Of a DNA stretch of 64,000 bases, positions 1-64,000 are shown piece after piece; positions within the stretch are counted from its first letter, which is position 1, and every line of letters begins with the position of its first letter. The position numbers and the translations under genes are program-made. Source of the DNA: Acutalibacteraceae bacterium (lineage in GTDB: Bacteria; Bacillota; Clostridia; Oscillospirales; Acutalibacteraceae); contig JAZNJD010000053.1 in assembly GCA_045577835.1 (NCBI GenBank), positions 1,252 through 65,251 of the forward strand, in the 5' to 3' direction. Under the pieces are notes generated by a model, which saw only the letters and a list, made by a program, of their open reading frames with translations, did no database searches and was not told the origin of the DNA.

Positions 1-601
1 CGGTAACAGCCATCTGCTTGCGCTTTATCGGATGTCTGCCAATCGGCGCTTCTATCTTGCCGCTATCCTCTTTTATATTACCGTAGACTACCGCCTCATA
101 TTCCCTTAAAAAGCTATGCTCCTTAATCTGTGAAGCAAGGCTAAGATGCGCTTTATCGTTTTTAGCGACCATCAAAAGTCCTGAGGTGTTTTTATCTATT
201 CTATGCACAATGCCCGGGCGCATAACACCGCCAATACCCGAAAGCGACTCGCCGCAATGATGCATAATGGCATTTACAAGTGTACCCGAATAGTTGCCTG
301 CGGCGGGGTGTACCACCATTCCTTTTGGCTTATTAACAACCAAAAGGTCGTTATCCTCATAGAGAATTTCAAGCGGTATATCCTCTGCCTCGGCAGAATA
401 CTCTTTAGGCTCAGGTAGGCTTATTTCTACCTTATCGCCGTTTTTCAGCTTATAGTTTTTAGGGCGAGAAAGACCGTTTACAAGTACATTGCCCTCTACA
501 ATTATATCAGCGGCACGGGAACGTGTTATATCACACGCGCTAGCTACAAAAACATCCAGTCTTTCACTCGCACCCTCGAAAACGCTATTTATCTGATTCA
601 T
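1..601 (-). CDS. rluD: RluA/RluD-family pseudouridine synthase (3' end runs off the window)
   Basis: Own translation from ATG at 601: MNQINSVFEGASERLDVF..., an S4-like N-terminus, then the RPGIVHRIDKNTSGLLMVAKND catalytic motif. Lies directly downstream of lspA and overlaps its stop. Absent from the ORF track because it is truncated by the window edge. Confidence 0.85.
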   Translation of the reverse strand, partial: MNQINSVFEGASERLDVFVASACDITRSRAADIIVEGNVLVNGLSRPKNYKLKNGDKVEISLPEPKEYSAEAEDIPLEILYEDNDLLVVNKPKGMVVHPAAGNYSGTLVNAIMHHCGESLSGIGGVMRPGIVHRIDKNTSGLLMVAKNDKAHLSLASQIKEHSFLREYEAVVYGNIKEDSGKIEAPIGRHPIKRKQMAVT

Positions 602-1106
602 TATTTACAATAGCCTTTGCGGCATTAAGCCTTTTTTGTCTTTCATCATTTATCATACCAATAGCAAAATAAAGTATTAAAAGACATGCGCCTATCACAA
701 TAGATATATCGGCAATGTTGAAAACGGGGAAGTCTTTCCAAAAGGCGAAGTGTAGAAAATCTATTACCTCGCCGCCTCTGAAAATACGGTCGATCATATT
801 GCCGATACCGCCCGAAAGTACTAAAATAAGCGACCAAAATATAAGCTTGTTTTTCAATCCGTAACGCATAAGCAAAGCTATACAAATAAGCATTATAATA
901 AGCGTTATAGAAACGAGCAACCAGGTATAACCGCTAAGCATACCCCAAGCGCCGCCCGTATTGTGAATATAGGTAAAATCAAGTATGCCACCTATAAACT
1001 CGGTTGATTCGCCAAGCTCAAAATTTGCGGCAACAAGCATTTTAGTATATTGGTCTGCAACCAAAACGCCTAAACCTATTATTACTGCAAGAATATAAGA
1101 AATCAC
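585..1106 (-). CDS. lspA: Lipoprotein signal peptidase II
   Basis: 173 aa with 4 TM segments. Contains NTGGAWG and FNIADISIV motifs typical of LspA. Confidence 0.9.
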   Translation of the reverse strand: MISYILAVIIGLGVLVADQYTKMLVAANFELGESTEFIGGILDFTYIHNTGGAWGMLSGYTWLLVSITLIIMLICIALLMRYGLKNKLIFWSLILVLSGGIGNMIDRIFRGGEVIDFLHFAFWKDFPVFNIADISIVIGACLLILYFAIGMINDERQKRLNAAKAIVNNESDK

Positions 1107-1120
1107 AAAACTACTCCCTT

Positions 1121-1798
1121 TTATTCCTCTACTGTTTCTGTATCGTCGGTTTCTTCGCCGACACTGCTTAATTCGTTGCGGTTTTCATACTGCTTAGCAG
1201 CTAATGTTGCTGCCTTCGCAGGCTCTACCGGCACAGCATCGGGGATATGAGATAAAAGCTCTAAATGCTCTTTATACTTTTCGGTTATTTCTGCTTTAAA
1301 AGAGGCAACCTCTTCTTTTAGTTTATCAAAAAGCTGTTGTTGTCTCTCAACGCTTTGTGTAGTTGCTTCTTCAATTGCCTGTTTGCGAGCGGTAGCGTCT
1401 TTTATAGCGCTTTCCATTTCATTTTCGAAAGCGGTTTTGCGCTCGTTTGCCTTTTGCTCAAATGCAAATGTAAGCTGTTTTTCACGCTCGCTTATCATTG
1501 AAATACTATTTTCAGCATCCTTAATTATCTGCTCACTCTTCTGCTTTGCCTCTGCTACTATCTGGTCAGCAAGGCGCTGTGCAGAGAGCAGCACGCTTTG
1601 GATACTATCCTGTGAGCTTTTAAGATTTTGAACCTCGTTTTCAAGCTCCTTTATCTTGGTATCACGCTCGGTGATAACCCTTTCATATCTTGAAAAATCT
1701 ACCTCGATTTTATCGAGAAGAATCTCTACCTCTTCCTTCTTGTAGCCATTCATAGAGTTTGAGAATTTAATGTTTTTAATATCGGTTACATTAAGCAT
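1121..1798 (-). CDS. divIVA: DivIVA-domain cell-division protein
   Basis: N-terminal LNVTDIKNIKFSNSMNGYKKEEV DivIVA motif followed by a long coiled coil. I prefer the ATG at 1798, preceded by GGAGG at 1806-1810, over the track's GTG at 1816. Confidence 0.8.
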   Translation of the reverse strand: MLNVTDIKNIKFSNSMNGYKKEEVEILLDKIEVDFSRYERVITERDTKIKELENEVQNLKSSQDSIQSVLLSAQRLADQIVAEAKQKSEQIIKDAENSISMISEREKQLTFAFEQKANERKTAFENEMESAIKDATARKQAIEEATTQSVERQQQLFDKLKEEVASFKAEITEKYKEHLELLSHIPDAVPVEPAKAATLAAKQYENRNELSSVGEETDDTETVEE

Positions 1799-1812
1799 TT
1801 CTTTTCCTCCGC

Positions 1813-2547
1813 TCACAAAAATTTTGTGTACTTTATTATTATACGACCTTTTTTAGAGAATTCATCGGCGCTCACAATTTCAAATTTACCTTTGCCTCTT
1901 ACCGAAATTGTATCGCCGTTTGCTACCTTTACGGTACTTTTTTGCTGTGTAAACGAGTTAAGTATAACCCTACTATCATTTATAAGCTCTACTGCGGTAT
2001 TTCTCGAAACTGAGCAAATAGAGGCTACTACACAGTCAAGCCTTGTTGACGCTACTGTATCGGTAAATTCCTTTTTTACAGAAACACAAGGCAGCGGCAA
2101 GGAAAAGCCCTCCTCTACCGTAACGCCTACCCTACCAACCCTTGAAAGCTGCTCCTTTACAAAAGGGGTTATCTCTCGGCTTAAAAAGATGACTGCTCTG
2201 CCGTCCTCAATCAAAATATCGCCTATCTTATCCCTTTCAATGCCTAGCGCTATTACCGAGCCTAAAAAGTCTCGGTGTGTTAAGGAATATGCCTTGTTAT
2301 AGCGAATAGTGAGTGCGCTAATAGGGTATTCTGCCTCCTCGCACCATTCGGGAAGACAGGCAAGATATACCCGCTGAGCATCAGGAAAGCCTCCGCCAAA
2401 GCAGAATTTCACATCGCTATTCCTTAAAGTGTCTGCCGCTAGCACAGCATTTTCCTCGCTTAAAAAACCAAGATACCGAGGCACCTCAGTTTTTATTGCA
2501 CGCTCTGCTGTATCCTTAATTCTAGCTATTAGCAGTGCGCTATCCAT
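1813..2547 (-). CDS. ylmH: YlmH-like S4-domain RNA-binding protein
   Basis: 244 aa with a C-terminal S4-like segment (RLDCVVASICSVSRNTAVELI). Conserved position between sepF and divIVA. Confidence 0.7.
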   Translation of the reverse strand: MDSALLIARIKDTAERAIKTEVPRYLGFLSEENAVLAADTLRNSDVKFCFGGGFPDAQRVYLACLPEWCEEAEYPISALTIRYNKAYSLTHRDFLGSVIALGIERDKIGDILIEDGRAVIFLSREITPFVKEQLSRVGRVGVTVEEGFSLPLPCVSVKKEFTDTVASTRLDCVVASICSVSRNTAVELINDSRVILNSFTQQKSTVKVANGDTISVRGKGKFEIVSADEFSKKGRIIIKYTKFL

Positions 2548-3008
2548 TAAAAGTAAACTTTGCTATCGTCAAACTCGTCGAACATAAGCTCGCCCATAAG
2601 GTCCACATCGTAAGCCACAATTATAAAGGTGCTATTAGCAACCTTTTTAATGCTTCCGTGATTAGCGTATGCCACGCCGCTTAAAAAGTCGATTATTCTT
2701 CTTGAAACCTCTCTGTTTGCGGCTTCAAGATTTAAAACTACGGTCTTTTTATCGTTGAGATGGTCTGCTATAGAGGTTACGTCTTCAAAACGGTCAGGCT
2801 TTACTAAAACTACCTGAAGCTGACGTGATGTATTTTGATTTTGGTTTGATGCCTTTGATTTAATTATGCGTGGGGATGACTCCTGCTTCTTTGGCTGAGC
2901 ATAATCATCTTCAACCTTTTTTTCAGGCTCTATATCTCTTATTTCCTCCTCGTAATCATCTTCTTCGGGGATGGTCATAATGTTTTTGATGCTGTCCCAA
3001 ATTTTCAT
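2547..3008 (-). CDS. sepF: Cell division protein SepF
   Basis: 153 aa. Low-complexity linker, then the conserved SepF core (VVLVKPDRFEDVTSIADHLNDKKTVVLNL...DFLSGVAYA). Confidence 0.85.
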   Translation of the reverse strand: MKIWDSIKNIMTIPEEDDYEEEIRDIEPEKKVEDDYAQPKKQESSPRIIKSKASNQNQNTSRQLQVVLVKPDRFEDVTSIADHLNDKKTVVLNLEAANREVSRRIIDFLSGVAYANHGSIKKVANSTFIIVAYDVDLMGELMFDEFDDSKVYF

Positions 3009-3045
3009 TTTTACAACTCCTTACATAATTTAACTGCTTCGCAGA

Positions 3046-3756
3046 TTATTTATTATATATTCGCTTTCCAAAGAGGGCACTGCCAACCCTTACGATGTTA
3101 GCACCTTCGCTGATTGCCACCTCGTAATCGTCCGACATTCCCATAGACAGAAAGTCCATACTACTATTATCTATTTTTTTGGCTCTAATGTCAATAAACA
3201 GTTTATACATAATAGAAAAATATTTTCTATTATCTTCTGCATTTTCGCATATAGGCGGTATTGCCATTAAACCTTTAACGCAAATATTGGGAAGTTTTGC
3301 TATTTCTCTAACCGCATTTTCGGTTTCCTCTGCCAAAAATCCCGACTTGCTTTGCTCGTTACCTATATTAACCTCAAGCAAAATATCGGTGGTTTTATTA
3401 AGCTTTGCACTCTGCTTTGAGATTTCCTTAGCCAGACGAACAGAGTCTACCGAGTGGATTAGCTCTACAAAAGGAACTATATCCTTTACCTTATTGGTTT
3501 GAAGATGGCCTATAAAATGCTTATGACAGGGCAAAAGGCTATCCTTTTTAGATAAAAATTCCTGAACTCTGTTTTCACCGATATATTCTAGTCCTTCAGA
3601 AATGGCATAGTTTATTCGCTCAACCTCTACCGTTTTTGTGGCGGCAAGAAAAATTATATTCTCTGCTTTTCTTCCCGATTTTTCGGCAGATATAGCGATA
3701 TTTTGCTTTATTTCTTTAAAATTTATATCGAAATCCTTATCCGATAACCTTTCCAT
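3046..3756 (-). CDS. ylmE: YggS/YlmE-family PLP homeostasis protein
   Basis: 236 aa. LLAATKT, GENRVQE and HFIGHLQTNKV motifs of the YggS family. Confidence 0.9.
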   Translation of the reverse strand: MERLSDKDFDINFKEIKQNIAISAEKSGRKAENIIFLAATKTVEVERINYAISEGLEYIGENRVQEFLSKKDSLLPCHKHFIGHLQTNKVKDIVPFVELIHSVDSVRLAKEISKQSAKLNKTTDILLEVNIGNEQSKSGFLAEETENAVREIAKLPNICVKGLMAIPPICENAEDNRKYFSIMYKLFIDIRAKKIDNSSMDFLSMGMSDDYEVAISEGANIVRVGSALFGKRIYNK

Positions 3757-4945
3757 CGTACAGCTTTCTTCCTTTCACAACTACCTCATCATAAAGTCTT
3801 AGCACCGTTTCCTCGGCCGACTGCTTTTGCTCGCATATTATATAGTCCGAGGTGCTGTAGATTACATTAACCTTAACAAATTTTACGGTTATTCCCGAAA
3901 CCACATATACACCTGTTTGACCGTCCACTACCCTAAGTGCTTTTTTAGATACTTTAAGTCCTGAATATTCCTTGTTGACAACCGTCATAGCGCCTGTTCG
4001 CATAGACGCTAGCTCACTGTTCATTTGATTACAGGAAAAGATTACAACGGCAGAATTAGAATCCTCAGAAATATTGATACGCTCAACCATAACAGGAAGC
4101 ACAGGGCTTGATTTTACAGAGGTTTTAATCGAGAGAGTATCGCCCTCTTTATATTTAAGCGAATCCTTTAACGGCACCTTAGCCGCTATAAACCATTCAT
4201 AGTCCGATACAATCTTACCTATCGTGCCGCCCTGTGTTTTTTGAGGCTTTATGCTTGATAGATAATCAGGTGTAATTTCGGATAGCGATTTTTCGTTTAA
4301 TATGTTTTCATAACCATCGGTAACAGAAACAAAATATCCTGATAGCTCTGCCTTTATCGCGCCCTTTGAGACGGGAAGAGAATTATTTAAGAGGCTAAGC
4401 TGTTCGTTAAGCTCGGCAAGCTGCTTTGAAAAATCGGTCTGCTCGCCCGTTATTACCTGTTTACGATTTACTGCCGAAAGAAGCTCGGTAGTATCCCTAG
4501 AAGCTTCCCTGAAATCACCCGAGGAGCTATTAAAAACAAGCTCTCCCAAAGCCTTTCTGATTTTTTCGTTTACAAGCTCAATATCCGCCGCTTGAACATC
4601 GTTATAGTTTTGTATTTCGGTAATATCCTCAATCTTTTGCTTTATTTCTTCTATTTTAAGAACGGTTGCAGAGGCGTCTGTGTTACCGTAAAGCTGTGCT
4701 ACTGTGCCGCCCTTTGCCACCCTTTGTCCGCTTTCTACGGCGAAGTGCAGTACATCGGACGAATTACTCTCAATTATATGTTCTTTTCTTATAACAAAGC
4801 CGGTGATATTAAGACCGTCCGTAGCGGTATAGAAATTGGCACTTTGGGTTGTAATAGGCTTGTACACAGCAGAATAAAGCTGATGAATAATAAAAACAAC
4901 CGCAAAAACACCTATTAAAATTTTAGGCAGAGTATTTTTTTCCAT
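3737..4945 (-). CDS. HlyD-like membrane-fusion / biotin-lipoyl-like domain membrane protein
   Basis: 402 aa. N-terminal TM, coiled-coil middle and beta-rich ends resembling HlyD-family adaptors. Family call is tentative. Confidence 0.45.
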   Translation of the reverse strand: MEKNTLPKILIGVFAVVFIIHQLYSAVYKPITTQSANFYTATDGLNITGFVIRKEHIIESNSSDVLHFAVESGQRVAKGGTVAQLYGNTDASATVLKIEEIKQKIEDITEIQNYNDVQAADIELVNEKIRKALGELVFNSSSGDFREASRDTTELLSAVNRKQVITGEQTDFSKQLAELNEQLSLLNNSLPVSKGAIKAELSGYFVSVTDGYENILNEKSLSEITPDYLSSIKPQKTQGGTIGKIVSDYEWFIAAKVPLKDSLKYKEGDTLSIKTSVKSSPVLPVMVERINISEDSNSAVVIFSCNQMNSELASMRTGAMTVVNKEYSGLKVSKKALRVVDGQTGVYVVSGITVKFVKVNVIYSTSDYIICEQKQSAEETVLRLYDEVVVKGRKLYDGKVIG

Positions 4946-4948
4946 AGC

Positions 4949-5878
4949 CTAAATTTTCCTTTCTATAATTTCAAGAGCCGATTTTACTGTGTTTTGTTCT
5001 CTATCGGCAAAAATCCAATTTATTCTCTCTTCCCTGTTAAACCAGGTCAGCTGTCGCTTAGCATAGCGTCTTGTTGCACGCTTAAGATTTTCGGTTGCCT
5101 CTTCGAGCGTTATTTTACCATCGAAAAATTCGAAAAACTCCTTGTGACCTATTGCCTGAACGGCGCCGCCGCTATTTGCATCAATATACGCTTTTCTAGC
5201 CTCTTCTAAAAGGCCATTTTGAAGCATTATATCAACACGCAGATTTATTCGTTCATAGAGCTTTTCTCTATCCTCATAGGTGATACCTATAAGAGTTACA
5301 TCGTAAGGCGAGGCTTCCTTTTTTGAAAGCTCATTTTGCTCGGTTTTTGAAAGACCGCCTGAGAGACTAAGCTCTAACGCCCTTATAATTCGCTTTGAAT
5401 CGTTAGGGTGAATTTTTTTAGCGGCATCGGGGTCTAAGCTTAACAGCTTTCTATACATTTCCTCGTTGCCTACCGCTTCAAGCTCGTTTGCAAGATTTTC
5501 TCGAAGCTTTACATCTGCGGCGTTGCCTAAAAACTTAACATTATCTATTAGCGAGTTTATATAAAGTCCTGTTCCGCCAACTATGACGGGCAGTTTACCC
5601 CTAGCCGTTATCTCGGCTATTTTTTTGTGTGCTAGTTCAACATAATCGGCAACTGTAAATTTAGTATCAGGGTCTAAAAACTCAAAAAGATGGTGAGCAA
5701 TTCCCTGTTTTTCCTCATCATTAGGTGCGGCAGAGGCAATTGAAATGCCCTTATAAATCTGCATTGAATCGGCGTTTATTATTTCACCGTTTAAAGCCTT
5801 TGCTAGCTCTACTGAAAGTGCAGTTTTTCCCGATGCGGTAGGGCCTACCACACATAAAATTTTTATTTTATCATTCAT
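4949..5878 (-). CDS. miaA: tRNA dimethylallyltransferase
   Basis: VVGPTASGKT P-loop and ADSMQIYKG motif. 309 aa. Confidence 0.92.
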   Translation of the reverse strand: MNDKIKILCVVGPTASGKTALSVELAKALNGEIINADSMQIYKGISIASAAPNDEEKQGIAHHLFEFLDPDTKFTVADYVELAHKKIAEITARGKLPVIVGGTGLYINSLIDNVKFLGNAADVKLRENLANELEAVGNEEMYRKLLSLDPDAAKKIHPNDSKRIIRALELSLSGGLSKTEQNELSKKEASPYDVTLIGITYEDREKLYERINLRVDIMLQNGLLEEARKAYIDANSGGAVQAIGHKEFFEFFDGKITLEEATENLKRATRRYAKRQLTWFNREERINWIFADREQNTVKSALEIIERKI

Positions 5879-7785
5879 TGTATTCTGCCAAACTGCCTTT
5901 CAAGCTCTTTTTTCTTTATCTCAAAGGCAACAGGTCTACCGTGAGGACAGTACATAACCTTATCGTCAGACAATGTATCGTGTGCTAGCTTTAGCTGTTC
6001 TTCTTTAGAGGTTATGTATCCTGCCTTTATAGCCGCCTTACAGGCTACAGAATGGTATATATCGTCTATTCTTTCAATGTTTACCTGTGAGCCGCTAGTC
6101 AAACTGCTTGCAGCCTCGGTAACGATAGAAGCGGCGTCCTCATTCCTAAGCATTGCAGGAATAGCCCTTACAATAACCGAACCGTTACCGAAATCCTCGA
6201 TTTCAAAGCCTAGCGCCTCTAGTTTTTCTATATTTTCAAGCAAAGCGGTAATTTCGGTGTCACCTAGGCGCACCGTTACAGGCTCTAGTAAAACCTGACT
6301 TTCGCTATGGCCTTGCTCTTTTAGTTTATTAAAAATAATACGCTCGTGGGCGGCGTGCTTATCGATAAGAAACACGCTGTTTTCACACTCGACGATTATA
6401 TAGGTTGAAAACGCCTCACCTATATATTTAATCTCAAGCTGAGGCTTTTCTTCTGCTACCTCTTTAGCCGCCTCCGGCTCCTTTACAGGCTCTGCTTTAG
6501 GTGTTGGCTCTTCGTATTCTATCATCACCGATTTATTATAGCTTATCTGCTCCTTATTTTCGGTGGTTTCTTGGATATACTTTTTAACCTCTTCACGCTC
6601 ATAAAGTGGACGCTTATCGTCCTCTAAAACAAACTTTTGTGGCTCGATAGCTTCAAAAATATTAACTTTCTTGTTTTCTGTTTTTTCTACTGCCTTTTCG
6701 GGTGCTTTTGGCACGCTTATGGGTTGCTGTGTATAGCTTTCTGCCGACATTTTACCGAAATCAGTAGGCTTTTTAAAAGCTATTTCAGGTCTTGTATCGC
6801 CCTTTTCGATAGCACTTTTTACAGCGTAATAAACGGCAGAGAAAACCTGTTTTTCGTCCGAGAAGCGCACCTCGGTTTTAGCGGGGTGAACATTAACATC
6901 AACCGCCTCTAAAGGCATATCAATCGACAGTACAAACGCGGGGAATTTGCCTACCATCGTGCTGTTTTTATATGCCTGTTCCACAGCGGCTATAACTGTA
7001 GCAGAACGAACCAGTCTGCCGTTTAAAAAGGTATACTGTGTAGCCCTTGACTGACGGCAAAGGAACGGCTTTGAAACAAAGCCCTCAACTAAGATATTAT
7101 CGGTTGTACCATTTACCTCTAAAAGTGAAGTGGCTATTTCTCTACCTAAAACACTGTAAATTGCAGTATAAAGCTTTCCGTCTCCTGAGGTGGAAAACTG
7201 TAGCTTTCCTTCCCTTATAAACTTAAACGCTATTTCAGGGTGGGAAAGGGCGGCACGCTCAACCACCGCCTGAACCGTTGTGCCCTCGGTGGCATCTTTT
7301 TTAAGGAACTTCATTCTCGCAGGGGTGTTATAAAAAATATCCCTTATGATGATTGTTGTACCCTGAGGACAGCCTGATTCTTCAAACAGCAGTTCGTTTG
7401 CGCCCTCAATTACATAGTGACTGCCAAGGGCCTCGTCCTTAGTTTTTGTAAACATTTCAATTCTTGATACACAGGCTGTAGCGGCAAGTGCCTCGCCTCT
7501 AAAGCCTAGGGTACCGATAGCGTTCAAATCGTCTGCCGATTTGATTTTGCTTGTAGCGTGGCGCAAAAAGGCTAGCGGCACATCGGAAGAATTTATACCG
7601 CAGCCATCGTCGGTTATTCTAATCATCGAAATTCCGCCACGGGAAATTTCAACCGTTATATGCTGAGCTTTAGCATCTATTGAATTTTCAATTAGCTCTT
7701 TTACAACCGAGGCAGGTCTTTCAACCACCTCGCCCGCAGCGATAAGCTCGGATATTTCCTTTGATAAAAGCTCTATTTTAGGCAT
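5875..7785 (-). CDS. mutL: DNA mismatch repair protein MutL
   Basis: GHKL ATPase N-terminus (IAAGEVVERPASVVKELIENSIDA, DDGCGI, GFRGEAL) and C-terminal dimerisation domain. Confidence 0.95.
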   Translation of the reverse strand: MPKIELLSKEISELIAAGEVVERPASVVKELIENSIDAKAQHITVEISRGGISMIRITDDGCGINSSDVPLAFLRHATSKIKSADDLNAIGTLGFRGEALAATACVSRIEMFTKTKDEALGSHYVIEGANELLFEESGCPQGTTIIIRDIFYNTPARMKFLKKDATEGTTVQAVVERAALSHPEIAFKFIREGKLQFSTSGDGKLYTAIYSVLGREIATSLLEVNGTTDNILVEGFVSKPFLCRQSRATQYTFLNGRLVRSATVIAAVEQAYKNSTMVGKFPAFVLSIDMPLEAVDVNVHPAKTEVRFSDEKQVFSAVYYAVKSAIEKGDTRPEIAFKKPTDFGKMSAESYTQQPISVPKAPEKAVEKTENKKVNIFEAIEPQKFVLEDDKRPLYEREEVKKYIQETTENKEQISYNKSVMIEYEEPTPKAEPVKEPEAAKEVAEEKPQLEIKYIGEAFSTYIIVECENSVFLIDKHAAHERIIFNKLKEQGHSESQVLLEPVTVRLGDTEITALLENIEKLEALGFEIEDFGNGSVIVRAIPAMLRNEDAASIVTEAASSLTSGSQVNIERIDDIYHSVACKAAIKAGYITSKEEQLKLAHDTLSDDKVMYCPHGRPVAFEIKKKELERQFGRIQ

Positions 7786-7817
7786 AAGACCGCCTCCTTT
7801 TTAACGTAAATGGTATA

Positions 7818-10427
7818 TTAAATAGATTTTGCTTTATTTGAAAGGTCAAAGAGTACCCCCATAGCCTCTATTGGTGTGAGTGTATTAACGTCTAGAGTTT
7901 TAAGTTCCTTTAACAAATCGGTAGCACCCTGAACCTCAAGCGGCAACTGTGCAGAGGGCTCGGATACTGTTTTATATGTAACAACACCCTCGTCGAGTGT
8001 TTTCTTGAGTATCTCTTTTGCGCGCTCTATTACAGTTTTAGGAATACCGCTAAGACTCGCCACCTCAATACCATAGCTTTCGTCCGCACCGCCGGGCACT
8101 ATTCTTCTAAGGAAGATAATATCGTCTCCACGTTTTTTAGCCGAAATATTATAGTTTTTAACACCTTTCAGCTCGTTTTCCATAGCGGTTAGCTCGTGAT
8201 AGTGGGTAGCAAAGAGGGATTTTGCACCTAGTTTTTTACGGTCGGCAACATATTCGAGTACTGCTCTTGCTATTGACATACCGTCGTATGTCGCGGTGCC
8301 TCTACCGATTTCGTCAAGGATAATTAGGCTATTTTTGGTTGCATTTTTAAGAATATCTGCAACCTCGCTCATCTCAACCATAAAGGTTGATTGACCTGAT
8401 GCCAAATCGTCCGACGCACCTACCCTTGTATACACAGCATCAACTATGCCGATTTCTGCCATCTGTGCCGGCACAAAGGAGCCCATTTGCGCCATTATTG
8501 TAATTAGAGCCGTCTGTCGCATATATGTAGATTTGCCTGCCATATTAGGACCTGTAATGATAGCGCAACGGTTATCGTTTGTATCAAGATAGGTATCATT
8601 AGTAACAAATGGGGTTTTAATTATTTGCTCAATAACAGGATGTCTTCCCCCTGTTATGTTTATAACACCGCTGTTCGTAACTAGCGGTCTTGTGTAATTA
8701 TTGTTTACTGCAACCTCGGACAGAGAGCACAGTGTATCAAGGCGTGCTATCGCATCGGCAGTAGCACGAAAACGCCCAGCCGCCTCAGCTACCTTTTTCT
8801 GAATCGACTCAAAAATCTCACGCTCAACCACAATAACACGGTCTTTTGCTGTGAGCACCCTTGTTTCAAGCTCTTTTAATTCCTCGGTTATGTAACGCTC
8901 GGCACCAACTAAGGTCTGCTTTCTTATATAATCCTCGGGCACCTTATCCTTAAAGGAATTGGTGACCTCGATATAGTAACCAAACACCCTGTTATAGCGA
9001 ACTCGAAGCGTTTTAATACCCGTTCTCTCACGCTCTCTGGTTTCAATTGAAGTAAGAAGTGAGGTGCCTGAATTCATAGCCTCTCGAAGTGAATCCACCT
9101 CGGCGCTATAACCCTTTTTTATTATTTTGCCCTCTTTTATCGTGTTGGGCGCTTCATCCGAAATCGCACTTTCAATAAGGTCTGCTATATCCTCTAGAGT
9201 ATCAATCTGATTAAATATTCCCTTTAGCATCTTGCAAGAAGCGTTTTTTAGAGCCTCTTTTACAAGGGGGAATTTTCTAGTAGTCTGCGCTATTGTTAAA
9301 AGCTCTTTAGGTAGCGCTGTACCGTATACCGTTTTTGTGATAATACGCTCTATATCCCTGATACCTGTCATAAATTCGATAGCTTCACAGCGCATAACGG
9401 TATCGGAGCATAGCTCTTCAATAGCATTTTGACGGAAATTTATCTCGTTTATTGAGGTTAGCGGTTGGGTTACCCAACTAGAGATTAGACGTCTTCCCAT
9501 TGCGGTTTTGGTCTTATCAAGAACACCTAAAAGCGAGCCTTTTTTAGAGCCTGTTCGCATAGTCTTCTTAAGCTCTAGATTTCGTGCAGCGGTCATATCA
9601 AGCCGCATAAACTGTGCAGGTGTATAGATATTAACCTTTTTAAGTGCTATCTCTTTACGCTTTCCGTTTTCAAAGAGATAATCTATTACCGCACCTAAAG
9701 CAATCTGCGAAGCACTGTCGGTTGCTACACCTAAATTTTCAGGGCTAATAACCTTAAATCCGTCACAAACGGTGGAATAGGTATAAGCCTTTTCAAATGC
9801 GGTGCTAGGTCTATTGGTAACCGTACCCTCAAATTTTTCCTTTAAAAAGGCAGAAAGAACAGGTCTTTCAAGGTTTTTTTCGGTAACAATTATCTCGGAC
9901 GGAGAAAATCTTACAATCTCATCAATTATTTTTATATCGGCATCGTTACCTGTAATTTCGGTAAGATGTGACTGACCTGTTGAAGCGTCAATAAAGCAGA
10001 CAGCGGCAGCGCTATCATTAAAGTAAACCGAGGCTAGAAAATTATTTTTAGACTCATCAAGCATATCGCCCTCAATAATTGTACCGGGGGTTATTATTCT
10101 CACGATTTCACGCTTAACTATGCCTTTAGCGGTTGCAGGGTCTTCGGTTTGCTCGCAAACGGCAACCTTATATCCCTTTTCTACCAAACGGGCAATATAT
10201 CCCTCGCAGCTATGATAGGGCACGCCGCACATTGGGGCACGCTCTTCAAGACCGCAATCTCTGCCTGTAAGTGTTAAATCTAACTCCTCAGAGGCAAGGC
10301 GGGCATCGTCAAAAAACATTTCATAGAAATCGCCAAGTCTAAAAAATATAATACTGTCCTTATTCTGCTCCTTGATTTCCATATACTGTGTCATCATAGG
10401 AGAAAGACCATCGGTTTTCTTTGCCAT
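7818..10427 (-). CDS. mutS: DNA mismatch repair protein MutS
   Basis: 869 aa. TPMMTQY...FYEMF N-terminus, GPNMAGKST Walker A and STFMVEM motif. Confidence 0.95.
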   Translation of the reverse strand: MAKKTDGLSPMMTQYMEIKEQNKDSIIFFRLGDFYEMFFDDARLASEELDLTLTGRDCGLEERAPMCGVPYHSCEGYIARLVEKGYKVAVCEQTEDPATAKGIVKREIVRIITPGTIIEGDMLDESKNNFLASVYFNDSAAAVCFIDASTGQSHLTEITGNDADIKIIDEIVRFSPSEIIVTEKNLERPVLSAFLKEKFEGTVTNRPSTAFEKAYTYSTVCDGFKVISPENLGVATDSASQIALGAVIDYLFENGKRKEIALKKVNIYTPAQFMRLDMTAARNLELKKTMRTGSKKGSLLGVLDKTKTAMGRRLISSWVTQPLTSINEINFRQNAIEELCSDTVMRCEAIEFMTGIRDIERIITKTVYGTALPKELLTIAQTTRKFPLVKEALKNASCKMLKGIFNQIDTLEDIADLIESAISDEAPNTIKEGKIIKKGYSAEVDSLREAMNSGTSLLTSIETRERERTGIKTLRVRYNRVFGYYIEVTNSFKDKVPEDYIRKQTLVGAERYITEELKELETRVLTAKDRVIVVEREIFESIQKKVAEAAGRFRATADAIARLDTLCSLSEVAVNNNYTRPLVTNSGVINITGGRHPVIEQIIKTPFVTNDTYLDTNDNRCAIITGPNMAGKSTYMRQTALITIMAQMGSFVPAQMAEIGIVDAVYTRVGASDDLASGQSTFMVEMSEVADILKNATKNSLIILDEIGRGTATYDGMSIARAVLEYVADRKKLGAKSLFATHYHELTAMENELKGVKNYNISAKKRGDDIIFLRRIVPGGADESYGIEVASLSGIPKTVIERAKEILKKTLDEGVVTYKTVSEPSAQLPLEVQGATDLLKELKTLDVNTLTPIEAMGVLFDLSNKAKSI

Positions 10428-10465
10428 CAGTTTACTTCCTTTAGTTTTTTAACTTAAAATGTCAA

Positions 10466-10873
10466 TTAGTGGCAACCGCCGCAGGTTGAGCATGAACCTG
10501 AACATCCTTGAACCTCAGGCTCTACTGTTTCGGGGTCTGCACCGTCAACACACTGACCGATAATGCTGTTTATATCATTAAGCATTGTATCTATCTTAAC
10601 CTTTGCAGTGTTAAACTCAACCATAGCCTTACTCTGCATAACCTCAGCATAGATATTGCGAAGCTGCTCATTGAGTTCCTTTGTCTTCTGTTCGTCCTGA
10701 TTTTCCTCACCCATTACACGCTCAAGGTTCATTCTAACAAGATTAAACTCGCTGATTTTTCCCTGAAGCTCGGTATCGTTATCAAGAGCGAGTTTAGCCT
10801 TTGCAAATGCTATATAGCCCTCGTCTGCCTGAATTTCTTTTCCTAAATTTCTTGCTGCACTTAAAATACTCAT
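10466..10873 (-). CDS. ylbF: YlbF/YmcA-family protein with Cys-rich C-terminal tail
   Basis: 135 aa helical protein in the usual miaB-ylbF-mutS position. Ends in CSGSCSTCGGCH. Confidence 0.65.
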   Translation of the reverse strand: MSILSAARNLGKEIQADEGYIAFAKAKLALDNDTELQGKISEFNLVRMNLERVMGEENQDEQKTKELNEQLRNIYAEVMQSKAMVEFNTAKVKIDTMLNDINSIIGQCVDGADPETVEPEVQGCSGSCSTCGGCH

Positions 10874-10891
10874 TTTTTATTCTCCTTAAAA

Positions 10892-12301
10892 TTAATCTTC
10901 TATCAAAACGCCTATAAGCGTATTTGTATAATCTGTTATTTTTGCATTTTTAAAGCTACCAAGTAGCGATTTATCTCCCTTTATTTCAACGCTAAGACCC
11001 CCTGAGGTTTTGCCGATAAGCATATCCTTTTCTTCTAAATATTCATCAATTAAAAGCTCAAAGGTTTTGCCTATTAGCGCCTTGTTGTTTTGGTGAGAAA
11101 TTTCGTCCTGAGTTTTAAGAAGCTCATCAAACCAAACGCCCTTTTCCTCGCGGCTTACGGGGTCTGGCATACTAGCGGCGGGGGTGCCGTTACGGGCTGA
11201 ATAGATAAAGGTGAAAAGCTGTGAAAATTTAACCTCAGAAATTAGCGACAAGGTCTGTTTAAAGTCCTCATAGGTCTCCCCCGGAAAGCCCACTATAATA
11301 TCGCTTGTAAAGGTTATATCGGGCATAAGCTCTCTTGCCTTTTTTATAAGGGTTAAATACTGCTCACGTGTGTATCGGCGGTTCATTTCATTAAGCACCC
11401 TGTCACTTCCCGATTGGAAAGGCAGATGCAGATGTCTTTCTACCTTTTCACAGTCCGCCATAGCTTTTAACAGCTCATCGGTACAGTCTTTTGGGTGTGA
11501 GGTCATAAAACGAATTCTGAAATTACCCGAAATATCATTTATTTTTCTAAGCAGCTTTGCAAAATTTATATCCTCTTTTAGCCCCTTGCCGTACGAATTT
11601 ACATTCTGGCCTAAAAGCATTATTTCCTTAAAGCCATTTTTTATAAGACACTCGGCTTCCTTTAAAATTTCAGCCGATGCTCGTGAACGCTCTCTACCTC
11701 TAACATAGGGTACTATACAGTAGCTACAAAAGTTATCGCAACCGTACATAACAGGTAAAAAACCCCTGATTTTGCTATCTCGCTCTACAGGAATATCCTC
11801 TACAATAGGCGTATTATCGAGTGTTCGCTCAAAAATTCTTTTAGAACCTGAAAGACGGTTATATATAAACTCAGGCAGACGGTGGCTTACCTGTGTGCCG
11901 AGAACTATATCGACATACGGGTAGCTTGTCCTAAAGCGTTCTGATACCTTTTCTTGTTGTGACATACAACCTGCCACGCAAAGCAGCATATTAGGACGCT
12001 CTTTTTTATACTTTTTTATCGAGCCTACATTACCGTAAACCCTATCCTCTGCATGTTCTCTTACAGCACAGGTATTAAAAAGCACGAAATCAGCAACCGA
12101 CGGGTCCTCTGTAAACTCATAACCCATCATAGCAAGCAGACCCTTTATTCTTTCGGAATCGCTTACATTTTGCTGACAGCCAAAGGTGATAATACACGCT
12201 TTAGGGCTATCGCCATAGGTGTTTTTTACAAGGATTTTTGCACGCTCGATATATTCTTTATGCCCTAATATTTGGGCGGTTTTGTTGGTAGGTAATGACA
12301 A
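10892..12301 (-). CDS. miaB: tRNA-i6A37 methylthiotransferase
   Basis: UPF0004 N-domain (TFGCQQN), radical-SAM CDNFCSYCIVP motif and C-terminal TRAM domain. TTG start preceded by GGGGAG. Confidence 0.9.
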   Translation of the reverse strand: MSLPTNKTAQILGHKEYIERAKILVKNTYGDSPKACIITFGCQQNVSDSERIKGLLAMMGYEFTEDPSVADFVLFNTCAVREHAEDRVYGNVGSIKKYKKERPNMLLCVAGCMSQQEKVSERFRTSYPYVDIVLGTQVSHRLPEFIYNRLSGSKRIFERTLDNTPIVEDIPVERDSKIRGFLPVMYGCDNFCSYCIVPYVRGRERSRASAEILKEAECLIKNGFKEIMLLGQNVNSYGKGLKEDINFAKLLRKINDISGNFRIRFMTSHPKDCTDELLKAMADCEKVERHLHLPFQSGSDRVLNEMNRRYTREQYLTLIKKARELMPDITFTSDIIVGFPGETYEDFKQTLSLISEVKFSQLFTFIYSARNGTPAASMPDPVSREEKGVWFDELLKTQDEISHQNNKALIGKTFELLIDEYLEEKDMLIGKTSGGLSVEIKGDKSLLGSFKNAKITDYTNTLIGVLIED

Positions 12302-12470
12302 AGTAATATCTCCCCATTTTTTAATCAGTTTATTATACTATATTTCAAAAGTTTTTTCAAGGTATTTTATATATTTATTTATATAAAAAATTATATAATA
12401 CATCTTGTAAATTCGCTCGGCTTGTGGTAAAATTAACTGAATGTAAATTAGTTAAAAGGAGAAATGTTTT

Positions 12471-14276
12471 TTGTCATTCCCACTTGAAAATATAAGAAAC
12501 TTTTGCATAGTAGCACATATAGACCACGGAAAGTCAACACTAGCTGACCGTCTTTTAGAGCTTACAAGCTCGGTAGCTCAGCGTGATATGGAAGAACAAA
12601 TACTTGACAGTATGGACCTAGAGCGTGAGCGTGGTATCACCATTAAGGCACATGCCGTAACGCTATACTATACCGCAAATGACGGCACAGAATATGAGCT
12701 AAACCTTATTGACACCCCAGGACACGTTGACTTTAACTATGAGGTTTCCCGTTCCCTTGCCGCTTGCGAGGGTGCTATTTTGGTGGTTGACGCTTCACAA
12801 GGTATTGAGGCACAAACCCTTGCTAACACCTATCTTGCAGTTGACCACGGTCTTGAAATTTTGCCTGTTATAAACAAAATTGATTTACCGTCAGCAGACC
12901 CCCAAAGAATTAAACAGGAAATTGAGGATGTAATAGGTATACCTGCTGACGAGGCACCGCTGATTTCTGCTAAAACAGGTCTTAACACCGAACAGGTTTT
13001 AGAGCTAATTGTAAACGGTATCCCAGCCCCTAAGGGCGACCGTGAGGCACCGCTTAAAGCACTAATTTTTGACTCTTACTATGATGCTTACAAGGGCGTT
13101 ATAGTATATTTCAGGGTTATAAGCGGAAAACTTAAATGCGGCGATACGGTTAAAATGATGGCAACGGGTGCCACCTTTGATACTGTAGAAATCGGTAGAA
13201 AGGGTGCTATGAGACTTGAGCCTTGCGACTGCCTAGAGGCAGGCGAGGTAGGTTATCTTGCCGCCTCGATTAAAACCGTTTCACAGGCTAGAGTTGGTGA
13301 CACCATAACCCTAGCAGAAAACGGTGCTGACGAAGCATTACCAGGTTACAAAAATGTAAAGCCTGTTGTTTTCTGCGGTATTTATCCTGCCGACGGTGCA
13401 AAGTATCCCGACCTTAGAGAAGCACTCGAAAAACTGCAGCTAAATGACGCTTCACTAATTTTTGACCCCGAAACCTCTACCGCTCTAGGTTTTGGCTTCC
13501 GTTGCGGATTTTTAGGTCTTTTACACATGGAAATTATAGAAGAGCGACTTGAACGTGAATATAATCTTGACATTATAACAACTGCGCCTAGCGTTGAATA
13601 CCGCTTTAATTTAACCGACGGTAGCACAGTTTCGGTAGATAACCCGACAAATTACCCTGACCCATCGGTAATATCCGAAGCGCTAGAGCCTGTTGCTAAT
13701 GTTCACATCTACTCGCCTAACGATTATGTTGGTACAATAATGCAGCTGTGTGAAGAGCGCCGAGGCGACTATATCGATATGAAATATATGGGTGACAGGG
13801 TTGATATTCACTATGTTATGCCTATGGGCGAAATAGTTTATGACTTTTTTGATGCACTCAAATCCCGTACTAAAGGCTATGCTAGCTTTGACTATGAAAC
13901 CGCAGGCTATAACAAATCTAGTCTTGTAAAGCTTGATGTTATGCTAGCAGGCGAAACGGTGGATGCACTTTCCTTTATAGTTCACAACTCAAGCTCTTAT
14001 ACAAGAGCAAGAAGAATAGCAGAAAAGCTAAAGGATTATATTCCACGTCAGCTTTTTGAAGTGCCTGTGCAGGTAGCAGTTGGCGGTAAAATCATCGCTC
14101 GCGAGACGGTTAAGGCGCTGAGAAAAGATGTGCTTGCAAAGTGCTACGGCGGTGATATCACCCGTAAAAAGAAACTTCTTGAAAAACAAAAGGAAGGTAA
14201 AAAGAAGATGCGCCGCTTAGGCTCGGTTGAGGTGCCTAAGGATGCATTTATGGCAGTTTTAAAGCTTGACGAATAG
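12471..14276 (+). CDS. lepA: Elongation factor 4
   Basis: 601 aa. [17 protein letters not shown] and NKID GTPase motifs plus the LepA C-terminal domain. TTG start after AAAGGAG. Confidence 0.95.
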
Positions 14277-14286
14277 GAGAAAAATT

Positions 14287-15168
14287 ATGGCTATAAGCAA
14301 AAGGCAGGCGGCTATTCGCCGTAGAAGAAAATTTATATTTTTCTCATCTGTTGCGGTAGTGTTAATTATCACAGTGGGAATACTAGGTATAAATGCGCTT
14401 ATAAACGCTTTTTCAAAACCTGAGAATCCGGAGAAAAACAACAGTATCACTAGCGGCAGCGAAAACAAAAATCCTTCATCGTCAGCCGTTCAAAACAGCG
14501 AAAGCTCTGTGCCCGCTAATAAGGATAATTACAACCCTGACAACAAGCAAATGGTAACAGTAAACGGTACCGAGCTTGATGCTAATTTTCGCAGAGTAGC
14601 ACTTATAAACGGCAAAAATCCTCTGCCCGATAATTACGATAAAAATGTTAGAGCGTATCTTGTGACCATCGACGCAAACCTTAGAAATAATAACTATGTT
14701 ACCGATATTCACAAGGACGTTTATCCATACATCACCGCTATGGTAAAGGCGGCGCAGGCAGAGGGTATAAATTTAAAGGTTTGGTCGCCATTCCGTTCAT
14801 ACGGTGACCAAAAGGTATTGTTTGAGCGTCAGGTACAAAGACAAAACGGTGACGAGGAAAAAGCGGCAACGGTTGTTGCAAGACCGGGTACGAGCGAACA
14901 TAACACAGGTCTTTGTGCTGACTTTAATATGGCGGACGATAAATTCGAGTCTACCCCTATGTATACTTGGATGGTAGAAAACGCTGAGGATTACGGCTTT
15001 ATTTTAAGATACCCAAAGGATAAGACCGACATCACAGGCGTTATATATGAATCTTGGCATTGGCGCTTTGTTGGTATTAACACCGCAAAGGAAATGAATA
15101 AACTTAAAATGACACTCGAAGAGTATGTAGAATACAAAAACATTGATTGGCAGAGTGAATTAAACTAA
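14287..15168 (+). CDS. VanY/M15B-family D-alanyl-D-alanine carboxypeptidase, membrane anchored
   Basis: SEHNTGLCADF and ESWHWRFVG zinc-peptidase motifs and an N-terminal TM. I prefer the ATG at 14287, after the AGGAGA RBS, over the track start at 14266. Confidence 0.8.
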   Translation: MAISKRQAAIRRRRKFIFFSSVAVVLIITVGILGINALINAFSKPENPEKNNSITSGSENKNPSSSAVQNSESSVPANKDNYNPDNKQMVTVNGTELDANFRRVALINGKNPLPDNYDKNVRAYLVTIDANLRNNNYVTDIHKDVYPYITAMVKAAQAEGINLKVWSPFRSYGDQKVLFERQVQRQNGDEEKAATVVARPGTSEHNTGLCADFNMADDKFESTPMYTWMVENAEDYGFILRYPKDKTDITGVIYESWHWRFVGINTAKEMNKLKMTLEEYVEYKNIDWQSELN

Positions 15169-15189
15169 TAAAACGAAAGGGCGGTCTTT

Positions 15190-16569
15190 ATGGATTGCAA
15201 ACAGTTTTTTGATAAGTTATCAGGCAAAAAAATTGCTATGTGCGGAATAGGTGTGAGCAACACTCCGCTAATACTTGAGTTTCTTTCAAAGGGAGCTAGG
15301 GTTATAGCGTGCGACCGCCGTTCAAGAGAGCAGATAGGCACTATTGCTGACGATTTAGAGCGTGCAGGTGCAGAACTACAGCTCGGTGAAAACTACCTTC
15401 AAAACCTAGAGGTTGATATAATATTCAGAACACCCGGTATGAACTTTTATCTTCCCGAGCTTGAAGACGCAAGAAAAAAGGGTATCGCTGTAACTAGCGA
15501 GATGGAGGTATTCTTCGATTTGTGCCCTGCTACGATTTTTGCAGTAACAGGCTCGGACGGTAAAACCACCACCACAACCCTTATTGCAAAAATGCTTGAA
15601 GCCGAGGGCAAAAAGGTGTTTGTTGGCGGTAATATCGGCAATCCTTTGCTCCCTGAAATTGAGAATATAACCAAGGACGATTACGTAGTTGTTGAGCTTT
15701 CCTCTTTCCAGTTGATTTCAATGAGAAAAAGTCCCGATGTTGCTATCGTTACAAATGTGGCGCCTAACCACCTTGACGTGCACAAGGATATGGACGAATA
15801 TGTTGAGGCAAAGAAAAATATTTTACTTCACCAAAACGCATTTTCTCGCACAGTTTTAAACCGTGACAATGAAATAACCGAGGGCTTCCGTAAAGATGTA
15901 AGAGGTCAGTCACTCGGCTTTAGTATGGAAAGAAAACTCCATAACGGCGCTTGGCTAGATAGTAAGGGTATGCTTCATATGGCATACAGAGGTATTGATG
16001 TTCCAATCCTTGACCGCAAGGATATCGCCATTATCGGTGACCATAATGTTGCTAACTACCTCACCGCAATAACTGCCGTTTGGGGTTATGTGGGTGTTGA
16101 CAGTATAAAAAAGGTTGCTAAAGAATTTAAGGGTGTTGAGCACCGTATAGAGCTAGTTAGAGAGCTTAACGGTGTTAAATACTATAACGATTCAATAGCT
16201 TCGAGTCCTACAAGAACTATTGCAGGTCTTAAAGCGTTTGACCGCAAGGTAATGCTAATTGCAGGCGGTTACGATAAGCATATTCCGTTTGAACCGCTTA
16301 ATCCTCACCTTGTAGAAAAGGTTAAGGTTTTATACCTTTGCGGTGCTACGGCAGACAAGATAGAAAATTGCCTTAAAGCTTATGAGGGTTATAAGGGCAG
16401 TCCTGAAATAGTAAGGGTCCAAGATATTAAAGAGGCTGTAGAAAAAGCACACCAAAGAGCTACTGACGGTGATATTGTAACGCTAAGCCCCGCCTGTGCT
16501 AGCTTTGATGCCTTCCCCAACTTTGCTAAGAGGGGTAATTTCTTTAAGGAAGTTGTGAATAGTCTTTGA
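15190..16569 (+). CDS. murD: UDP-N-acetylmuramoylalanine--D-glutamate ligase
   Basis: 459 aa. GTGSDGKTTTT P-loop and Mur ligase middle and C-terminal domains. Confidence 0.92.
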   Translation: MDCKQFFDKLSGKKIAMCGIGVSNTPLILEFLSKGARVIACDRRSREQIGTIADDLERAGAELQLGENYLQNLEVDIIFRTPGMNFYLPELEDARKKGIAVTSEMEVFFDLCPATIFAVTGSDGKTTTTTLIAKMLEAEGKKVFVGGNIGNPLLPEIENITKDDYVVVELSSFQLISMRKSPDVAIVTNVAPNHLDVHKDMDEYVEAKKNILLHQNAFSRTVLNRDNEITEGFRKDVRGQSLGFSMERKLHNGAWLDSKGMLHMAYRGIDVPILDRKDIAIIGDHNVANYLTAITAVWGYVGVDSIKKVAKEFKGVEHRIELVRELNGVKYYNDSIASSPTRTIAGLKAFDRKVMLIAGGYDKHIPFEPLNPHLVEKVKVLYLCGATADKIENCLKAYEGYKGSPEIVRVQDIKEAVEKAHQRATDGDIVTLSPACASFDAFPNFAKRGNFFKEVVNSL

Positions 16570-17585
16570 AAAATATAAAGAAAGATTTAATAAGCCTTTG
16601 TGAGTCGGTTTCGGTAGGCAATATAAAAGATGCTTCTACACTTGCCGCTAAACTTTTAGGACAGTATGCAGAGGTTAAAATAAACGATAAAAACCAAACC
16701 GTTTTTGCTGTTATGAATGGCGAGCGTGACTATACCTTTATGGTAGAAGCACACATAGACCAAATTGCCTTTACCGTTACAAATATTGACGATAACGGTT
16801 TTCTAACGCTTGCAAAATGCGGCGGCTTTGACCTTAGAATTTTACCTGCAACAAGGGTACTTATTCACGGCAAGGAAACTGTAAAGGGTGTATTTTGCAG
16901 TACTCCTCCCCACCTATCAAAAGGCGATAAGGAATATAGCGATATTGCAGAATTAAAGGTTGATAGCTTACTTGGTAAAAAAGCTAAGGATATTATAAGC
17001 CTTGGCGACTTTGTAACATACGATTTTAACTGCACAGAGCTTTTAAACGACCGCATTAGCGGTGGCAGTATTGACAACCGAGCAGGCTGTGTAGCGGTAA
17101 TTGAGCTAGCGCGCAGACTAAAGGGTAAAAAACTACCATTTAATGTTATATTCTGCCTTGCAGACGGTGAGGAACTAGGTAACAGAGGCGCTATCCCTGC
17201 TACCTATTCAATAGCTCCCGACGAAGCGGTAGCTATTGATGTAAGCTTCGCTACTGCACCCGATGTTAGTGATACCGAGGCAGGCGAATTAGGTGGCGGC
17301 GCAATGCTCGGCTTCTCACCCATTTTAAATAATAAAGTAACCAAAAAACTTGAAAAAGTAGCTATTGATAATAATATACCGCTTCAATACGAGGTTATGG
17401 GTGGCAGAACATCAACCGATTCCGACGTAATATCTATTAGCCGCATAGGTGTTAAAACAGGTCTTTTATCAATACCGCTAAGGAATATGCATACCCCCAC
17501 CGAAACGGTTGATTTAAAGGATATTGTGAGCCTTTGCGATATTTTGGAAAATTACATTCTGTCAGGAGGTATTTTAAATGACTGA
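16566..17585 (+). CDS. M42-family aminopeptidase (paralog 1)
   Basis: 339 aa. HIDQIAF, SIDNRAG and DGEELG metal-ligand motifs of M42 glutamyl aminopeptidases. TTG start overlaps the murD stop. Confidence 0.8.
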   Translation: MKNIKKDLISLCESVSVGNIKDASTLAAKLLGQYAEVKINDKNQTVFAVMNGERDYTFMVEAHIDQIAFTVTNIDDNGFLTLAKCGGFDLRILPATRVLIHGKETVKGVFCSTPPHLSKGDKEYSDIAELKVDSLLGKKAKDIISLGDFVTYDFNCTELLNDRISGGSIDNRAGCVAVIELARRLKGKKLPFNVIFCLADGEELGNRGAIPATYSIAPDEAVAIDVSFATAPDVSDTEAGELGGGAMLGFSPILNNKVTKKLEKVAIDNNIPLQYEVMGGRTSTDSDVISISRIGVKTGLLSIPLRNMHTPTETVDLKDIVSLCDILENYILSGGILND

Positions 17586-18582
17586 TCTTTTAAAAAGCCT
17601 CTGTATGATAGACGGCACCTCGGGCGACGAAAATTCGGTTAGTGATTTTATTATACAACAGATTAAATATCATTGTGATTATACAGTTGATAATTTGGGC
17701 AACATCATTGCTTTTAAAAAAGGCAAGAAAAAACCTAAAAAAACCGTTATGTTAGATGCTCATTTAGACGAAGTAGGTCTTATTATCACCTCGGTAACAA
17801 ATGACGGATTTTTGCGCTTCACCACCGTCGGCGGTATGAATACAGAGGTTTTGCTATGCCGAAATGTTTTAATAAACGGCAATATAAACGGCGTTATAGG
17901 TATGCGCCCTGTCCATTTATGTAGTGGAGATAGCGGTAAAAAGCTACCAAAGCCCGATAGCCTTTATATTGATATAGGCGCAAAGAGCAAGCAAGAAGCT
18001 TTAAGTGTAGTTTCTTTAGGTGATAGGGCAGTAATCGTGGGTGACTATTATCAAAACGGCGATTTCATTTTATCAAAGGCTCTTGATGACAGAATAGGAT
18101 GTGCTATACTTTGCGAACTTATAAAAGAGGAATCAGAGTATGATTTTTGCGCCTCATTCTCTACACAGGAAGAGGTAGGTCTTCGTGGCGCTAGGGTTGC
18201 GGCATTCAGCATTGAGCCCGACTCGGCAATAATTCTTGAGTGCACCACCGCCGCCGATATTGCAGATGTTCCCGACGATAAAAAGGTATGCGTTTTAGGA
18301 AATGGTGTAGCTATTTCGTTTATGGACGGAACCACAGTTTACGATAGAGAATACTTTAACCTTGCACTAAATAGCGGACTTAATGTTCAGGTAAAAGGCG
18401 GTGTCGCAGGCGGTAATAATTCAGGATCTATTCACTTAAGCCGTGAGGGTGTTAGAACTATTACTTTATCTGTTCCTTGCAGATATATCCACTCTAATTC
18501 CTCGGTCTGCAACATAAACGATATAAAAGCACAAAAGGATTTAGCAAAATATATGCTAAAGGCTATTTGCGAGGGAAATTAA
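17578..18582 (+). CDS. M42-family aminopeptidase (paralog 2)
   Basis: 334 aa. GTSGDE, AHLDEVG, LDDRIGC and QEEVGLRGA motifs. Confidence 0.85.
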   Translation: MTDLLKSLCMIDGTSGDENSVSDFIIQQIKYHCDYTVDNLGNIIAFKKGKKKPKKTVMLDAHLDEVGLIITSVTNDGFLRFTTVGGMNTEVLLCRNVLINGNINGVIGMRPVHLCSGDSGKKLPKPDSLYIDIGAKSKQEALSVVSLGDRAVIVGDYYQNGDFILSKALDDRIGCAILCELIKEESEYDFCASFSTQEEVGLRGARVAAFSIEPDSAIILECTTAADIADVPDDKKVCVLGNGVAISFMDGTTVYDREYFNLALNSGLNVQVKGGVAGGNNSGSIHLSREGVRTITLSVPCRYIHSNSSVCNINDIKAQKDLAKYMLKAICEGN

Positions 18583-19257
18583 GTGATAAGTCTTATAGAC
18601 AAGCTCCCGAATATTTACGATGATTTTTCGGCAGAGCTGCTTAAAATAAAATGCCTATATGAAGCTTATAGCGATATAGCGCTTTTTTGGTTACAGGATG
18701 GGACAGGCACTCTAATTTCAATGCTTGATAGCAATATGACAATATATGCTAAAAACCCCGATTTCTATGAGCTTAAAAGCTTTATAGAGGTTATATCACC
18801 TAAAAGCATTTTTACAGATTTAAAAACCGCTAAAAAGCTTAAACTACAGGTAAACGAATTAGCGGTGGTACTTAAAAGAAGCTGTGACATTAAAACTGAT
18901 ACAATTTCAGACCAGCTTAAAAGCGATGAAATTTACAGTATTTTAAATGTTGAGGGCTTAGCACTTCCTCCGTTTGATACCTTTGCGGTAGATTTTTGCC
19001 ACCGCAAAAACAAGGGTCAGCTAAAGGTATTTGCAAAGGCAGACACCTATGCCGCTTTGTCTATATCGTATGGTGATGTATGCCTTATAAACGGTATTGC
19101 AAGCAAGGAAAAGGGACAAGGCTCTGTGGCGCTCAAAGGGATATTATCTAAAAATTTCGGCAAAACAGCACTCGTTTGTGCAAAAGAAGAAATAGTTAAT
19201 TTTTATACAAAAAACGGTTTTGAAAGAGTATACGAAGCCGCTTACTGTGTGAGGTAA
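18583..19257 (+). CDS. Hypothetical protein, possible GNAT-like fold at the C-terminus
   Basis: 224 aa, GTG start. The C-terminal segment GQGSVALKGIL...FYTKNGFE weakly resembles the GNAT acetyl-CoA motif. Confidence 0.35.
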   Translation: MISLIDKLPNIYDDFSAELLKIKCLYEAYSDIALFWLQDGTGTLISMLDSNMTIYAKNPDFYELKSFIEVISPKSIFTDLKTAKKLKLQVNELAVVLKRSCDIKTDTISDQLKSDEIYSILNVEGLALPPFDTFAVDFCHRKNKGQLKVFAKADTYAALSISYGDVCLINGIASKEKGQGSVALKGILSKNFGKTALVCAKEEIVNFYTKNGFERVYEAAYCVR

Positions 19258-19260
19258 AAT

Positions 19261-20538
19261 ATGGAGTTTTTTAAATTCAGTCCCGCTCTAACTCAGGCGG
19301 ACGCAGAGGTTGAGGCGCTTATTCGCCCACAGTTTGAAAAAATCGAGGCAAACACCCTTTACAATCAGCAAAAGGTGCTTTCTGCCTTTATTAGTAATAG
19401 AGTTAGCGAGATGCATTTAGGTGTATCAACAGGCTATGGCTACGGTGATGTAGGCAGAGATACCTTAGACGCAGTTTTAGCTCAGTGTATGGGTGCAGAG
19501 GATGCGCTGATAAGACACAGCTTTGCATCGGGCACACATACCCTATCTATTGCACTTTTCGGTATTCTTCGTCCGGGTGACAAGGTTTTATGTCTTACAG
19601 GCAGACCCTATGATACAATAACAGGTGTTTTTGGCATTGACGGTGTAGAGGACGGGTCACTAGCCGATTTCGGCGTAGAATACAACCAGATTGATTTGCT
19701 GCCAAACGGTATGCCCGATATAAACGCTATCCGTTCAGAACTTGCATGGGGCAAATACAAAATGGCTTACATACAGCGTTCACGAGGCTACAGCCTTAGA
19801 CCTAGCTATTCAATAGACGATATTGAAAAGCTGTGCCGTGCAGTTAAAGAGGTATCCCCCGAAACCGTTATTATGGTGGATAACTGCTACGGAGAGTTTG
19901 TTGAAAGAAAAGAGCCCTGTGATGTGGGCGCAGACCTTTGTGCCGGCTCACTTATCAAAAACCCAGGCGGCGGTATAGCTCCCTCGGGCGGATATATCGC
20001 AGGCAAGAAAAAATATATAGCAATGTGCTCACATAGAATGACCTGTGCGGGTGTCGGCAGAGAGGTCGGCGCATCGCTCGGTCACAACCGCGAGCTTTAT
20101 ATGGGACTTTTTGCCGCCCCACACACCGTAGGCGAGGCGCTTAAAACCGCCGTTTACTGTGCGGCTATGCTCGAAAAGGCAGGCTTTGAGGTCAGCCCTA
20201 GATATAACGAGGACAGAGCCGATATAATTCAGAGTGTTGTGCTAAAAAGCGAAAAGGCACTTGTGGCATTTTGTAAGGGTATGCAAGCGGGCGCCCCTGT
20301 TGATTCGTTTGTATCGCCTGAGCCTTGGGATATGCCGGGCTATACCGATAAGGTTGTTATGGCGGCGGGCGCATTTACAAACGGCGCTTCTATTGAGCTT
20401 TCGGCAGACGGTCCTATCCGTCCCCCATACGCTGCGTGGATGCAGGGCGGCCTTAACTACCAAAGTGGTAAGACGGGCGTTATGCTAGCGGTAGAAAGTA
20501 TGATTAGAGAAGGCGTTATTAGTAATTTCAGACGTTAA
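19261..20538 (+). CDS. ynbB: YnbB-family (aluminium-resistance / methionine gamma-lyase-like) PLP enzyme
   Basis: 425 aa. The N-terminus (NQQKVLSAF...TGYGYGDVGRDTLD) and SLIKNPGGG are typical of this Cys/Met-metabolism PLP family. Confidence 0.75.
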   Translation: MEFFKFSPALTQADAEVEALIRPQFEKIEANTLYNQQKVLSAFISNRVSEMHLGVSTGYGYGDVGRDTLDAVLAQCMGAEDALIRHSFASGTHTLSIALFGILRPGDKVLCLTGRPYDTITGVFGIDGVEDGSLADFGVEYNQIDLLPNGMPDINAIRSELAWGKYKMAYIQRSRGYSLRPSYSIDDIEKLCRAVKEVSPETVIMVDNCYGEFVERKEPCDVGADLCAGSLIKNPGGGIAPSGGYIAGKKKYIAMCSHRMTCAGVGREVGASLGHNRELYMGLFAAPHTVGEALKTAVYCAAMLEKAGFEVSPRYNEDRADIIQSVVLKSEKALVAFCKGMQAGAPVDSFVSPEPWDMPGYTDKVVMAAGAFTNGASIELSADGPIRPPYAAWMQGGLNYQSGKTGVMLAVESMIREGVISNFRR

Positions 20539-20558
20539 ATTATAACTTAAATTTTAAG

Positions 20559-21239
20559 GTGGAATATAAAGTGAAGCTTGTTTTTGAAGGAAAGGTATAC
20601 GAGTTAATACCGCAAAATCAGGGTATAGTTTTTCCCTATCGCAGAGGCGGTGACGACCAGAATGCTCTTGTATGCCTCAAAATGCTCTCAACCGAGAACG
20701 GTGTGATGAGTGATGTTGCTAAAAATATATATTTTATTTCAAAATTCGGCACCAACTACCGCGCCTCACTAGAGCTTTGCAGTAACTATGTGCTATCCCG
20801 TGCTCTTGTGCTACCATCAGGCAGAGTTTTTCTTTCGAGTGACAACGGCAATTCCTATCTCATAGACGGTGACGGTCTTCCTGTTTGGAGTGGCGATTTC
20901 AAATATAAAGGCGAGGTGCCCTCAGATATTGCGATATATAAAAACAGTCTTTGGGCAAGCTATAAAACAGCGGGAGTGCTAGTGCGCTTTAACCTTAACA
21001 CCATGCGTGAGGAACTGCGAATAGGCGGTAAAAACACACCGTTTAATAAGCCTTGCCACATTTTTATTGAAGGCAATACAGCGTATGTTAGCAATTCGGG
21101 TTCAAATAAGCTAGTTAAGGTTAACCTAAATTCATATACGGTAGAGGACTACAAAGAATTTTCAGAGCCAATATATTCTTTCGTTAAGGTAAAAGGCAAT
21201 CAGTTCGTTTTGCTTGAATCGGGAATATATGTGCTTTAA
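20559..21239 (+). CDS. Hypothetical protein (beta-rich)
   Basis: 226-aa ORF with no recognisable motif. A GTG at 20571, 8 nt after AAGGTGG, is a more likely start than 20559. Confidence 0.45.
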   Translation: MEYKVKLVFEGKVYELIPQNQGIVFPYRRGGDDQNALVCLKMLSTENGVMSDVAKNIYFISKFGTNYRASLELCSNYVLSRALVLPSGRVFLSSDNGNSYLIDGDGLPVWSGDFKYKGEVPSDIAIYKNSLWASYKTAGVLVRFNLNTMREELRIGGKNTPFNKPCHIFIEGNTAYVSNSGSNKLVKVNLNSYTVEDYKEFSEPIYSFVKVKGNQFVLLESGIYVL

Positions 21240-21251
21240 GGGGATATAAAA

Positions 21252-21497
21252 ATGTTAGAAAAAACACTTATTTTAAACAGCTTTGACGAGGTTAAACAGT
21301 TTGTTGACCTCGCTTGTACTAAAGATTACGATATAGAGCTTATGTCGGGCAAATACATTGTAAATGCAAAATCTATCATGGGCGTTTTCAGTCTTGACCT
21401 TACAAAGCCTGTTGTTATGGCGGCACACTGCGATAGCGTTGCCGAGCTTTCCCGTCAGGTAGAAAAGTTTGCCTACAACCCAAAAACCAACAAATAA
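21252..21497 (+). CDS. HPr-like small protein
   Basis: 81 aa. VNAKSIMGVFSLDL resembles the HPr NAKSIMG(V/L)MSLG segment. No obvious His15 context. Confidence 0.5.
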   Translation: MLEKTLILNSFDEVKQFVDLACTKDYDIELMSGKYIVNAKSIMGVFSLDLTKPVVMAAHCDSVAELSRQVEKFAYNPKTNK

Positions 21498-21508
21498 GGA
21501 ACTTAAAA

Positions 21509-23875
21509 ATGGATTTTCTCTCTTTACGCAAAAAATTAATAGAAAAAGACTTTGGCGGTATGAACGACCGTCAGTTTGAGGCTGTAACCACCGTAAACGG
21601 TCCTCTTTTAGTGCTTGCAGGTGCAGGTAGCGGTAAAACAACCGTGCTTGTAAACAGAATTGCCAACCTTGTAAAATACGGTGACGCTTATCTATCAGAC
21701 GAGATACCTTTTTACACCGAAGCAGATATTAAAGAGGCTAATAATTATCTCTCAGGTCTTACCGACAACTTAATTTCAGGCGCTTTTTCCGTTAACGCGC
21801 CAAGACCATGGGAAATACTTGCAATAACCTTTACCAACAAGGCGGCGGGCGAGCTTAAAAGCCGTATTTGTGCTAAACTCGGTGAAAACGGTAACAGCAT
21901 CTGGGCGGGTACGTTTCATTCGGTTTGCGGTAAAATTCTCCGTGTTAACGCAGAGCGTGCCGGCTACACCTCTCACTTCACAATCTATGATACCGATGAC
22001 CAAAAGCGTGTTATGAAGGAGATTATGAAGTCAGAGGGTATAGACGAAAAGATGTTCCCTGTAAGGAGCGTTCTCTCGGCAATTTCTAACGCTAAGGATT
22101 CGCTTATTTCTCCTGAGGAATTCGAGAAAAATACAGGCAGCGATTACCGTATGCAAAAAATTGCAATTCTTTACAAAGAGTATCAAAAGAGGTTAAAATC
22201 AGCCGATGCTATGGATTTTGACGATATGATAACCGAAACGGTTAATATGTTCAAAAAAAATCCTGAGCTTTTAAAATACTATCAAAACAAATTCAAATAC
22301 ATAATGGTAGACGAATATCAGGATACCAACCACGCTCAGTATGTTCTTGTAAATCTCTTATCAAGAGCGCATAAAAACCTCTGTGTTGTGGGTGATGACG
22401 ACCAGAGTATATACCGTTTTAGAGGCGCTACCATTGAAAATATACTAAACTTTGAGGACGATTACGATAACGCTAAAACCATTCGTCTTGAGCAAAATTA
22501 TCGTTCAAAAGCCAATATTCTTAATGCCGCCAACCACCTTATCAGCAACAACAAGGGCAGAAAGGGTAAAAACCTTTGGACCGATAAGGGCGACGGCGAC
22601 CTTATAAATGTTCACACCGCAACTGACGAGCGAGAAGAGGCAAAATATGTTGCCAATAAAATACTTGAAAATGTTAAAAACGGCGGTAAATTTTCTCAAA
22701 ATGCCGTTTTATACCGTATGAATGCGCAGTCGGCAGCAGTTGAAAATGTGTTCGCAAGAAGCGGCATCTCATACACCGTAATCGGCGGTCACCGTTTCTA
22801 TGACCGCAAGGAAATCAAGGATGTTTTGGCATATCTTTGTGTTATAAATAATTTCGCCGATAATTTAAGGCTTAAAAGAATTATAAACGAGCCAAAAAGG
22901 GGTATCGGCGATACAACCGTTAACAACGCCGCCGCAATAGCCGAATCTTTAGGTCTGTCTCTTTTTGAGGTCTTTAAAAATGCGGAGGATTATCCTACCA
23001 TTTCGCGTGCCGCAGTAAAGCTTAAAGAATTCTGCGCTATGATAGAAAATCTAGCTTTGTTAGCAGAAAGCGAGTCTATCAGCACACTTGTTGAAACAAT
23101 GCTCGATAAAACAGGCTATATGGATTCACTTATAATTGACACCTCCCCCGATGCTATTGATAGAAAGGCAAACGTTGAAGAGTTTGTATCTACCGTTGTG
23201 GCATACGAAAATGAAAACGAAGAGCCCTCACTTTCAGGATTTTTAGAGGAAATAGCGCTTGTTACCGATATTGATGCGCTAAATTCCTCTGAGGACCGTA
23301 CCGTTATGATGACAATACATTCGGCTAAGGGACTTGAATTTGATAATGTTTTCCTTGTAGGCTTAGAGGAGGGTATATTCCCCGGTATGCAGTCTATCTA
23401 TGGCGGTGCGGCAGAAATTGAGGAGGAAAGGCGCTTAGCCTACGTTGCTGTGACAAGAGCAAAGCAAAAGCTTACTATTACAAACACCTCATCCCGTATG
23501 CTTTACGGCTCAACAACACGAAACTTACCCTCAAGATTTTTAAACGAAATACCAACAGAATACAGAAACGATACCTGTGATGTTCAGCGTAGCTTCTTTG
23601 GTAGCACCTCTTCTGCTAGCGGACATAACGATAGCTTCGCTCCCCGACAGGCTGCAAAAAGTAATCCTGTATCGTTTGGAAGCAGTTCGTTTAAAAAGGC
23701 ACAGACCGCGTCTGTCTCTTATTCTGCGGGACAGTGTGTTATGCATAACACCTTCGGCAAGGGAATGATAATAAAGGCTACACCTATGGGTAGTGATACT
23801 CTGCTCGAAATAGCATTCGACAATGTTGGCACAAAAAAGCTTATGGCAAACTTCGCCAAGCTTAAAACACTTTAA
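21509..23875 (+). CDS. pcrA: ATP-dependent DNA helicase PcrA/UvrD
   Basis: 788 aa. AGAGSGKT, TFTNKAA, VDEYQDTN, QNYRS and VTRAK SF1 helicase motifs. Confidence 0.92.
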   Translation: MDFLSLRKKLIEKDFGGMNDRQFEAVTTVNGPLLVLAGAGSGKTTVLVNRIANLVKYGDAYLSDEIPFYTEADIKEANNYLSGLTDNLISGAFSVNAPRPWEILAITFTNKAAGELKSRICAKLGENGNSIWAGTFHSVCGKILRVNAERAGYTSHFTIYDTDDQKRVMKEIMKSEGIDEKMFPVRSVLSAISNAKDSLISPEEFEKNTGSDYRMQKIAILYKEYQKRLKSADAMDFDDMITETVNMFKKNPELLKYYQNKFKYIMVDEYQDTNHAQYVLVNLLSRAHKNLCVVGDDDQSIYRFRGATIENILNFEDDYDNAKTIRLEQNYRSKANILNAANHLISNNKGRKGKNLWTDKGDGDLINVHTATDEREEAKYVANKILENVKNGGKFSQNAVLYRMNAQSAAVENVFARSGISYTVIGGHRFYDRKEIKDVLAYLCVINNFADNLRLKRIINEPKRGIGDTTVNNAAAIAESLGLSLFEVFKNAEDYPTISRAAVKLKEFCAMIENLALLAESESISTLVETMLDKTGYMDSLIIDTSPDAIDRKANVEEFVSTVVAYENENEEPSLSGFLEEIALVTDIDALNSSEDRTVMMTIHSAKGLEFDNVFLVGLEEGIFPGMQSIYGGAAEIEEERRLAYVAVTRAKQKLTITNTSSRMLYGSTTRNLPSRFLNEIPTEYRNDTCDVQRSFFGSTSSASGHNDSFAPRQAAKSNPVSFGSSSFKKAQTASVSYSAGQCVMHNTFGKGMIIKATPMGSDTLLEIAFDNVGTKKLMANFAKLKTL

Positions 23876-23905
23876 AATTTTCACATTTATAAGGAGTGAA
23901 AATAT

Positions 23906-24697
23906 ATGGCAATACCATCACAAGCTGTAAGAAACACCGCTAGGGCGGCGCTTAAGGGTAATTGGCTTATGGCCTCGAGCGCCTGTCTTACCTTTTTATT
24001 GGCGGTTACCTTAATTTATTTTTCATGCTCACTGCTTTCGTCGGTTATACCCGACATTATAGCCACTATCATTTTATATGTCTTAATAGTTTTTTTGCTT
24101 TCTCCTATTTTTTTAGGACTTATTAGATTTTTCAAAAATCTGATATTTGAAACAAACATCGGTTTATCGGAAATTTTTATTTATCTATCGGCATTTTCAG
24201 CTTATAAAAGGGCATTAAAACTCATTTTAGAGCTTTTGGCAAGGCTTCTCTTCTATTCTGCTATCTGCTTTTTGCCCGCAGGTACCGTAAAGCTGATAAC
24301 CACCGATTTCTTCTTCGGTCTTCTAAATATCGATATCCCCTTATGGAGTCAGAGTCTTGACACACTTCTCTCGTTTTTACTCGGTATGGGTGCACTTGCT
24401 ACCTTTATTATAATGCTTCGCTATTATTTAGCGCCATTTCTTTTGGTCAGCGACGATAATATGGCGGTTGACGAGGCAATTCACATGGCAACCGTAATAT
24501 CACGCCGTTCTTCAAATGAGCTGTGGTCTTTAATCCTCAGCTTTTCGGGTTATATTTTACTAACGGTGTTTATGATTCCTCTAATTTTCACCCTACCCTA
24601 CTTTTTATGTGCATTAGCTGTTCATTCACGCTTTGCGATTACAAATTATAATTTAACTATAGCCAAAGCATATAATTTCAAGGAGAATAGTTTATGA
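23906..24697 (+). CDS. DUF975-family integral membrane protein
   Basis: 263 aa with multiple TM segments. The N-terminal ARAALKGNW motif is typical of DUF975. Confidence 0.6.
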   Translation: MAIPSQAVRNTARAALKGNWLMASSACLTFLLAVTLIYFSCSLLSSVIPDIIATIILYVLIVFLLSPIFLGLIRFFKNLIFETNIGLSEIFIYLSAFSAYKRALKLILELLARLLFYSAICFLPAGTVKLITTDFFFGLLNIDIPLWSQSLDTLLSFLLGMGALATFIIMLRYYLAPFLLVSDDNMAVDEAIHMATVISRRSSNELWSLILSFSGYILLTVFMIPLIFTLPYFLCALAVHSRFAITNYNLTIAKAYNFKENSL

Positions 24698-25131
24698 AAA
24701 CAAAACCGTTGTTTTTTATAGTTTATGCTATAACACTTATCATAACGCTGGTAAATCTGTTTTTCACAATTAAAAGCAGTCTTTTCGCCGATATAAATGA
24801 GCTTCCCGAGGGTAAAATTCTTTATTCCTCTGTTTCCCCTACAGGCAACAAGGTGGTTAATGTTTACCGCATAGAAAATGCTCTCGGTACAGCTGTTAGA
24901 GCCGAGCTTAAAACTAACGGCAAACACACAAACGTTTTTTGGCAAACGGGAATAGATAATGTTGATATTTATTGGGAAAACAACGATGTTGCGGTTATAA
25001 ACAGTATTCCGCTTAACGTTGCTCACGGCGGATTTTATGACTGTAGAAATGGTGTTTCTCTCTTTAGTGCGGGCGCTATCGAGGGCGAAGGCTTTGTTGA
25101 CGAACAGGGTAATATAATACCTAAAAATTAA
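24694..25131 (+). CDS. DUF5412-like membrane-anchored protein
   Basis: 145 aa. N-terminal TM, then LPEGK...SPTGNKVVNVY...WENNDVAVINSIPLNV, resembling DUF5412. Start overlaps the upstream stop (ATGA). Confidence 0.4.
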   Translation: MKTKPLFFIVYAITLIITLVNLFFTIKSSLFADINELPEGKILYSSVSPTGNKVVNVYRIENALGTAVRAELKTNGKHTNVFWQTGIDNVDIYWENNDVAVINSIPLNVAHGGFYDCRNGVSLFSAGAIEGEGFVDEQGNIIPKN

Positions 25132-25135
25132 AACT

Positions 25136-26473
25136 ATGATAAAGAAAAACGATATTATAGAGCTTGAAATTACAGATTATACCGATAAAGGCTTCGGTAT
25201 CGGCAGATACGAGGGTATTGCAGTTTTTGTGCCGCTTTCTGCTATCGAAGATAAATTAAAGGTTAGAATTGTAAAGCTTAAAAAGAGCTATGCCTATGGT
25301 AAAATAGAGGAAATTTTATCACCCTCAAAGGATAGAGTAGAACCCGACTGTCCTGTTTTTTCAAAATGCGGAGGTTGTGCTTTTAGGCATATAAGCTATG
25401 AAAGCGAATTAAAATATAAAGAAAATGCAGTGTATAACTGTATAAAAAGGATAGGCGGCATAGATTTAGCGCCAAATCCTATAAAGTTCTTATCCCCTAA
25501 CTTTTACCGAAATAAAGCACAATATCCTATAGATTTTGCGGGACAAGCAGGCTTTTATTCTACCCATTCACACAGAATAATCCCCTGTAACAGATGTCTT
25601 TTACAGCCAAAGTCCTTTGAAACTGCGGTAAAGGTTTTTGAAAATTGGATTAAGGAAAACGGTATTTCGGTATATAACGAAGAAGCCCACAAGGGACTAG
25701 TAAAGCATTTTTATCTGCGAAGTGCGGCTAGCGGCGATATTATGGCAGTAGTTGTTGTAAACGGTGACAGTCTGCCCTTTGCCGATAGGCTGATAAACGG
25801 TTTAAAATCAGCTTTAGGGGATAACTTTAAAAGTCTGCAGATAAATAAAAATAAGCAAAAAACCAATGTTGTTTTGGGTAAAGAATGTTCTGTTTTGTAC
25901 GGGGATAATAGCCTTTCCGACACCCTTTGCGGTGTAAAGGTGAATATTTCGCCGCTTTCCTTTTATCAGGTAAATCACGATATGGCGGAAATTCTTTATA
26001 AAACTGCTAAGGAATATGCAAAACCACAAGATAAAATAATTTTGGACCTTTATTGCGGCGCCGGAACCATAGGTCTTTCTATGGCAAGCGAGGCTAAACA
26101 GGTAATCGGTGTAGAGATTATTCCTGAGGCAGTTGAGGATGCTAAAAGGAATGCTAAAAACGGTGGATTTTCAAACACAGAGTTTATCTGTGCCGATGCT
26201 AAAGCCGCCGCAAAGGAATTAAAAACAAGGGGACTTTTGCCCGACGTAGTTATCGTAGACCCGCCAAGAAAGGGTTGTGACGAGGCACTTATAGAAACGG
26301 TAGCAAACGACTTTTGTCCTGAGCGAATAGTTTATGTTTCCTGTGACGCGGCAACACTTGCACGTGATATTAAGCTTTTCACAGAGCTCGGCTACACATT
26401 AAAAGAATACACTCCCTGCGACCTATTCCCTCGAACTAGCCATTGTGAATGCTGTGCTTTACTTACAAAATAA
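25136..26473 (+). CDS. rlmD: 23S rRNA (uracil-5-)-methyltransferase RumA/RlmD family
   Basis: TRAM domain N-terminus, CxxxxxxCGGC Fe-S motif (CPVFSKCGGCAF), SAM-binding DLYCGAGT, and DPPRKG. Confidence 0.88.
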   Translation: MIKKNDIIELEITDYTDKGFGIGRYEGIAVFVPLSAIEDKLKVRIVKLKKSYAYGKIEEILSPSKDRVEPDCPVFSKCGGCAFRHISYESELKYKENAVYNCIKRIGGIDLAPNPIKFLSPNFYRNKAQYPIDFAGQAGFYSTHSHRIIPCNRCLLQPKSFETAVKVFENWIKENGISVYNEEAHKGLVKHFYLRSAASGDIMAVVVVNGDSLPFADRLINGLKSALGDNFKSLQINKNKQKTNVVLGKECSVLYGDNSLSDTLCGVKVNISPLSFYQVNHDMAEILYKTAKEYAKPQDKIILDLYCGAGTIGLSMASEAKQVIGVEIIPEAVEDAKRNAKNGGFSNTEFICADAKAAAKELKTRGLLPDVVIVDPPRKGCDEALIETVANDFCPERIVYVSCDAATLARDIKLFTELGYTLKEYTPCDLFPRTSHCECCALLTK

Positions 26474-26485
26474 TATAAACTAAAC

Positions 26486-26523
26486 CCACGGCTATCGTAA
26501 AACCGATAGCCGTGGTTTTTTTA
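26486..26523. terminator. Bidirectional intrinsic terminator between rlmD and the phage-like operon
   Basis: Perfect 12-bp stem CCACGGCTATCG / CGATAGCCGTGG with a 6-nt loop, flanked by an A-run and a T8 run. Confidence 0.85.
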
Positions 26524-27693
26524 TATCAAATCTTTAGTTGCTTTTTTATTTAGTTCATTTTCCGAAAAGAGATAGGAATAGGAAAAGAATATGTAACCGC
26601 TAAGTGTTTTATCCTTTTCTATTAGCTCTACCTGTCTTTTAAGTATATCGGTTTTCTCTTTCCATTCGTGACAATCGGGCTCTGTTTCTATGCCTATCTT
26701 ATAGGCGGCAAGACCTATCGTCAGCTTTACATCATAATCGCAAAGCAGCTTTTTCCAATCATTTAAAAGCCTATCAAATCGGTAGCTTCTATCGGGATAT
26801 TCAAAACCGAAATACAGCTGCGGAATAATTCTATCCGCACAAGAGTTTTCCGCCCACGCCGCTACATCGGCAAAATATTCATTATAGTTTTTATCTATTG
26901 AGGCAGCAGGACTTATACTAAACTCTATATCCTTATTATGAAACTTAATTGCCGTATAACAGCCGCTTATAAGAGAATTAACATTGGCTCTGCGAAAATC
27001 CTCAAGTGACATAGGATTTTTATTTTCGACGGTGTAATTCTCATACGAAGCGCTATCAAAAGCAGGGTCGGTAGTAGGATAAAAATAATCGTCAAAATGT
27101 ATACCGTCTACCTCATAACGTGATACCACCTCACGCACACCGTCTATTATAAGTCTTCTTACCTCACTCGAAGCGGGGTTTAGGTATATGCCGTTTGAAA
27201 TCAGTACATTATTATCGTTACTTGCGTCTTGGTCATTAAGCCAATTATAAACAGTGCCAAACGCTTCAAGAGTCGTAACATCGCTATCGGAGGTTTTCAC
27301 CCTATAAGGATTTATCCAGCCGTGAAAACGGATATTTTTACTGTGGCAGGTGTTTATCATAAATTCTAAAACATCATAATCCTTTTGGGCAGTTTTTCTA
27401 TGGGGGAAAAACTCGCTTTTATAAATTGCATCGGCGAAAGCTCTTATATGTATGTAAGCGTCGGTTATTCCGCCCATTTTCATTTTTTCTGCCGCATTCT
27501 CAAATTCTGTTTTAAAATCTGCAGAACTAAGCATTATATCAAGCTCTGAAAAGCTAATCCAAACCCCTTTTACAGTATCTACTACTTTCTCTGTTTTTTG
27601 CGGACTATTATTTTGTATAGTGCATCCACAAAGAGAAATTAGTATTATCAGCAGTGCTGAAAGTATCCTTTTTTTCATATACCTTCCCCTCAA
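26521..27693 (-). CDS. GHL10/DUF187-family (YngK-like) glycoside-hydrolase-like lipoprotein
   Basis: 390 aa. Lipobox LISLCGC. TIM-barrel-like motifs (GVWIS, HGWINPYR, DGIHFDDYFYP) typical of family-10-like glycosylhydrolase lipoproteins. Only 4 nt downstream of the 699-aa ORF. Confidence 0.65.
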   Translation of the reverse strand: MRGRYMKKRILSALLIILISLCGCTIQNNSPQKTEKVVDTVKGVWISFSELDIMLSSADFKTEFENAAEKMKMGGITDAYIHIRAFADAIYKSEFFPHRKTAQKDYDVLEFMINTCHSKNIRFHGWINPYRVKTSDSDVTTLEAFGTVYNWLNDQDASNDNNVLISNGIYLNPASSEVRRLIIDGVREVVSRYEVDGIHFDDYFYPTTDPAFDSASYENYTVENKNPMSLEDFRRANVNSLISGCYTAIKFHNKDIEFSISPAASIDKNYNEYFADVAAWAENSCADRIIPQLYFGFEYPDRSYRFDRLLNDWKKLLCDYDVKLTIGLAAYKIGIETEPDCHEWKEKTDILKRQVELIEKDKTLSGYIFFSYSYLFSENELNKKATKDLI

Positions 27694-27697
27694 AAAA

Positions 27698-29797
27698 TTA
27701 TATTAGGTTTTTATATTTTATAGAAATCCCTTTAAGACTTATCGGCTTTTTAGATAGTATAGTTATACCAACGCCGTATGTTCCTTTAAAATGCGGAGCA
27801 AGTCTTATCGGTGAATAGCCTTTTTGTGCGCATAACACCGTTTGCTTGTATTCTATCACTCCGTCACTTAATATTATATCAGCTTCACCGATAAAATCCA
27901 TACTTATATATACTTCTTCTATTATTTTCCTTACATTAGGTGCACCAAAACAAAAAAACTTTGTTGTTATATTACTCTCTATTTCAAACTCTTTTTCTGC
28001 CGCAGCAGAATTTTCAAAGGTTAAAACCTTATCGTATTGCTCGTAAAACGACGCCAAAACGCAGTATTTACCAGCGGTATCGCCGCAAACAAGCTGCATT
28101 TTGCCACCATTAGAAAATCCTGAATAGTATTTTTGGTAGGGCAGTTTCATTACATACCAGGAAATGCTCTCACTTCGGTCGCCTAGTGCTGTGTAAACAG
28201 GCGAAATGCCAAAGTTTTTAATACTGTAATTTAGCATATAAAGGCTTTGCGCTATATAAAGCACATAATAACCGTCCATATTAATAGCAAAAGCATTTGA
28301 AAGCTCTTGCGTACTGTATGCCTTTAAGATATTTTCAATAGGCGTTGATACACAGTATATATTATTCTCTTTTCCGTAGGTTGTAGTAGCTAGTGTGTAT
28401 ACATTTGCATCGTTTGAAAGCCATACTAATCGGTTACCGCAAACCTTAACCGTATTTTTATCAATACATCCTATGCTTCCGTGAATAAGGGAAAGTGTTA
28501 TTTGCTTATTTTCAAAAACGGTGGTGTTACTACCTACAAGAGTATCCGAAAGCAGTTCGCTCTCATTCTTTTTAATAGATACCTGATAAATTTCAGTATT
28601 TTTAAAGGCTATCAGCTTATTGTTTTGAACCGCCATAGCGGTTACAGTATCACTAGGATTACCCACCGATGCCTTCATATTTTCGGGGAAATAGAGTGGG
28701 TTTTCTCTTGTGGTTGTATAGATGTTACTCGGTTTATAACCATTTCCGTAAAAAAGCACGTTAGAATTGTATATTTGACAGTGCTTACATCCTATTATTT
28801 CATCTATCGGCGCAACATTCGCCCTTGATGCCTCTAGCAACACATTATTGTTACCTATTATATAACTTCTCGGCATCGGAAAAGCATTACCCTGTTCATC
28901 ATAAAAAGATACATACCCTAAACTCCTATAACAATGCATTGTTATATTTCCGTTATCGGTGACAGCCGTTGCCGAATTTTCACCCGCCTTAATCAGCCAT
29001 TCGTGGTAATAGCCTTGAGATATGTATACCCTGCATAAAACAGTACTGTCGCTACTAAGCTTTGTAGGAAGCTCGAACTGAGTCGAATATCCATCGCTCG
29101 AATAATACGCTCTAAAACGGGATGTTAGCATATTATACCTTTCAGGCTTAACAACACTAGGTGTGCTAAAATCGCTTTGCGTTACAGCCTCCAGATATTT
29201 GTTGCCCTTTCCGTTCATTAAAACAACGGGAACATAAAAACTATCCTCATACACCATTTCCCACTCGCTATAGGTAGAGTTAAGCTCATATATCTCATAA
29301 ATACTGTCCGCACCTGATTTGCGGCTTAAAAAAGCATAAAGCCCGCAACCGTTATTTTTGCTTCCCACTAAAAATATTATGTTATCAAATTCATAATATA
29401 TGTCATAACTTGTCCGACGAATATCAAAGCTTCCCGCTTCTGTAAGCATACCGTCAGGGGAAACAAGATATACATATAGCCTTTGATAACTTGTATAGTC
29501 ACCAAAAAGTGCATATGCAACCCTGTGGATTTTATTGTCCTTTAAAAGCTCGGTATCGGTTACGGTGAGACCTTTGTGAAAGTGCCCGTCCGTTTCAAAG
29601 CCGCCTATTGCTTCATCTAGATTAAACGATAATCCCTTACGGCTTGAAAGCATTCCGTTTTTAAATAAGAGGTTAGCACCGTCGCTTAACTGATTATCAA
29701 GTATCAAATCTTCTGGGGTGTAGGTGTTTAGTCCTCCGTCAAAGCACTCGAAAGCAAATTCCTTTATGGGAGTGTTTTTAAGGTGTGAATACCTCAT
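27698..29797 (-). CDS. Large phage-like structural protein (candidate tail hub/nozzle or stabilisation protein)
   Basis: 699 aa, beta-rich with repeated blade-like segments. Follows portal and adaptor in the operon. N-terminal FDGGLNTY...LSDGANLLFKNGMLSSRKG resembles podovirus portal-proximal tail proteins. Functional call is positional. Confidence 0.4.
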   Translation of the reverse strand: MRYSHLKNTPIKEFAFECFDGGLNTYTPEDLILDNQLSDGANLLFKNGMLSSRKGLSFNLDEAIGGFETDGHFHKGLTVTDTELLKDNKIHRVAYALFGDYTSYQRLYVYLVSPDGMLTEAGSFDIRRTSYDIYYEFDNIIFLVGSKNNGCGLYAFLSRKSGADSIYEIYELNSTYSEWEMVYEDSFYVPVVLMNGKGNKYLEAVTQSDFSTPSVVKPERYNMLTSRFRAYYSSDGYSTQFELPTKLSSDSTVLCRVYISQGYYHEWLIKAGENSATAVTDNGNITMHCYRSLGYVSFYDEQGNAFPMPRSYIIGNNNVLLEASRANVAPIDEIIGCKHCQIYNSNVLFYGNGYKPSNIYTTTRENPLYFPENMKASVGNPSDTVTAMAVQNNKLIAFKNTEIYQVSIKKNESELLSDTLVGSNTTVFENKQITLSLIHGSIGCIDKNTVKVCGNRLVWLSNDANVYTLATTTYGKENNIYCVSTPIENILKAYSTQELSNAFAINMDGYYVLYIAQSLYMLNYSIKNFGISPVYTALGDRSESISWYVMKLPYQKYYSGFSNGGKMQLVCGDTAGKYCVLASFYEQYDKVLTFENSAAAEKEFEIESNITTKFFCFGAPNVRKIIEEVYISMDFIGEADIILSDGVIEYKQTVLCAQKGYSPIRLAPHFKGTYGVGITILSKKPISLKGISIKYKNLI

Positions 29798-29799
29798 AA

Positions 29800-30147
29800 C
29801 TACACCTCACAATTCGGGAAAACATCGGTTATTTTTGATATTTGCGATTTAGCCTCTGCCCTTTTTGCATTATAAAGCTCTGTAAAAAGCCTGTTTTTAT
29901 CTCCATCGCCCTCTGATAAGCTAAGCAGCATACAAACACCGTATATAAGCGCAGCCTCATGTTCGATAGCTAGCTCAAATTCCTCTAAAAAATTATTTAC
30001 AGGCGGCATTTTAAAAAGGTCAAAGCCTATGCGGTTAACAAATTCTACCGCTCGTTTTTTAAGTATATCGTTATCCTCTACCGAAAGGTATAGATTGTTA
30101 TAGCCTAGTAGCTTTACAACCGAATTATAGATATCATTTACCGTCAT
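29800..30147 (-). CDS. Small phage-like head-completion/adaptor candidate
   Basis: 115 aa, helical. Overlaps the portal stop by 14 nt and ends 2 nt before the 699-aa ORF. Call is by position and size only. Confidence 0.3.
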   Translation of the reverse strand: MTVNDIYNSVVKLLGYNNLYLSVEDNDILKKRAVEFVNRIGFDLFKMPPVNNFLEEFELAIEHEAALIYGVCMLLSLSEGDGDKNRLFTELYNAKRAEAKSQISKITDVFPNCEV

Positions 30148-31717
30148 CCTCTGTTTCCCCCTCTTTGAAAATTGACTCTGTATCGGAGATTATGCCTTTA
30201 GGAAGCCTTGCAACATACTGCTTTTCGTTTATAATTCCCTTTTCGAGTAGTTTATCTAAAACCTCAATGGTCTCATTCGCACTAAAGATAGTTTTATCAA
30301 CTACATCGGCTTTAGCGGTGAGATAAAGATGCTTATATCTTGATGCATCAAAATCCATAAAATAGGTGCCTGCTTCATCCACTATTTTGATTTTTCTAAA
30401 TCCGTAATGTGTAATCCAAAAGTCCGCCCAAATTCGAGTTATTCTCTCTATAAAACCGTAAAATCTTTTCTTCATAAGCTTAAGCGGAAGTGTTGCCGCA
30501 CTCTGCATAGTGAGTAGCGCACTGTTGTTTTCTGCCCTTGTATCACCAAGAGCAACATCATTAGCGCCGCTTTGAACGAGGGTGTTTTTTATAAGGTTGT
30601 TTGTAGCATCGCCGAACTCGTTGCAGATATCGGGCGGTGTGACATACCTCACCGCTCCCGCTACATCCTCATTAGAACCGAAAACCTTGATAATCTGGCC
30701 TGGGTCGTTGGTGATATTTTCGTTTACCGTATCACCGTTTACAACCATCATTGGCATACCCATAGTAACCGCCGACCAAACATTTGCCGTAATCATTCTG
30801 TTAATAGCAATTTGGTTTGGTATTAAATAGGTAAGCTCGGTATCCCCGTAGGCTGAGTTTTTGCGTTCTTCCCAATGGAAAACCGCTATAGGATAGAGTC
30901 TTAATTTTGTGTCAAATGCATTTCTGACAACCGCCTTTTCGGTCACCTTTATACATTTAACGGTGGTGCTGCCGTCCGGATTTTTCTCCTTATAAAGCTT
31001 TGTAAGCACCAACACCTTATCCTCTTTTGTATCCCTTAGCTTTGCAACAGTATATTTATCTGCACCAAATCTTTCTGCCTCTAGGCTGACAGCCTTAGGG
31101 TCTAAAAGAGAGGCTATAATAATATAGTTTTGCGACTCAATATCCTCTGTGTATGGGTCTGCAAAATATACATCCTCAATATCAATAACCTCACTTTTAA
31201 TATCGCCTTTAACTGCAGTTTTGCTCTTATTGTCAGCATAAAGACCGGTGTTTATTTCACCGTCCCAATAGGTGTAAATTACACCGCTGCCACTTATAAA
31301 GGAATTTTTCAAAGCCCTAAGGCATAGATTATCAAAATCCATTCGCTCAGCGGTTACACTTCTATAGTTTGAAAGTGCAGATAAAACTGTATTTATTTCG
31401 TTGTTATTAACTTCCCTTTCGGTAAAGCTTTTAACTTTAAAATCTTTTTGCGAAATTTGAGGTATACCCTCGGCAGATATCTTTACAGAAATATCGTTTG
31501 CGAAAATTTGTGACATTTTATAGTCACCAATTCTTTTTATAATATTGTGGCGCACAAGCGGTTTTTTGGTTGTGTTATCGACACCGTGCCATTGATCTCC
31601 TGTATAAAACCTCTCGTTTATACGGCTTTGCTCATAAAGCCCTTTTGCACCTATGCTTCTTTTAAAATTTACACCCTTTGTGTATTCACTGAATATTTCC
31701 TGAGGTTTATATTTCAT
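30134..31717 (-). CDS. Phage portal protein
   Basis: 527 aa. N-terminal NERFYTGDQW motif and size are typical of portal proteins. Sits in the head-gene cluster. Confidence 0.65.
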   Translation of the reverse strand: MKYKPQEIFSEYTKGVNFKRSIGAKGLYEQSRINERFYTGDQWHGVDNTTKKPLVRHNIIKRIGDYKMSQIFANDISVKISAEGIPQISQKDFKVKSFTEREVNNNEINTVLSALSNYRSVTAERMDFDNLCLRALKNSFISGSGVIYTYWDGEINTGLYADNKSKTAVKGDIKSEVIDIEDVYFADPYTEDIESQNYIIIASLLDPKAVSLEAERFGADKYTVAKLRDTKEDKVLVLTKLYKEKNPDGSTTVKCIKVTEKAVVRNAFDTKLRLYPIAVFHWEERKNSAYGDTELTYLIPNQIAINRMITANVWSAVTMGMPMMVVNGDTVNENITNDPGQIIKVFGSNEDVAGAVRYVTPPDICNEFGDATNNLIKNTLVQSGANDVALGDTRAENNSALLTMQSAATLPLKLMKKRFYGFIERITRIWADFWITHYGFRKIKIVDEAGTYFMDFDASRYKHLYLTAKADVVDKTIFSANETIEVLDKLLEKGIINEKQYVARLPKGIISDTESIFKEGETEDDGK

Positions 31718-31737
31718 ATTTTTCCTCCTTTTAAAAA

Positions 31738-31775
31738 CCGCCCTGCCACCATTTTAGTCGGCAAGGCGGAAATAA
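31738..31775 (-). terminator. Intrinsic terminator/attenuator between capsid and portal genes
   Basis: Minus-strand CCGCCTTGCC-N13-GGCAGGGCGG stem followed by TTTTT, immediately before the portal RBS AAAGGAGG. Confidence 0.6.
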
Positions 31776-31786
31776 AGTTGTAAGGT

Positions 31787-32962
31787 TTAGTTAACTGTTA
31801 CACAGGCTGCATCGGTTTCGGTATAAGCAATACCATCAATGATTATACGAACAAAGAAGTAGTGTGTACCCGAGCTTAAATCCTTTGGAATAGTAAAGGT
31901 GTTTTTATTAGCACCCGCTACCTTTACAGCACCGTTTTTGTTTTCATCCTTACAGCTATACCACTGATAAGATAAAGTAGCATCTGAGGTAGCAGTTACA
32001 GAAAGCTCTTCATTAATGCTTCCCTCAGTGACAACTACATCACTTGGTGAAGATGTGATGCTTACCGCAGGGGAAAGCCAAGCCCAAATAGTATCAAGAC
32101 CGCTTCCCGATACAAATACATCATAGTAAATTCTGTAATCGAACTTGTATGCATCGGCATCAATATTCTGTTCAGGTGTGAAAATTCTCATCTGCTCGGT
32201 CTTCTTTACAAGATGAGCGCTACGCTTAGGACATACAAGCATATAAATCTCTCTAGCGCTTGACATTGGCTTAAAGCCGCCGGCACCTGAGGTGTTGAAT
32301 GTATACGCTGTCTTCATACGCTCTGAAACAACGGGTAAAAGTGCTACACCGTTCAAAGACTTAACCTTAAGATTTACCTCGCCCTGCTTAAAGTCGGATA
32401 CGGTAATCATACGGGAAATCTCGTTTGAGTTTGAGAGAGCTGCATACATACCGCTATCAAGAAATGCTACTAGCTCCTCATCATAGCCTGCAACACTCTG
32501 TACCTCGTTAATAAGCTTGCAAAGTGCCTCGAATGGCTTTTCAATGTCGCCATCGATAGTGTTAGCTCTTGTGGCCGCAAGACCTGCAAGCTTTGAAAGA
32601 ACATAGGCATCACACTCAGGAACTACCTTTGTTCTTACATACTCACCTAAAATCTTACCTGCAAGGTTTGCAATACCTGTTTCGTCCATATCCTCTCGGT
32701 CAATCTGTAAAGAGCGTGCTCTATCCATAAGCATTGTATAAGAATTGTTGCTCACGGTGATAGCGCCACGGGTGAAACCGGTATCACGGTCATAGTCTGC
32801 AAGGCCCTGAAAATCAACATCGGGAATAATCACGGTCTTAGCGCCTACGAATTTTGTAGCTAGGGCGTTGTCTGCAAAAAAGCCTGTTACGCTCTTTTGC
32901 TCAAACATACGGTCTAGCTCGTCTGAATATCTTACTGCATTTTCTATTGAATTGATTGACAT
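31787..32962 (-). CDS. Phage major capsid protein with C-terminal Ig-like domain
   Basis: 391 aa. The N-terminal 290 aa match the capsid family with FVGAKTVIIPDVDFQGLADYDRDTGF...LQIDREDMDETG. The C-terminal ~95 aa (SITSSPSDVVVTEGS...LSYQWY...GTHYFFV) looks Ig-like. Confidence 0.75.
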   Translation of the reverse strand: MSINSIENAVRYSDELDRMFEQKSVTGFFADNALATKFVGAKTVIIPDVDFQGLADYDRDTGFTRGAITVSNNSYTMLMDRARSLQIDREDMDETGIANLAGKILGEYVRTKVVPECDAYVLSKLAGLAATRANTIDGDIEKPFEALCKLINEVQSVAGYDEELVAFLDSGMYAALSNSNEISRMITVSDFKQGEVNLKVKSLNGVALLPVVSERMKTAYTFNTSGAGGFKPMSSAREIYMLVCPKRSAHLVKKTEQMRIFTPEQNIDADAYKFDYRIYYDVFVSGSGLDTIWAWLSPAVSITSSPSDVVVTEGSINEELSVTATSDATLSYQWYSCKDENKNGAVKVAGANKNTFTIPKDLSSGTHYFFVRIIIDGIAYTETDAACVTVN

Positions 32963-32981
32963 ATAAATTTCTCCTTATATT

Positions 32982-33587
32982 TTAATTTCCCCAAAGTCCC
33001 TTTAAAAAGCGACTTCTTATCGGGTCGAAGCTGCCGTCATCTTTTTTACTTTGTGAGCCTACACTCTGCTTATCGGCTAAAGCTTCTTTTACTTTTTCTT
33101 CACGCTTTTTCTTTGAAAGCTCGTATCTTAAATATTCGTCAAACAAATTTCTGCCATAAAGCTTTGCGTTTTCTAACACCTCATCGGGAACCTTTGAAAT
33201 ATCGTCTATATGCGGGTATGCCGCCTGTAGCTCGTCAAAGCCTATTGCAGTTTGCTTTTTAAAGGCACCTAGATTCGCAATAGCCTCTAGCAAATCTTCT
33301 TTGCTTGAACAACCCTCAATTAAGCCTTTAGCTTTCTTTAGCTCCGCCTCTTTTTCAAGGCCTGTTATGTAATCGGCTGCACTCTTGCCCTCATATTCGG
33401 CAAGTGATTTTATACGCTCAAGCATTGGGCTTACAGCATCAAACTTTAATCCCTTTTGGGCAAGTATCACAGCCTCCTCTAAGGGTATTTCCTTTACCTC
33501 TTTATTAAACTTTACGCTTATTGCCTTCTCCTCACTCGGCTCGTTTTCCGAGTTTTTGAGAGCTTTAATCTCTTTTTCTTTATCCAT
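32982..33587 (-). CDS. Phage scaffolding protein
   Basis: 201 aa, highly charged and helical. Lies immediately upstream of the capsid gene. VKFNKEVKEIPLEEAVILAQKG resembles Firmicute phage scaffold N-termini. Confidence 0.55.
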   Translation of the reverse strand: MDKEKEIKALKNSENEPSEEKAISVKFNKEVKEIPLEEAVILAQKGLKFDAVSPMLERIKSLAEYEGKSAADYITGLEKEAELKKAKGLIEGCSSKEDLLEAIANLGAFKKQTAIGFDELQAAYPHIDDISKVPDEVLENAKLYGRNLFDEYLRYELSKKKREEKVKEALADKQSVGSQSKKDDGSFDPIRSRFLKGLWGN

Positions 33588-33611
33588 TTTTCCTCCTGCG
33601 AATTAAATTTA

Positions 33612-33761
33612 CTAGCTTCCGTCAAACTCTAAAAAGCTTTTATACTCGTTGTCATATTTTTTTATCCTAAAGGGTTTCTTTATCTGTCTATATGCAGACC
33701 TTGAAAAATATCCGAGTATAAAGCCTAGTGCTAAGCCTATAAAAAACATCCGATAAATCAT
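33612..33761 (-). CDS. Unannotated 49-aa single-TM ORF between terL and scaffold
   Basis: Own translation: MIYRMFFIGLALGFILGYFSRSAYRQIKKPFRIKKYDNEYKSFLEFDGS. Its ATG overlaps the terL TGA (ATGA). Below the ORF-track size cutoff. Confidence 0.35.
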   Translation of the reverse strand: MIYRMFFIGLALGFILGYFSRSAYRQIKKPFRIKKYDNEYKSFLEFDGS

Positions 33762-35044
33762 ACATTCCAACCTCCCTTGAATATATCACCGTAGGAGCTC
33801 TTACTACCGTCTTTTAAAGGCTTGAAAAACTTAACATCCTCAAAGGCATACCTTAAAGCATCGCAGAGATGGTTGTCTGTGTCCTTTGGTAGCCTCATTC
33901 CGTTTTCACTTCGCCTGTCGTCGTATACATAGCTTGAAAGCTCCTTTATCATATTGACGCATTTAGGGTCAACAACAATCGTATATTCACAGATTTTAGA
34001 AATGCCGTTTAGTATGCTGTCCGCACCCTTAACCGAGGGGGTTATTCTCTGTATACCGAGACGCTTTAGGTCATCATTTGATTTAGGTTCTGCCGAATCT
34101 GCCCTAATTCGTTCTTTCCTATAGCCTCTATCTATAATCTCCCTTGCAATATCGCAGTTTAACATCCTCTTTTTGTAAAACTCATCGAAAATGTATATCT
34201 TTTTAGAGATTGGATTTACCTTAAAAGCAACAAATGCTGTAGGGTCGTTTGTATAGCCATAATCAAGACCGAAAAAGTTTTTCCAAAGGTGCGCCTCATT
34301 TTCGGGTATCTGAACCCTTCCAACATTCCAGTTTTCATAAACTAGTCCCTCTGAAATTCCCCAGTTTCCAAGTCCTGCCACCTCATATTTTCTTCTGTTT
34401 TCATTCTTCATTCGCTCAAAAATTGCCCTGTCGGTGTCGTCTAAGAATTCATTTGTAAGGTAGTTTGTAGAAAAAACTTCGCAGTTTTTTTGTGTTTTAT
34501 CAAAAAAGCGTTTTTTGAGCCAGTGCGTATCACTCCACGGGTTAAAGGTTATGGTGGTCTGCTTAAATAACGGAGGCGGTATCTTACCCCTCGGCACCGA
34601 AAGGTCCAGCTTATCGAAATCGCCCTCGTCGCCTATTTCAAATGCTTCCTCTATCCACACAAAATTAAGATAGCCTGTTGGCACAGTAGCAGAGGCAAGC
34701 TTTAAAACATCGTCAAAGCCTCTGAAAAGTATCTTTTGTCCTGTCGGCTTGTAGGTCATCTCCATAGGACTTACGGTGTTTGTCCACAGATGTTCAACAC
34801 CGAGTTTACCTTGAGCCCATTTCAGCTGTGCAAAGGTAGAATCCCTATGCGTGTTCATAACCTGCCGCACAACCAAAAGATTACTTCCCTCATACTTCAT
34901 AATGCGGTAGATAAGATTTAGCGCGGTGGTTGTGCTTTTTTTAGAGGCCTTCCCGCCTTTAAGCACTCGGTAACGTGCTTTCGAGCGCCAAAACTCATCA
35001 TAACCCTTGCCAACAATTTTTGAGAGCTTAATCTCCGATGTCAT
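33758..35044 (-). CDS. terL: Phage terminase large subunit (PBSX/XtmB-like family)
   Basis: 428 aa. P-loop region RYRVLKGGKASKKST, Walker B VWIEEAFE, and C-terminal nuclease motif DNHLCDALRYAFED. Confidence 0.88.
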   Translation of the reverse strand: MTSEIKLSKIVGKGYDEFWRSKARYRVLKGGKASKKSTTTALNLIYRIMKYEGSNLLVVRQVMNTHRDSTFAQLKWAQGKLGVEHLWTNTVSPMEMTYKPTGQKILFRGFDDVLKLASATVPTGYLNFVWIEEAFEIGDEGDFDKLDLSVPRGKIPPPLFKQTTITFNPWSDTHWLKKRFFDKTQKNCEVFSTNYLTNEFLDDTDRAIFERMKNENRRKYEVAGLGNWGISEGLVYENWNVGRVQIPENEAHLWKNFFGLDYGYTNDPTAFVAFKVNPISKKIYIFDEFYKKRMLNCDIAREIIDRGYRKERIRADSAEPKSNDDLKRLGIQRITPSVKGADSILNGISKICEYTIVVDPKCVNMIKELSSYVYDDRRSENGMRLPKDTDNHLCDALRYAFEDVKFFKPLKDGSKSSYGDIFKGGWNV

Positions 35045-35294
35045 CTATTATTTTTACTGTCCTTTCCGTATTTAAAGTCTCGTCTTGCGGCAGCATACTT
35101 CGCAGTTCTTTAATGGCACTAAGGTCACCCGATGCAGCTTTTTTGTAGAGTGCTATCGCTATAGCGGCTGTTCTTGTCGGCTTAGTTATCACAAAGCCCT
35201 GTTTTTTGAGCTCTTGCTCCTCCCGCTCTGATAAACCCTCGCCCAAAAGCTTGGAGAGTGAATCCTTTAACCTTTGAGAAGCGTCTTTTTTCAT
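35028..35294 (-). CDS. Short terminase small-subunit-like protein
   Basis: 88 aa. TAAIAIALYKKAASGDLSAIKELRSML resembles the oligomerisation core of TerS proteins. Overlaps terL by 17 nt. No N-terminal HTH-sized domain. Confidence 0.45.
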   Translation of the reverse strand: MKKDASQRLKDSLSKLLGEGLSEREEQELKKQGFVITKPTRTAAIAIALYKKAASGDLSAIKELRSMLPQDETLNTERTVKIIDDIGD

Positions 35295-35444
35295 CTACTT
35301 CAAGGCCTCCTTAAAAGAACCATTTATGTAAAGAACGGCGTCCGGATCACCGTTCGCGTAGTAAAGTAATATATTTACTTGCGACTTTCACCGACCTCTT
35401 GAAAAAGTATAAAAAATGGTGTATAATATTTTGAAAATTAGGAA

Positions 35445-35882
35445 GTGATGAATTTTATGTCAAATTATAAAAAAAGCGCTAAGATTTCCCTTGTGATTAC
35501 ATATATCTTTATGTTTTTGCTTATTGTATTAACAATCGGGCTTCCCTACGGTATAAGTTGGTATGTTGAGATAAAAGGTCGCTCGGCAGACCTTGCGGCT
35601 ATAGTTATGCTCACCTGTTACCCCTGTGTGCCTTTTGCCGCTGTAGCACTTTTCTGCCTTCGCAGATTTTTAAAAAATCTAATAAAGGATACACTTTTTG
35701 AAAGCAATCATCTTCGTGACCTTATATATATTGCTTTTTGCTGTTTGTTTAGCGGAATTATAATGCTGATTGCTGGTATTTTTTATATGCCTTTTTATAT
35801 TTCGGGCGGTGCGGCAGTGTTCTGCGCCCTTATAGTTAAGGTAATTTACGATGCAATGTTAAATCTAAAAGAGAGAGGATAA
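35445..35882 (+). CDS. DUF2975-family membrane protein
   Basis: 145 aa with 4 TM segments. Preceded by a TTGAAA-N17-TATAAT promoter with an extended -10 TG. Confidence 0.55.
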   Translation: MMNFMSNYKKSAKISLVITYIFMFLLIVLTIGLPYGISWYVEIKGRSADLAAIVMLTCYPCVPFAAVALFCLRRFLKNLIKDTLFESNHLRDLIYIAFCCLFSGIIMLIAGIFYMPFYISGGAAVFCALIVKVIYDAMLNLKERG

Positions 35883-35887
35883 ATTTT

Positions 35888-36157
35888 ATGAGAACTGTTG
35901 TTTCGGTTATCGGTAAGGATAGCGTGGGAATTATCGCAAAGGTAAGCGCTATTTGTTCGGCACACGATGTTAATATCGTTGATATAACACAGTCGGTTAT
36001 GCAAAGCGATATTTTTGCGATGGTTATGCTGACAGATGTTTCAAAAGCTAACGACTATAACCACTTTGTTGATACACTAAAGGATTTGGGCAAAGAATTA
36101 AGCCTTGATGTTAGAGTTATGCACGAGGATGTTTTTAACTCTATGCACCGTATATAA
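35888..36157 (+). CDS. ACT-domain protein (UPF0237)
   Basis: 89 aa. VISVIGKDSVGIIAKVS ACT signature. Canonical partner of the following UPF0210 gene. Confidence 0.85.
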   Translation: MRTVVSVIGKDSVGIIAKVSAICSAHDVNIVDITQSVMQSDIFAMVMLTDVSKANDYNHFVDTLKDLGKELSLDVRVMHEDVFNSMHRI

Positions 36158-36169
36158 GAGGTATAAAAA

Positions 36170-37528
36170 ATGCTTAATTTAAAAGACATAATGGAAACGG
36201 TCACAATGTTTGAGCAGGAAAACCTTGATATAAGAACTATCACTATGGGTATTTCTTTGCTTGACTGTGCCGATTCGGACGCAAAGGTAGCTTGCAATAA
36301 AATCTACAACAAAATAACCCGCCTTGCAGGAAACCTGGTTAAGACGGGTTGTGATATAGAAAAGGAATACGGAATTCCTATTATAAACAAAAGAATTTCG
36401 GTAACGCCTATCGCTATGGTAGCAGCGGCTTCGGGAGCTGACCCTGTTTTGTTCGCCCGTACTCTACAGCGTGCCGCTGATGCTACAGGTGTAAACTTTA
36501 TAGGCGGTTATTCTGCACTCGTACATAAAGGCTTTTCTGCAGGCGATAGAGCGCTTATCGAATCTATCCCACAAGCACTTGCAGAAACCACTAATATTTG
36601 CGCATCGGTAAATATTGGCTCTACCAAGTCGGGTATAAATATGGATGCCGTAGCGCTAATGGGTAAAACTGTAAGAGAAGCGGCTATACTCACAAAAGAC
36701 AATAATTGCTTAGGCCCTGCAAAGCTAGTAGTTCTTTGTAATGCGCCTGAGGATAATCCATTTATGGCGGGCGCTTTTCACGGTGTTGGCGAGCCTGACT
36801 GTGTTCTACACGTCGGCGTTTCGGGTCCCGGTGTTGTGCAATCAGCAATAAAGAAATGTCCAAACGGTGACCTTGGCGAAATAGCCGAGGTTATAAAGAA
36901 AACTGCATTTAAAATAACCCGTATGGGTCAGTTAGTAGGTAACGTTGCGTCCTCTAGACTCGGTGTTCCCTTTGGCATAGTTGATCTATCCCTAGCGCCT
37001 ACCCCAGCGGTTGGTGACTCGGTAGCAAGAATACTAGAGGAAATCGGTCTTGAACAGTGCGGTATCCACGGCACCACAGCAGCACTTGCTATGCTTAACG
37101 ATGCGGTTAAAAAGGGTGGCGTTATGGCTTCCTCCTCAGTAGGCGGTCTTTCGGGCGCATTTATTCCTGTATCCGAGGATGCGGGTATGATAGAGGCTGC
37201 AAGAGAAGGCACCCTCACTATCCAAAAGCTAGAGGCTATGACGGCGGTTTGCTCGGTTGGTCTTGATATGATAATTCTCCCCGGCGATACTCCCGAAGAG
37301 GTTATCTCGGCAATAATTGCCGACGAAGCGGCTATCGGTATGGTAAACTCAAAGACCACCGCTGTTAGAGTTATCCCCGCTATCGGCAAGGGTGTTGGCG
37401 AAGAACTAAACTTTGGCGGACTTTTAGGAAGCGGACCTGTTATGGACCTTAACATTACCAAAAGTCCTAAGAAGTTTATTGAGCGTGGCGGCAGAATACC
37501 TGCACCTATGCAAAGCCTTAAAAACTAA
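36170..37528 (+). CDS. UPF0210/DUF711-family protein
   Basis: 452 aa. [11 protein letters not shown]-terminus and the conserved ACT-UPF0210 gene pair. Confidence 0.85.
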
Positions 37529-37614
37529 AGTTTTACTTTGTAGGAGACGGCACCTACGATCTCCCGAAAACATAAAAAAGATGTGTGGAAAAGGCGACCT
37601 CTCATAAGGATGAT

Positions 37615-37645
37615 AAAAACCACGATGAATTTCATCGTGGTTTTT
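37615..37645. terminator. Bidirectional intrinsic terminator inside the insert
   Basis: AAAAA-CCACGATGA-ATT-TCATCGTGG-TTTTT, a perfect 9-bp stem. Confidence 0.7.
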
Positions 37646-37736
37646 CTTGTGCATATCTGATAAAACTAGCATCGCATCTGTAAGTACAAACGCTGCTTTT
37701 GGGGTTATCCCCCTTTTTACACCAAAGCAAAAAACA

Positions 37737-37891
37737 AGTGATATTCTGTGCTGCCGCACAGAGTGATATTTTCACTCTGTGAAAGTGATATTACTCCCTC
37801 TGGTCGTAGTGATATTTTATTCGTCCTAAAAACTGTCCGAAGGACAATATCACGATGCGTAAGCATCATATAACTGCAAAGCAATATCACT
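37737..37891. repeat. Iteron-like array of the 9-mer AGTGATATT
   Basis: Exact AGTGATATT at 37737, 37762, 37784 and 37808 (spacing 22-25 bp). One exact inverted copy lies at 37883-37891 and an 8/9 inverted copy at 37846-37853. Confidence 0.8.
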
Positions 37892-37985
37892 CGCCGCAAG
37901 GCGAATAAAACTGCGAGACTTCCCTTAGAGAAGTCTCGCAATCCACACATCTTTAATTTTTTCTAAAACATAATTCGTCTTATTT

Positions 37986-38052
37986 GTAGGGGAGGGGTCT
38001 CCCCTCCCATTCAAGTTTTTTATATTTACGGGAGGCGAAACGCCTCCCCTAC
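37986..38052. repeat. Convergent pair of GTAG-type REP-like hairpins
   Basis: GTAG-GGGAGGGG-TCT-CCCCTCCC (37986-38008) and GGGAGGCG-AAA-CGCCTCCC-CTAC (38030-38052), separated by a 21-nt AT-rich spacer. Confidence 0.65.
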
Positions 38053-38064
38053 GCTGTGAATCTA

Positions 38065-38514
38065 TTATTTATTTTCGATTTGCAAATTCCCCAAATTTAT
38101 AATTTTTATATTTTTCTTAATTGCTTTCTCGACGAATTCATAAGTATTAGAAAATTTATTATCTAAATAACAAATCAAATAATCAGTATTTTGTAACATA
38201 TAGTCATTTCTTTTACATATTGCAAAGCGTGGTGGAGTTTTTGCAACACAGTCAGGAAAAATTGTTTTCACAGTATCATAATATGTAAATTCGTTTTCTC
38301 TATTCAAATATGCCAAAACCACATTTATTTTAATTATATATTTTTTCTCTAGCACACACAACACTTCATATACAAGCCTATCAAAAGCACCCTGTGTCCC
38401 TACATAAAATATATTAACATTTTCCTTAACAATTAAATTTTCAATTTCCAAAAGTAATTTTCCTTTAATACTTTTAGAACAATCCCTATGACCTAAAAAA
38501 GCACAAGCATACAT
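38065..38514 (-). CDS. SLOG/DUF1273-family protein (YpsA-like)
   Basis: 149 aa. The AFLGHRD N-terminus and YVGTQGAFD motif are typical of DUF1273 SLOG proteins. Locally AT-rich. Confidence 0.65.
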   Translation of the reverse strand: MYACAFLGHRDCSKSIKGKLLLEIENLIVKENVNIFYVGTQGAFDRLVYEVLCVLEKKYIIKINVVLAYLNRENEFTYYDTVKTIFPDCVAKTPPRFAICKRNDYMLQNTDYLICYLDNKFSNTYEFVEKAIKKNIKIINLGNLQIENK

Positions 38515-38653
38515 AATATCACCTCATCTATTGAAATATTCCTATCTTACAAAAAGTATAATAGACAAACTTCAGAAAGTCAACTCAAAAGAGGTAATTT
38601 TTACAACTCAAAATGGTTAATATGATTGTAAAGACTATTTTCGAGGTGATATT

Positions 38654-38896
38654 ATGCGTATTGGTGAGGCAGTAAAACAACGAATTATAGATTTGTGTGA
38701 CAAAGAAAATATTACTATAAATAAATTAGCAACTATTTCAGGAATTACCCAATCCACCATTAACAATATCACAGGCGGAAGAAATAATTCTGCAACCGTT
38801 TCGACAATTAAAAAGATTTGTGACGGTTTAGAAATTGGCATCAAGGATTTTTTCAATTCCCCGCTGTTTGATAATTTAGAACAAGAAATCAAGTAG
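38654..38896 (+). CDS. XRE-family HTH transcriptional regulator
   Basis: 80 aa. KLATISGITQSTINNI helix-turn-helix. Confidence 0.8.
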   Translation: MRIGEAVKQRIIDLCDKENITINKLATISGITQSTINNITGGRNNSATVSTIKKICDGLEIGIKDFFNSPLFDNLEQEIK

Positions 38897-38904
38897 GTAT
38901 TAAC

Positions 38905-39132
38905 ATGTTTAATAGAATAAGAGATTTACGGGAAGATAAAGATTTAAACCAAACCGAAGTTGCAAAAATTTTGGGAATGTCACAAACAGGATATTCAAAA
39001 TATGAAACAGGAGAAAACGATATTCCAACCGCAGTTTTAATAAAACTTGCCCGTTTTTATAACACAAGCATTGACTATCTCCTAGGTGAAACAGATTGTA
39101 AAGAATGTTATCCCAAAACAAAAAAATCTTGA
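38905..39132 (+). CDS. XRE-family HTH transcriptional regulator
   Basis: 75 aa. LREDKDLNQTEVAKILGMSQTGYSKYETG. Paralog of the ORF at 51237-51452. Confidence 0.85.
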   Translation: MFNRIRDLREDKDLNQTEVAKILGMSQTGYSKYETGENDIPTAVLIKLARFYNTSIDYLLGETDCKECYPKTKKS

Positions 39133-39162
39133 ATTTTACTATGAAACCCAACCCCATATAAT

Positions 39163-39201
39163 AAAAAGATGTGTGGATTTTTCCACACATCTTTAATTTT
39201 T
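39163..39201. terminator. Bidirectional terminator hairpin (uninterrupted copy of the hairpin split at 37577/37954)
   Basis: AAAGATGTGTGGA-TTTT-TCCACACATCTTT, 13-bp perfect stem, followed by AATTTTT and preceded by an A-run. Confidence 0.75.
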
Positions 39202-39228
39202 ACCAAGTAAAATTGGTTTTTGATTATT

Positions 39229-39579
39229 CTAAATATAAAAAACAATTATTCCTATAATTACAAGAATATTACCTAACAACTTTCTTTTAGTTATTTTCTC
39301 ACCAAAAAACACAAGGGAGAAAATCATAATAAGCACATAACCTAGCGATTCAATAACAGGACCGTTTTTATAATCTAATCCCCTACCGTAAGCTAGTACC
39401 GTAAGAACGGTTGTTAGCGCCATCATTCCGTAACCTATAATGACATACACATTTAGATACTCTTTTAAAACAGAGGTGTGTTGCTTTTGCGCACTTTTTT
39501 TAAGAAATACTTGTGAAAACGCCGATACTATAACGGCAGATACCATAAGTATCCAAGGTAAATATTTAATCATGTTCAC
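39229..39579 (-). CDS. SMR/EamA-like 4-TM subunit, ArnE/ArnF-like flippase candidate
   Basis: 116 aa with 4 TM segments. Overlaps the upstream paralog by 14 nt. Confidence 0.55.
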   Translation of the reverse strand: MNMIKYLPWILMVSAVIVSAFSQVFLKKSAQKQHTSVLKEYLNVYVIIGYGMMALTTVLTVLAYGRGLDYKNGPVIESLGYVLIMIFSLVFFGEKITKRKLLGNILVIIGIIVFYI

Positions 39580-39943
39580 TATTCACTATCATTGTGCCTA
39601 TAAGAACAATGATTACTCCTATAATATTTTGAACGGTTATATTATCCTTAAAAATAACCGCTGCCCAAATCATCGACCATATAATTGCCATAGCACGATT
39701 AGCATAGGCGATAGACAGGTCAACCTTTTTAATGATTTGTTGCCAAAGTAGCGCATAAATACCTAAAACACAAAATTCGGCACCGTAAAACAAAATAAAT
39801 TTCCAGGATAAAAACGGATTGCCCGAGGCTAATTTTGCAAATATACCCGAAGCGGTGTAAATCATCACTACCGCCTGTAGCATCAGTATCTGTTTTAAGC
39901 TTATCTTGCGAGTTTTATTATTTTTTTCCATCATCATTACCAA
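39566..39943 (-). CDS. SMR/EamA-like 4-TM subunit, ArnE/ArnF-like flippase candidate
   Basis: 125 aa with 4 TM segments. Overlaps the GT2 gene by 26 nt. Confidence 0.55.
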   Translation of the reverse strand: MVMMMEKNNKTRKISLKQILMLQAVVMIYTASGIFAKLASGNPFLSWKFILFYGAEFCVLGIYALLWQQIIKKVDLSIAYANRAMAIIWSMIWAAVIFKDNITVQNIIGVIIVLIGTMIVNSEHD

Positions 39944-40874
39944 TATTAACGGTTTTGCGTATAACCGCTTGAGGAGAATTATTAAGGCTTATATAAATTC
40001 TTCCTATGTATTCGCCTATTAAACCAAGCATTAATAAAACCATTCCGCCTAAAAAGACTAGCATGGCCATAATTGAACTATATCCCATCGGAGAGGTTGG
40101 ATTAAAGAAAAGCTTGTTAAGTATAACATAGATTCCGTATAAAAATCCAACGCTTGCACAGATAACACCTATTATTGTGGCAATTCTTAAAGGCTTTACA
40201 GAAAAGGACGTAAATCCGTTTACCCAAAGACTCATTAATTTTTTAAAGGTGTATCCGGAATTGCCCTCTAACCTGTCCTGATGATGAATTTCTACATTTG
40301 CGATTTTCTTGGTTGAACGAAGCAGTAGACCTGAAACATAAGGATATGGATTATTATATTTAATAACCTCGTCGATTATAAAACGGCGACAGCAAAAATA
40401 ACTCATCATAGCAAGCTCTTTAGGCTTTTCGAGCATAATACGAGCCATAAGGTCATTTACACTGCTACCGAAATTGCGGAAAAAGGAATGCTTCTTATTA
40501 GAATACTTTGCAAAAACAACATCGTAGCCTTCAAGCAGCTTATCAACAAGCACAAAAAGCTCAGAGGCGGGTGTTTGACCGTCATCGTCTAAGCATACAA
40601 CAATATCGCCTGTTACAAATCTAAAGCCTGTCATCAAAGCAGAATGTTGACCAAAATTTTTAGAAAGGTCAATACCTTTAATTCTATTATCCTTTTTAGC
40701 CATATCGCAAATCACATCAAACACATTATCAGGCGAGCTGTCATTAACCAAGATAATCTCATAATCATATTCCGCACGAAGTGACATAGTTTCTTTTATG
40801 CTTTGGGCAACAAGCGGTATTGTCTTTTCAGAACGATAACACGGAATAACAAACGATATTTTATTAAGCTTCAT
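39918..40874 (-). CDS. GT2 polyprenyl-phosphate glycosyltransferase (ArnC/GtrB/CsbB-like)
   Basis: 318 aa. SFVIPCY...NDSSPD...DDDGQ GT-A motifs plus two C-terminal TM helices. Confidence 0.82.
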   Translation of the reverse strand: MKLNKISFVIPCYRSEKTIPLVAQSIKETMSLRAEYDYEIILVNDSSPDNVFDVICDMAKKDNRIKGIDLSKNFGQHSALMTGFRFVTGDIVVCLDDDGQTPASELFVLVDKLLEGYDVVFAKYSNKKHSFFRNFGSSVNDLMARIMLEKPKELAMMSYFCCRRFIIDEVIKYNNPYPYVSGLLLRSTKKIANVEIHHQDRLEGNSGYTFKKLMSLWVNGFTSFSVKPLRIATIIGVICASVGFLYGIYVILNKLFFNPTSPMGYSSIMAMLVFLGGMVLLMLGLIGEYIGRIYISLNNSPQAVIRKTVNIGNDDGKK

Positions 40875-41394
40875 TGATTTTTCCCCATTCAGATTTTAAA
40901 ATTCCCATAAAAACTATATCGTGCGGTTTACCGTCTATCCACACATCCTCACGAAAGCATCCTTCTTCAACAAAGCCAGCTTTTTTATAGCATGCAATAG
41001 CTGATAAATTATCGGCAAAAACTCTAAGCATTACTTTATTTAGGTTTAATTCTTCAAACGCATATTTTAATATCAGAGAAGTGGCGATAGTACCGTATCC
41101 TTTACCGCGTGCTATATCCTCGCCAATAAAAATTCCAAACTCTGCCTTTTGATGAGTGTGGTCAATATCTCGCATATAAACCGAACCCAAAGACTTTTGA
41201 GTTTCAGTTTCAACAATAATAAACTGAACTACCTTGCCTGTTTCTACGCCGTTTTTTATCCAGTTTAAATGGTCTTCTCTGGTAAGTGGTTTACGATAAA
41301 TAAAATGCGAAGAAACGGCTTCGCTATTGCGCCAACGAATTACATCGTCTGTATCGTCCACCGTCATCATACGTAGAGTTATTGCTTCTGCCAT
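40864..41394 (-). CDS. GNAT-family N-acetyltransferase
   Basis: 176 aa. ARGKGYGT acetyl-CoA-binding motif and RimL-like layout. Confidence 0.8.
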   Translation of the reverse strand: MAEAITLRMMTVDDTDDVIRWRNSEAVSSHFIYRKPLTREDHLNWIKNGVETGKVVQFIIVETETQKSLGSVYMRDIDHTHQKAEFGIFIGEDIARGKGYGTIATSLILKYAFEELNLNKVMLRVFADNLSAIACYKKAGFVEEGCFREDVWIDGKPHDIVFMGILKSEWGKINEA

Positions 41395-41400
41395 ATAAAG

Positions 41401-42558
41401 TTACCGCCCTTTAAAAAATTCTTTTACTTTTTCTATAATATATTGTTGGTCATTTTTGCTCAAATTATAATACATTGGTAATCTAACAAGTCTATCACTT
41501 TCGCTTGTAGTATAATTATCCTCACCGGAAAATCTACCAAACTTTAGACCTGCAGGCGCAGAATGAAGCGGAACATAGTGGAAAACGCTTAAAATGTCAT
41601 TTGCCTTCAAAAATGCTATAAAGTCGGTACGCTGTTTTAAATCCTTTAATTTGAGATAAAACATATGTGCATTATGAACACAACCGTCAGGAATGGTAGG
41701 TAACTCAAGTAAGCCATCGTCTGCTAGCTCTTTTAACTCGCTATAATACATATTCCATATATCTAGACGGTTATTATTGATTTCATCAGCCTTTTCAAGC
41801 TGTGCCCAGAGATATGCAGCATTTAGCTCACTTGGAAGATAACTGTCACCAAAATCTACCCATGTATACTTATCCACTTGACCGCGGAAAAATTTAGAAC
41901 GGTTAGTTCCTTTTTCTCTAAGTATCTCGGCACGCTCGTTATATTCAGGATTGTTTATAACCAAGGCACCGCCCTCACCCATGGAATAGTTTTTAGTTTC
42001 GTGGAATGAGTAGCAACCAAAGTCACCAATAGTACCAAGCGCCTTGCCCTTATATGAGCTCATAACACCCTGAGCCGCATCCTCTACTACCATCAAATTG
42101 TGTCGGCGTGCTATGTCCATTATAGTATCCATTTCGCAAGCAACGCCTGCATAATGAACAGGAACTATTACTCGGGTTTTATCGGTTATAGCAGCCTCTA
42201 TTTTTGTTTCGTCAATGTTCATTGTATCGGGACGAACATCAACAAACACAAGTGTAGCACATGCAAGCACAAAGGCGGTTGCAGTGCTTGAAAATGTAAA
42301 GCTCGGTAAAATAACCTCATCACCGGGTTTTAAATCGCACATAAGAGCCGCCATATCAAGAGCGGTTGTTCCGCTGGTTGTAAGCAGTACCTTTTGTGCA
42401 CTGAATTTATTTTCGAGCCATTCGTTACACTTTTTGGTAAACTCACCGTCACCGCAAATCTTTCTATTATCGATGGCTTTTTTTAAATAAGTAAACTCAT
42501 CACCTACAAAAGGTGGAATATTAAAATAAATAATAATTACCCCTCCAAATCGGAACAA
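41401..42558 (-). CDS. DegT/DnrJ/EryC1/StrS-family sugar aminotransferase (ArnB/WecE-like)
   Basis: Family motifs are present, including SFHETKN with the PLP lysine. Start is uncertain. The strong RBS GGAGGGG (42540-42546) is followed in frame only by ATT codons (42529-42537). The track start at 42558 is a TTG without an RBS. Confidence 0.85.
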   Translation of the reverse strand: MFRFGGVIIIYFNIPPFVGDEFTYLKKAIDNRKICGDGEFTKKCNEWLENKFSAQKVLLTTSGTTALDMAALMCDLKPGDEVILPSFTFSSTATAFVLACATLVFVDVRPDTMNIDETKIEAAITDKTRVIVPVHYAGVACEMDTIMDIARRHNLMVVEDAAQGVMSSYKGKALGTIGDFGCYSFHETKNYSMGEGGALVINNPEYNERAEILREKGTNRSKFFRGQVDKYTWVDFGDSYLPSELNAAYLWAQLEKADEINNNRLDIWNMYYSELKELADDGLLELPTIPDGCVHNAHMFYLKLKDLKQRTDFIAFLKANDILSVFHYVPLHSAPAGLKFGRFSGEDNYTTSESDRLVRLPMYYNLSKNDQQYIIEKVKEFFKGR

Positions 42559-42576
42559 AAATAAATATATATAATT

Positions 42577-42605
42577 ATTATATAATTATTAACTTATAAA
42601 ATCAA
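42577..42605 (-). promoter_or_regulatory. Sigma-A-type promoter of the amino-sugar operon
   Basis: Minus strand TTGATT-N17-TATAAT. Shares an identical 19-mer with the wzz promoter at 63121-63139. Confidence 0.55.
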
Positions 42606-42660
42606 GTGCATTATAATTAAAAGTAAAAACAAGGCAGCTTTTAAAGCTGCCTTTTGTCTT

Positions 42661-43239
42661 TTATTTTATATCCTTAAATTCGTTAAGAGCCATTTCTACA
42701 GGAACATAATTTTCTATATAATCAAGAGTCTCCTCTATGCTTGTAGAAACAAAATAAAGCTCTCGGTTTGCTTCGGTCATAAAATTCTTCTCAATAGCAT
42801 TATCTAGCAAGGCAATTAGCGGGTCAAAATATCCGTTTATATTAAGAATTGCGATAGCCTTAGTATGACGGTTTAATTGTCTTAAAGTAAATATCTCAAA
42901 GAACTCATCAAAGGTGCCTGCACCACCCGGTGTTACTATATAGGCATCTGAACGGTTTTCAAGCAACTCTTTACGCTGACGCATATTCTCGGTATAAATA
43001 AACTCGGTGCAACCGTCAAAAAGTGAGCCGTCCACCTGAAAGAATGACGGCGCAATACCTACTATTTCACCGTTTTTCTCTTTAGCGCCTCTGGCTGCAG
43101 CGCCCATCATACCCTCTGCGCCGCCGCCGTAAATAACAGCGTGACCACGCTCAGCTATTGCTCTGCCTAAAGCCTCGCCTGCTTCTATAAAGCTTTTATC
43201 AATGGTGCTTGAAGAAGCACCGTAAACACATATTTTCAT
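42661..43239 (-). CDS. LOG-family (TIGR00730) nucleotide phosphoribohydrolase
   Basis: 192 aa. GGGAEGMMGA and PGGAGTFDE motifs. Confidence 0.85.
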   Translation of the reverse strand: MKICVYGASSSTIDKSFIEAGEALGRAIAERGHAVIYGGGAEGMMGAAARGAKEKNGEIVGIAPSFFQVDGSLFDGCTEFIYTENMRQRKELLENRSDAYIVTPGGAGTFDEFFEIFTLRQLNRHTKAIAILNINGYFDPLIALLDNAIEKNFMTEANRELYFVSTSIEETLDYIENYVPVEMALNEFKDIK

Positions 43240-43721
43240 AAAATTTCTCCTAAAGTTAATTCTGTGCCGTTTAATATTGCACTTATCAGTGTATCACCTA
43301 CATATTCAAGTCTCAGCGAAAAGAATGGGGTGCTATTATCTGCAATAAGCTTTAAAAAAATCTTATCGCCAACCCAAATAGGTAGCGAGGGTATCTTATC
43401 CTTATCAATCCAACAAAGCTCGCCCTCATCGCATTCTTTTATTTCGCCGCTAAAACTATCCGAAACAAAAAGATGCATATACTCTGTTTCCCACTTATCC
43501 GATACAAAGGTAACTATACCTCTGTAATATTGGGTATTAAGCGTTAAGCCTGTTTCCTCAAAGACCTCGCGCAAATTGCATTGTTCAGGGCTCTCTTTAT
43601 CCTCAAACTTACCGCCTATTCCTACCCATTTATCACGGTTAAGGTCGTTTTCCTTTTTTACTCGGTGGAGCATAAGGTACTTGCCGTCTTTTTCTATATG
43701 GCAAAGGGTGGTATTTCTCAT
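43236..43721 (-). CDS. NUDIX hydrolase (MutT-like)
   Basis: 161 aa. Nudix box GIGGKFEDKESPEQCNLREVFEETGL. Confidence 0.85.
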   Translation of the reverse strand: MRNTTLCHIEKDGKYLMLHRVKKENDLNRDKWVGIGGKFEDKESPEQCNLREVFEETGLTLNTQYYRGIVTFVSDKWETEYMHLFVSDSFSGEIKECDEGELCWIDKDKIPSLPIWVGDKIFLKLIADNSTPFFSLRLEYVGDTLISAILNGTELTLGEIL

Positions 43722-45994
43722 TATTTACCTACCTTCTTTGCATCATCCATACTTTTTGCAAGTCCGCTTGCTACATCTGCGGCAGCCTGTTCATGTGAAT
43801 ATCCCTCAATATAGAATATGTCGTTTTTGTGTGCGTAATCAAAAATATTGTTGTACTGAATTTTTTCATACTCTGCAAGCAGTGTTGTATACTGTGTATT
43901 ATTACTCCACTTGTAGTAATTATTTTCAGCATCAATATAGCCGACAGCGTTTATTACAGGAAGTTTTTCTGATAGCTTTAAGAGATACTCATTGTATTTT
44001 GTAGTCTTAACACCTGCAATATCAAGAAGATATGCCGCAAGATAATTAGAGCTTAACTTATCAATCTGCTTTTCCTCAATATCATAGTTTGCCCAGATAA
44101 AGAAAGGTGTAGCGTGACGCTTTTGTTCCTGCTCTATGGTAAGGTTTGTAAGGTCACTAACCCCCATTACCTCACGAATAAATGCACTTTCAATAGACGG
44201 CTGGTGGTCACCGAACATACAAATAATTGTAGGCTCCTTAACATTCCTGAAATAGTTTATCAATTCTTGGAATGCAATATCACTCTTTTTAACAAGAGAT
44301 AAATATCTGTTTGCCTTTATATATTCTTTTGAAGCAGAGGTAAGATAAATTGTTTCTTCAAAGTTTCTAGCAGGTGTTGTGTAACCGCCGTGATTTTGCA
44401 TAGTAACATTGAACATAAAGTAAGGAACAGTCTTATCCCTCGCCTCAAAATCCTCAATTATAAACTTATAATCGTAAGCATCGCTTATATACTGTCTAAG
44501 CAACATGCCTGCACGGTCAGGATAATTCTGGTCGATAAGGTCCTGCAAAAAGTCAGGGTTACTACTGTTTTCAATATAGGCATCCATAAGCGAAATATCT
44601 ATTAGATTTTCAAGACTCACAAACGAATTAAAGCCCATATTGTTATACACGCTAATCCTGTTCCAACCGCTTGCATAATAGGGATGGAACGAAAGTGAGG
44701 AATAGCCTTGACCCTCTAGTGTAGAAACTAAAGAGGCTATCGGGTTTTTGATATACAGCATATAAGCATTACTGCCCGAAGGCAAAAATGCAGTTGTGTG
44801 GCCTGTTAAAAATTCAAACTCGGTATTAGATGTGCCGGCGCCTATTACAGGAACATAGAGATTGCCCTTAACGGTATTTTCGGTAAGGCTTCGCATAAAG
44901 GGCATATAATCCTCATTAGTGGTAAATTCACCCAAAACGCTCATATCAGCAAGTGACTCGTTCATTATACAGATAATATTCGGCGCATTTTCGGTAATGG
45001 GAACCTTATTTTCGGTTTTATCTGTCTCCTTATCTACAAAACCCTGAATATCGTTAGGGTCGTAGCCTGGCGGTGTAGACATGTAAAGATATTTTGTATT
45101 GCAAACAAAGTTGTAAACAAAGCCGTAGTTTCTATAGCCTCTGGTTTGATTCCAAAAGTCAGGCTTTATACCCATATCAGCAAAGATAGAGGTTAAATAA
45201 AATATACCTGCTATTATCAAGAAAACCGCACCTGTAAATACACGGGTGATAATCTTTGTAACCAAGGTAAATTTAGGCGTTGATACCTTAAAACCTAAAA
45301 CCATAAGGAATATAAATAAAAGTGCGCCCGTTATCATAATATCGGTGGGTGTGTAATCATATGTGCTACCGACATTTATAGCGGTGGTAACACTTAAAAA
45401 GTCCATCGGAATAAAGGGTGTGCCTCTGAAATTAGCAAGATAAGCATGCGCTAGGGCAAAGCCAAAAAACACGGGTGTTAACGAAAGTATCGAAATTTTA
45501 ATACTTCCCGATAGGGCAAAGAGTAGGAAATAAAGCAACAGAATTACAACATAGTTGCCCATAAATCCTAAATATGTCATATCGTAAATAAAAATACTGT
45601 TAAGACACTCGGTCATAGTCATTGTGGCTATGGGTATAAGCGCAAAAAGCAGAATGAATGCAATTTTAGAGATAATTTTATTTTTTATCTTTATATTGAA
45701 AATTATAAGCGCACCGATAGCAAACGGAAAAATAAGACAAAAAGCCAACAGCAGCCATTTAGCACTATACTCTTGTTCTATAAACGAGCGATTAAGTATA
45801 ATAACCGCAAGCATTAACACAAAGGCTGTAATAATACCAGCGATTTTAGACCTTTTGGTTGTTTTAACCTCAAAGCTTTCCTTTATAAACATTGGGAAAA
45901 CACTGACAAAGAAAAACTGAACAGCATAGAAAATGCGTTTTGCAATATTAAAAAGGAAATCCTTTACCGTCTTAAATTTTGAGGAAAATTCCAT
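43721..45994 (-). CDS. LTA-synthase-family (sulfatase-domain) polytopic membrane protein
   Basis: 757 aa. About 9 N-terminal TM helices, then an extracellular alkaline-phosphatase/sulfatase-like domain (IICIMNESL...GAGTSNTEFEFLTG). Confidence 0.72.
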   Translation of the reverse strand: MEFSSKFKTVKDFLFNIAKRIFYAVQFFFVSVFPMFIKESFEVKTTKRSKIAGIITAFVLMLAVIILNRSFIEQEYSAKWLLLAFCLIFPFAIGALIIFNIKIKNKIISKIAFILLFALIPIATMTMTECLNSIFIYDMTYLGFMGNYVVILLLYFLLFALSGSIKISILSLTPVFFGFALAHAYLANFRGTPFIPMDFLSVTTAINVGSTYDYTPTDIMITGALLFIFLMVLGFKVSTPKFTLVTKIITRVFTGAVFLIIAGIFYLTSIFADMGIKPDFWNQTRGYRNYGFVYNFVCNTKYLYMSTPPGYDPNDIQGFVDKETDKTENKVPITENAPNIICIMNESLADMSVLGEFTTNEDYMPFMRSLTENTVKGNLYVPVIGAGTSNTEFEFLTGHTTAFLPSGSNAYMLYIKNPIASLVSTLEGQGYSSLSFHPYYASGWNRISVYNNMGFNSFVSLENLIDISLMDAYIENSSNPDFLQDLIDQNYPDRAGMLLRQYISDAYDYKFIIEDFEARDKTVPYFMFNVTMQNHGGYTTPARNFEETIYLTSASKEYIKANRYLSLVKKSDIAFQELINYFRNVKEPTIICMFGDHQPSIESAFIREVMGVSDLTNLTIEQEQKRHATPFFIWANYDIEEKQIDKLSSNYLAAYLLDIAGVKTTKYNEYLLKLSEKLPVINAVGYIDAENNYYKWSNNTQYTTLLAEYEKIQYNNIFDYAHKNDIFYIEGYSHEQAAADVASGLAKSMDDAKKVGK

Positions 45995-46103
45995 ATATAC
46001 TTCCCTTCAGACCTTAAAAACTTAAAGATATGCCATTGCATTATACCACATATTTTCAAAAAAGACAATAGTTTACACAAATGGTAACACTTTCTTAATA
46101 ATT

Positions 46104-46988
46104 TTAGAATTTACTGTATTGTCTTCGATATTCAGTAGGACTTTTATGAACCTTGGCTTTAAAGAAGTTTGAGAAATAATAAATATTAGAAAATCCCACC
46201 TGATTTGCTATATATTCGATAGAATTACCTTTATCTTTGAGCAACTCTTTCGCTCTTGCGAGCCTTAAATTTGAAAGATGCGTCATCACACTAGAGCCCA
46301 TCTCGGCCTTGAAAATTCTCTTTATACTAGAGGTTGAATAAGAGAATTTTTCAGATATATCCTTAAGAGTTATAGGGCTTGAAAGATTTTGACTTAAATA
46401 TTCGCTTATATCGGCTGTAAGCGTTCTGCGGTGAGAATACTGATTATAAGATTCCATTCTTTTCTTTCGCTCGGTGCTCTGTGCCGAGAGTAGCGATAAA
46501 ACTAAAAGCTCGATCGTGTTTTTTATAAACTGCTCGCTTTCAACAGTAGCTTCTGTTTTTCTTTCCATACCGCCGTCTTTCGCAATATCAAGCGGACTTT
46601 TAGGACAAAACAGCTTCTGAGCATAACTTACTATATCGTTGAGATAAAGCTTTTGCCTTTGGTTTACCGATATTATCTTGTTACTGAAAAATTGCATAGA
46701 AAAATCGTTGCACTCAAAACAAAATATAATGATAGAAGCCTTGTCCTGATATGGCTCTAACTTGTGAAATTCCATAGGCTTATGGCATACCATTTCACCG
46801 CTTTTAAGGATATATTTTGAGTTTTCTGCAGTAGCGCATACCTTGCCCTTTTCCACATACACAAATTCCCAACCGCTATGCCGCTCACCGTTATAGGCAA
46901 AATCATACGGCACATCGTAATAAAAGGCACTTTTAAGATTTGTTACCCTTATTTTTTCACCTAAAGTTATTCCTGTTGCTTTTTGCAT
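46104..46988 (-). CDS. AraC-family transcriptional regulator
   Basis: 294 aa. Cupin-like N-terminal sensor domain and a C-terminal double HTH (IANQVGFSNIYYFSNFFK). Confidence 0.85.
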   Translation of the reverse strand: MQKATGITLGEKIRVTNLKSAFYYDVPYDFAYNGERHSGWEFVYVEKGKVCATAENSKYILKSGEMVCHKPMEFHKLEPYQDKASIIIFCFECNDFSMQFFSNKIISVNQRQKLYLNDIVSYAQKLFCPKSPLDIAKDGGMERKTEATVESEQFIKNTIELLVLSLLSAQSTERKKRMESYNQYSHRRTLTADISEYLSQNLSSPITLKDISEKFSYSTSSIKRIFKAEMGSSVMTHLSNLRLARAKELLKDKGNSIEYIANQVGFSNIYYFSNFFKAKVHKSPTEYRRQYSKF

Positions 46989-47134
46989 TGTTTATCCCAC
47001 CGTTTAAAATAAGGTCTCTCAAATTTTTAGTTATATTGTTGAGCTTATTTTATAAATAATTAGACTAAATGTCAATAGTAATTTTAACTAATATTATTTA
47101 TAATGAACATATATGGTTATATGGAAGTGATAAG

Positions 47135-47860
47135 ATGAACGTATTGGTTGTAAGCTGTCATCCTGACGATGTTGAGTGCTACTGTGCCGGCACGCTTATA
47201 AAGTGTGTAAAGCGCGGTGATAGGGTTATAGTTTGCCACGCCTGTAAAGGCGATAAAGGCCACATTGTTATCCCTCCCGATGAACTAACCGTTATCCGTG
47301 AAAACGAGGCTAAAAAAGCGGGCGCTATGGCAGGCATCGAGGTTATCTCGGCAGGCTTTGGCGACCTTGATATTTACGATAATAATAAAGCTTCGCGCGA
47401 TAAAATTATCGACGTTATCCGCTATGCTAACCCCGATTTTATCATCACTCATAATCCGGACGATTATATGCCTGACCATTCGGCAGTTTCCCGTCTTGTA
47501 TTTGATGCTAGCTTTGCGGCAACACTTCCAAACCATACCGACTATCCCCACCGTTTCAGCGAGGAAAATGGCGAGCCCGCAAAACTTGTTCCAATCTACT
47601 ATATGGAACCGGGCGGCGGTGTAAACTTTATCCCTGATGAATATGTGGATATAAGCGAGGAAATCAACCTTAAAATCGATATGCTTCGTTGTCACGAGAG
47701 TCAGCTTAAATGGCTTATGGACCACGATAACGTAGATATCGCAGATTCAATCAGATTTTCGGCACGCTGTCACGGCTACAAGTGCGGCGCAGAGTATGCC
47801 GAAGTTTTCAAGCAGTGCAAGGCGTATTTAAAGGGTACAACCCGTCGCCTACTGCCTTAA
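47135..47860 (+). CDS. PIG-L/LmbE-family N-acetyl-sugar deacetylase (paralog 1)
   Basis: CHPDDVE zinc motif and HNPDDYMPDH. I prefer the ATG at 47135 (MNVLVVSCHPDD), which aligns with the start of paralog 2. Confidence 0.85.
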   Translation: MNVLVVSCHPDDVECYCAGTLIKCVKRGDRVIVCHACKGDKGHIVIPPDELTVIRENEAKKAGAMAGIEVISAGFGDLDIYDNNKASRDKIIDVIRYANPDFIITHNPDDYMPDHSAVSRLVFDASFAATLPNHTDYPHRFSEENGEPAKLVPIYYMEPGGGVNFIPDEYVDISEEINLKIDMLRCHESQLKWLMDHDNVDIADSIRFSARCHGYKCGAEYAEVFKQCKAYLKGTTRRLLP

Positions 47861-47906
47861 ACAGTCTTTAAAAAATTAAATATAATTTTTCGAAAGGAAG
47901 ATAAAA

Positions 47907-48632
47907 ATGAATGTATTAGCAATAGGCTGTCATCCTGATGACGTGGAAATCGCCTGTGCGGGAACACTTGCAAAATGCGTAAAGCGCGGCGACAAGGTTA
48001 TCGTTTGCCACGTTTCTACAGGAAATCTTGGTCACGTTATTATCCCACCCGATGAGCTAACCATTATCCGTGCAAATGAGGCTAAAAAGGCAGGCTCACT
48101 TGCAGGTATCGAGGTTATCTCAGCAGGCTTTAACGACCTTGACATCTATGACAATAACAAAGAGGCAAGAGATAAGATAATCGACGTTATCCGTTATGCT
48201 AACCCCGATTTTATTATCACCCATAATCCTGACGATTATATGCCTGACCACACCGCTGTTTCACGTCTTGTATTTGATGCAAGCTTTGCAGCAACACTTC
48301 CAAACCACACCGATTATCCTCACCGCTACAGCGCAGAGGACGGTGAGCCTGCAAAGCTAGTTCCAATCTACTATATGGACACTTTAGCCGGTGTAAACTT
48401 TGTTCCTGAAGAATTTGTTGATGTAACCGAGGAAATCGACCTTAAGATTAAGATGCTTGAATGTCACGAAAGCCAGATTGTTTGGATGAGAGACCATGAC
48501 CATATTGATTTCTGTGATATGGTAAGAACCTGCTCTCGTTACAGAGGTTACCAGTGCGGTGCTGACTATGCCGAAGGCTTTAGACAGTGCAAGGCATACC
48601 TAAAAGGCACAACCAAGCGCCTACTTCCCTAA
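47907..48632 (+). CDS. PIG-L/LmbE-family N-acetyl-sugar deacetylase (paralog 2)
   Basis: 241 aa, collinear with paralog 1. By eye about 75-80% aa identity, with a nearly identical central block. Confidence 0.85.
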   Translation: MNVLAIGCHPDDVEIACAGTLAKCVKRGDKVIVCHVSTGNLGHVIIPPDELTIIRANEAKKAGSLAGIEVISAGFNDLDIYDNNKEARDKIIDVIRYANPDFIITHNPDDYMPDHTAVSRLVFDASFAATLPNHTDYPHRYSAEDGEPAKLVPIYYMDTLAGVNFVPEEFVDVTEEIDLKIKMLECHESQIVWMRDHDHIDFCDMVRTCSRYRGYQCGADYAEGFRQCKAYLKGTTKRLLP

Positions 48633-48669
48633 TTAAAAATTAAAAATTTACATAAAGGAGAAAACTATT

Positions 48670-49605
48670 ATGGATTTTATGAGCACAGTAAAGGGTTCTT
48701 TACTCGAAAACTTCTATCCTGTTGGCTGGGATATGGCAAAAATTGACGCTTGCTGCGATAAGGGTGTAGCAAGAGAGGATTTCTGGAACAAGGATTTCAA
48801 TCCTGTAGAGTGCGAATCTCTCGGTGATTTTGATACCCTTATGGGCCACGAAATTGCAATGCAGATTAAGCTCACAGGCGAAGAGGGCAGAAAATGCGCT
48901 ATGATTTTACCTGTTGGTCCTATGGGTATGTACCGTTGGGCTGCTTACTTCCTCAACGAGTGGAAGGTAAACTGCGACCACGTTTACACCTTTAATATGG
49001 ACGAATGGGCTGACGCTGACGGTAACACTCTCGACAGCACAAGCACAGCTTCTTTTGAATACTCAATGAAGCAGGCTTTCTTTAACAAGCTTAACAATAC
49101 AATTCCTGAAGCACAGCGTAATTTTGCTACCAAGACAAATCTTCCTACATATCCTGAAAAGATTGATGCTCTAAAGGCAGAGGGCGCAAAGCTTGTATTG
49201 GTATACGGTATCGGCCGTATGTGCCACATCGCATTCTGGGAGCCACAGTTCGCTGTTGAGTTTGAGAGTGACGAGGAATGGGCAAAACAGTGCTACCGCA
49301 TTGGTGCTAAACTCCACCCACTCACCATTGAGCAGAACGCTATCACAAGCTTCAAGAGCCGTACAACCTTAGTTCCTTGTACCGCTAACACAATAGGACC
49401 TGGCCTATTCTTAAAGGCTGACTATGCAATCGGCGGTGCTGACGGTGCTTTAGGTCGTGGCATGGGCTGGCAGGGTATGAGCTTCCTCACAACCCTTCAC
49501 TACGGTCCTGACAGACACATCACCTCTACCTATATTCCAACACTTCCTGGCCGTCTTTTCTATCTTAAAGAGCTTGCAGGTCCTCTCACCGCAGAGTGTA
49601 ATTAA
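48670..49605 (+). CDS. NagB/6-phosphogluconolactonase-superfamily sugar-phosphate isomerase/deaminase-like protein
   Basis: 311 aa. ILPVGP...FNMDEW layout resembles glucosamine-6-phosphate deaminase-like proteins. Confidence 0.6.
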
Positions 49606-49616
49606 GGTGAAAAGCT

Positions 49617-50627
49617 ATGGCTTATAATAAAGGAATAGCCTTTGCAGGCAATATACTTACCGACGTTGTTAAAACTATAGATTGCTATCCAAAACTTGGT
49701 ATGTTATCTAATATTTCATCGGTATCTCAAGCTGTAGGCGGAAGCGTTCCTAATACTAGTATTAACCTTGCTAAGATTGACAGCACTATTCCGCTTAGTG
49801 CTGTCGGCAAGGTAGGTAACGATGATAACGGCAAATATGTAATAGGTATGCTCGAAAAATACGGTATCAATACCGACGGTGTATCTACAACCGATTTAGC
49901 ACCTACAAGTTTTACCGATGTTATGACCATTCCGGGCGGCGACCGTACCTTCTTCCATTCAAGAGGCGCTAACGCACTTTTTGGTATTGACGATGTTGAT
50001 GTATCAAAGCTTTCATGCGATATTTTCCATATCGGATACATATTATTGCTTGATAAGTTAGATGCAGAGGACCCAGAATACGGTACCGCTATGGCAAGAC
50101 TTCTCAAAAAGGTTCAGGATGCAGGAATTAAAACCTCGGTTGACGTTGTTAGTGACAGTAGCGCAGACTATGCTAAAATGATAAAGCCTGCACTTAAATA
50201 CTGTGACTTCCTTATTTTCAACGAGGTTGAGTGCTGTGCTATCTGGGGCATTGAGGGTACCGACGAAAACGGCAACCCAATCGAAGCCAATATCAAAAAA
50301 GCTATGCAACTCACACTTAACGAGGGCGTTAAGGAAAAGGTTATCGTTCACTGCAAAAAGATGGGCTACTGCTTAAGTAAGGACGGCACATTTTCTTCAA
50401 TTACCTCCCTCGACGTACCTAAGAGCGAAATGAAGGGTAGCGTTGGTGCAGGCGATAGCTTCTGTGCCGCATCCCTTTACGCTATCTATAAAGGTATGAG
50501 CGATCAGGAAATAATTGAATTCGCATCTGCCGCCGCAGCCTGCAATCTGTTTGCAGAAAACTCTATCGACGGTATGTTACCTTATGAAGAAATACTAAAG
50601 GTAGCCAAAAAATACGGCAGAGAATAA
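49617..50627 (+). CDS. PfkB-family carbohydrate kinase
   Basis: 336 aa. GGSVPNT N-terminal motif and C-terminal GAGDSFCAA ATP-binding motif. Confidence 0.85.
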   Translation: MAYNKGIAFAGNILTDVVKTIDCYPKLGMLSNISSVSQAVGGSVPNTSINLAKIDSTIPLSAVGKVGNDDNGKYVIGMLEKYGINTDGVSTTDLAPTSFTDVMTIPGGDRTFFHSRGANALFGIDDVDVSKLSCDIFHIGYILLLDKLDAEDPEYGTAMARLLKKVQDAGIKTSVDVVSDSSADYAKMIKPALKYCDFLIFNEVECCAIWGIEGTDENGNPIEANIKKAMQLTLNEGVKEKVIVHCKKMGYCLSKDGTFSSITSLDVPKSEMKGSVGAGDSFCAASLYAIYKGMSDQEIIEFASAAAACNLFAENSIDGMLPYEEILKVAKKYGRE

Positions 50628-50632
50628 TATTT

Positions 50633-50667
50633 AAAAATCCTTGAGGTTAAACCTCAAGGATTTTTTA
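50633..50667. terminator. Bidirectional intrinsic terminator
   Basis: AAAAATCCTTGAGGT-TAA-ACCTCAAGGATTTTTT. Confidence 0.8.
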
Positions 50668-50685
50668 CTGCCTTATGCAAAGTAT

Positions 50686-50853
50686 TTAATCTTCAAAATC
50701 TTTTAAAAGCTTTAGTTTCGCTTCTTCTAAAACTTCCCTTTCAATATCGGGATAAATACAATCTTCACACATACCGTAAATATTTATGGATATGTTTTGT
50801 ATGATACATTTATTTTCTAAATTATAAATACAAAAATAATTTTCACAGTTCAT
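50686..50853 (-). CDS. Small Cys-rich protein (55 aa)
   Basis: Own translation: MNCENYFCIYNLENKCIIQNISINIYGMCEDCIYPDIEREVLEEAKLKLLKDFED. RBS AGAGGT lies upstream. Below the ORF-track cutoff. Confidence 0.5.
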   Translation of the reverse strand: MNCENYFCIYNLENKCIIQNISINIYGMCEDCIYPDIEREVLEEAKLKLLKDFED

Positions 50854-50869
50854 AGCTTGATACCTCTAT

Positions 50870-51050
50870 AAAAAAGCACACCCCCGAAGAGATGTGCCGA
50901 AAAAGTGTTTCTCCTCAGTCGTTGCTACACGAATATTCTCCACATGGGGATAAGAGGAAAACACCTTTTACCAAGGTATTATTCCCCAATGTAGAGTATA
51001 TTCAATTCGTGTAGCACAACTATATTATCATAAAAAAATAGAAATTGCAA
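50870..51050 (-). promoter_or_regulatory. Promoter plus ~145-nt structured leader ending in an intrinsic terminator
   Basis: Minus strand TTGCAA (51045-51050)-N17-TGATAATAT (51022-51030). A 100-nt imperfect hairpin spans 50921-51020. Terminator GCACAUCUC-UUCG-GGGGUGUGC plus U6 lies at 50870-50897, 16 nt before the ATG. Confidence 0.6.
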
Positions 51051-51052
51051 GC

Positions 51053-51121
51053 AAAAATCCTTGGGGTTTGACCTCAAGGATTTTTTACTTTCTTATGCAA
51101 ACTATTTAATCTCCAAATCTT
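51053..51121. repeat. About 70-bp direct repeat of 50633-50702 (terminator plus 3' end of the small ORF)
   Basis: About 88% identity by eye (about 62/70), including the hairpin and the ...TATTTAATCT(T/C)CAAA segment. Confidence 0.7.
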
Positions 51122-51236
51122 ACAATAACGGCTCTTTTAATCATAAAACCACCTCAGTTTACATTTTACTATCATTATGTAGTAAAATCAATACTATTTT
51201 TTGATAGTACATATACTAGTCTTAGGGTAATGATTT

Positions 51237-51452
51237 ATGTACTATCCAAGACTTAAAGATTTAAGAGAAGATAAAGATTTGGTTCAAAAAGAAGTAGCCG
51301 CTATTTTAGGAATTGACCAACGAGTGTATAGCAATTACGAAACAGGAAAAAGAGAAATACCTACCCGTTTCGTTGTCACGCTTGCAAAATTTTACAACAC
51401 CTCAACCGATTATATACTCGGTTTGACAAACAACTTAAAACCATATAAATAA
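51237..51452 (+). CDS. XRE-family HTH transcriptional regulator
   Basis: 71 aa. LREDKDLVQKEVAAILGIDQRVYSNYETG. Stop lies 1 nt before the RAYT-like ORF. Confidence 0.85.
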   Translation: MYYPRLKDLREDKDLVQKEVAAILGIDQRVYSNYETGKREIPTRFVVTLAKFYNTSTDYILGLTNNLKPYK

Positions 51453-51453
51453 A

Positions 51454-51945
51454 ATGGATTTACCAAAACGAAAACCGACACGACTCAAAGATTTTGATTA
51501 CAGCCAAAGTGGATATTATTTCATAACGATATGTACCTACCAAAAACAAAAAATATTAGGTGATATCGTAGGGGAGGGGTTCCCCCTCCCGCAATTAACC
51601 CAACAAGGAAAAATTGTAGAGAAATATATTTTATCCGTTAATAAAAAATACCCTTGTGTTGCTGTGAACAAATTTGTAATAATGCCAAACCATATACATA
51701 TTATTCTTTGCGTTGGAAATAACGGGAGGGGAAACCCCTCCCCTACAATATCCAATGTAGTGGGATGGTTAAAATATAATGCAACAAAACAAATCAATTT
51801 AATTGATGGTAACACAGGCAATCAAATTTTCCAACGCTCATTCCACGACCACATAATTCGTGGCGAAAACGATTACCTTAAAATTTGGGAATACATCGAC
51901 ACAAATCCTCAAAAATGGGAAGAGGATTGTTTTTATATTGAATAG
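51454..51945 (+). CDS. IS200/IS605-like HUH Y1 transposase-fold protein (RAYT-like)
   Basis: 163 aa. HUH motif MPNHIHIIL, FQRSFHDHIIR, and C-terminal WEYIDTNPQKW with the candidate catalytic Tyr. Confidence 0.78.
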   Translation: MDLPKRKPTRLKDFDYSQSGYYFITICTYQKQKILGDIVGEGFPLPQLTQQGKIVEKYILSVNKKYPCVAVNKFVIMPNHIHIILCVGNNGRGNPSPTISNVVGWLKYNATKQINLIDGNTGNQIFQRSFHDHIIRGENDYLKIWEYIDTNPQKWEEDCFYIE

Positions 51946-51946
51946 C

Positions 51947-51988
51947 AAAAAGGCTGTCTCACTAAAAAACGTGAGACAGCCTTTTTTG
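51947..51988. terminator. Bidirectional intrinsic terminator
   Basis: AAAAAGGCTGTCTCAC-TAAAAAAC-GTGAGACAGCCTTTTTT. Confidence 0.85.
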
Positions 51989-51998
51989 TTATGTCAAT

Positions 51999-54689
51999 TT
52001 ATTTTGCGTAAACTCTGCCTAAAATTCCGCAGTCTTTACCCTTTACATTGAACACTACCTGAAGCATATTCTGTGCCTCAAGCTTTGCATTTTTAACAGG
52101 GATTGCTACGGTCTCATAGTCTCCGTTAGAACTGCCCTGCAGTTCACCGTTTACATATACCTCACACTCACCGCAAAGACCCTCAACATAGATTGTCATA
52201 TCATCGGGTATCCAGGTGAAGTTGCCCTTAACGGTGCCGTAACCCTCACCACCTGAGTAAACTAGGTTTTTACCATAGCCTACAGGGGTTGGTATCCAGG
52301 TGTAGAATGGGCTGTTAAGCTCATCGTATCTTGGATGAACATCATAAAGGTCAGACATATGGAACGCTTGGAACAAAAGTATATTTTCGCTGCCGCAAAT
52401 CTTAAGCTTTGTATCCTCTACTGCCTTTAATGTAGCTGTGCTAGAAACTGTGTCGCTACAAACGGTAAGGGAAACCTCGCCTTTTTCCTTTGCACCAACG
52501 ATTATCTGAGCGCAACCTTTAAAGAATGCAATCTTGTTGCCCTTTTGGTTATAATGACAACAGGTATCGCCGTTACCAACACCCAAAAGTACGGTATTAT
52601 CGCCAACAGAAACGGTTAGCTCATCGTTACATTCAGGAACGATATTGCCGTTTTTATCAACCGCATAAATATCCACAACGCTAGCATCAAAGCTACCTGC
52701 TTCAATTGTATCCTTTGAGAGCACAAACTTGAAGGCAGAATTTTCTTCTGCTGTATAAAGCACATCCTCGCATACCTTTTCGCCGTTTATAAAGCCTGTT
52801 GCCTTTAAACAGCCTGCTTCAAATTTTGTCTTGTGGATTACAGCCTTATATTTATCGTGCTTAAAGCGTTCTGTCACCTTGCCGTTAACCGAAAGCTCAA
52901 TTTCATCACAGTTAGAATAGCAGATAACATTAACCTCATCACCCTCGTTATAGTTCCAGTGAGGTGTTACCTTTAAAACAGGATCTGTATGCCATAATGC
53001 TCTGTGCCAATAGAAGTTATCCTTAGGGAAACCGCAAAGGTCCATAGCACCGAAGTTACTGCTAACGCTCGGCCAATAGAAAGGTCCCGACTCGCCTAGA
53101 TAGTCAATACCCGTCCAATAAAATCCTCCGCAAACAAACTCTCTATCCTCAATATACTTCCAGTTTTCGCCTGGGTCTGCCGACCAAGGATATTCGTTTT
53201 CATAAAGCACATTACCAAAGCGTGCTACCTGAGCGGCTTTAGGGTCGGTCTTTTCAATACCTCTGTTTGAAAGATATGAGCCGTTTTCAGAGCCAAAAAT
53301 CGGAAGATTTGGGAATAGCTTATGGAAAGCATCATAACCGTACTGCATATAGTTAAAGCCCATAACGTCTACAACCTTGGTGATACCTTCGGTCTGGAAA
53401 GGTCCGTTGCAGCCGGCACTTATAGCTCTTGTACCGTCAAGCTCTTTTATAAGGTTTGACATTGTGGTAGCAATCTTTCTACCCGAAATTGAGCCCTGCA
53501 TTGGCTCTTCGTTAAGGATACTCCACATAATAACGCAAGGATGATTACGGTCACGCTTAACAAAACGCTCTAAATCGTAAAGCTCCTCTTTTGCAGACGA
53601 GAAGTGTCTAGTTTCGTTCATAACCACAAAACCTAAACGGTCGCAAATCTCATAGAATACAGGAGACTTTGGATTGTGTGAGGTTCTAACCGCATTACAG
53701 CCCATCTCTCTAAGCTTACCCATTCTGTAATCATATACCGAGTCAGGTAATGCAACACCAACGCCTGCGTGGTCGTGGTGCAGGCAAACACCCTTGAATT
53801 TAAGAGACTTTCCGTTAATAAAGCAACCCTTGTTAGCATCAAATTTAATCTCTCTGATACCAAAGGTAACTTGCTTACTATCTACTACCTCGCCACCCTT
53901 TAAAAGTGAGCAGGTAGCGGTGTAAAGATTTGGATTTTCGGTATCCCAAAGCTTTGGATTTTTAACAGGGATAGTTTGTGTAGCAACAGACGCTTCAACC
54001 GCACTCTCAATGTTTATACCGAGCTCTGCTATTTCGGTCTTTAAGCTAAAGCCTTCAAGGTCACCCTCAATCCAAGCCTTAACGTTTATATCCCAATTAT
54101 CATTTCCGTTAAATTTAGAGCTTATAAATACGCCGTCCTCTTCAAAGTGGGTAGCATCGGTAATGATTAAATGAGCGTGTCTGTAAAGACCGCCGCCTTC
54201 ATACCACCAACCCTCTTTTATAAAGTTGGAACAACGAACACTTATAACGTTTGTACGTCCGTTTTCAATAAAATCACTTACATCGCAGATAATCGGCACA
54301 TAGGAGCAGGTGTTATGTGTTATATGTACACTGTTAAAGTAAACATCACTGTCAATAGCAACACCGTCTAGCTTGATATAAACCTTTTGGTCGTCATTAA
54401 CGTCCTCAAGCTTAAAGCATTTTCTATACCAAACGGTATCAGAGGGCTTATAGCCGCAGATAGTGCCTACGTTGTTTTTCTCTGCAAAATCCTCATAAGA
54501 GCACCAGTCATGCGGAAGATTTATTTTTTACCACTCGCTGTCATCAAAAAACATACCGCCGGGACCTGTTAGGGTGCCTGTTTTATGGCGGTGCAAAGAA
54601 GTGCCGAAATAGTCTACTATTTCTGTGTTTTGCACACTTGATTCTTTACAAAATTTCCATCAGTAATCGAAACAATATTCCTTACGCAT
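51999..54689 (-). pseudogene. GH2-family glycoside hydrolase interrupted by two in-frame stop codons
   Basis: One 897-codon frame runs from the ATG at 54689 (RBS GGAGAGGG). It contains TGA at 54660-54662 (FDY*WKF) and TAA at 54528-54530 (DDSEW*KINLPHDW). No frameshift. GH2 motifs (NAVRTSHNP, WSILNEE) are intact downstream. Confidence 0.8.
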
Positions 54690-54796
54690 ATAACCCTCTC
54701 CTTATATGCTTTAGCTTCTAGATTGCTACTAGTTTAACATATCAAATTTACTTTTTCAAGCATAAAACAGGCTTAATTGTAAAATAAAAAAACAAA

Positions 54797-55864
54797 TTAT
54801 AAAACAATAAGCTTTTTATCACTTTTTGTTATATTTTTATGTCCGTTTTCGGTCACAAAAACCATATCCTCTATACGAACGCCAAACTTGTTTTCAAGAT
54901 AAATACCGGGCTCCACCGTCATAACCATTTGAGGCTTTAAAACGGTTTCGCAACGGGTGTTAAAGGCAGGGCTTTCGTGAATTTCTATACCTACACTGTG
55001 TCCTAATCCGTGACCAAAACAGTCTTTGTATTCTTTATCTATAATATCCCTTGCAACTTTGTCAATATCTTTACAAACTGCACCGCTTTTAATTGCCTTT
55101 AGCGCCTCAGTTTGCGCCTCTAATACAGTTTCGTAAACCTTTTTCTGCTCATCGGTAACACTACCTACTGCAACCGTCCTTGTCATATCCGAACGGTAGC
55201 CGTTTATAACGGCGCCAAAATCCATTGTGATAAAATCGCCGTTCTCTATTTTTTTATCGGTGGGCACACCGTGAGGAAGTGAGGAATTTTTACCCGAAAC
55301 AACGATAAAGTCAAAGGCTACACCCTCTGAGCCTTGTTTACGCATAAAAAATTCCATATCGAGCATTATTTCTTTTTCACTTCTGCCCTTTTCAATCCTC
55401 TCTAGAATATACGAAAAGGTATCATCGGTAAGCTTTTGCGCAAGTTCTATATTTTTAAGCTCGGTTACACTTTTCACACTTCTAAGATTTAAAAGTAAAT
55501 CGGTGATTTTTGTGTCACTTAATACCTCAACACCCTCAAAAGCTTTTTTATATCCTTCGAAAGCACCAACCGATATATAATCGGTTTCTAAAAACACCTT
55601 TTTTATTTCTTGTTCTTCGCAAAAATATAAAGCCTGCGATATGAAATTTAAAAGTAGTTCTGTTTCGCAAGCTTTAACCGTAGCCTTTGCCTTTTCAAAA
55701 TATCTTGAATCGGTTAAGAATACTGCTTTTTTTTGACTTATAAAAATAACGCCGTCACTACTATTAAAGCCTGTTAAATAAAATCTGTTTGAGGGGGATT
55801 TTATTATCGCCGTTTCCCCCTCTAAAAGCGCTTCCTGTATCTTTTTTATAGCATCATCTAACAT
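54797..55864 (-). CDS. pepP: M24-family Xaa-Pro aminopeptidase
   Basis: 355 aa. DFGAVINGYRSDMTRT, HGLGHSVGIEIHE and EPGIY metal-binding motifs. Confidence 0.88.
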   Translation of the reverse strand: MLDDAIKKIQEALLEGETAIIKSPSNRFYLTGFNSSDGVIFISQKKAVFLTDSRYFEKAKATVKACETELLLNFISQALYFCEEQEIKKVFLETDYISVGAFEGYKKAFEGVEVLSDTKITDLLLNLRSVKSVTELKNIELAQKLTDDTFSYILERIEKGRSEKEIMLDMEFFMRKQGSEGVAFDFIVVSGKNSSLPHGVPTDKKIENGDFITMDFGAVINGYRSDMTRTVAVGSVTDEQKKVYETVLEAQTEALKAIKSGAVCKDIDKVARDIIDKEYKDCFGHGLGHSVGIEIHESPAFNTRCETVLKPQMVMTVEPGIYLENKFGVRIEDMVFVTENGHKNITKSDKKLIVL

Positions 55865-55885
55865 GTTTTCTCCTTAATATAAACA

Positions 55886-55911
55886 GGCTCGGGCTTAAAG
55901 CCCGAGCCTTA
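55886..55911 (-). terminator. Intrinsic terminator after yebC
   Basis: AGGCTCGGGC-TTTA-GCCCGAGCCT perfect stem. Confidence 0.6.
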
Positions 55912-55923
55912 TTGGTTTAAATA

Positions 55924-56655
55924 TTATTCTTCGGGCATTTCCCAGTTATGCCAGATTTCCTGAACATCATCATTTTCTTCAAGCATATCGATAAGCTTCT
56001 CCATTTTTTGAGCTAAATCGGGGTCATCGATAGCAGTAGTGGTCTGTGGTATATACTGTACCTCTGCTAAAAGGAAGGTATATCCGTTTTCTTCCAATGC
56101 ATCTCTAACAGCGCCTAAATCATTTGGTGCGGTAGTGATTTCGAAAACGTCACCGTCAAAATTAAAGTCCTCAGCGCCAGCTTCTAGCGCTGCTTCCATA
56201 ACGGTATCCTCGTCCTTGCCCTCTGCCTCTATTTCGATAACACCCTTGCGGTCAAACATAAACATAACCGAGCCTGACTGACCAAGGTTACCGCCACACT
56301 TATCAAAATAATGACGCATCTCACCGGCTGTTCGATTGCGGTTATCGGTAAGGGTTTCAACTACAACAGCTACACCGTTTGGACCGTAGCCCTCATATAT
56401 TAATTCCTCATAATCATTACCGCCTGTCTCACCTGCGGCTTTTTTAATTATTCTTTCTATATTTTCATTAGGAACATTTGCAGCCTTTGCCTTTGCAATA
56501 GCATCCTTTAGCTTGCTGTTTTCCTGTGGATTAGGTCCGCCTGTTTTAACTATAACAGCAATCTCTCTACCCATTTTGGTAAAGATTTTAGCCTTTGCGG
56601 CATCGGTTTTTTCCTTTTTACGCTTAATATTGTTCCATTTAGAATGTCCTGACAT
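55924..56655 (-). CDS. yebC: YebC/PmpR-family transcriptional regulator
   Basis: The canonical MSGHSKWNNIKRKK N-terminus starts at 56655. The track's longer start (56721) would overlap dusB. Confidence 0.9.
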   Translation of the reverse strand: MSGHSKWNNIKRKKEKTDAAKAKIFTKMGREIAVIVKTGGPNPQENSKLKDAIAKAKAANVPNENIERIIKKAAGETGGNDYEELIYEGYGPNGVAVVVETLTDNRNRTAGEMRHYFDKCGGNLGQSGSVMFMFDRKGVIEIEAEGKDEDTVMEAALEAGAEDFNFDGDVFEITTAPNDLGAVRDALEENGYTFLLAEVQYIPQTTTAIDDPDLAQKMEKLIDMLEENDDVQEIWHNWEMPEE

Positions 56656-56698
56656 TTTAGGATTCTTCCCTTCGTGTGTTTTTAACCAAATAATTGTA

Positions 56699-57667
56699 TC
56701 ACAAATCTTTATTCTGTTCAAGTGCTTTTTCGCATATTCTCAAAACATCTTGCATAGAAGATATTTGACCACACTCTCGCCTTAGCGCCGCCGCGCCTTG
56801 AAGACCTGACATATACCACGCTGTATGCTTTCTTGACTCTAAAATCGCATTGTGAGGGTCCTTATATTTTAGCATTAAATTTATCTGCTCTATGCAAGCC
56901 TCTAGCCTTTTTTCGAGCGAGGGTTTTTCATAAGGTGTACCGCCTAAATATGAGTTTATCTCCTCAAAAATAAAGGGGTTTCCCATAGCACCACGGCCCA
57001 CCATTATAAAATCACAGCCTGTAATTTCATACATCGCTTTAGCGCTTTTACCGTCTACTATATCTCCGTTTGCAACAACGGGAATTTTAAGTGCTTTTTT
57101 AACCGCTTTAATTGTTTCATAATCTACAGGCGGTGCATACATCTGGTCTCGTGTTCTGCCGTGCACCGTAATAGCCGAGGCACCTGCCGCCTCACAGGCA
57201 AGCGCTAAATCCACTGCATTTAAACTGTTTTTATCCCAGCCTGTTCGCATCTTAACGGTTACAGGAACGTCTACCACCTCTACCACCGCTTTAACTATTT
57301 TTTCGGCTAACGGAACATCCTTCATAAGCGCACTGCCGCCACCGTTTCCTGCAACCTTAGGTGCAGGGCAACCCATGTTTATATCGATAAAATCAGGCTT
57401 AAATTCTAGCGCCTTTTTTGCCGCTATGCTCATTGACTCTGTGTCACAACCAAAAAGCTGTGAAGCGCAGGGTCTTGTTTTATCGGCGCAAAAAAGCAGT
57501 TCTTTTGATTTTGTATCGTTTAGTGCCACACCCTTAGCGCTTGTAAGCTCGCCTACGCAAAAGGCGGCACCATAAGCCATACACATCTCTCGCATAGCCC
57601 TGTCAGCAACGCCCGCCATGGGCGCTAGCGCCGCAAAGCCTTTTATTTCTAAATTTCCTATTTTCAT
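56699..57667 (-). CDS. dusB: tRNA-dihydrouridine synthase
   Basis: 322 aa. LAPMAGV, DINMGCP and HGRTR Dus motifs. Confidence 0.9.
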   Translation of the reverse strand: MKIGNLEIKGFAALAPMAGVADRAMREMCMAYGAAFCVGELTSAKGVALNDTKSKELLFCADKTRPCASQLFGCDTESMSIAAKKALEFKPDFIDINMGCPAPKVAGNGGGSALMKDVPLAEKIVKAVVEVVDVPVTVKMRTGWDKNSLNAVDLALACEAAGASAITVHGRTRDQMYAPPVDYETIKAVKKALKIPVVANGDIVDGKSAKAMYEITGCDFIMVGRGAMGNPFIFEEINSYLGGTPYEKPSLEKRLEACIEQINLMLKYKDPHNAILESRKHTAWYMSGLQGAAALRRECGQISSMQDVLRICEKALEQNKDL

Positions 57668-57676
57668 ATTTTCACA

Positions 57677-59218
57677 CTATAATAATTTTTCTATCACTGC
57701 AATAAGGTCATAGGCATCAACAATTCCGTTTTCGTCAATATCGCAAGGGTCTAGCGCCGTACTGCTAGCTATACAAACCTTTGCCCTCGCAATATCCCTT
57801 AAATCGATTATACCGTCCTCATTGACATCGCCTAAAAGGAATAAACTGCTATCAACAACACCTAGCTCACCTTCAATTGAAAAGGTGTATTCTTTAGTTT
57901 TATGGTCAGCCTTTGAAATCCTAGCCTTGTAGTTGCCTGCAGCAATATCCTCAATATACCAATAATTAAAGTTGCCCTCTAAATAGGTGGTATAAAAAGG
58001 TGTATCATCATTTAAATTAAAAAGCTCAACCTTGGTGCTTTCACTACTGTCTCCCCAGCTTAAAACCTTTCCGCCAACGGTAGCACCGTAGCCTTCAGGC
58101 GTCAACGCAACAATATACTCTCTGCCTAGTCTTTTATAGGAAGGCGTATAATATGTACCCGGAATTAAACCTTTTATTTGATAAAACATCGCTTCATAGT
58201 TTTCAGGCCACCAAGTATCAAAATAATCCTCTTCGCCCGCAAAATAGAAATTGGCTACCTTCTTTTTATCGCCTTTAAAAATGCTAGCTAGCTTTGCCGC
58301 ATCATACTCGGTGAAAACATTGTCATAATGATATGCTATTTCGGTACTAAGATTATCGGGTAATAAACCGTAAGGGTCTTCGATTATATGTCCCTCAAGC
58401 AGTCTTTCGGTGGTGATACTGAAATAGCTGTGGTGTAATTCGTCAGGTCTGCCAACATCGTCCCAGGTGATATCGGCATAGTAGTATTTACCGTCAAGGC
58501 GCAACAAATTCCATTCGTGGTTGCCGCCCTCTTTGCTTTGACCTGTAACAATATAGCTTTGAATTCCAAGGCGCTGCAATAAATACTGATAAGCTTCAGC
58601 ATAGCCTTCGCATACCGCCTTGCCGTTTACAATAGCGCCATAAGCACTATATGCCATCATACCCTGACTATCTGTAACATCAACACCTATAGCACTATAA
58701 TCATATTCAACATACTCTTCGAGCATATTGTAAAGTGCAACCGCCTTTTCATATTCAGACTTTTTATCACTTACAGCATCTAAAAGCCTTTGTGCCATTC
58801 TATTAAAAAGATGGTCATTATAATTGGTGTAATAATTTAAAAACAAATTCTTAATATATGCCTTACCGTTTTTTACAGTATGCTCATAAGAAAAACTTTT
58901 CGGGAATAGGTAATCTTCAGGGTGGTCGTTATTATATATAGAAAGAAGCATTCTCGCCATATCTTCGGTGTAAGGAATATTATAATCCTCAATCGAAATC
59001 CGAGTTTCACCGTTTTTCACAGCCGCACCGATAGCATCATAGGCCGACACTAAATTTTCACCGTTTTCCATAGTTGAAAGCTTGTTTCTACCGTAATAGA
59101 GGTCTTGTGATATATCATATAAGGGCTTTTCTTCGGCAAAAGCACTAGTAGGCAAAAACGCAAAAAGCATAACAAAACTGAGTAAAAAAGCGAATATTTG
59201 CTTACAATATTTTTTCAT
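57677..59218 (-). CDS. Secreted transglutaminase-like cysteine protease-fold protein with C-terminal dockerin
   Basis: Signal peptide. Transglutaminase core CEGYAEAY...NHEWN...ADITWDD. C-terminal duplicated Ca-binding repeats GDVNEDGIIDLRD / DIDENGIVDAYD typical of type I dockerins. Confidence 0.72.
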   Translation of the reverse strand: MKKYCKQIFAFLLSFVMLFAFLPTSAFAEEKPLYDISQDLYYGRNKLSTMENGENLVSAYDAIGAAVKNGETRISIEDYNIPYTEDMARMLLSIYNNDHPEDYLFPKSFSYEHTVKNGKAYIKNLFLNYYTNYNDHLFNRMAQRLLDAVSDKKSEYEKAVALYNMLEEYVEYDYSAIGVDVTDSQGMMAYSAYGAIVNGKAVCEGYAEAYQYLLQRLGIQSYIVTGQSKEGGNHEWNLLRLDGKYYYADITWDDVGRPDELHHSYFSITTERLLEGHIIEDPYGLLPDNLSTEIAYHYDNVFTEYDAAKLASIFKGDKKKVANFYFAGEEDYFDTWWPENYEAMFYQIKGLIPGTYYTPSYKRLGREYIVALTPEGYGATVGGKVLSWGDSSESTKVELFNLNDDTPFYTTYLEGNFNYWYIEDIAAGNYKARISKADHKTKEYTFSIEGELGVVDSSLFLLGDVNEDGIIDLRDIARAKVCIASSTALDPCDIDENGIVDAYDLIAVIEKLL

Positions 59219-59361
59219 TACAAACCCTTCCTTTTATTTAATATATCTATACACTTTAAAGATACCATATTTTAAAAAAAGTGTCAAGCAAGCCTTGAAA
59301 AAGAGAACGTGCTCATAGTATAATAAGAAGACAATTCTAATTTAAAAAGGAAAATAAAAAT

Positions 59362-59814
59362 ATGAGTAAAAAATCAGAAAAAGCAAGAGAGTTATTTTAT
59401 AAAGGCTATAATTGTTCTCAATCGGTTATCGGCGCATTTTGTGAAGATTTTGGTCTCAAATTTGATACCGCTATGATGCTTTCCTCGTCGTTTGGCGGAG
59501 GTATGGGAGGACTAAGAGAGGTTTGCGGTGCGCTTAGCGGTGCTTTTATGGTGTTAGGACTTAAATACGGCTACACCCTCCCCGAAATGACAAGTGAAAA
59601 GGCAGAACTTTATAAAAAGGTAAAAAAGCTTGCCGAAGCCTTTAAAGAAAAGCATCAAACCATTCTTTGCCGAGAGCTTTTAGAAAAGGCAAAGCTCAAT
59701 GTATCAAGCGAGCCTAGCCCTCGCACAGAAAAATATTATAAAGAAAGGCCCTGTGCCGTTTTTGTAGAAACAGCGGCAGAGCTTGTAGAAAAATTATTTG
59801 AAGAAAAATTATAA
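59362..59814 (+). CDS. C_GCAxxG_C_C-family protein
   Basis: 150 aa. YNCSQSV and EVCGALSGAF signature motifs. Confidence 0.75.
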   Translation: MSKKSEKARELFYKGYNCSQSVIGAFCEDFGLKFDTAMMLSSSFGGGMGGLREVCGALSGAFMVLGLKYGYTLPEMTSEKAELYKKVKKLAEAFKEKHQTILCRELLEKAKLNVSSEPSPRTEKYYKERPCAVFVETAAELVEKLFEEKL

Positions 59815-59825
59815 AAGGTTTTAAA

Positions 59826-61139
59826 ATGAAAAAAGATTTAACAAAAGGCAGTATAAAAAGCCACTATTTAAAATACTTTGTCGCCTCGTTTGGCAGTGCT
59901 ATGATAGGCTGTATCTACGGTGCGGTAGATGCCGCAGTTGTAGGACATTACGAGGGCCCCATAGGTACAGCGGCACTATCGGTTGTTTTGCCTATATGGA
60001 CCATTATCTACAGTCTCGGTCTATTGATAGGCATAGGCGGTTCTGTCTGCTATAGCTTTTATAAAGGTCAAGGAAAACTAGAAAAGGCTAATTCATATTT
60101 CACATTATCGGTCATTCTAACAACAATAATTAGCCTTTTTTGTCTTGTTGTAATTATATTTTTTGATGACCCGCTGCTTAAGCTTTTCGGTGCCGACGAT
60201 ACACTACTACCGCTAGCCAAAAGGTATCTGCTACCCATAAAATTTGTTATCCCTGTGTTTCCATTTTCAGAAATGATTGCCGCCTTCTTGCGCAATGACA
60301 ATGCGCCCGCCCTTGCAACAAAATCAATCCTTTTCGGTGGCATATTCAATGTGGGTGGAGATATCCTTTTTGTGTTTGTTTTCGATTTAGGTATTTTTGG
60401 CGCAGGTCTTGCAACCGCTATGGGAATTTCCTTTTCACTTCTTGCGATGCTGACGCATTTTCTAAGTAAAAACAACACATTAAGGTTTGTGAAAATATAC
60501 GGAAAAATCAAAAAGACCGTCTCGGTAGTAGTCAATGGTTTTTCCTCATTTGTAACCGATATTGCAATGGGAATTGTCGCTATGCTTTTCAACCGTCAGG
60601 TAATGCGATTTTTCGGTTCAGATGCCCTTGCGGTTTTCGGCGTTATAACACAGATGTCAGCTCTAGTGCAGTGCTCTACATACGGTGCAGGTCAGGCGGC
60701 ACAACCTATAATCTCGGTGAACTACGGTGCAAAGCTCGAGCAAAGGGTTCAAAAGACCAACAAATACGGTGTTATCACCGTGCTGATTTTCGGTGTTTTC
60801 TGGGCATCGGTTATGCTTTTATTCCCTACCTTTATGCTTAACCTCTATATGTCCCCTACCGAAAGCGTACTCAAAATCGCACCAGAAATTTTAAAAATTT
60901 ACGGTCTTTCGTATTTACTTTTACCACTAAATATATATGCAACCTATTATTTCCAATCTATAATGAAATCAAAAGTCTCTCTTTTAGTATCACTGCTTCG
61001 AGGCCTTATCCTTTGCGGAATACTCATTTTCTTACTACCGATAATTTTTGGCGACAATGCGGTTTGGTATGTTATGCTTGTAAGCGAGCTTATAGTTAGC
61101 ATTTATGTACTAATAAATATGAAAAAAGTAAATAGATAA
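59826..61139 (+). CDS. MATE-family efflux transporter
   Basis: 437 aa with about 12 TM segments and a typical MATE N-terminus. Confidence 0.85.
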   Translation: MKKDLTKGSIKSHYLKYFVASFGSAMIGCIYGAVDAAVVGHYEGPIGTAALSVVLPIWTIIYSLGLLIGIGGSVCYSFYKGQGKLEKANSYFTLSVILTTIISLFCLVVIIFFDDPLLKLFGADDTLLPLAKRYLLPIKFVIPVFPFSEMIAAFLRNDNAPALATKSILFGGIFNVGGDILFVFVFDLGIFGAGLATAMGISFSLLAMLTHFLSKNNTLRFVKIYGKIKKTVSVVVNGFSSFVTDIAMGIVAMLFNRQVMRFFGSDALAVFGVITQMSALVQCSTYGAGQAAQPIISVNYGAKLEQRVQKTNKYGVITVLIFGVFWASVMLLFPTFMLNLYMSPTESVLKIAPEILKIYGLSYLLLPLNIYATYYFQSIMKSKVSLLVSLLRGLILCGILIFLLPIIFGDNAVWYVMLVSELIVSIYVLINMKKVNR

Positions 61140-61144
61140 ACTAA

Positions 61145-61167
61145 GCCCGAGGGATTTCCCTCGGGCA
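61145..61167. terminator. Hairpin between the convergent MATE and mgsA genes
   Basis: GCCCGAGGGA-TTT-CCCTCGGGC. Confidence 0.6.
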
Positions 61168-61173
61168 TTTAAT

Positions 61174-61556
61174 TTAATCGTTAAAATATATTCCGTTTTT
61201 TAAAGCCTCTAGCATAATTTTTGCACTGCTTGTGTTAGTGGATAGTGGAATTTTTTGAACATCGCAAAGGCGAAGAAGCGCCGACACATCAGGCTCATGC
61301 GGTTGTGCTGTAAGAGGGTCACGAAGAAAAATAACAAGATCCAGATTACCGTCGGCTAGCATAGCGCCTATCTGCTGGTCACCGCCTAGAGGACCGCTTT
61401 TAAATCTATGTATTTTAAGCTCGGTCTCACCCATTATAAGAGTGCCTGTAGTACCCGTAGCAAATAGCTCGTGTTCAGCTAAAACGTCTCTATACAGTAT
61501 GGCTAATTTTATTATTTCGTCCTTTTTTTGTCATGTGCTATTAAAGCTATTTTCAT
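61174..61556 (-). pseudogene. mgsA: Methylglyoxal synthase with a -1 frameshift in an A7 tract
   Basis: The ATG at 61556 (RBS AAGGAGAA) gives [11 protein letters not shown], then a stop after the A7 run (61523-61529, T7 on the plus strand). One extra A restores ...[54 protein letters not shown]..., a full-length 127-aa MgsA. Confidence 0.8.
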
Positions 61557-61610
61557 TTTTTCTATTCTCCTTTTAAAGCCTCGGCGAAACTCACCGAGGC
61601 TTTAAGTTTT

Positions 61611-62357
61611 TTACATATAGTATCCTTTTTTCTTATAATATTTATATTCGTAGGTATTGGTGGATTTTTCGGTAGAATTAAGCACCGCACCTAATATCTT
61701 GCAGCCGCTGCTTTCAATCTGACGTCTTGCTTCTTTTGCTAGCTTTCGGCTTGTTTTACAGTCGGCTATAACAAAGAGCGCACCGTCACACATAGCGGCG
61801 ATAACTGCAGCATCTATTACCATTCCTACAGGAGGTGAATCGATAATAATATAATCATATCTCTCTTTAAGAGTTTCTAATGCCTGTTTAAGCTTTCCGT
61901 TCTCGAGAAGCTCAACTGCCATATCTGAATACTGACCTGCAAATATAACATCAAAGTTTTCGTCCTGTGTGTTATAAACAGCATCCTCAAGATCGGATGC
62001 TCCTGAAAGCACGCTTGATAGACCTACAATTTCGTTTTTCTTGGCGCTGTTTTTTAGAAGCTCCGACTTACGCATATCAGCATCCATCAAAAGAGTTTTT
62101 TTACCACTTTCCGCTAGACTCTTTGCCAGCTTTGCAGAAATGGTGCTTTTACCCTCGTTTTCAGAAGTACTGGTAACCAAAACCGTTTTTATTTCACTGC
62201 CGCAAAATAAAAGGTTAATTTTAAGAGTTTTAAAGGCTTCGGTTATCTCGTAGGTATTGAACCCTTCCATATTAAAGTTAACTTTTTTGGCATTTTTCTT
62301 GCCCTCGTCTGTTTTAGGTAAAGAGCTACCAAAATCTATATGCTTAATTTCTTCCAT
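61611..62357 (-). CDS. CpsD/CapB-family tyrosine autokinase (BY-kinase)
   Basis: 248 aa. Walker A ENEGKST, Walker A' LLMDADMRKS, and a C-terminal Tyr cluster YEYKYYKKKGYY. Confidence 0.85.
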   Translation of the reverse strand: MEEIKHIDFGSSLPKTDEGKKNAKKVNFNMEGFNTYEITEAFKTLKINLLFCGSEIKTVLVTSTSENEGKSTISAKLAKSLAESGKKTLLMDADMRKSELLKNSAKKNEIVGLSSVLSGASDLEDAVYNTQDENFDVIFAGQYSDMAVELLENGKLKQALETLKERYDYIIIDSPPVGMVIDAAVIAAMCDGALFVIADCKTSRKLAKEARRQIESSGCKILGAVLNSTEKSTNTYEYKYYKKKGYYM

Positions 62358-63102
62358 TTTGTCTTCCTCTGATAGTATTTTTACCGGAATTATCTTTAGG
62401 TCTTACATACGGAATAACGCTTAAAACCTCAAGGCCTAAATATTTTCTAACATCCTTTTTACCTTTGAGCGTATCATCAAAAATAGAAACGATGCAAACG
62501 ACAAGAATAGAAAGTACAATTCCAACAAGGAAACCGTACAACAAGTTCTGCGACATATTGAGATTTGAAGGTGACTTGGGTATTTCGGCAGAACTCATAA
62601 TATTCACAGTATCCTGTTCCATTATCTGCAATATTTCTTCTTTTGATACATCACAAATTTTATTTGCAATTTTTTGTGCATTTTCAGGATTTTTAGACGT
62701 CACATAAACTTCTAAAACTCGGCTGTTATTTGGATTTTTAATTTCTACAGAAGATTTAAGCTGGCCAACAGTCAAAGAAGTGTTTAGCTCACTTGAAACT
62801 CTAGATAGGACTCGCTTATCAAGTATAATTTCTGTATAGTCCCTTATAAGATACGAAGAAATCGAAAAATCTCCGGTATTAAGCTGCTGACTGTCATCAA
62901 TATTTTTTGTTATGAGTAACTTTGCACAAGCAACATATTCAGGCTTTATAAAAAATTTAGTATAAAGAAAAGAACAAACTAAACTTAAAATTACAACGCC
63001 TATTACAATAAACTTTCTGTTTAAAAGCTCAATTAAAACATCTTGAAAAGTCAATCCATCTGAAATTTCGGTATATTTTTTTGATTCCAAAAGTCTTTCC
63101 AC
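62344..63102 (-). CDS. Wzz/CpsC-family chain-length determinant (BY-kinase modulator)
   Basis: 252 aa with two TM segments flanking an extracellular domain. Overlaps the kinase gene by 14 nt. Confidence 0.8.
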   Translation of the reverse strand: MERLLESKKYTEISDGLTFQDVLIELLNRKFIVIGVVILSLVCSFLYTKFFIKPEYVACAKLLITKNIDDSQQLNTGDFSISSYLIRDYTEIILDKRVLSRVSSELNTSLTVGQLKSSVEIKNPNNSRVLEVYVTSKNPENAQKIANKICDVSKEEILQIMEQDTVNIMSSAEIPKSPSNLNMSQNLLYGFLVGIVLSILVVCIVSIFDDTLKGKKDVRKYLGLEVLSVIPYVRPKDNSGKNTIRGRQNGRN

Positions 63103-63123
63103 CCTCTAAAAAATATCTATATT

Positions 63124-63152
63124 ATTATATAATTATTAAATTCAAAAGTCAA
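63124..63152 (-). promoter_or_regulatory. Sigma-A-type promoter of the wzz/BY-kinase operon
   Basis: Minus strand TTGACT-N17-TATAAT, 22 nt upstream of the start codon. Confidence 0.55.
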
Positions 63153-63225
63153 TACAGTTTTAGTCTTTTTAGGAAGTATTTTTTCGCTCTTTTAAAAAGT
63201 ATTTTCAAATTTTTGAAAAAAACAC

Positions 63226-63254
63226 TTGCAATGTGGCATATTATATAGTATAAT
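63226..63254 (+). promoter_or_regulatory. Promoter of the tRNA cluster
   Basis: TTGCAA-N17-TATAAT, 31 nt upstream of the first tRNA. Confidence 0.65.
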
Positions 63255-63284
63255 AGCTTTACGCTTTTAAGAAAAGCCATATAT

Positions 63285-63360
<76 letters not shown>

Positions 63361-63368
63361 TTTTAATT

Positions 63369-63444
63369 GGTCTCGTGGTGTAGTGGTTAACATGCCAGTC
63401 TGTCACACTGGAGATCGCGGGTTCAAGTCCCGTTGGAACCGCCA
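63369..63444 (+). tRNA. tRNA-Asp (GTC)
   Basis: Anticodon arm CCAGT CTGTCAC ACTGG, T-arm GCGGG TTCAAGT CCCGT, encoded CCA. The acceptor stem has one C:A mismatch and two G:U pairs. Confidence 0.82.
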
Positions 63445-63448
63445 TTTT

Positions 63449-63525
63449 GCGCTAGTAGTTCAATTGGATAGAATACTTGACTACGGATCAAGGGGTTGTG
63501 GGTTCGAATCCTGCCTAGCGCGCCA
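63449..63525 (+). tRNA. tRNA-Arg (ACG)
   Basis: Acceptor GCGCTAG/CTAGCGC, anticodon arm CTTGA CTACGGA TCAAG, T-loop TTCGAAT, encoded CCA. Confidence 0.9.
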
Positions 63526-63531
63526 TTTTAA

Positions 63532-63560
63532 TTGACATTCACTTTGAAAAGTGATATAAT
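63532..63560 (+). promoter_or_regulatory. Internal perfect-consensus promoter within the tRNA cluster
   Basis: TTGACA-N17-TATAAT with an extended -10 TG (AGTGATATAAT), 16 nt upstream of tRNA-Pro. Confidence 0.7.
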
Positions 63561-63575
63561 CTTAATGTTGAATTT

Positions 63576-63652
63576 CGGGACTTAGCTCAGCTTGGTAGAG
63601 CATCTGGTTTGGGACCAGAGGGTCACAGGTTCGAATCCTGCAGTCCCGACCA
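63576..63652 (+). tRNA. tRNA-Pro (TGG)
   Basis: CGGGACT/AGTCCCG acceptor, anticodon arm TCTGG TTTGGGA CCAGA, T-loop TTCGAAT, encoded CCA. Confidence 0.9.
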
Positions 63653-63661
63653 TTAAGAAAT

Positions 63662-63735
63662 GCGGGTGTAGTTCAACGGTAGAACTTCAGCCTTCCAAGC
63701 TGACTACGTGGGTTCGATTCCCATCACTCGCTCCA
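63662..63735 (+). tRNA. tRNA-Gly (TCC)
   Basis: GCGGGTG/CACTCGC acceptor, anticodon arm TCAGC CTTCCAA GCTGA, T-loop TTCGATT, encoded CCA. Confidence 0.9.
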
Positions 63736-63748
63736 TATAAGACTACTA

Positions 63749-63782
63749 ATCTTGATACAATAAAAAGTATCGAGATTTTTTC
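63749..63782 (+). terminator. Intrinsic terminator after the tRNA cluster
   Basis: ATCTTGATAC-N8-GTATCGAGAT (one mismatch) followed by a T-run. Confidence 0.65.
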
Positions 63783-64000
63783 TTTTTATAGGGGTTCAAG
63801 TCCCACCGTTACGCCTTTTATTTGCCCTGTGTGGGCTTTTTTTCTTTTTAAGGCACTGTTTTTCAAGCAAAAAATAATAAGCGAACAGGTTTGAAGTTTT
63901 AACTTTTTAACGATTACTAGGTTAGGGGTACAGACTTTTTTAACAATTTAACGATTACTTAAAATAAATCGCTTTTTATTGTATACTATAGGCACTAGAT

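Follow-up and report, generated by a model that had tools for sequence, protein, structure and literature searches.

A chromosomally fixed podovirus-like virion operon in Acutalibacteraceae-type bacteria, probably kept for the production of GTA-like particles

In a stretch of 64,000 nucleotides from an Acutalibacteraceae bacterium (GCA_045577835.1, JAZNJD010000053.1:1252-65251), referred to as the window in the following, nine co-directional minus-strand open reading frames extend from position 35294 to 26521 (~8.8 kb). Every frame is intact, and the genes are tightly packed, with overlaps or short gaps between neighbors. An earlier note, made from the sequence alone, had described these nine frames as an orphan phage head and DNA-packaging operon. 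All nine were recovered, and the note's terminase, capsid and portal identities are borne out by profile matches for the large terminase (TerL), the major capsid protein (MCP) and the portal; the label of a head and packaging module proved too narrow, as structural matches reveal that an adaptor and a tail nozzle are also encoded.

The first gene (35028-35294, minus strand, as for all genes below) overlaps the start of TerL and encodes an 88-aa protein at the small-terminase (TerS) position. It is 87-92 aa long and strongly conserved in all relatives, with a dN/dS of 0.13, and profile searches detect no DNA-binding domain in it. It weakly matches phrog_2412, which is also matched by a 187-aa protein in the equivalent position (E = 9e-10), and it is weakly similar to the C-terminal part of one phage TerS; position and weak similarity make it a candidate TerS derivative. 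TerL itself (33758-35044), with ATPase and nuclease parts, matches Terminase_3 (1.4e-46), Terminase_3C (5e-26) and TIGR01547 (PBSX family, 2.7e-50), and is among the most constrained genes of the operon (dN/dS 0.054). It is followed by a single-pass membrane protein (33612-33770) with a conserved C-terminal 'EYxNFLxYDG' motif, which spans 52 aa when counted from its TTG start, rather than the 49 aa given before. Its dN/dS of 0.69 is calculated over 52 codons only, and a small membrane frame lies between TerL and the scaffold gene in 82 of 87 loci, free phages included.

The next product, of 201 aa (32982-33587, dN/dS 0.17), is a putative scaffolding protein, judged by its position: it precedes the MCP in all relatives and is homologous to proteins of 250-290 aa in the equivalent position of related phages, whose scaffold is thus longer than the chromosomal version. 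The MCP (31787-32962) matches phrog_422 (E = 1e-70) and consists of residues 1-295 and an added Ig-like domain at residues ~296-391, a C-terminal region with a weak Ig_3 match that is missing from the MCPs of the free-phage relatives. It has a dN/dS of 0.07 and more than 2200 homologs, the top 120 of which are 75-95% identical. The longest gap of the operon (31718-31786) separates it from the portal gene and, as the earlier note had stated, contains a terminator-like element: a predicted stable hairpin followed by a U-run (31733-31769, minus strand; dG -25.8 kcal/mol, z = -3.96), which may act as an attenuator or partial terminator. The corresponding gaps of the relatives all fold strongly, with a hairpin and T-run in 29 of 84.

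The portal protein (30134-31717, dN/dS 0.10) matches phrog_156 (E = 2.8e-24) and, below the Pfam cut-off, P22_portal (5.5e-5). For the following 115-aa, four-helix protein (29800-30147), already suspected to be an adaptor, the best structural matches of an AF2 model (pLDDT 84) are the adaptors Sf6 gp7, P22 gp4 and T7-like gp11-type proteins, at probabilities of 0.96-0.99 and TM scores of 0.56-0.68, yet with E-values of only 0.09-0.6. Since its position between portal and nozzle also fits, the model identifies it, at these weak E-values, as a predicted head-to-tail adaptor of the P22 gp4/Sf6 gp7 type. The 699-aa product of the next gene (27698-29797), formerly addressed as a structural protein, is indeed structural and can be specified further: its all-beta AF2 model (pLDDT 89.8, pTM 0.86) retrieves 30 podovirus nozzle or tail-tube-B chains in Foldseek (E = 4e-20 to 6e-9), including E1004, Kp9, T7 gp12, P22 gp10 and Sf6, and is thus predicted to be a T7 gp12/P22 gp10-like tail nozzle. 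It is encoded by the fastest-diverging gene, with about 29% identity between species and a dN/dS of 0.16. Together, the portal, the gp4/gp11-type adaptor and the gp10/gp12-type nozzle make up a P22/T7-like podovirus module.

The operon ends with a gene for a GHL10 lipoprotein (26521-27693; PF02638, E = 4.8e-47), a candidate lysin. Its residues 56-381 match the catalytic domain of Clostridioides difficile Cwp19 (PDB 5OQ2, E = 3.2e-38), a lytic transglycosylase responsible for autolysis in stationary phase and the release of cytoplasmic content (PMC6016235), and the lipobox cysteine is kept in 61 of 63 homologs. The homologous catalytic domain and the conserved lipoprotein export signal suggest a peptidoglycan lytic transglycosylase of the Cwp19 type. 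Cwp19 is exported, as its homolog here is predicted to be, but its anchor consists of CWB2 repeats and it has no linkage to phage genes, whereas the protein described here is a lipoprotein encoded last in a virion operon. The earlier statement that holin and endolysin are both absent therefore holds for the holin within the window and is doubtful for the endolysin, given that GHL10 is a proven peptidoglycan-lytic family. In the sister lineage L089, an XhlA-like/holin/amidase cassette occupies the GHL10 position, and in one subclade (L009, L015, L020, L025, L055) GHL10 is missing from it.

A bidirectional intrinsic terminator (26486-26515), with T-runs on either strand and a 12-bp stem in which 8 pairs are GC, is common to the operon and the convergent rlmD. 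Genes for UvrD, DUF975 and DUF5412 as well as rlmD form the left flank, and DUF2975, ACT and DUF711 the right; strong terminator and core-gene flanks alike had been anticipated. Also in agreement with the earlier note, no att-like direct repeats were found at the cluster borders, and no GC break separates the operon from its surroundings in the window. The remainder of the window contains no other phage-like genes. Fibre, holin and regulator genes are absent from the window, genes for a tail needle or plug, a tailspike or fibre, or ejection proteins from both operon and window, and integrase, excisionase and replication genes from the cluster and its vicinity, in the window and in ~80 relatives. 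As is characteristic of GTAs and other viriforms, this is thus a phage-derived structural cluster without replication, integration or excision genes of its own.

Upstream of the first gene lies a conserved promoter-region motif, GTCGGTGAAAGTCG (35382-35395, minus strand; family consensus ttttAT-GTCGGTGAATGTCGc), which has a single match in the window. It is near-invariant and precedes the first gene in all 57 related loci with sequence there; in 68 loci, it sits ~310 nt upstream of where TerL starts. The examined stretches of the true-phage contigs L093-L105 lack it. A candidate -10 region (35363-35373, minus strand) offers either TATATT (35373-35368) or TACTTT (35368-35363), the latter at the family-typical 13-nt spacing from the motif; relatives have TATtAT or TATAAT about 13 nt past it. 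We infer that motif and -10 region constitute the promoter, and the motif may descend from a phage late promoter rather than from a host takeover. Between promoter and RBS (GGAGG, 35306-35310, minus strand), the 5' leader contains a stem-loop (GAACGG...CCGTTC, 35333-35355, minus strand), the fold of which is not significant alone; stem-loops differing in sequence occupy this site in the subclade with a DUF711 neighbor.

The same motif recurs elsewhere in relatives, where it precedes unlinked cassettes for fibres, GH25-holin, XhlA-like proteins, amidases and MuF-type toxins with immunity proteins, some of them in genomes that also carry the head cluster. A second locus of the fibre or holin-endolysin type is seen in L149, L129, L141 and L080, with fibre, GH25 and holin in one unit in L149, and none lies in the window; this multi-locus picture is drawn from relatives and metagenomic contigs. 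Further genes behind the motif are VapE-like or located at the TerS position, and may belong to mobile elements. A small sigma70_r4 protein, a candidate regulator, adjoins the system in only two loci, and the window has none.

The cluster is found with identical gene order and compact spacing in about 80 Acutalibacteraceae-type GTDB species representatives, across which the MCP is 73-80% identical; MCP relatives in general are encoded by 417 species representatives. Forty of 60 complete loci pass all coverage thresholds, the failures being mostly due to scaffold divergence, and real damage is limited to about three. Deletions or truncations are seen in a few relatives: L038 misses the portal C-terminus through the nozzle, and L069 and L073 are partial. 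Flanks vary between species (glgBCD, an ABC transporter, nadE, rpoA-L17 and others), while the cluster boundaries are exact. Compared to the closest relative, L001, all genes but the 52-aa frame have a dN/dS of 0.05-0.18, and the flanking housekeeping genes one of 0.01-0.13 at similar dS, which is about 0.5-1.5 even to this relative. Furthermore, TerL, MCP and portal distances correlate with those of DUF711 (r = 0.62-0.80, Mantel p < 0.001). The operon is thus vertically inherited and under purifying selection, comparable to that on its housekeeping neighbors, as would be required of a maintained GTA or viriform. These are the synteny and dN/dS comparisons that the earlier note had proposed, and nothing was found of what it had named as contrary to its reading, i.e. 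a strain-specific cluster, att borders, or products other than capsid, portal and terminase proteins.

The origin of the operon is apparent from free phages of ~34-35 kb in IMG/VR, e.g. IMGVR_UViG_3300029698_000018 (L094) and 3300045988_181881 (L093), which share the module of TerL, small membrane protein, scaffold, MCP, portal, adaptor and nozzle. Their TerL is 65-72% and their MCP 52-62% identical to that of the operon. They additionally possess primase/helicase, HNH endonuclease and PAPS-reductase-like genes, a full-length TerS (124-188 aa, with an N-terminal region matching phrog_51/641) instead of the 88-aa protein and, after the nozzle, a protein of 266-438 aa with a conserved N-terminus where GHL10 sits here. 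The operon descends from the virion genes of a lineage of short-tailed, ~34-kb phages.

We consider it probable that an Acutalibacteraceae-type host keeps this chromosomally fixed, vertically inherited operon to produce phage-like, GTA-like 'viriform' particles. This is in essence the maintained GTA-like or domesticated particle of the earlier note, which is now backed by synteny, selection, a divergence that tracks a core gene, and the unlinked same-promoter cassettes of relatives. In such a system, a dedicated factor encoded elsewhere, an activator or a small sigma-like protein, would fire the conserved promoter. The scaffold, the Ig-decorated MCP and the portal would build procapsids, with the hairpin after the MCP gene skewing transcript stoichiometry towards the capsid genes, and TerL would fill the heads by headful packaging together with its 88-aa partner. 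Since this partner has no recognizable DNA-binding domain, packaging is expected to show little sequence specificity; the dispersed regulon of relatives is a further, indirect hint that random host DNA may be packaged. Adaptor and nozzle would close the portal vertex to form a stubby podovirus tail, while fibres, if any, would be supplied by unlinked cassettes. The exported GHL10 lytic transglycosylase could help to lyse the producer, along with the same-promoter holin/endolysin cassettes found in relatives, and the released particles could deliver DNA to recipients.

The same particles might instead serve mainly as weapons or protein-delivery devices, in the manner of PBSX-type killer particles, carrying same-promoter MuF-type polymorphic toxins into neighboring cells while kin are protected by immunity proteins, a reading that we regard as unlikely yet as the foremost of the alternatives. 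In metagenomic relatives, two-gene MuF-type cassettes are the commonest genes downstream of the motif: 19 encode a 185-aa protein with an MuF/SPP1-gp7-like C-terminal Cys/His motif (weak matches to phrog_8089 'head morphogenesis' and DUF6883) and a partner of ~85 aa, and seven more a Phage_Mu_F motif fused to barnase (PF00545, 6.8e-11) alongside Barstar (2.5e-21). In the species representative L073, MuF-type cassettes lie 9 kb from the head cluster. Within capsids, SPP1 gp7 itself is carried on the portal, and it was suggested that phage particles deliver MuF toxins (PMC5576092). Against this, the window itself has no MuF cassette, and the MuF-like region comprises just ~50 residues that score under curated thresholds. 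The strong constraint on TerL likewise argues that DNA packaging matters, although PBSX-type killer particles also package host DNA. Carrying toxins and transferring DNA are compatible roles. In a slightly less probable elaboration, the operon would stand at the centre of a dispersed regulon with a single promoter, and its particles would be loaded with polymorphic MuF-motif toxins of the barnase and other types, each with an immunity gene, and inject them with or without DNA into cells nearby. If so, gut Clostridia would possess a system for toxin delivery and kin discrimination based on capsids, and the 2017 proposal that phage heads carry MuF toxins would gain its first test case in nature.

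The earlier note had further considered a capsid-forming satellite, which would resemble cf-PICIs in making its own heads, relying on a helper phage for tails, fibres and lysis, and spreading horizontally. The compact module of capsid, portal, terminase and connector genes without fibres would suit such an element, as would the VapE-like genes preceded by the motif in two metagenomic loci, since genes of this kind are common in satellites; a recent preprint also notes that the criteria for GTAs and satellites overlap. Yet neither the window nor ~80 relatives have, in the cluster or beside it, any gene for an integrase, excisionase or replication or any att repeat. The cluster occurs in nearly all species representatives recovered and diverges in step with a core gene, and with its own adaptor and nozzle it has no need for a borrowed podovirus tail hub, so that we give the satellite very little credence. 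Least probable of all is a plain prophage remnant in neutral decay, which would explain the lack of replication, lysogeny and fibre genes and the deletions or truncations in L038, L069 and L073, but at the observed dS would have destroyed the reading frames that most relatives, like the operon here, keep intact; the low dN/dS, MCP conservation and retained promoter agree with the earlier argument from intactness. Conservation and dN/dS data already largely refute neutral decay.

Among known systems, a PBSX-type defective prophage was rejected: no tail genes of PBSX-type elements or phage-tail-like bacteriocins (sheath, tube, tape measure, baseplate) were found, and only TerL matches a 'PBSX family' model. 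Likewise, the hallmarks of cf-PICIs (integrase, att sites, primase or rep genes, strain-variable presence) were not found in or beside the cluster, which is fixed across species. With the podoviruses P22, Sf6 and T7, the operon shares the portal, the gp4/gp7-like adaptor and the gp10/gp12-like nozzle in equal gene order; it differs in its lack of needle or plug, tailspike and ejection genes, and identity to the solved proteins is 8-12%.

The particle most likely represents a GTA-type family not yet described, which was domesticated independently. With the RcGTA-type elements of Alphaproteobacteria it has in common a domesticated, vertically inherited phage cluster under purifying selection, the inability to self-replicate, a TerS (here a candidate one) without DNA-binding domain, and accessory loci elsewhere under common regulation, as suggested here by the same-promoter cassettes of relatives. 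RcGTA, however, resembles long-tailed siphoviruses and has head genes of the HK97 type, a prohead protease and CtrA/GafA regulation, whereas the operon is podovirus-like, encodes a scaffold without protease, and belongs to an unrelated host phylum with an unrelated promoter motif.

Among the closest counterparts, FpGTA of Faecalibacterium prausnitzii comprises the operons FpGTA I and II; this GTA-like system resembles podoviruses, is split over two loci and has been shown to form 40-nm particles with ~9 kb of DNA (Nat Commun 2026, PMC12946183); the same study observed GTA-like packaging in several Oscillospirales families, with loci not identified. FpGTA particles have been demonstrated by experiment, whereas those of the operon described here are predicted. 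In FpGTA, fibres and holin/endolysin are encoded in a separate locus, for which the operon has a parallel only in the same-promoter cassettes of its relatives. According to its annotations, FpGTA has an MCP of the N4-gp56 family and a TerL of the 'Terminase-like family' (RCH50849.1 and RCH50852.1 are cited for MCP/TerL), whereas the MCP described here has no match to the N4-gp56 NCBIfam model at E <= 0.1. Consecutive accession numbers give the FpGTA order as TerL-portal-Prp-MCP, in contrast to TerL-TM-scaffold-MCP-portal here; the operon has no homolog of the Prp-like protein that FpGTA encodes between MCP and portal, and it alone ends with a GHL10 lytic-transglycosylase lipoprotein. As MCP and TerL families, set apart by the FpGTA annotations, and gene order differ, we rejected orthology. 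The two systems nevertheless share a gut Oscillospirales host, an operon of ~9-10 kb that is near-ubiquitous in the host clade, a short TerS-like protein without DNA-binding domain, a TerL, portal, scaffold and MCP, a P22 gp10-like tail nozzle, and the absence of integrase and replication genes.

The operon of nine co-directional minus-strand genes between rlmD and DUF2975 (window 35294-26521) is real, and our analyses support the main interpretation of the earlier note, a maintained GTA-like particle. ORF calling placed all nine genes exactly at the positions reported there, with overlaps or small spacers between them. At its downstream end, the operon shares a 12-bp bidirectional terminator (26486-26515) with the convergent rlmD, and the 69-nt gap between the genes for the major capsid protein (MCP) and the portal contains a strong hairpin with a U-run behind it (dG -25.8 kcal/mol, z = -3.96). 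It is flanked on the left by UvrD, DUF975, DUF5412 and rlmD, and on the right by DUF2975, ACT and DUF711. Its GC content (0.36-0.43) is like that of the remainder of the window, no att-like direct repeats were found around it, and the 64-kb window holds no further phage-like genes outside it.

TerL matches Terminase_3 (E = 1e-46), Terminase_3C (E = 5e-26) and TIGR01547 (E = 3e-50); the MCP, which carries an extra Ig-like domain at its C-terminus, matches phrog_422 (E = 1e-70), and the portal phrog_156 (E = 3e-24). The nozzle and the adaptor were recognized by fold comparison alone: PDB sequence searches with the nozzle, the MCP, the portal and an adaptor profile yielded nothing meaningful, and sequence searches with the 699-aa nozzle, including those of the PDB, returned no informative match. 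Its AF2 model, which is of high confidence (pLDDT 89.8), hits some 30 solved chains of podovirus tail nozzles (E = 4e-20 to 6e-9), including T7 gp12, P22 gp10, Sf6, Kp9 and E1004. Likewise, the four-helix AF2 model of the 115-aa protein (pLDDT 84) finds its top structural matches in Sf6 gp7, P22 gp4 and T7-like adaptors, with high probabilities and weak E-values, and the placement of the gene between portal and nozzle agrees with these matches. The last gene encodes a GHL10 lipoprotein; of 63 homologues, 61 keep its lipobox. The protein shares homology with the catalytic domain of Clostridioides difficile Cwp19 (PDB 5OQ2, E = 3e-38), an enzyme with lytic transglycosylase activity that brings about autolysis in stationary phase (PMC6016235). 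Because the gene products include a nozzle, an adaptor and this candidate lysin, the earlier designation as a 'head/DNA-packaging' operon proved too narrow, and the cluster is better described as encoding head, packaging, tail-hub and lysin functions.

The 52-aa ORF at 33612-33770 (minus strand) is a real, conserved gene for a single-pass membrane protein. In 82 of 87 loci, free phages included, a member of this family (55-97 aa) sits between TerL and scaffold; the members share the C-terminal motif 'EYxNFLxYDG(T/S)xQ', and searches of Pfam, PHROGs and NCBIfam gave no hit for them. The first gene, which overlaps the start of TerL, encodes a strongly conserved 88-aa protein with weak similarity to phage proteins of the same position. 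No DNA-binding domain was detected in it by Pfam, PHROGs or NCBIfam, and profile comparison with a mixed set of phage TerS proteins gave an hhalign probability of 3%.

MCP homologues number more than 2200 in a large protein collection, the top 120 of them at 75-95% identity. A scan of one genome per GTDB species, for which we used a 12-sequence MCP alignment as the query (a 31-sequence version was too diverse), found an MCP relative encoded in 417 species; the best 80 of these, at 73-80% identity, come without exception from MAGs of gut or rumen that carry the labels Acutalibacteraceae, Ruminococcaceae, Oscillospiraceae or Clostridia. Judged by these closest relatives, the bacterium behind the window probably belongs here too. 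Across the related loci, the order of genes is invariant and their spacing compact. Relatives are on the order of 76% identical to the window in the MCP, 75% in TerL, 54% in the portal, 53% in the 88-aa protein, 50% in GHL10, 40% in the adaptor, 38% in the scaffold and 29% in the nozzle, and ~83% in the neighboring core gene DUF711. The borders of the cluster are exact and its neighbors differ among loci: the DUF2975-ACT-DUF711 flank is seen in ~25 of them, and other neighbors are glgB/C/D, an ABC transporter, nadE and the rpoA-L17 end of the ribosomal operon.

Compared with the closest relative, L001 (MCP 93% identical), eight genes of the cluster have dN/dS values of 0.05-0.18 and the 52-codon ORF has 0.69, with values of 0.01-0.13 and a comparable dS in the flanking genes. 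Furthermore, the distances of TerL, MCP and portal correlate with those of DUF711 (r = 0.62-0.80, Mantel p < 0.001). This pattern is what an element that has been maintained over a long time and passed on vertically would leave. Damaged copies are present in a few genomes, and GHL10 is missing from the operon-end position in one subclade. A decaying prophage is very unlikely, as it does not fit the conserved order, the purifying dN/dS and the distances that track DUF711. A capsid-forming mobile satellite, the alternative offered in the earlier note, is not supported by this pattern of conservation, selection and inheritance either. One of the affected loci, in Ruminococcaceae bacterium UBA1734 (L038, ~11000-13200), has lost the stretch that runs from the middle of the portal through the nozzle, adaptor included, and keeps TerL, MCP and GHL10; it is a secondary loss inside the clade.

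IMG/VR viral contigs of ~34-35 kb (L093, L094, L097, L100 and L103) carry this module with its genes in identical order. They additionally encode primase/helicase, HNH endonuclease and other early genes, and their TerL and MCP are 65-72% and 52-62% identical to those of the window. Since the virion module of these free phages comprises the operon's counterparts and just one further protein (266-438 aa, with a conserved N-terminus), the chromosomal operon preserves almost all of the ancestral virion module. Comparison with the phages shows where domestication brought loss or change: in the TerS-position protein, in the scaffold, in the decoration of the capsid and in the last virion gene. Whereas the phage TerS has 124-188 aa and an N-terminal part matching TerS families, the chromosomal protein has 88 aa; the scaffold measures ~190-215 aa, against 250-290 aa in the phages; the MCP has gained an Ig domain; GHL10 replaces the last virion gene; and the chromosomal version is without any replication or lysogeny genes. 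In the sister lineage L089, the GHL10 position is filled by an XhlA-like protein, a holin and an Amidase_3 endolysin, and in 23 species an XhlA-like 81-aa ORF lies downstream of GHL10; both support a lysis role of the operon end.

Upstream of the first gene, the promoter motif ttttAT-GTCGGTGAATGTCGc is near-invariant in 57 of 57 related loci, where a TATtAT-type hexamer follows ~13 nt after it. The copy at 35382-35395 is the sole occurrence in the window, and the motif was not found in the phage contigs. By informal comparison, we know of no SigH, SigE/K/F/G, SigD, ECF or TcdR-type consensus that it matches. A metagenome scan for the motif with its -10 hexamer returned 71 loci. Ten of these are head operons; in the others, the motif lies directly upstream of small, isolated transcription units. 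These encode a 185-aa protein with a MuF/SPP1-gp7-like C-terminal Cys/His motif and its ~85-aa partner (n = 19; phrog_8089 and DUF6883, both weak), a Phage_Mu_F motif fused to barnase together with Barstar (n = 7; PF00545 7e-11, PF01337 2.5e-21), collagen-repeat fibre proteins (n = 8), a GH25/CW_7 endolysin with an r1t-type holin (n = 4), and, twice each, an XhlA-like protein, Amidase_3, a VapE-like protein and a 187-aa relative of the 88-aa protein (phrog_2412). In one case (L149), endolysin and holin follow the fibre gene in a single unit, as in FpGTA II, the fibre-lysis operon of the Faecalibacterium GTA-like element. Several cassette classes occur in shared samples at similar coverage, and in L073, a species representative with the head cluster, 185-aa/85-aa cassettes lie close by (19870-20604).

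The MuF-motif protein has a variable C-terminal domain (barnase or DUF6883-like) and is paired either with Barstar (L117, L119, L127 and L161) or with the 85-aa protein (L115, L123, L144, L157 and L176). These two-gene cassettes are dispersed over varied chromosomal contexts, with a tandem duplication in L157. Toxin delivery by the particle is a possible but less likely role, and the most novel one; full-text literature searches found no link between MuF toxins and GTAs.

In L080, a second species representative with both the head cluster and such a unit, a small sigma70_r4 gene heads an operon (794-2278, minus strand) that continues with genes for an M23/CW_7 lysin and for an r1t-type holin and lies 5 kb from the head operon, and at L016 (9685-10125, minus strand) a related sigma-like gene lies downstream of GHL10. 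These sigma-70 region 4 proteins (146-173 aa) are candidates for the factor that reads the conserved motif. Taken together, the motif-linked units suggest a multi-locus system ruled by one dedicated factor. The 64-kb window holds none of the extra motif-linked units, so that for its own genome we infer the regulon.

Back-to-back with the motif, 4 nt apart, lies a sigma-70-type promoter (35399-35427, plus strand; TTGAAA-17-TATAAT, 11/12 consensus matches) that serves the divergent DUF2975-ACT-DUF711 operon; the two promoters may interfere with one another. The 11-kb block formed by both operons (26474-37528) is inverted relative to L001 (5472-16456). It lies in both between rlmD and LDcluster4/NUDIX/sulfatase/AraC (42661-46988 in the window), and no long inverted repeats were found at its ends. 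A low-GC island (38000-42600, ~4.6 kb, GC 29-37%), missing from L001 at the same junction, encodes a YpsA-SLOG protein, two half-size EamA transporters, a GT2 glycosyltransferase, a GNAT acetyltransferase and a DegT-type aminotransferase. It looks like a horizontally acquired sugar-modification cassette, and given these genes we reject a hidden tail/lysis module at 38.0-42.6 kb. At its edge, a match to the Gut-1 RNA (RF01706; 37842-37913, minus strand; 55.7 bits vs a gathering score of 50) falls within a 77-aa ORF (37717-37950, minus strand), whose translation bears a weak likeness to a phage ORF (L093 3779-4099, E = 1e-4). In the surroundings (37577-37966), two inverted arms of 34 nt each, at 37577-37610 and 37921-37954, enclose the region; a direct repeat of 25 nt is found again at 39182-39206 with 92% identity. 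To our knowledge, Gut-1 was previously known from unclassified gut metagenome sequence only; here it sits in an Acutalibacteraceae-type chromosome. A tie to the cluster is rejected, as Gut-1 is missing from seven related loci. Five tRNA genes (Met, Asp, Arg, Pro, Gly) lie at the window end (63285-63735, plus strand).

GTA-like packaging of host DNA has lately been reported as common in gut Oscillospirales, and the responsible genes have been identified only in Faecalibacterium; for several other Oscillospirales taxa with such packaging, the loci were not identified there (PMC12946183). The Faecalibacterium element, FpGTA, is podovirus-like, with head and nozzle genes in one operon and fibre and lysis genes in another; its particles measure 40 nm and carry ~9 kb of DNA each (PMC12946183). 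Full-text literature searches found no description of the present cluster, which is best filed as a new, probable GTA-like/viriform system that was domesticated independently. It provides an evolutionarily independent candidate GTA-like locus for another large clade, the Acutalibacteraceae-type bacteria that inhabit human, ruminant and horse guts, and relatives occur in 417 species representatives. Its promoter motif, candidate small sigma-like regulator, Cwp19-type autolysin and free-phage relatives are testable parts, and if the particles are active, they would be a major path for gene flow or toxin delivery among abundant gut commensals.

FpGTA is the closest described system and resembles the present operon on paper. 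In 11 species (L010, L035, L043, L052 and seven more), glgB-glgC-glgD lies directly downstream of the operon on the same strand, and in F. prausnitzii, FpGTA II (RCH48794-48797) lies near glgA (RCH48790), judged by accession numbering; this shared adjacency of unrelated operons to glycogen genes may be a coincidence. We reject orthology on family assignments and gene order, the FpGTA side being taken from annotations: its MCP is annotated as N4-gp56 family, whereas that of the window has no N4-gp56 NCBIfam match; its TerL is annotated as 'Terminase-like family', whereas ours is of the PBSX/Terminase_3 type; and it has a Prp-like gene between MCP and portal and another gene order, whereas the window operon is without Prp. 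The distinguishing marks of the present system are its in-operon Cwp19-type autolysin, its Ig-decorated capsid and a recognizable promoter that connects it with unlinked fibre, lysis and toxin-immunity cassettes.

Follow-up and report, generated by a model that had tools for sequence, protein, structure and literature searches.

In-frame REP hairpins on both sides of the HUH motif in a Clostridial clade of RAYT genes

To our knowledge, the role of RAYTs in their hosts and the mechanism by which REPs are copied are both still open. In the E. coli REPtron (Nunvar 2010; Ton-Hoang 2012; Messing 2012; structure 4ER8), TnpA_REP, an HUH enzyme with a single tyrosine, acts together with REPs in which GTAG at the 5' end precedes a short, imperfect hairpin and which flank the gene and also occur outside genes as inverted pairs (BIME/REPIN-like). 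E. coli TnpA_REP, a monomer, recognises ssDNA by the 5' GTAG together with the hairpin foot of the REP; its cleavage sites are CT dinucleotides, and the GTAG is essential for binding as well as cleavage (PMC3479197). Quentin et al. 2018 (BMC Genomics 19:475, PMC6006769) have already described REPs located in frame inside the tnpA_REP gene itself, in subclass 2.4; these insertions generally sit in the beta3/alphaC loop that separates HuH from Y, and some subclass 2.8 genes are described as carrying in-frame REPs as well. REPs inside RAYT genes find no mention in Di Nocera 2013 (PMC3733652), Bertels 2017 (PMC5581495), Ton-Hoang 2012 (PMC3333891) or Corneloup 2021 (PMC8266576), and a literature search for intragenic REPs in RAYT genes after Quentin 2018 returned no later paper. 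Palindromes translated in frame, and presumably tolerated in loops, are also known as intragenic REPs (Di Nocera et al. 2013, PMC3733652) and as Rickettsia palindromic elements (RPEs), where they are sporadic in unrelated host genes.

The window, a stretch of 64,000 nucleotides (64 kb) from an Acutalibacteraceae bacterium, contains one RAYT copy, and the features of this locus are given in the table. The first-pass annotation had called the gene a RAYT-like HUH transposase gene, and this assignment is supported, the protein having the RAYT fold and the catalytic motifs. The HUH motif (H80-I-H82, codons 51691-51699) lies on strand 80-87 of the AlphaFold model (pLDDT 77.7) and the catalytic residue Y147 (51892-51894, in Y-I-D-T-N-P) on helix 137-150, and both M-P-N-H80-I-H82 and Y147 are invariant across 26 homologues. 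A profile of these 26 homologues gave E. coli TnpA_REP as best PDB match (4er8_A, E=5e-7), and the same structure was the best fold match of the model with a TM of 0.55, followed by the IS608 and ISDra2 transposases, the top 30 Foldseek matches being all Y1 transposases. The match to Pfam Y1_Tnp (PF01797) was weak (E=6e-5, 23.5 bits for a cut-off of 23), and the score of 68.1 bits against NCBIfam REP_Tyr_transpos (NF047646, 'REP-associated tyrosine transposase'), under the cut-off of 80, points to a relative of this curated family that lies below its equivalog level. A wider search gave 21,259 cluster representatives at E<=1e-3, with 199 of these at E<=1e-30.

The Y---NP signature, which marks class 2 (TnpA_REP) in Quentin 2018 (PMC6006769), is present as Y147-I-D-T-N151-P152. 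In the profile alignment, Q127, D132, H133 and R136 align with the E. coli TnpA_REP residues Q95, E100, H101 and R104 (contact residues from PMC6006769) and W94 and W99 of the E. coli enzyme are replaced by F and H, so that four of the six positions by which it contacts GTAG are retained here or have a conservative substitution. By analogy with this homologous enzyme, which is 23% identical, the window protein is predicted to bind and cleave GTAG plus hairpin on ssDNA in the RAYT manner. The protein ends 16 residues past Y147 without a C-terminal extension and, unlike E. coli TnpA_REP, has no inhibitory C-terminal tail; the REP stems of this clade are also shorter (8-10 bp) than in E. coli.

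Table. Coordinates of the RAYT gene, its REP elements and the neighbouring features in the window
Feature	Position	Strand	Description
Extragenic cognate REP, left half of inverted doublet	37986..38008	+	GTAG-GGGAGGGG-TCT-CCCCTCCC
Extragenic cognate REP, right half of doublet	38030..38052	-	stem variant GGGAGGCG, hairpin 38030-38048; 13 nt downstream of the stop of the minus-strand ORF 38065..38514
XRE-family HTH gene	51237..51452	+	Pfam HTH_3 E=5e-13; 1 nt before RAYT ATG
RAYT/TnpA_REP-like Y1 HUH gene	51454..51945	+	163 aa; ORF listing, Pfam, NCBIfam, PDB profile and fold matches
REP A	51568..51590	+	GTAG + GGGAGGGG-TTC-CCCCTCCC; GTAG 51568-51571; translated V39-G-E-G-F-P-L-P46
REP B	51724..51746	-	GGGAGGGG-AAA-CCCCTCCC-CTAC on plus strand; minus strand reads GTAG-GGGAGGGG-TTT-CCCCTCCC; plus-strand translation G91-R-G-N-P-S-P-T98
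Intrinsic-terminator-like hairpin	51947..51986	+	directly after RAYT stop; common to convergent glycosidase gene

REP A and REP B each consist of an 8-bp stem and a 3-nt loop and are one oriented GTAG-tagged element placed on opposite strands, 23 of 24 nt being identical between A and the reverse complement of B. Folding as ssDNA gave -9.1 kcal/mol for each of them, with z values of -2.8 and -3.5, respectively. The HUH codons are located in the 133 nt of coding sequence that separate A from B, and A is located 34 codons before HUH. The positions of the two hairpins, their in-frame translation and their bracketing of HUH had all been read correctly in the first-pass annotation, and so had the hairpins themselves, except that the parsing given there for A, 'TT-CCCCCTCCC', was corrected to an 8-bp stem with the 3-nt loop TTC. 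The exact 8-mer GGGAGGGG was found six times in the window, always as an arm of one of three hairpins (A, B and 37990-38008). With one mismatch it showed no enrichment in the window (17 observed vs 18 expected), which leaves the exact 8-mers, every one of them in a hairpin, as the informative matches. No Rfam family was found over the hairpins at the gathering threshold.

As in subclass 2.4 (RAYT Group 4; PMC6006769), the window gene codes for a class-2 Y1 HUH protein with Y---NP and no C-terminal extension, carries GTAG-tagged in-frame REPs, one of them in the beta3/alphaC loop between HUH and Y (REP B, residues 91-98), and has cognate REPs outside the gene too. It differs from that type, where both REPs, often in several tandem copies, lie in a single loop after HUH, by a pair that is split around HUH. 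Relatives with a 2.4-like architecture were retrieved with a bait sequence, only the real matches being used. One of them, P0172 (Methylococcus), which we likened to subclass 2.4 by its architecture (VGAGPRACP...GRPQGAAPT type), shares 36% identity with the window protein (E 5e-31) and its DNA reads GTAG-GGGGCAGGC...GCCTGCCC and then GGGGCGAC...GCCGCCCC-TAC, in frame and with both elements after HUH; in its relatives P0121, P0136 and P0206 the in-frame REP unit is repeated in tandem. With a protein-level proxy, V-G...P before HUH was found in 0 of 120 relatives of this 2.4-like architecture and V-G in the loop after HUH in 111 of the 120, and in the Clostridial clade the split layout, with A before HUH and B after it, was found in 172 of 269.

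The Clostridial pair is a new architectural variant, belonging to a Clostridia-specific clade, of in-frame cognate REPs inside tnpA_REP. While in-frame REPs in this gene are known, the split pair around HUH, its fixity, the selection at the nucleotide level and the concerted evolution of A and B described below are new as far as we have seen. Neither the concerted A/B evolution nor the synonymous-site conservation nor the use of two frames is reported in the part of PMC6006769 available to us, where the insertions are presented as variable and peripheral. The pair also differs from intragenic REPs and RPEs, being found in the cognate enzyme gene and at fixed sites throughout the clade. An IS200/IS605 insertion sequence was considered and rejected, the hairpins being internal and inverted instead of sub-terminal on the same strand, and no near-identical full copies having been found among the loci.

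The layout was then compared among homologues. A scan of one genome per species gave at least 587 confirmed relatives, and the best 80 of these were kept, all of them from Clostridia MAGs (Acutalibacteraceae, Oscillospiraceae and others) and 45-71% identical in amino acids to the window protein; together with the window gene they form a set of 81 genes. In 66 of the 81, HUH is preceded by a GTAG-hairpin and followed by a hairpin-CTAC, and the presence of this same two-hairpin layout in so many homologous genes with different stems excludes chance. At least 15 different stem sequences occur across the clade, those found by lineage including GGGAGGGG, GGGACGGG, GGGAGGAT, GGGACGGCG, GGGCGCGC, GGCAGGGGC, GGGCGATTC and GGAACGGTC. 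Within each gene A matches the reverse complement of B, whereas the stems vary between lineages, and in 14 genes the match extends over all 23-26 nt, loop and stem mismatch included. The aligned homologues thus have palindromic, lineage-specific sequence at both positions, covarying with the REPs of the flanks, which agrees with the reading of the first-pass annotation. Sequence comparison indicates that A and B change in sequence between lineages and yet evolve in concert within the gene and with the extragenic REPs of the same genome. Two RAYT copies present on one contig (L033/L046) carry unlike REP types.

In close relatives, the hairpin peptides are among the best-conserved segments of the protein, and the distribution across the clade argues that the hairpins are conserved features at fixed positions and not recent lineage-specific inserts. 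The insertion of REPs in surface loops, which had been put forward at first pass, is upheld with one qualification: both peptides are predicted to fall in surface loops, while the sites are fixed clade-wide, against a recent lineage-specific insertion. In the model, the stretch encoded by A (residues 39-46) is found at the tip of a beta-hairpin that follows beta1 and precedes the first long helix. The stretch encoded by B (residues 91-98) makes up the loop that connects the HUH strand (80-87) to helix 99-118, and its pLDDT falls to <50 at 93-95.

Recognisable hairpins, one or both, were lost in 15 of the 81 genes with the ORF and the catalytic motifs intact; the hairpins are therefore dispensable for the protein (folding, catalysis) and can decay. 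The length of the protein loops tracks that of the hairpins, and in one locus (L027) an expansion of 36-39 nt in each of the two DNA hairpin loops goes with a lengthening of the two protein loops. In two others (L060, L080) A is absent and a GTAG-REP is found at a third site instead. Near-identical full RAYT copies were found at none of the 81 loci, the only extra copies being a tandem partial triplication of the gene (L034) and a truncated second copy (L006). The latter follows the gene at ~98% identity as far as the CTAC of B, beyond which the two sequences part, a hint that REP ends may be sites of DNA breakage and joining.

We examined at which level the hairpins are conserved. The GTAG of A is read in frame 0 (GTA GGG, Val-Gly) in 69 of the 70 homologues having the A hairpin. 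The CTAC of B is read in frame 1 (..CCT ACN, Pro-Thr) in 56 genes, in frame 0 (CTA CAA, Leu-Gln, 'PPLQ') in 16 and in frame 2 in 2, so that one DNA element is translated in different frames. The hairpins have a G+C content of 0.67 compared to 0.35 for the rest of the genes, and GGG accounts for 143 of 238 glycine codons in the hairpins vs 77 of 504 outside. Synonymous sites were compared between genes of different species sharing a stem type, as the fraction of positions with the same codon given the same amino acid. In five of six subgroups the hairpins reached a same-codon fraction of 0.77-1.0, compared to 0.45-0.60 in the rest of the gene, and in the sixth subgroup (GGGCGCGC stems) it was 0.67 for A and 0.81 for B. 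In a group of six species, A was 100% identical in nucleotides and the rest of the gene 66%.

The stem mismatches led to the same picture. When both hairpins are read on the sense strand, the G.A and G.T mismatches of A have T.C and A.C as their counterparts in B, so B is the oriented element of A carried by the opposite DNA strand; such mirrored mismatches would fit the need of a protein that reads ssDNA hairpins, and not that of an mRNA structure. In the protein alignment, VGEGFPLP pairs with GRG and VGDGFPVP with GTG, and this covariation of E/L vs D/V in the peptides follows from the base pairs GAG/CTC vs GAC/GTC in the stems. Together, these comparisons make a strong case that purifying selection holds the hairpins at the nucleotide level, over the peptide or the mRNA.

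The same element also forms a genuine extragenic REP family. The intergenic pair at 37986-38052, already proposed at first pass to have the same architecture, has indeed its GTAG ends outward with a 21-nt spacer, and the window has no G+C-rich GTAG-tagged hairpin besides A, B and its two halves, a low extragenic copy number of one doublet per 64 kb. Using as seed the own GTAG+8 12-mer of each gene, we found 31 occurrences in ~1.16 Mb of flanks, a rate of 0.40 per locus compared to 0.013 per non-cognate pair (seeds searched in the flanks of a locus with a different seed), that is 30-fold. Only 15 of 78 genes had a cognate REP in the 500 bp on their outside; in most members of the clade no REP is closer to the gene than the internal ones, unlike the E. 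coli REPtron, where they flank it. A metagenome scan for the window REP GTAGGGGAGGSGNNNCSCCTCCC gave at least 120 contigs, and 140 of the 147 matches listed lay outside any RAYT-like ORF. Many of the listed matches are doublets of the form GTAGGGGAGGGG-TYT-CCCCTCCCG, a spacer of ~26 nt and CGGGAGGCG-AAA-CGCCTCCCCTAC, which share the design of 37986-38052 including its GGGG/GGCG asymmetry. The view of the hairpins as GTAG-type REPs with a genomic family is therefore sustained by both the own seeds in the flanks and the extragenic metagenome matches.

The doublet 37986-38052 and its metagenome counterparts resemble REPINs (Bertels and Rainey 2011), being inverted REPs with GTAG outward. The intragenic pair is unlike a REPIN, with a coding spacer and with flanks that are not complementary beyond 1-2 nt. 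A repeat search in the window gave arms of 53 nt at 77% around the pair, and we considered that the pair might be one long REPIN hairpin. Across the 66 loci, the complementarity was 0.40 vs 0.38 in cross-locus controls for the 24 nt inside the REP cores and 0.33 vs 0.33 for the 8 nt outside, and sharing beyond the cores was confined to the first base on the inner side and the last 1-2 bases on the outer side. The long hairpin was rejected, the complementarity of the flanks being at control level, and its absence means that the gene contains two REPs.

Our preferred reading, to which we give a probability of about 0.6, is that of a RAYT gene carrying two of its own cognate REPs in frame, which are held there as genuine ssDNA substrates of the encoded enzyme. 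The REPs would have entered permissive loops by insertion, as described for subclass 2.4. The encoded enzyme would recognise a REP on either strand, A on the coding one and B on the template one, and the hairpins would be retained as ssDNA substrates whose GTAG and hairpin foot are bound as by E. coli TnpA_REP. The gene would then be a resident, protected member of the REP population, exposing one recognisable REP whichever strand becomes single-stranded; the specificity of the enzyme would be coupled to the sequence of its substrate, and the product would be given binding sites within its own gene.

Several observations stand as counterpoints to the retention of the hairpins as substrates. 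The loss of hairpins in 15 of 81 genes left ORF and catalytic motifs intact, the extragenic copy number is low (one doublet per 64 kb) and a cognate REP lies within 500 bp outside the gene in 15 of 78 cases only. The conservation of the hairpins across species could also come from a conserved REP master sequence with continual homogenisation, without benefit of the intragenic copies. The published homology model of subclass 2.4 (PMC6006769) places the insertion away from the DNA-binding surface, which counts against the substrate reading.

One may go further and see in the intragenic pair a functional self-recognition module, in which the RAYT would bind its own gene as ssDNA and might also nick it (at A on the coding strand, at B on the template strand), with a product-dependent feedback and a role of the gene as protected master copy; this extension we regard as rather doubtful. 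If it were true, the RAYT would exert a feedback on its own expression or integrity, and the gene would be a protected master copy seeding and correcting the extragenic REP doublets of the genome. Specificity and substrate would be physically linked and forced to co-evolve, part of the substrate encoding loops of the enzyme.

The conservation of the hairpins could have other causes. VGEGFPLP and GRGNPSPT might be kept for the function of the protein, with an incidental palindromy, and these peptides are indeed among the most conserved segments in close homologues; this reading is effectively refuted, since between subclades the peptides are wholly different while the palindromy persists, the synonymous sites are frozen, B is read in two frames and the E/L vs D/V covariation is that of the GAG/CTC vs GAC/GTC base pairs. 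REPs of E. coli act as RNA elements in 3' UTRs, and with such stable stems the G+C-rich hairpins might act in the transcript, by ribosome pausing, RNase protection or attenuation. An RNA-level role, one of the options raised in the first-pass annotation, is nevertheless disfavoured and in our opinion highly improbable: the change from G.T/G.A in A to A.C/T.C in B on the sense strand would be expected from a B optimised as an antisense DNA-strand hairpin, the GTAG tag is conserved on opposite strands, and the elements covary with extragenic DNA repeats.

The position of the pair, which brackets exactly the catalytic HUH strand, would also suit a programmed DNA switch or suicide cassette, in which the RAYT excises or inverts the 133-bp HUH segment and so turns the gene off, as a form of self-limitation of a nuclease that is potentially genotoxic. 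'Double-foot' REPs (GTAG-hairpin-CTAC), the expected product of an inverted-REP deletion, were found in two metagenome contigs (L102, L144) and are noted in PMC6006769, and the truncated copy of L006 ends at the CTAC of B. We consider such a switch very unlikely, as neither the 81 loci nor the 120 metagenome contigs listed showed a RAYT allele with a deletion or inversion, a location of the double-foot REPs within RAYT remnants would be conjectural, and the monomeric E. coli TnpA_REP has no obvious coordination of two ends (PMC3479197). A real possibility, though not a likely one, is that the REPs are neutral passengers tolerated in two permissive loops and palindromic only through the genome-wide homogenisation or turnover of REPs, without benefit to the gene or to the system. 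This corresponds to the interpretation of the subclass 2.4 insertions as peripheral and tolerated (Quentin et al. 2018, PMC6006769), and it is favoured by the placement of both peptides in loops of low or moderate pLDDT, by the variable length and sequence of these loops with 36-39-nt expansions of both hairpin loops tolerated in L027, by the third-site REPs of L060 and L080 and by the hairpin losses with intact ORF. It accounts poorly for the fixed position, for the near-fixed frame (A in frame 0 in 69/70) and for the retention in 66 of 81 genes of a clade with 45-71% amino acid identity. The 24-nt hairpins are moreover identical in six species whose genes are otherwise 66% identical in nucleotides, and such an identity between species means that homogenisation within genomes, without a strong constraint on the element, is insufficient.

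With the hairpins in this position, a predicted substrate is written into the coding sequence of its own enzyme at two fixed sites and covaries with the genomic REPs, and the REP specificity of each RAYT could be read directly from its gene. The clade offers a compact natural system for the co-evolution of a nuclease and its target, suited to a synonymous-recoding test of the action of a RAYT on its own gene. For annotation, the peptides VG-x-G...P and G-x-G...SPT or PPLQ in such 'transposases' are to be read as translated REPs and not as protein motifs. Were the REPs only passengers, they would still be a clean example of a nucleotide-level constraint overriding codon choice within a gene.

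Regarding the neighbourhood, the XRE-family gene had been linked to the RAYT gene at first pass. Its adjacency with a 1-nt gap is correct; a conserved module or partnership was rejected, an XRE homologue being directly upstream of the RAYT gene at 4 of the 81 loci only (the window, L019, L032 and L049). The clade as a whole is one of gut and rumen Clostridia.

Two RAYT genes of the Clostridial clade were found on one contig (SVLU01000006.1), about 25 kb apart, and their REP types differ, with GGCAGGGGC for the first (L033) and GGAAGGCAG for the second (L046). If every RAYT possesses a REP family of its own, such a difference is to be expected. In another homologous locus (L027, 2080-2664), both intragenic hairpins retained the GGGAGGGG/CCCCTCCC stems with loops expanded by 36-39 nt, and these expansions exhibited internal complementarity of their own. 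Both protein loops of this RAYT are correspondingly longer, matching the expanded DNA hairpin loops.

Additional partial RAYT copies were also found in two of the homologous loci and are listed with the other features in the table. Between the start codon and the CTAC of REP B, the in-frame hairpin located after the HUH motif, the second RAYT copy of L006 shares about 98% identity with its intact counterpart (9592-10071); at that CTAC the similarity is lost abruptly. The triplication in L034 repeats the RAYT gene over its 5' two-thirds, with the A...B REP pair present in each copy, and its junctions lie 22 nt past REP B, not at the REP end. This triplication could be a real rearrangement or an artefact of the MAG assembly. 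The "double-foot" REPs of the two metagenome contigs L102 and L144 are the expected product of a deletion between two inverted REPs.

Features in the window and in the homologous or REP-matching loci
Feature	Sequence	Position	Strand	Remark
Gut-1 RNA match (Rfam RF01706)	window	37842-37913	-	55.7 bits, gathering score 50
Small HTH gene	window	38654-38896	+	neighbours the next
Small HTH gene	window	38905-39132	+	
Terminator-like palindromes	window	50633-50665, 51053-51085		33 nt, bidirectional, near-identical (AAAAATCCTTGRGGTTTRACCTCAAGGATTTTT)
Perfect inverted repeat	window	50923-50934 / 51005-51016		12 nt, TGCTACACGAAT / ATTCGTGTAGCA
Five clustered tRNA genes	window	63285-63732	+	
Second RAYT copy	L006	6283-6574		truncated, frameshifted
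Tandem partial RAYT triplication	L034	9402-10519		period 358 bp
Double-foot REP	L102	1360-1386		GTAG-hairpin-CTAC as single unit
Double-foot REP	L144	1320-1346		GTAG-hairpin-CTAC as single unit

Just upstream of the XRE-RAYT pair of the window, the two AAAAATCCTTGRGGTTTRACCTCAAGGATTTTT palindromes, about 420 bp apart, bracket a small Cys-rich ORF (50686..50853, minus strand) and may mark the boundary of a duplication or insertion. The TGCTACACGAAT/ATTCGTGTAGCA inverted repeat, intergenic and also upstream of the XRE gene, encloses 70 nt and could be a small structured element.

Around the intergenic REP doublet of the window, the Gut-1 match lies about 70 nt away, downstream of a minus-strand ORF (38065..38514). 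It is adjoined and partly overlapped by a non-coding stretch (37740-37900) in which several repeats of the motif AGTGATAT(T) and of its complement (ATATCAC) were seen by eye. The two HTH genes are located about 850 nt from the doublet, and the second of them shares 57% identity with the XRE gene that precedes the window RAYT. In the Methylococcus locus L201 (9528-11931), the RAYT gene (P0172) is flanked by a RhuM-like gene on one side and hsdR on the other, all within a type I restriction-modification cluster, and its start and stop overlap the adjoining genes.
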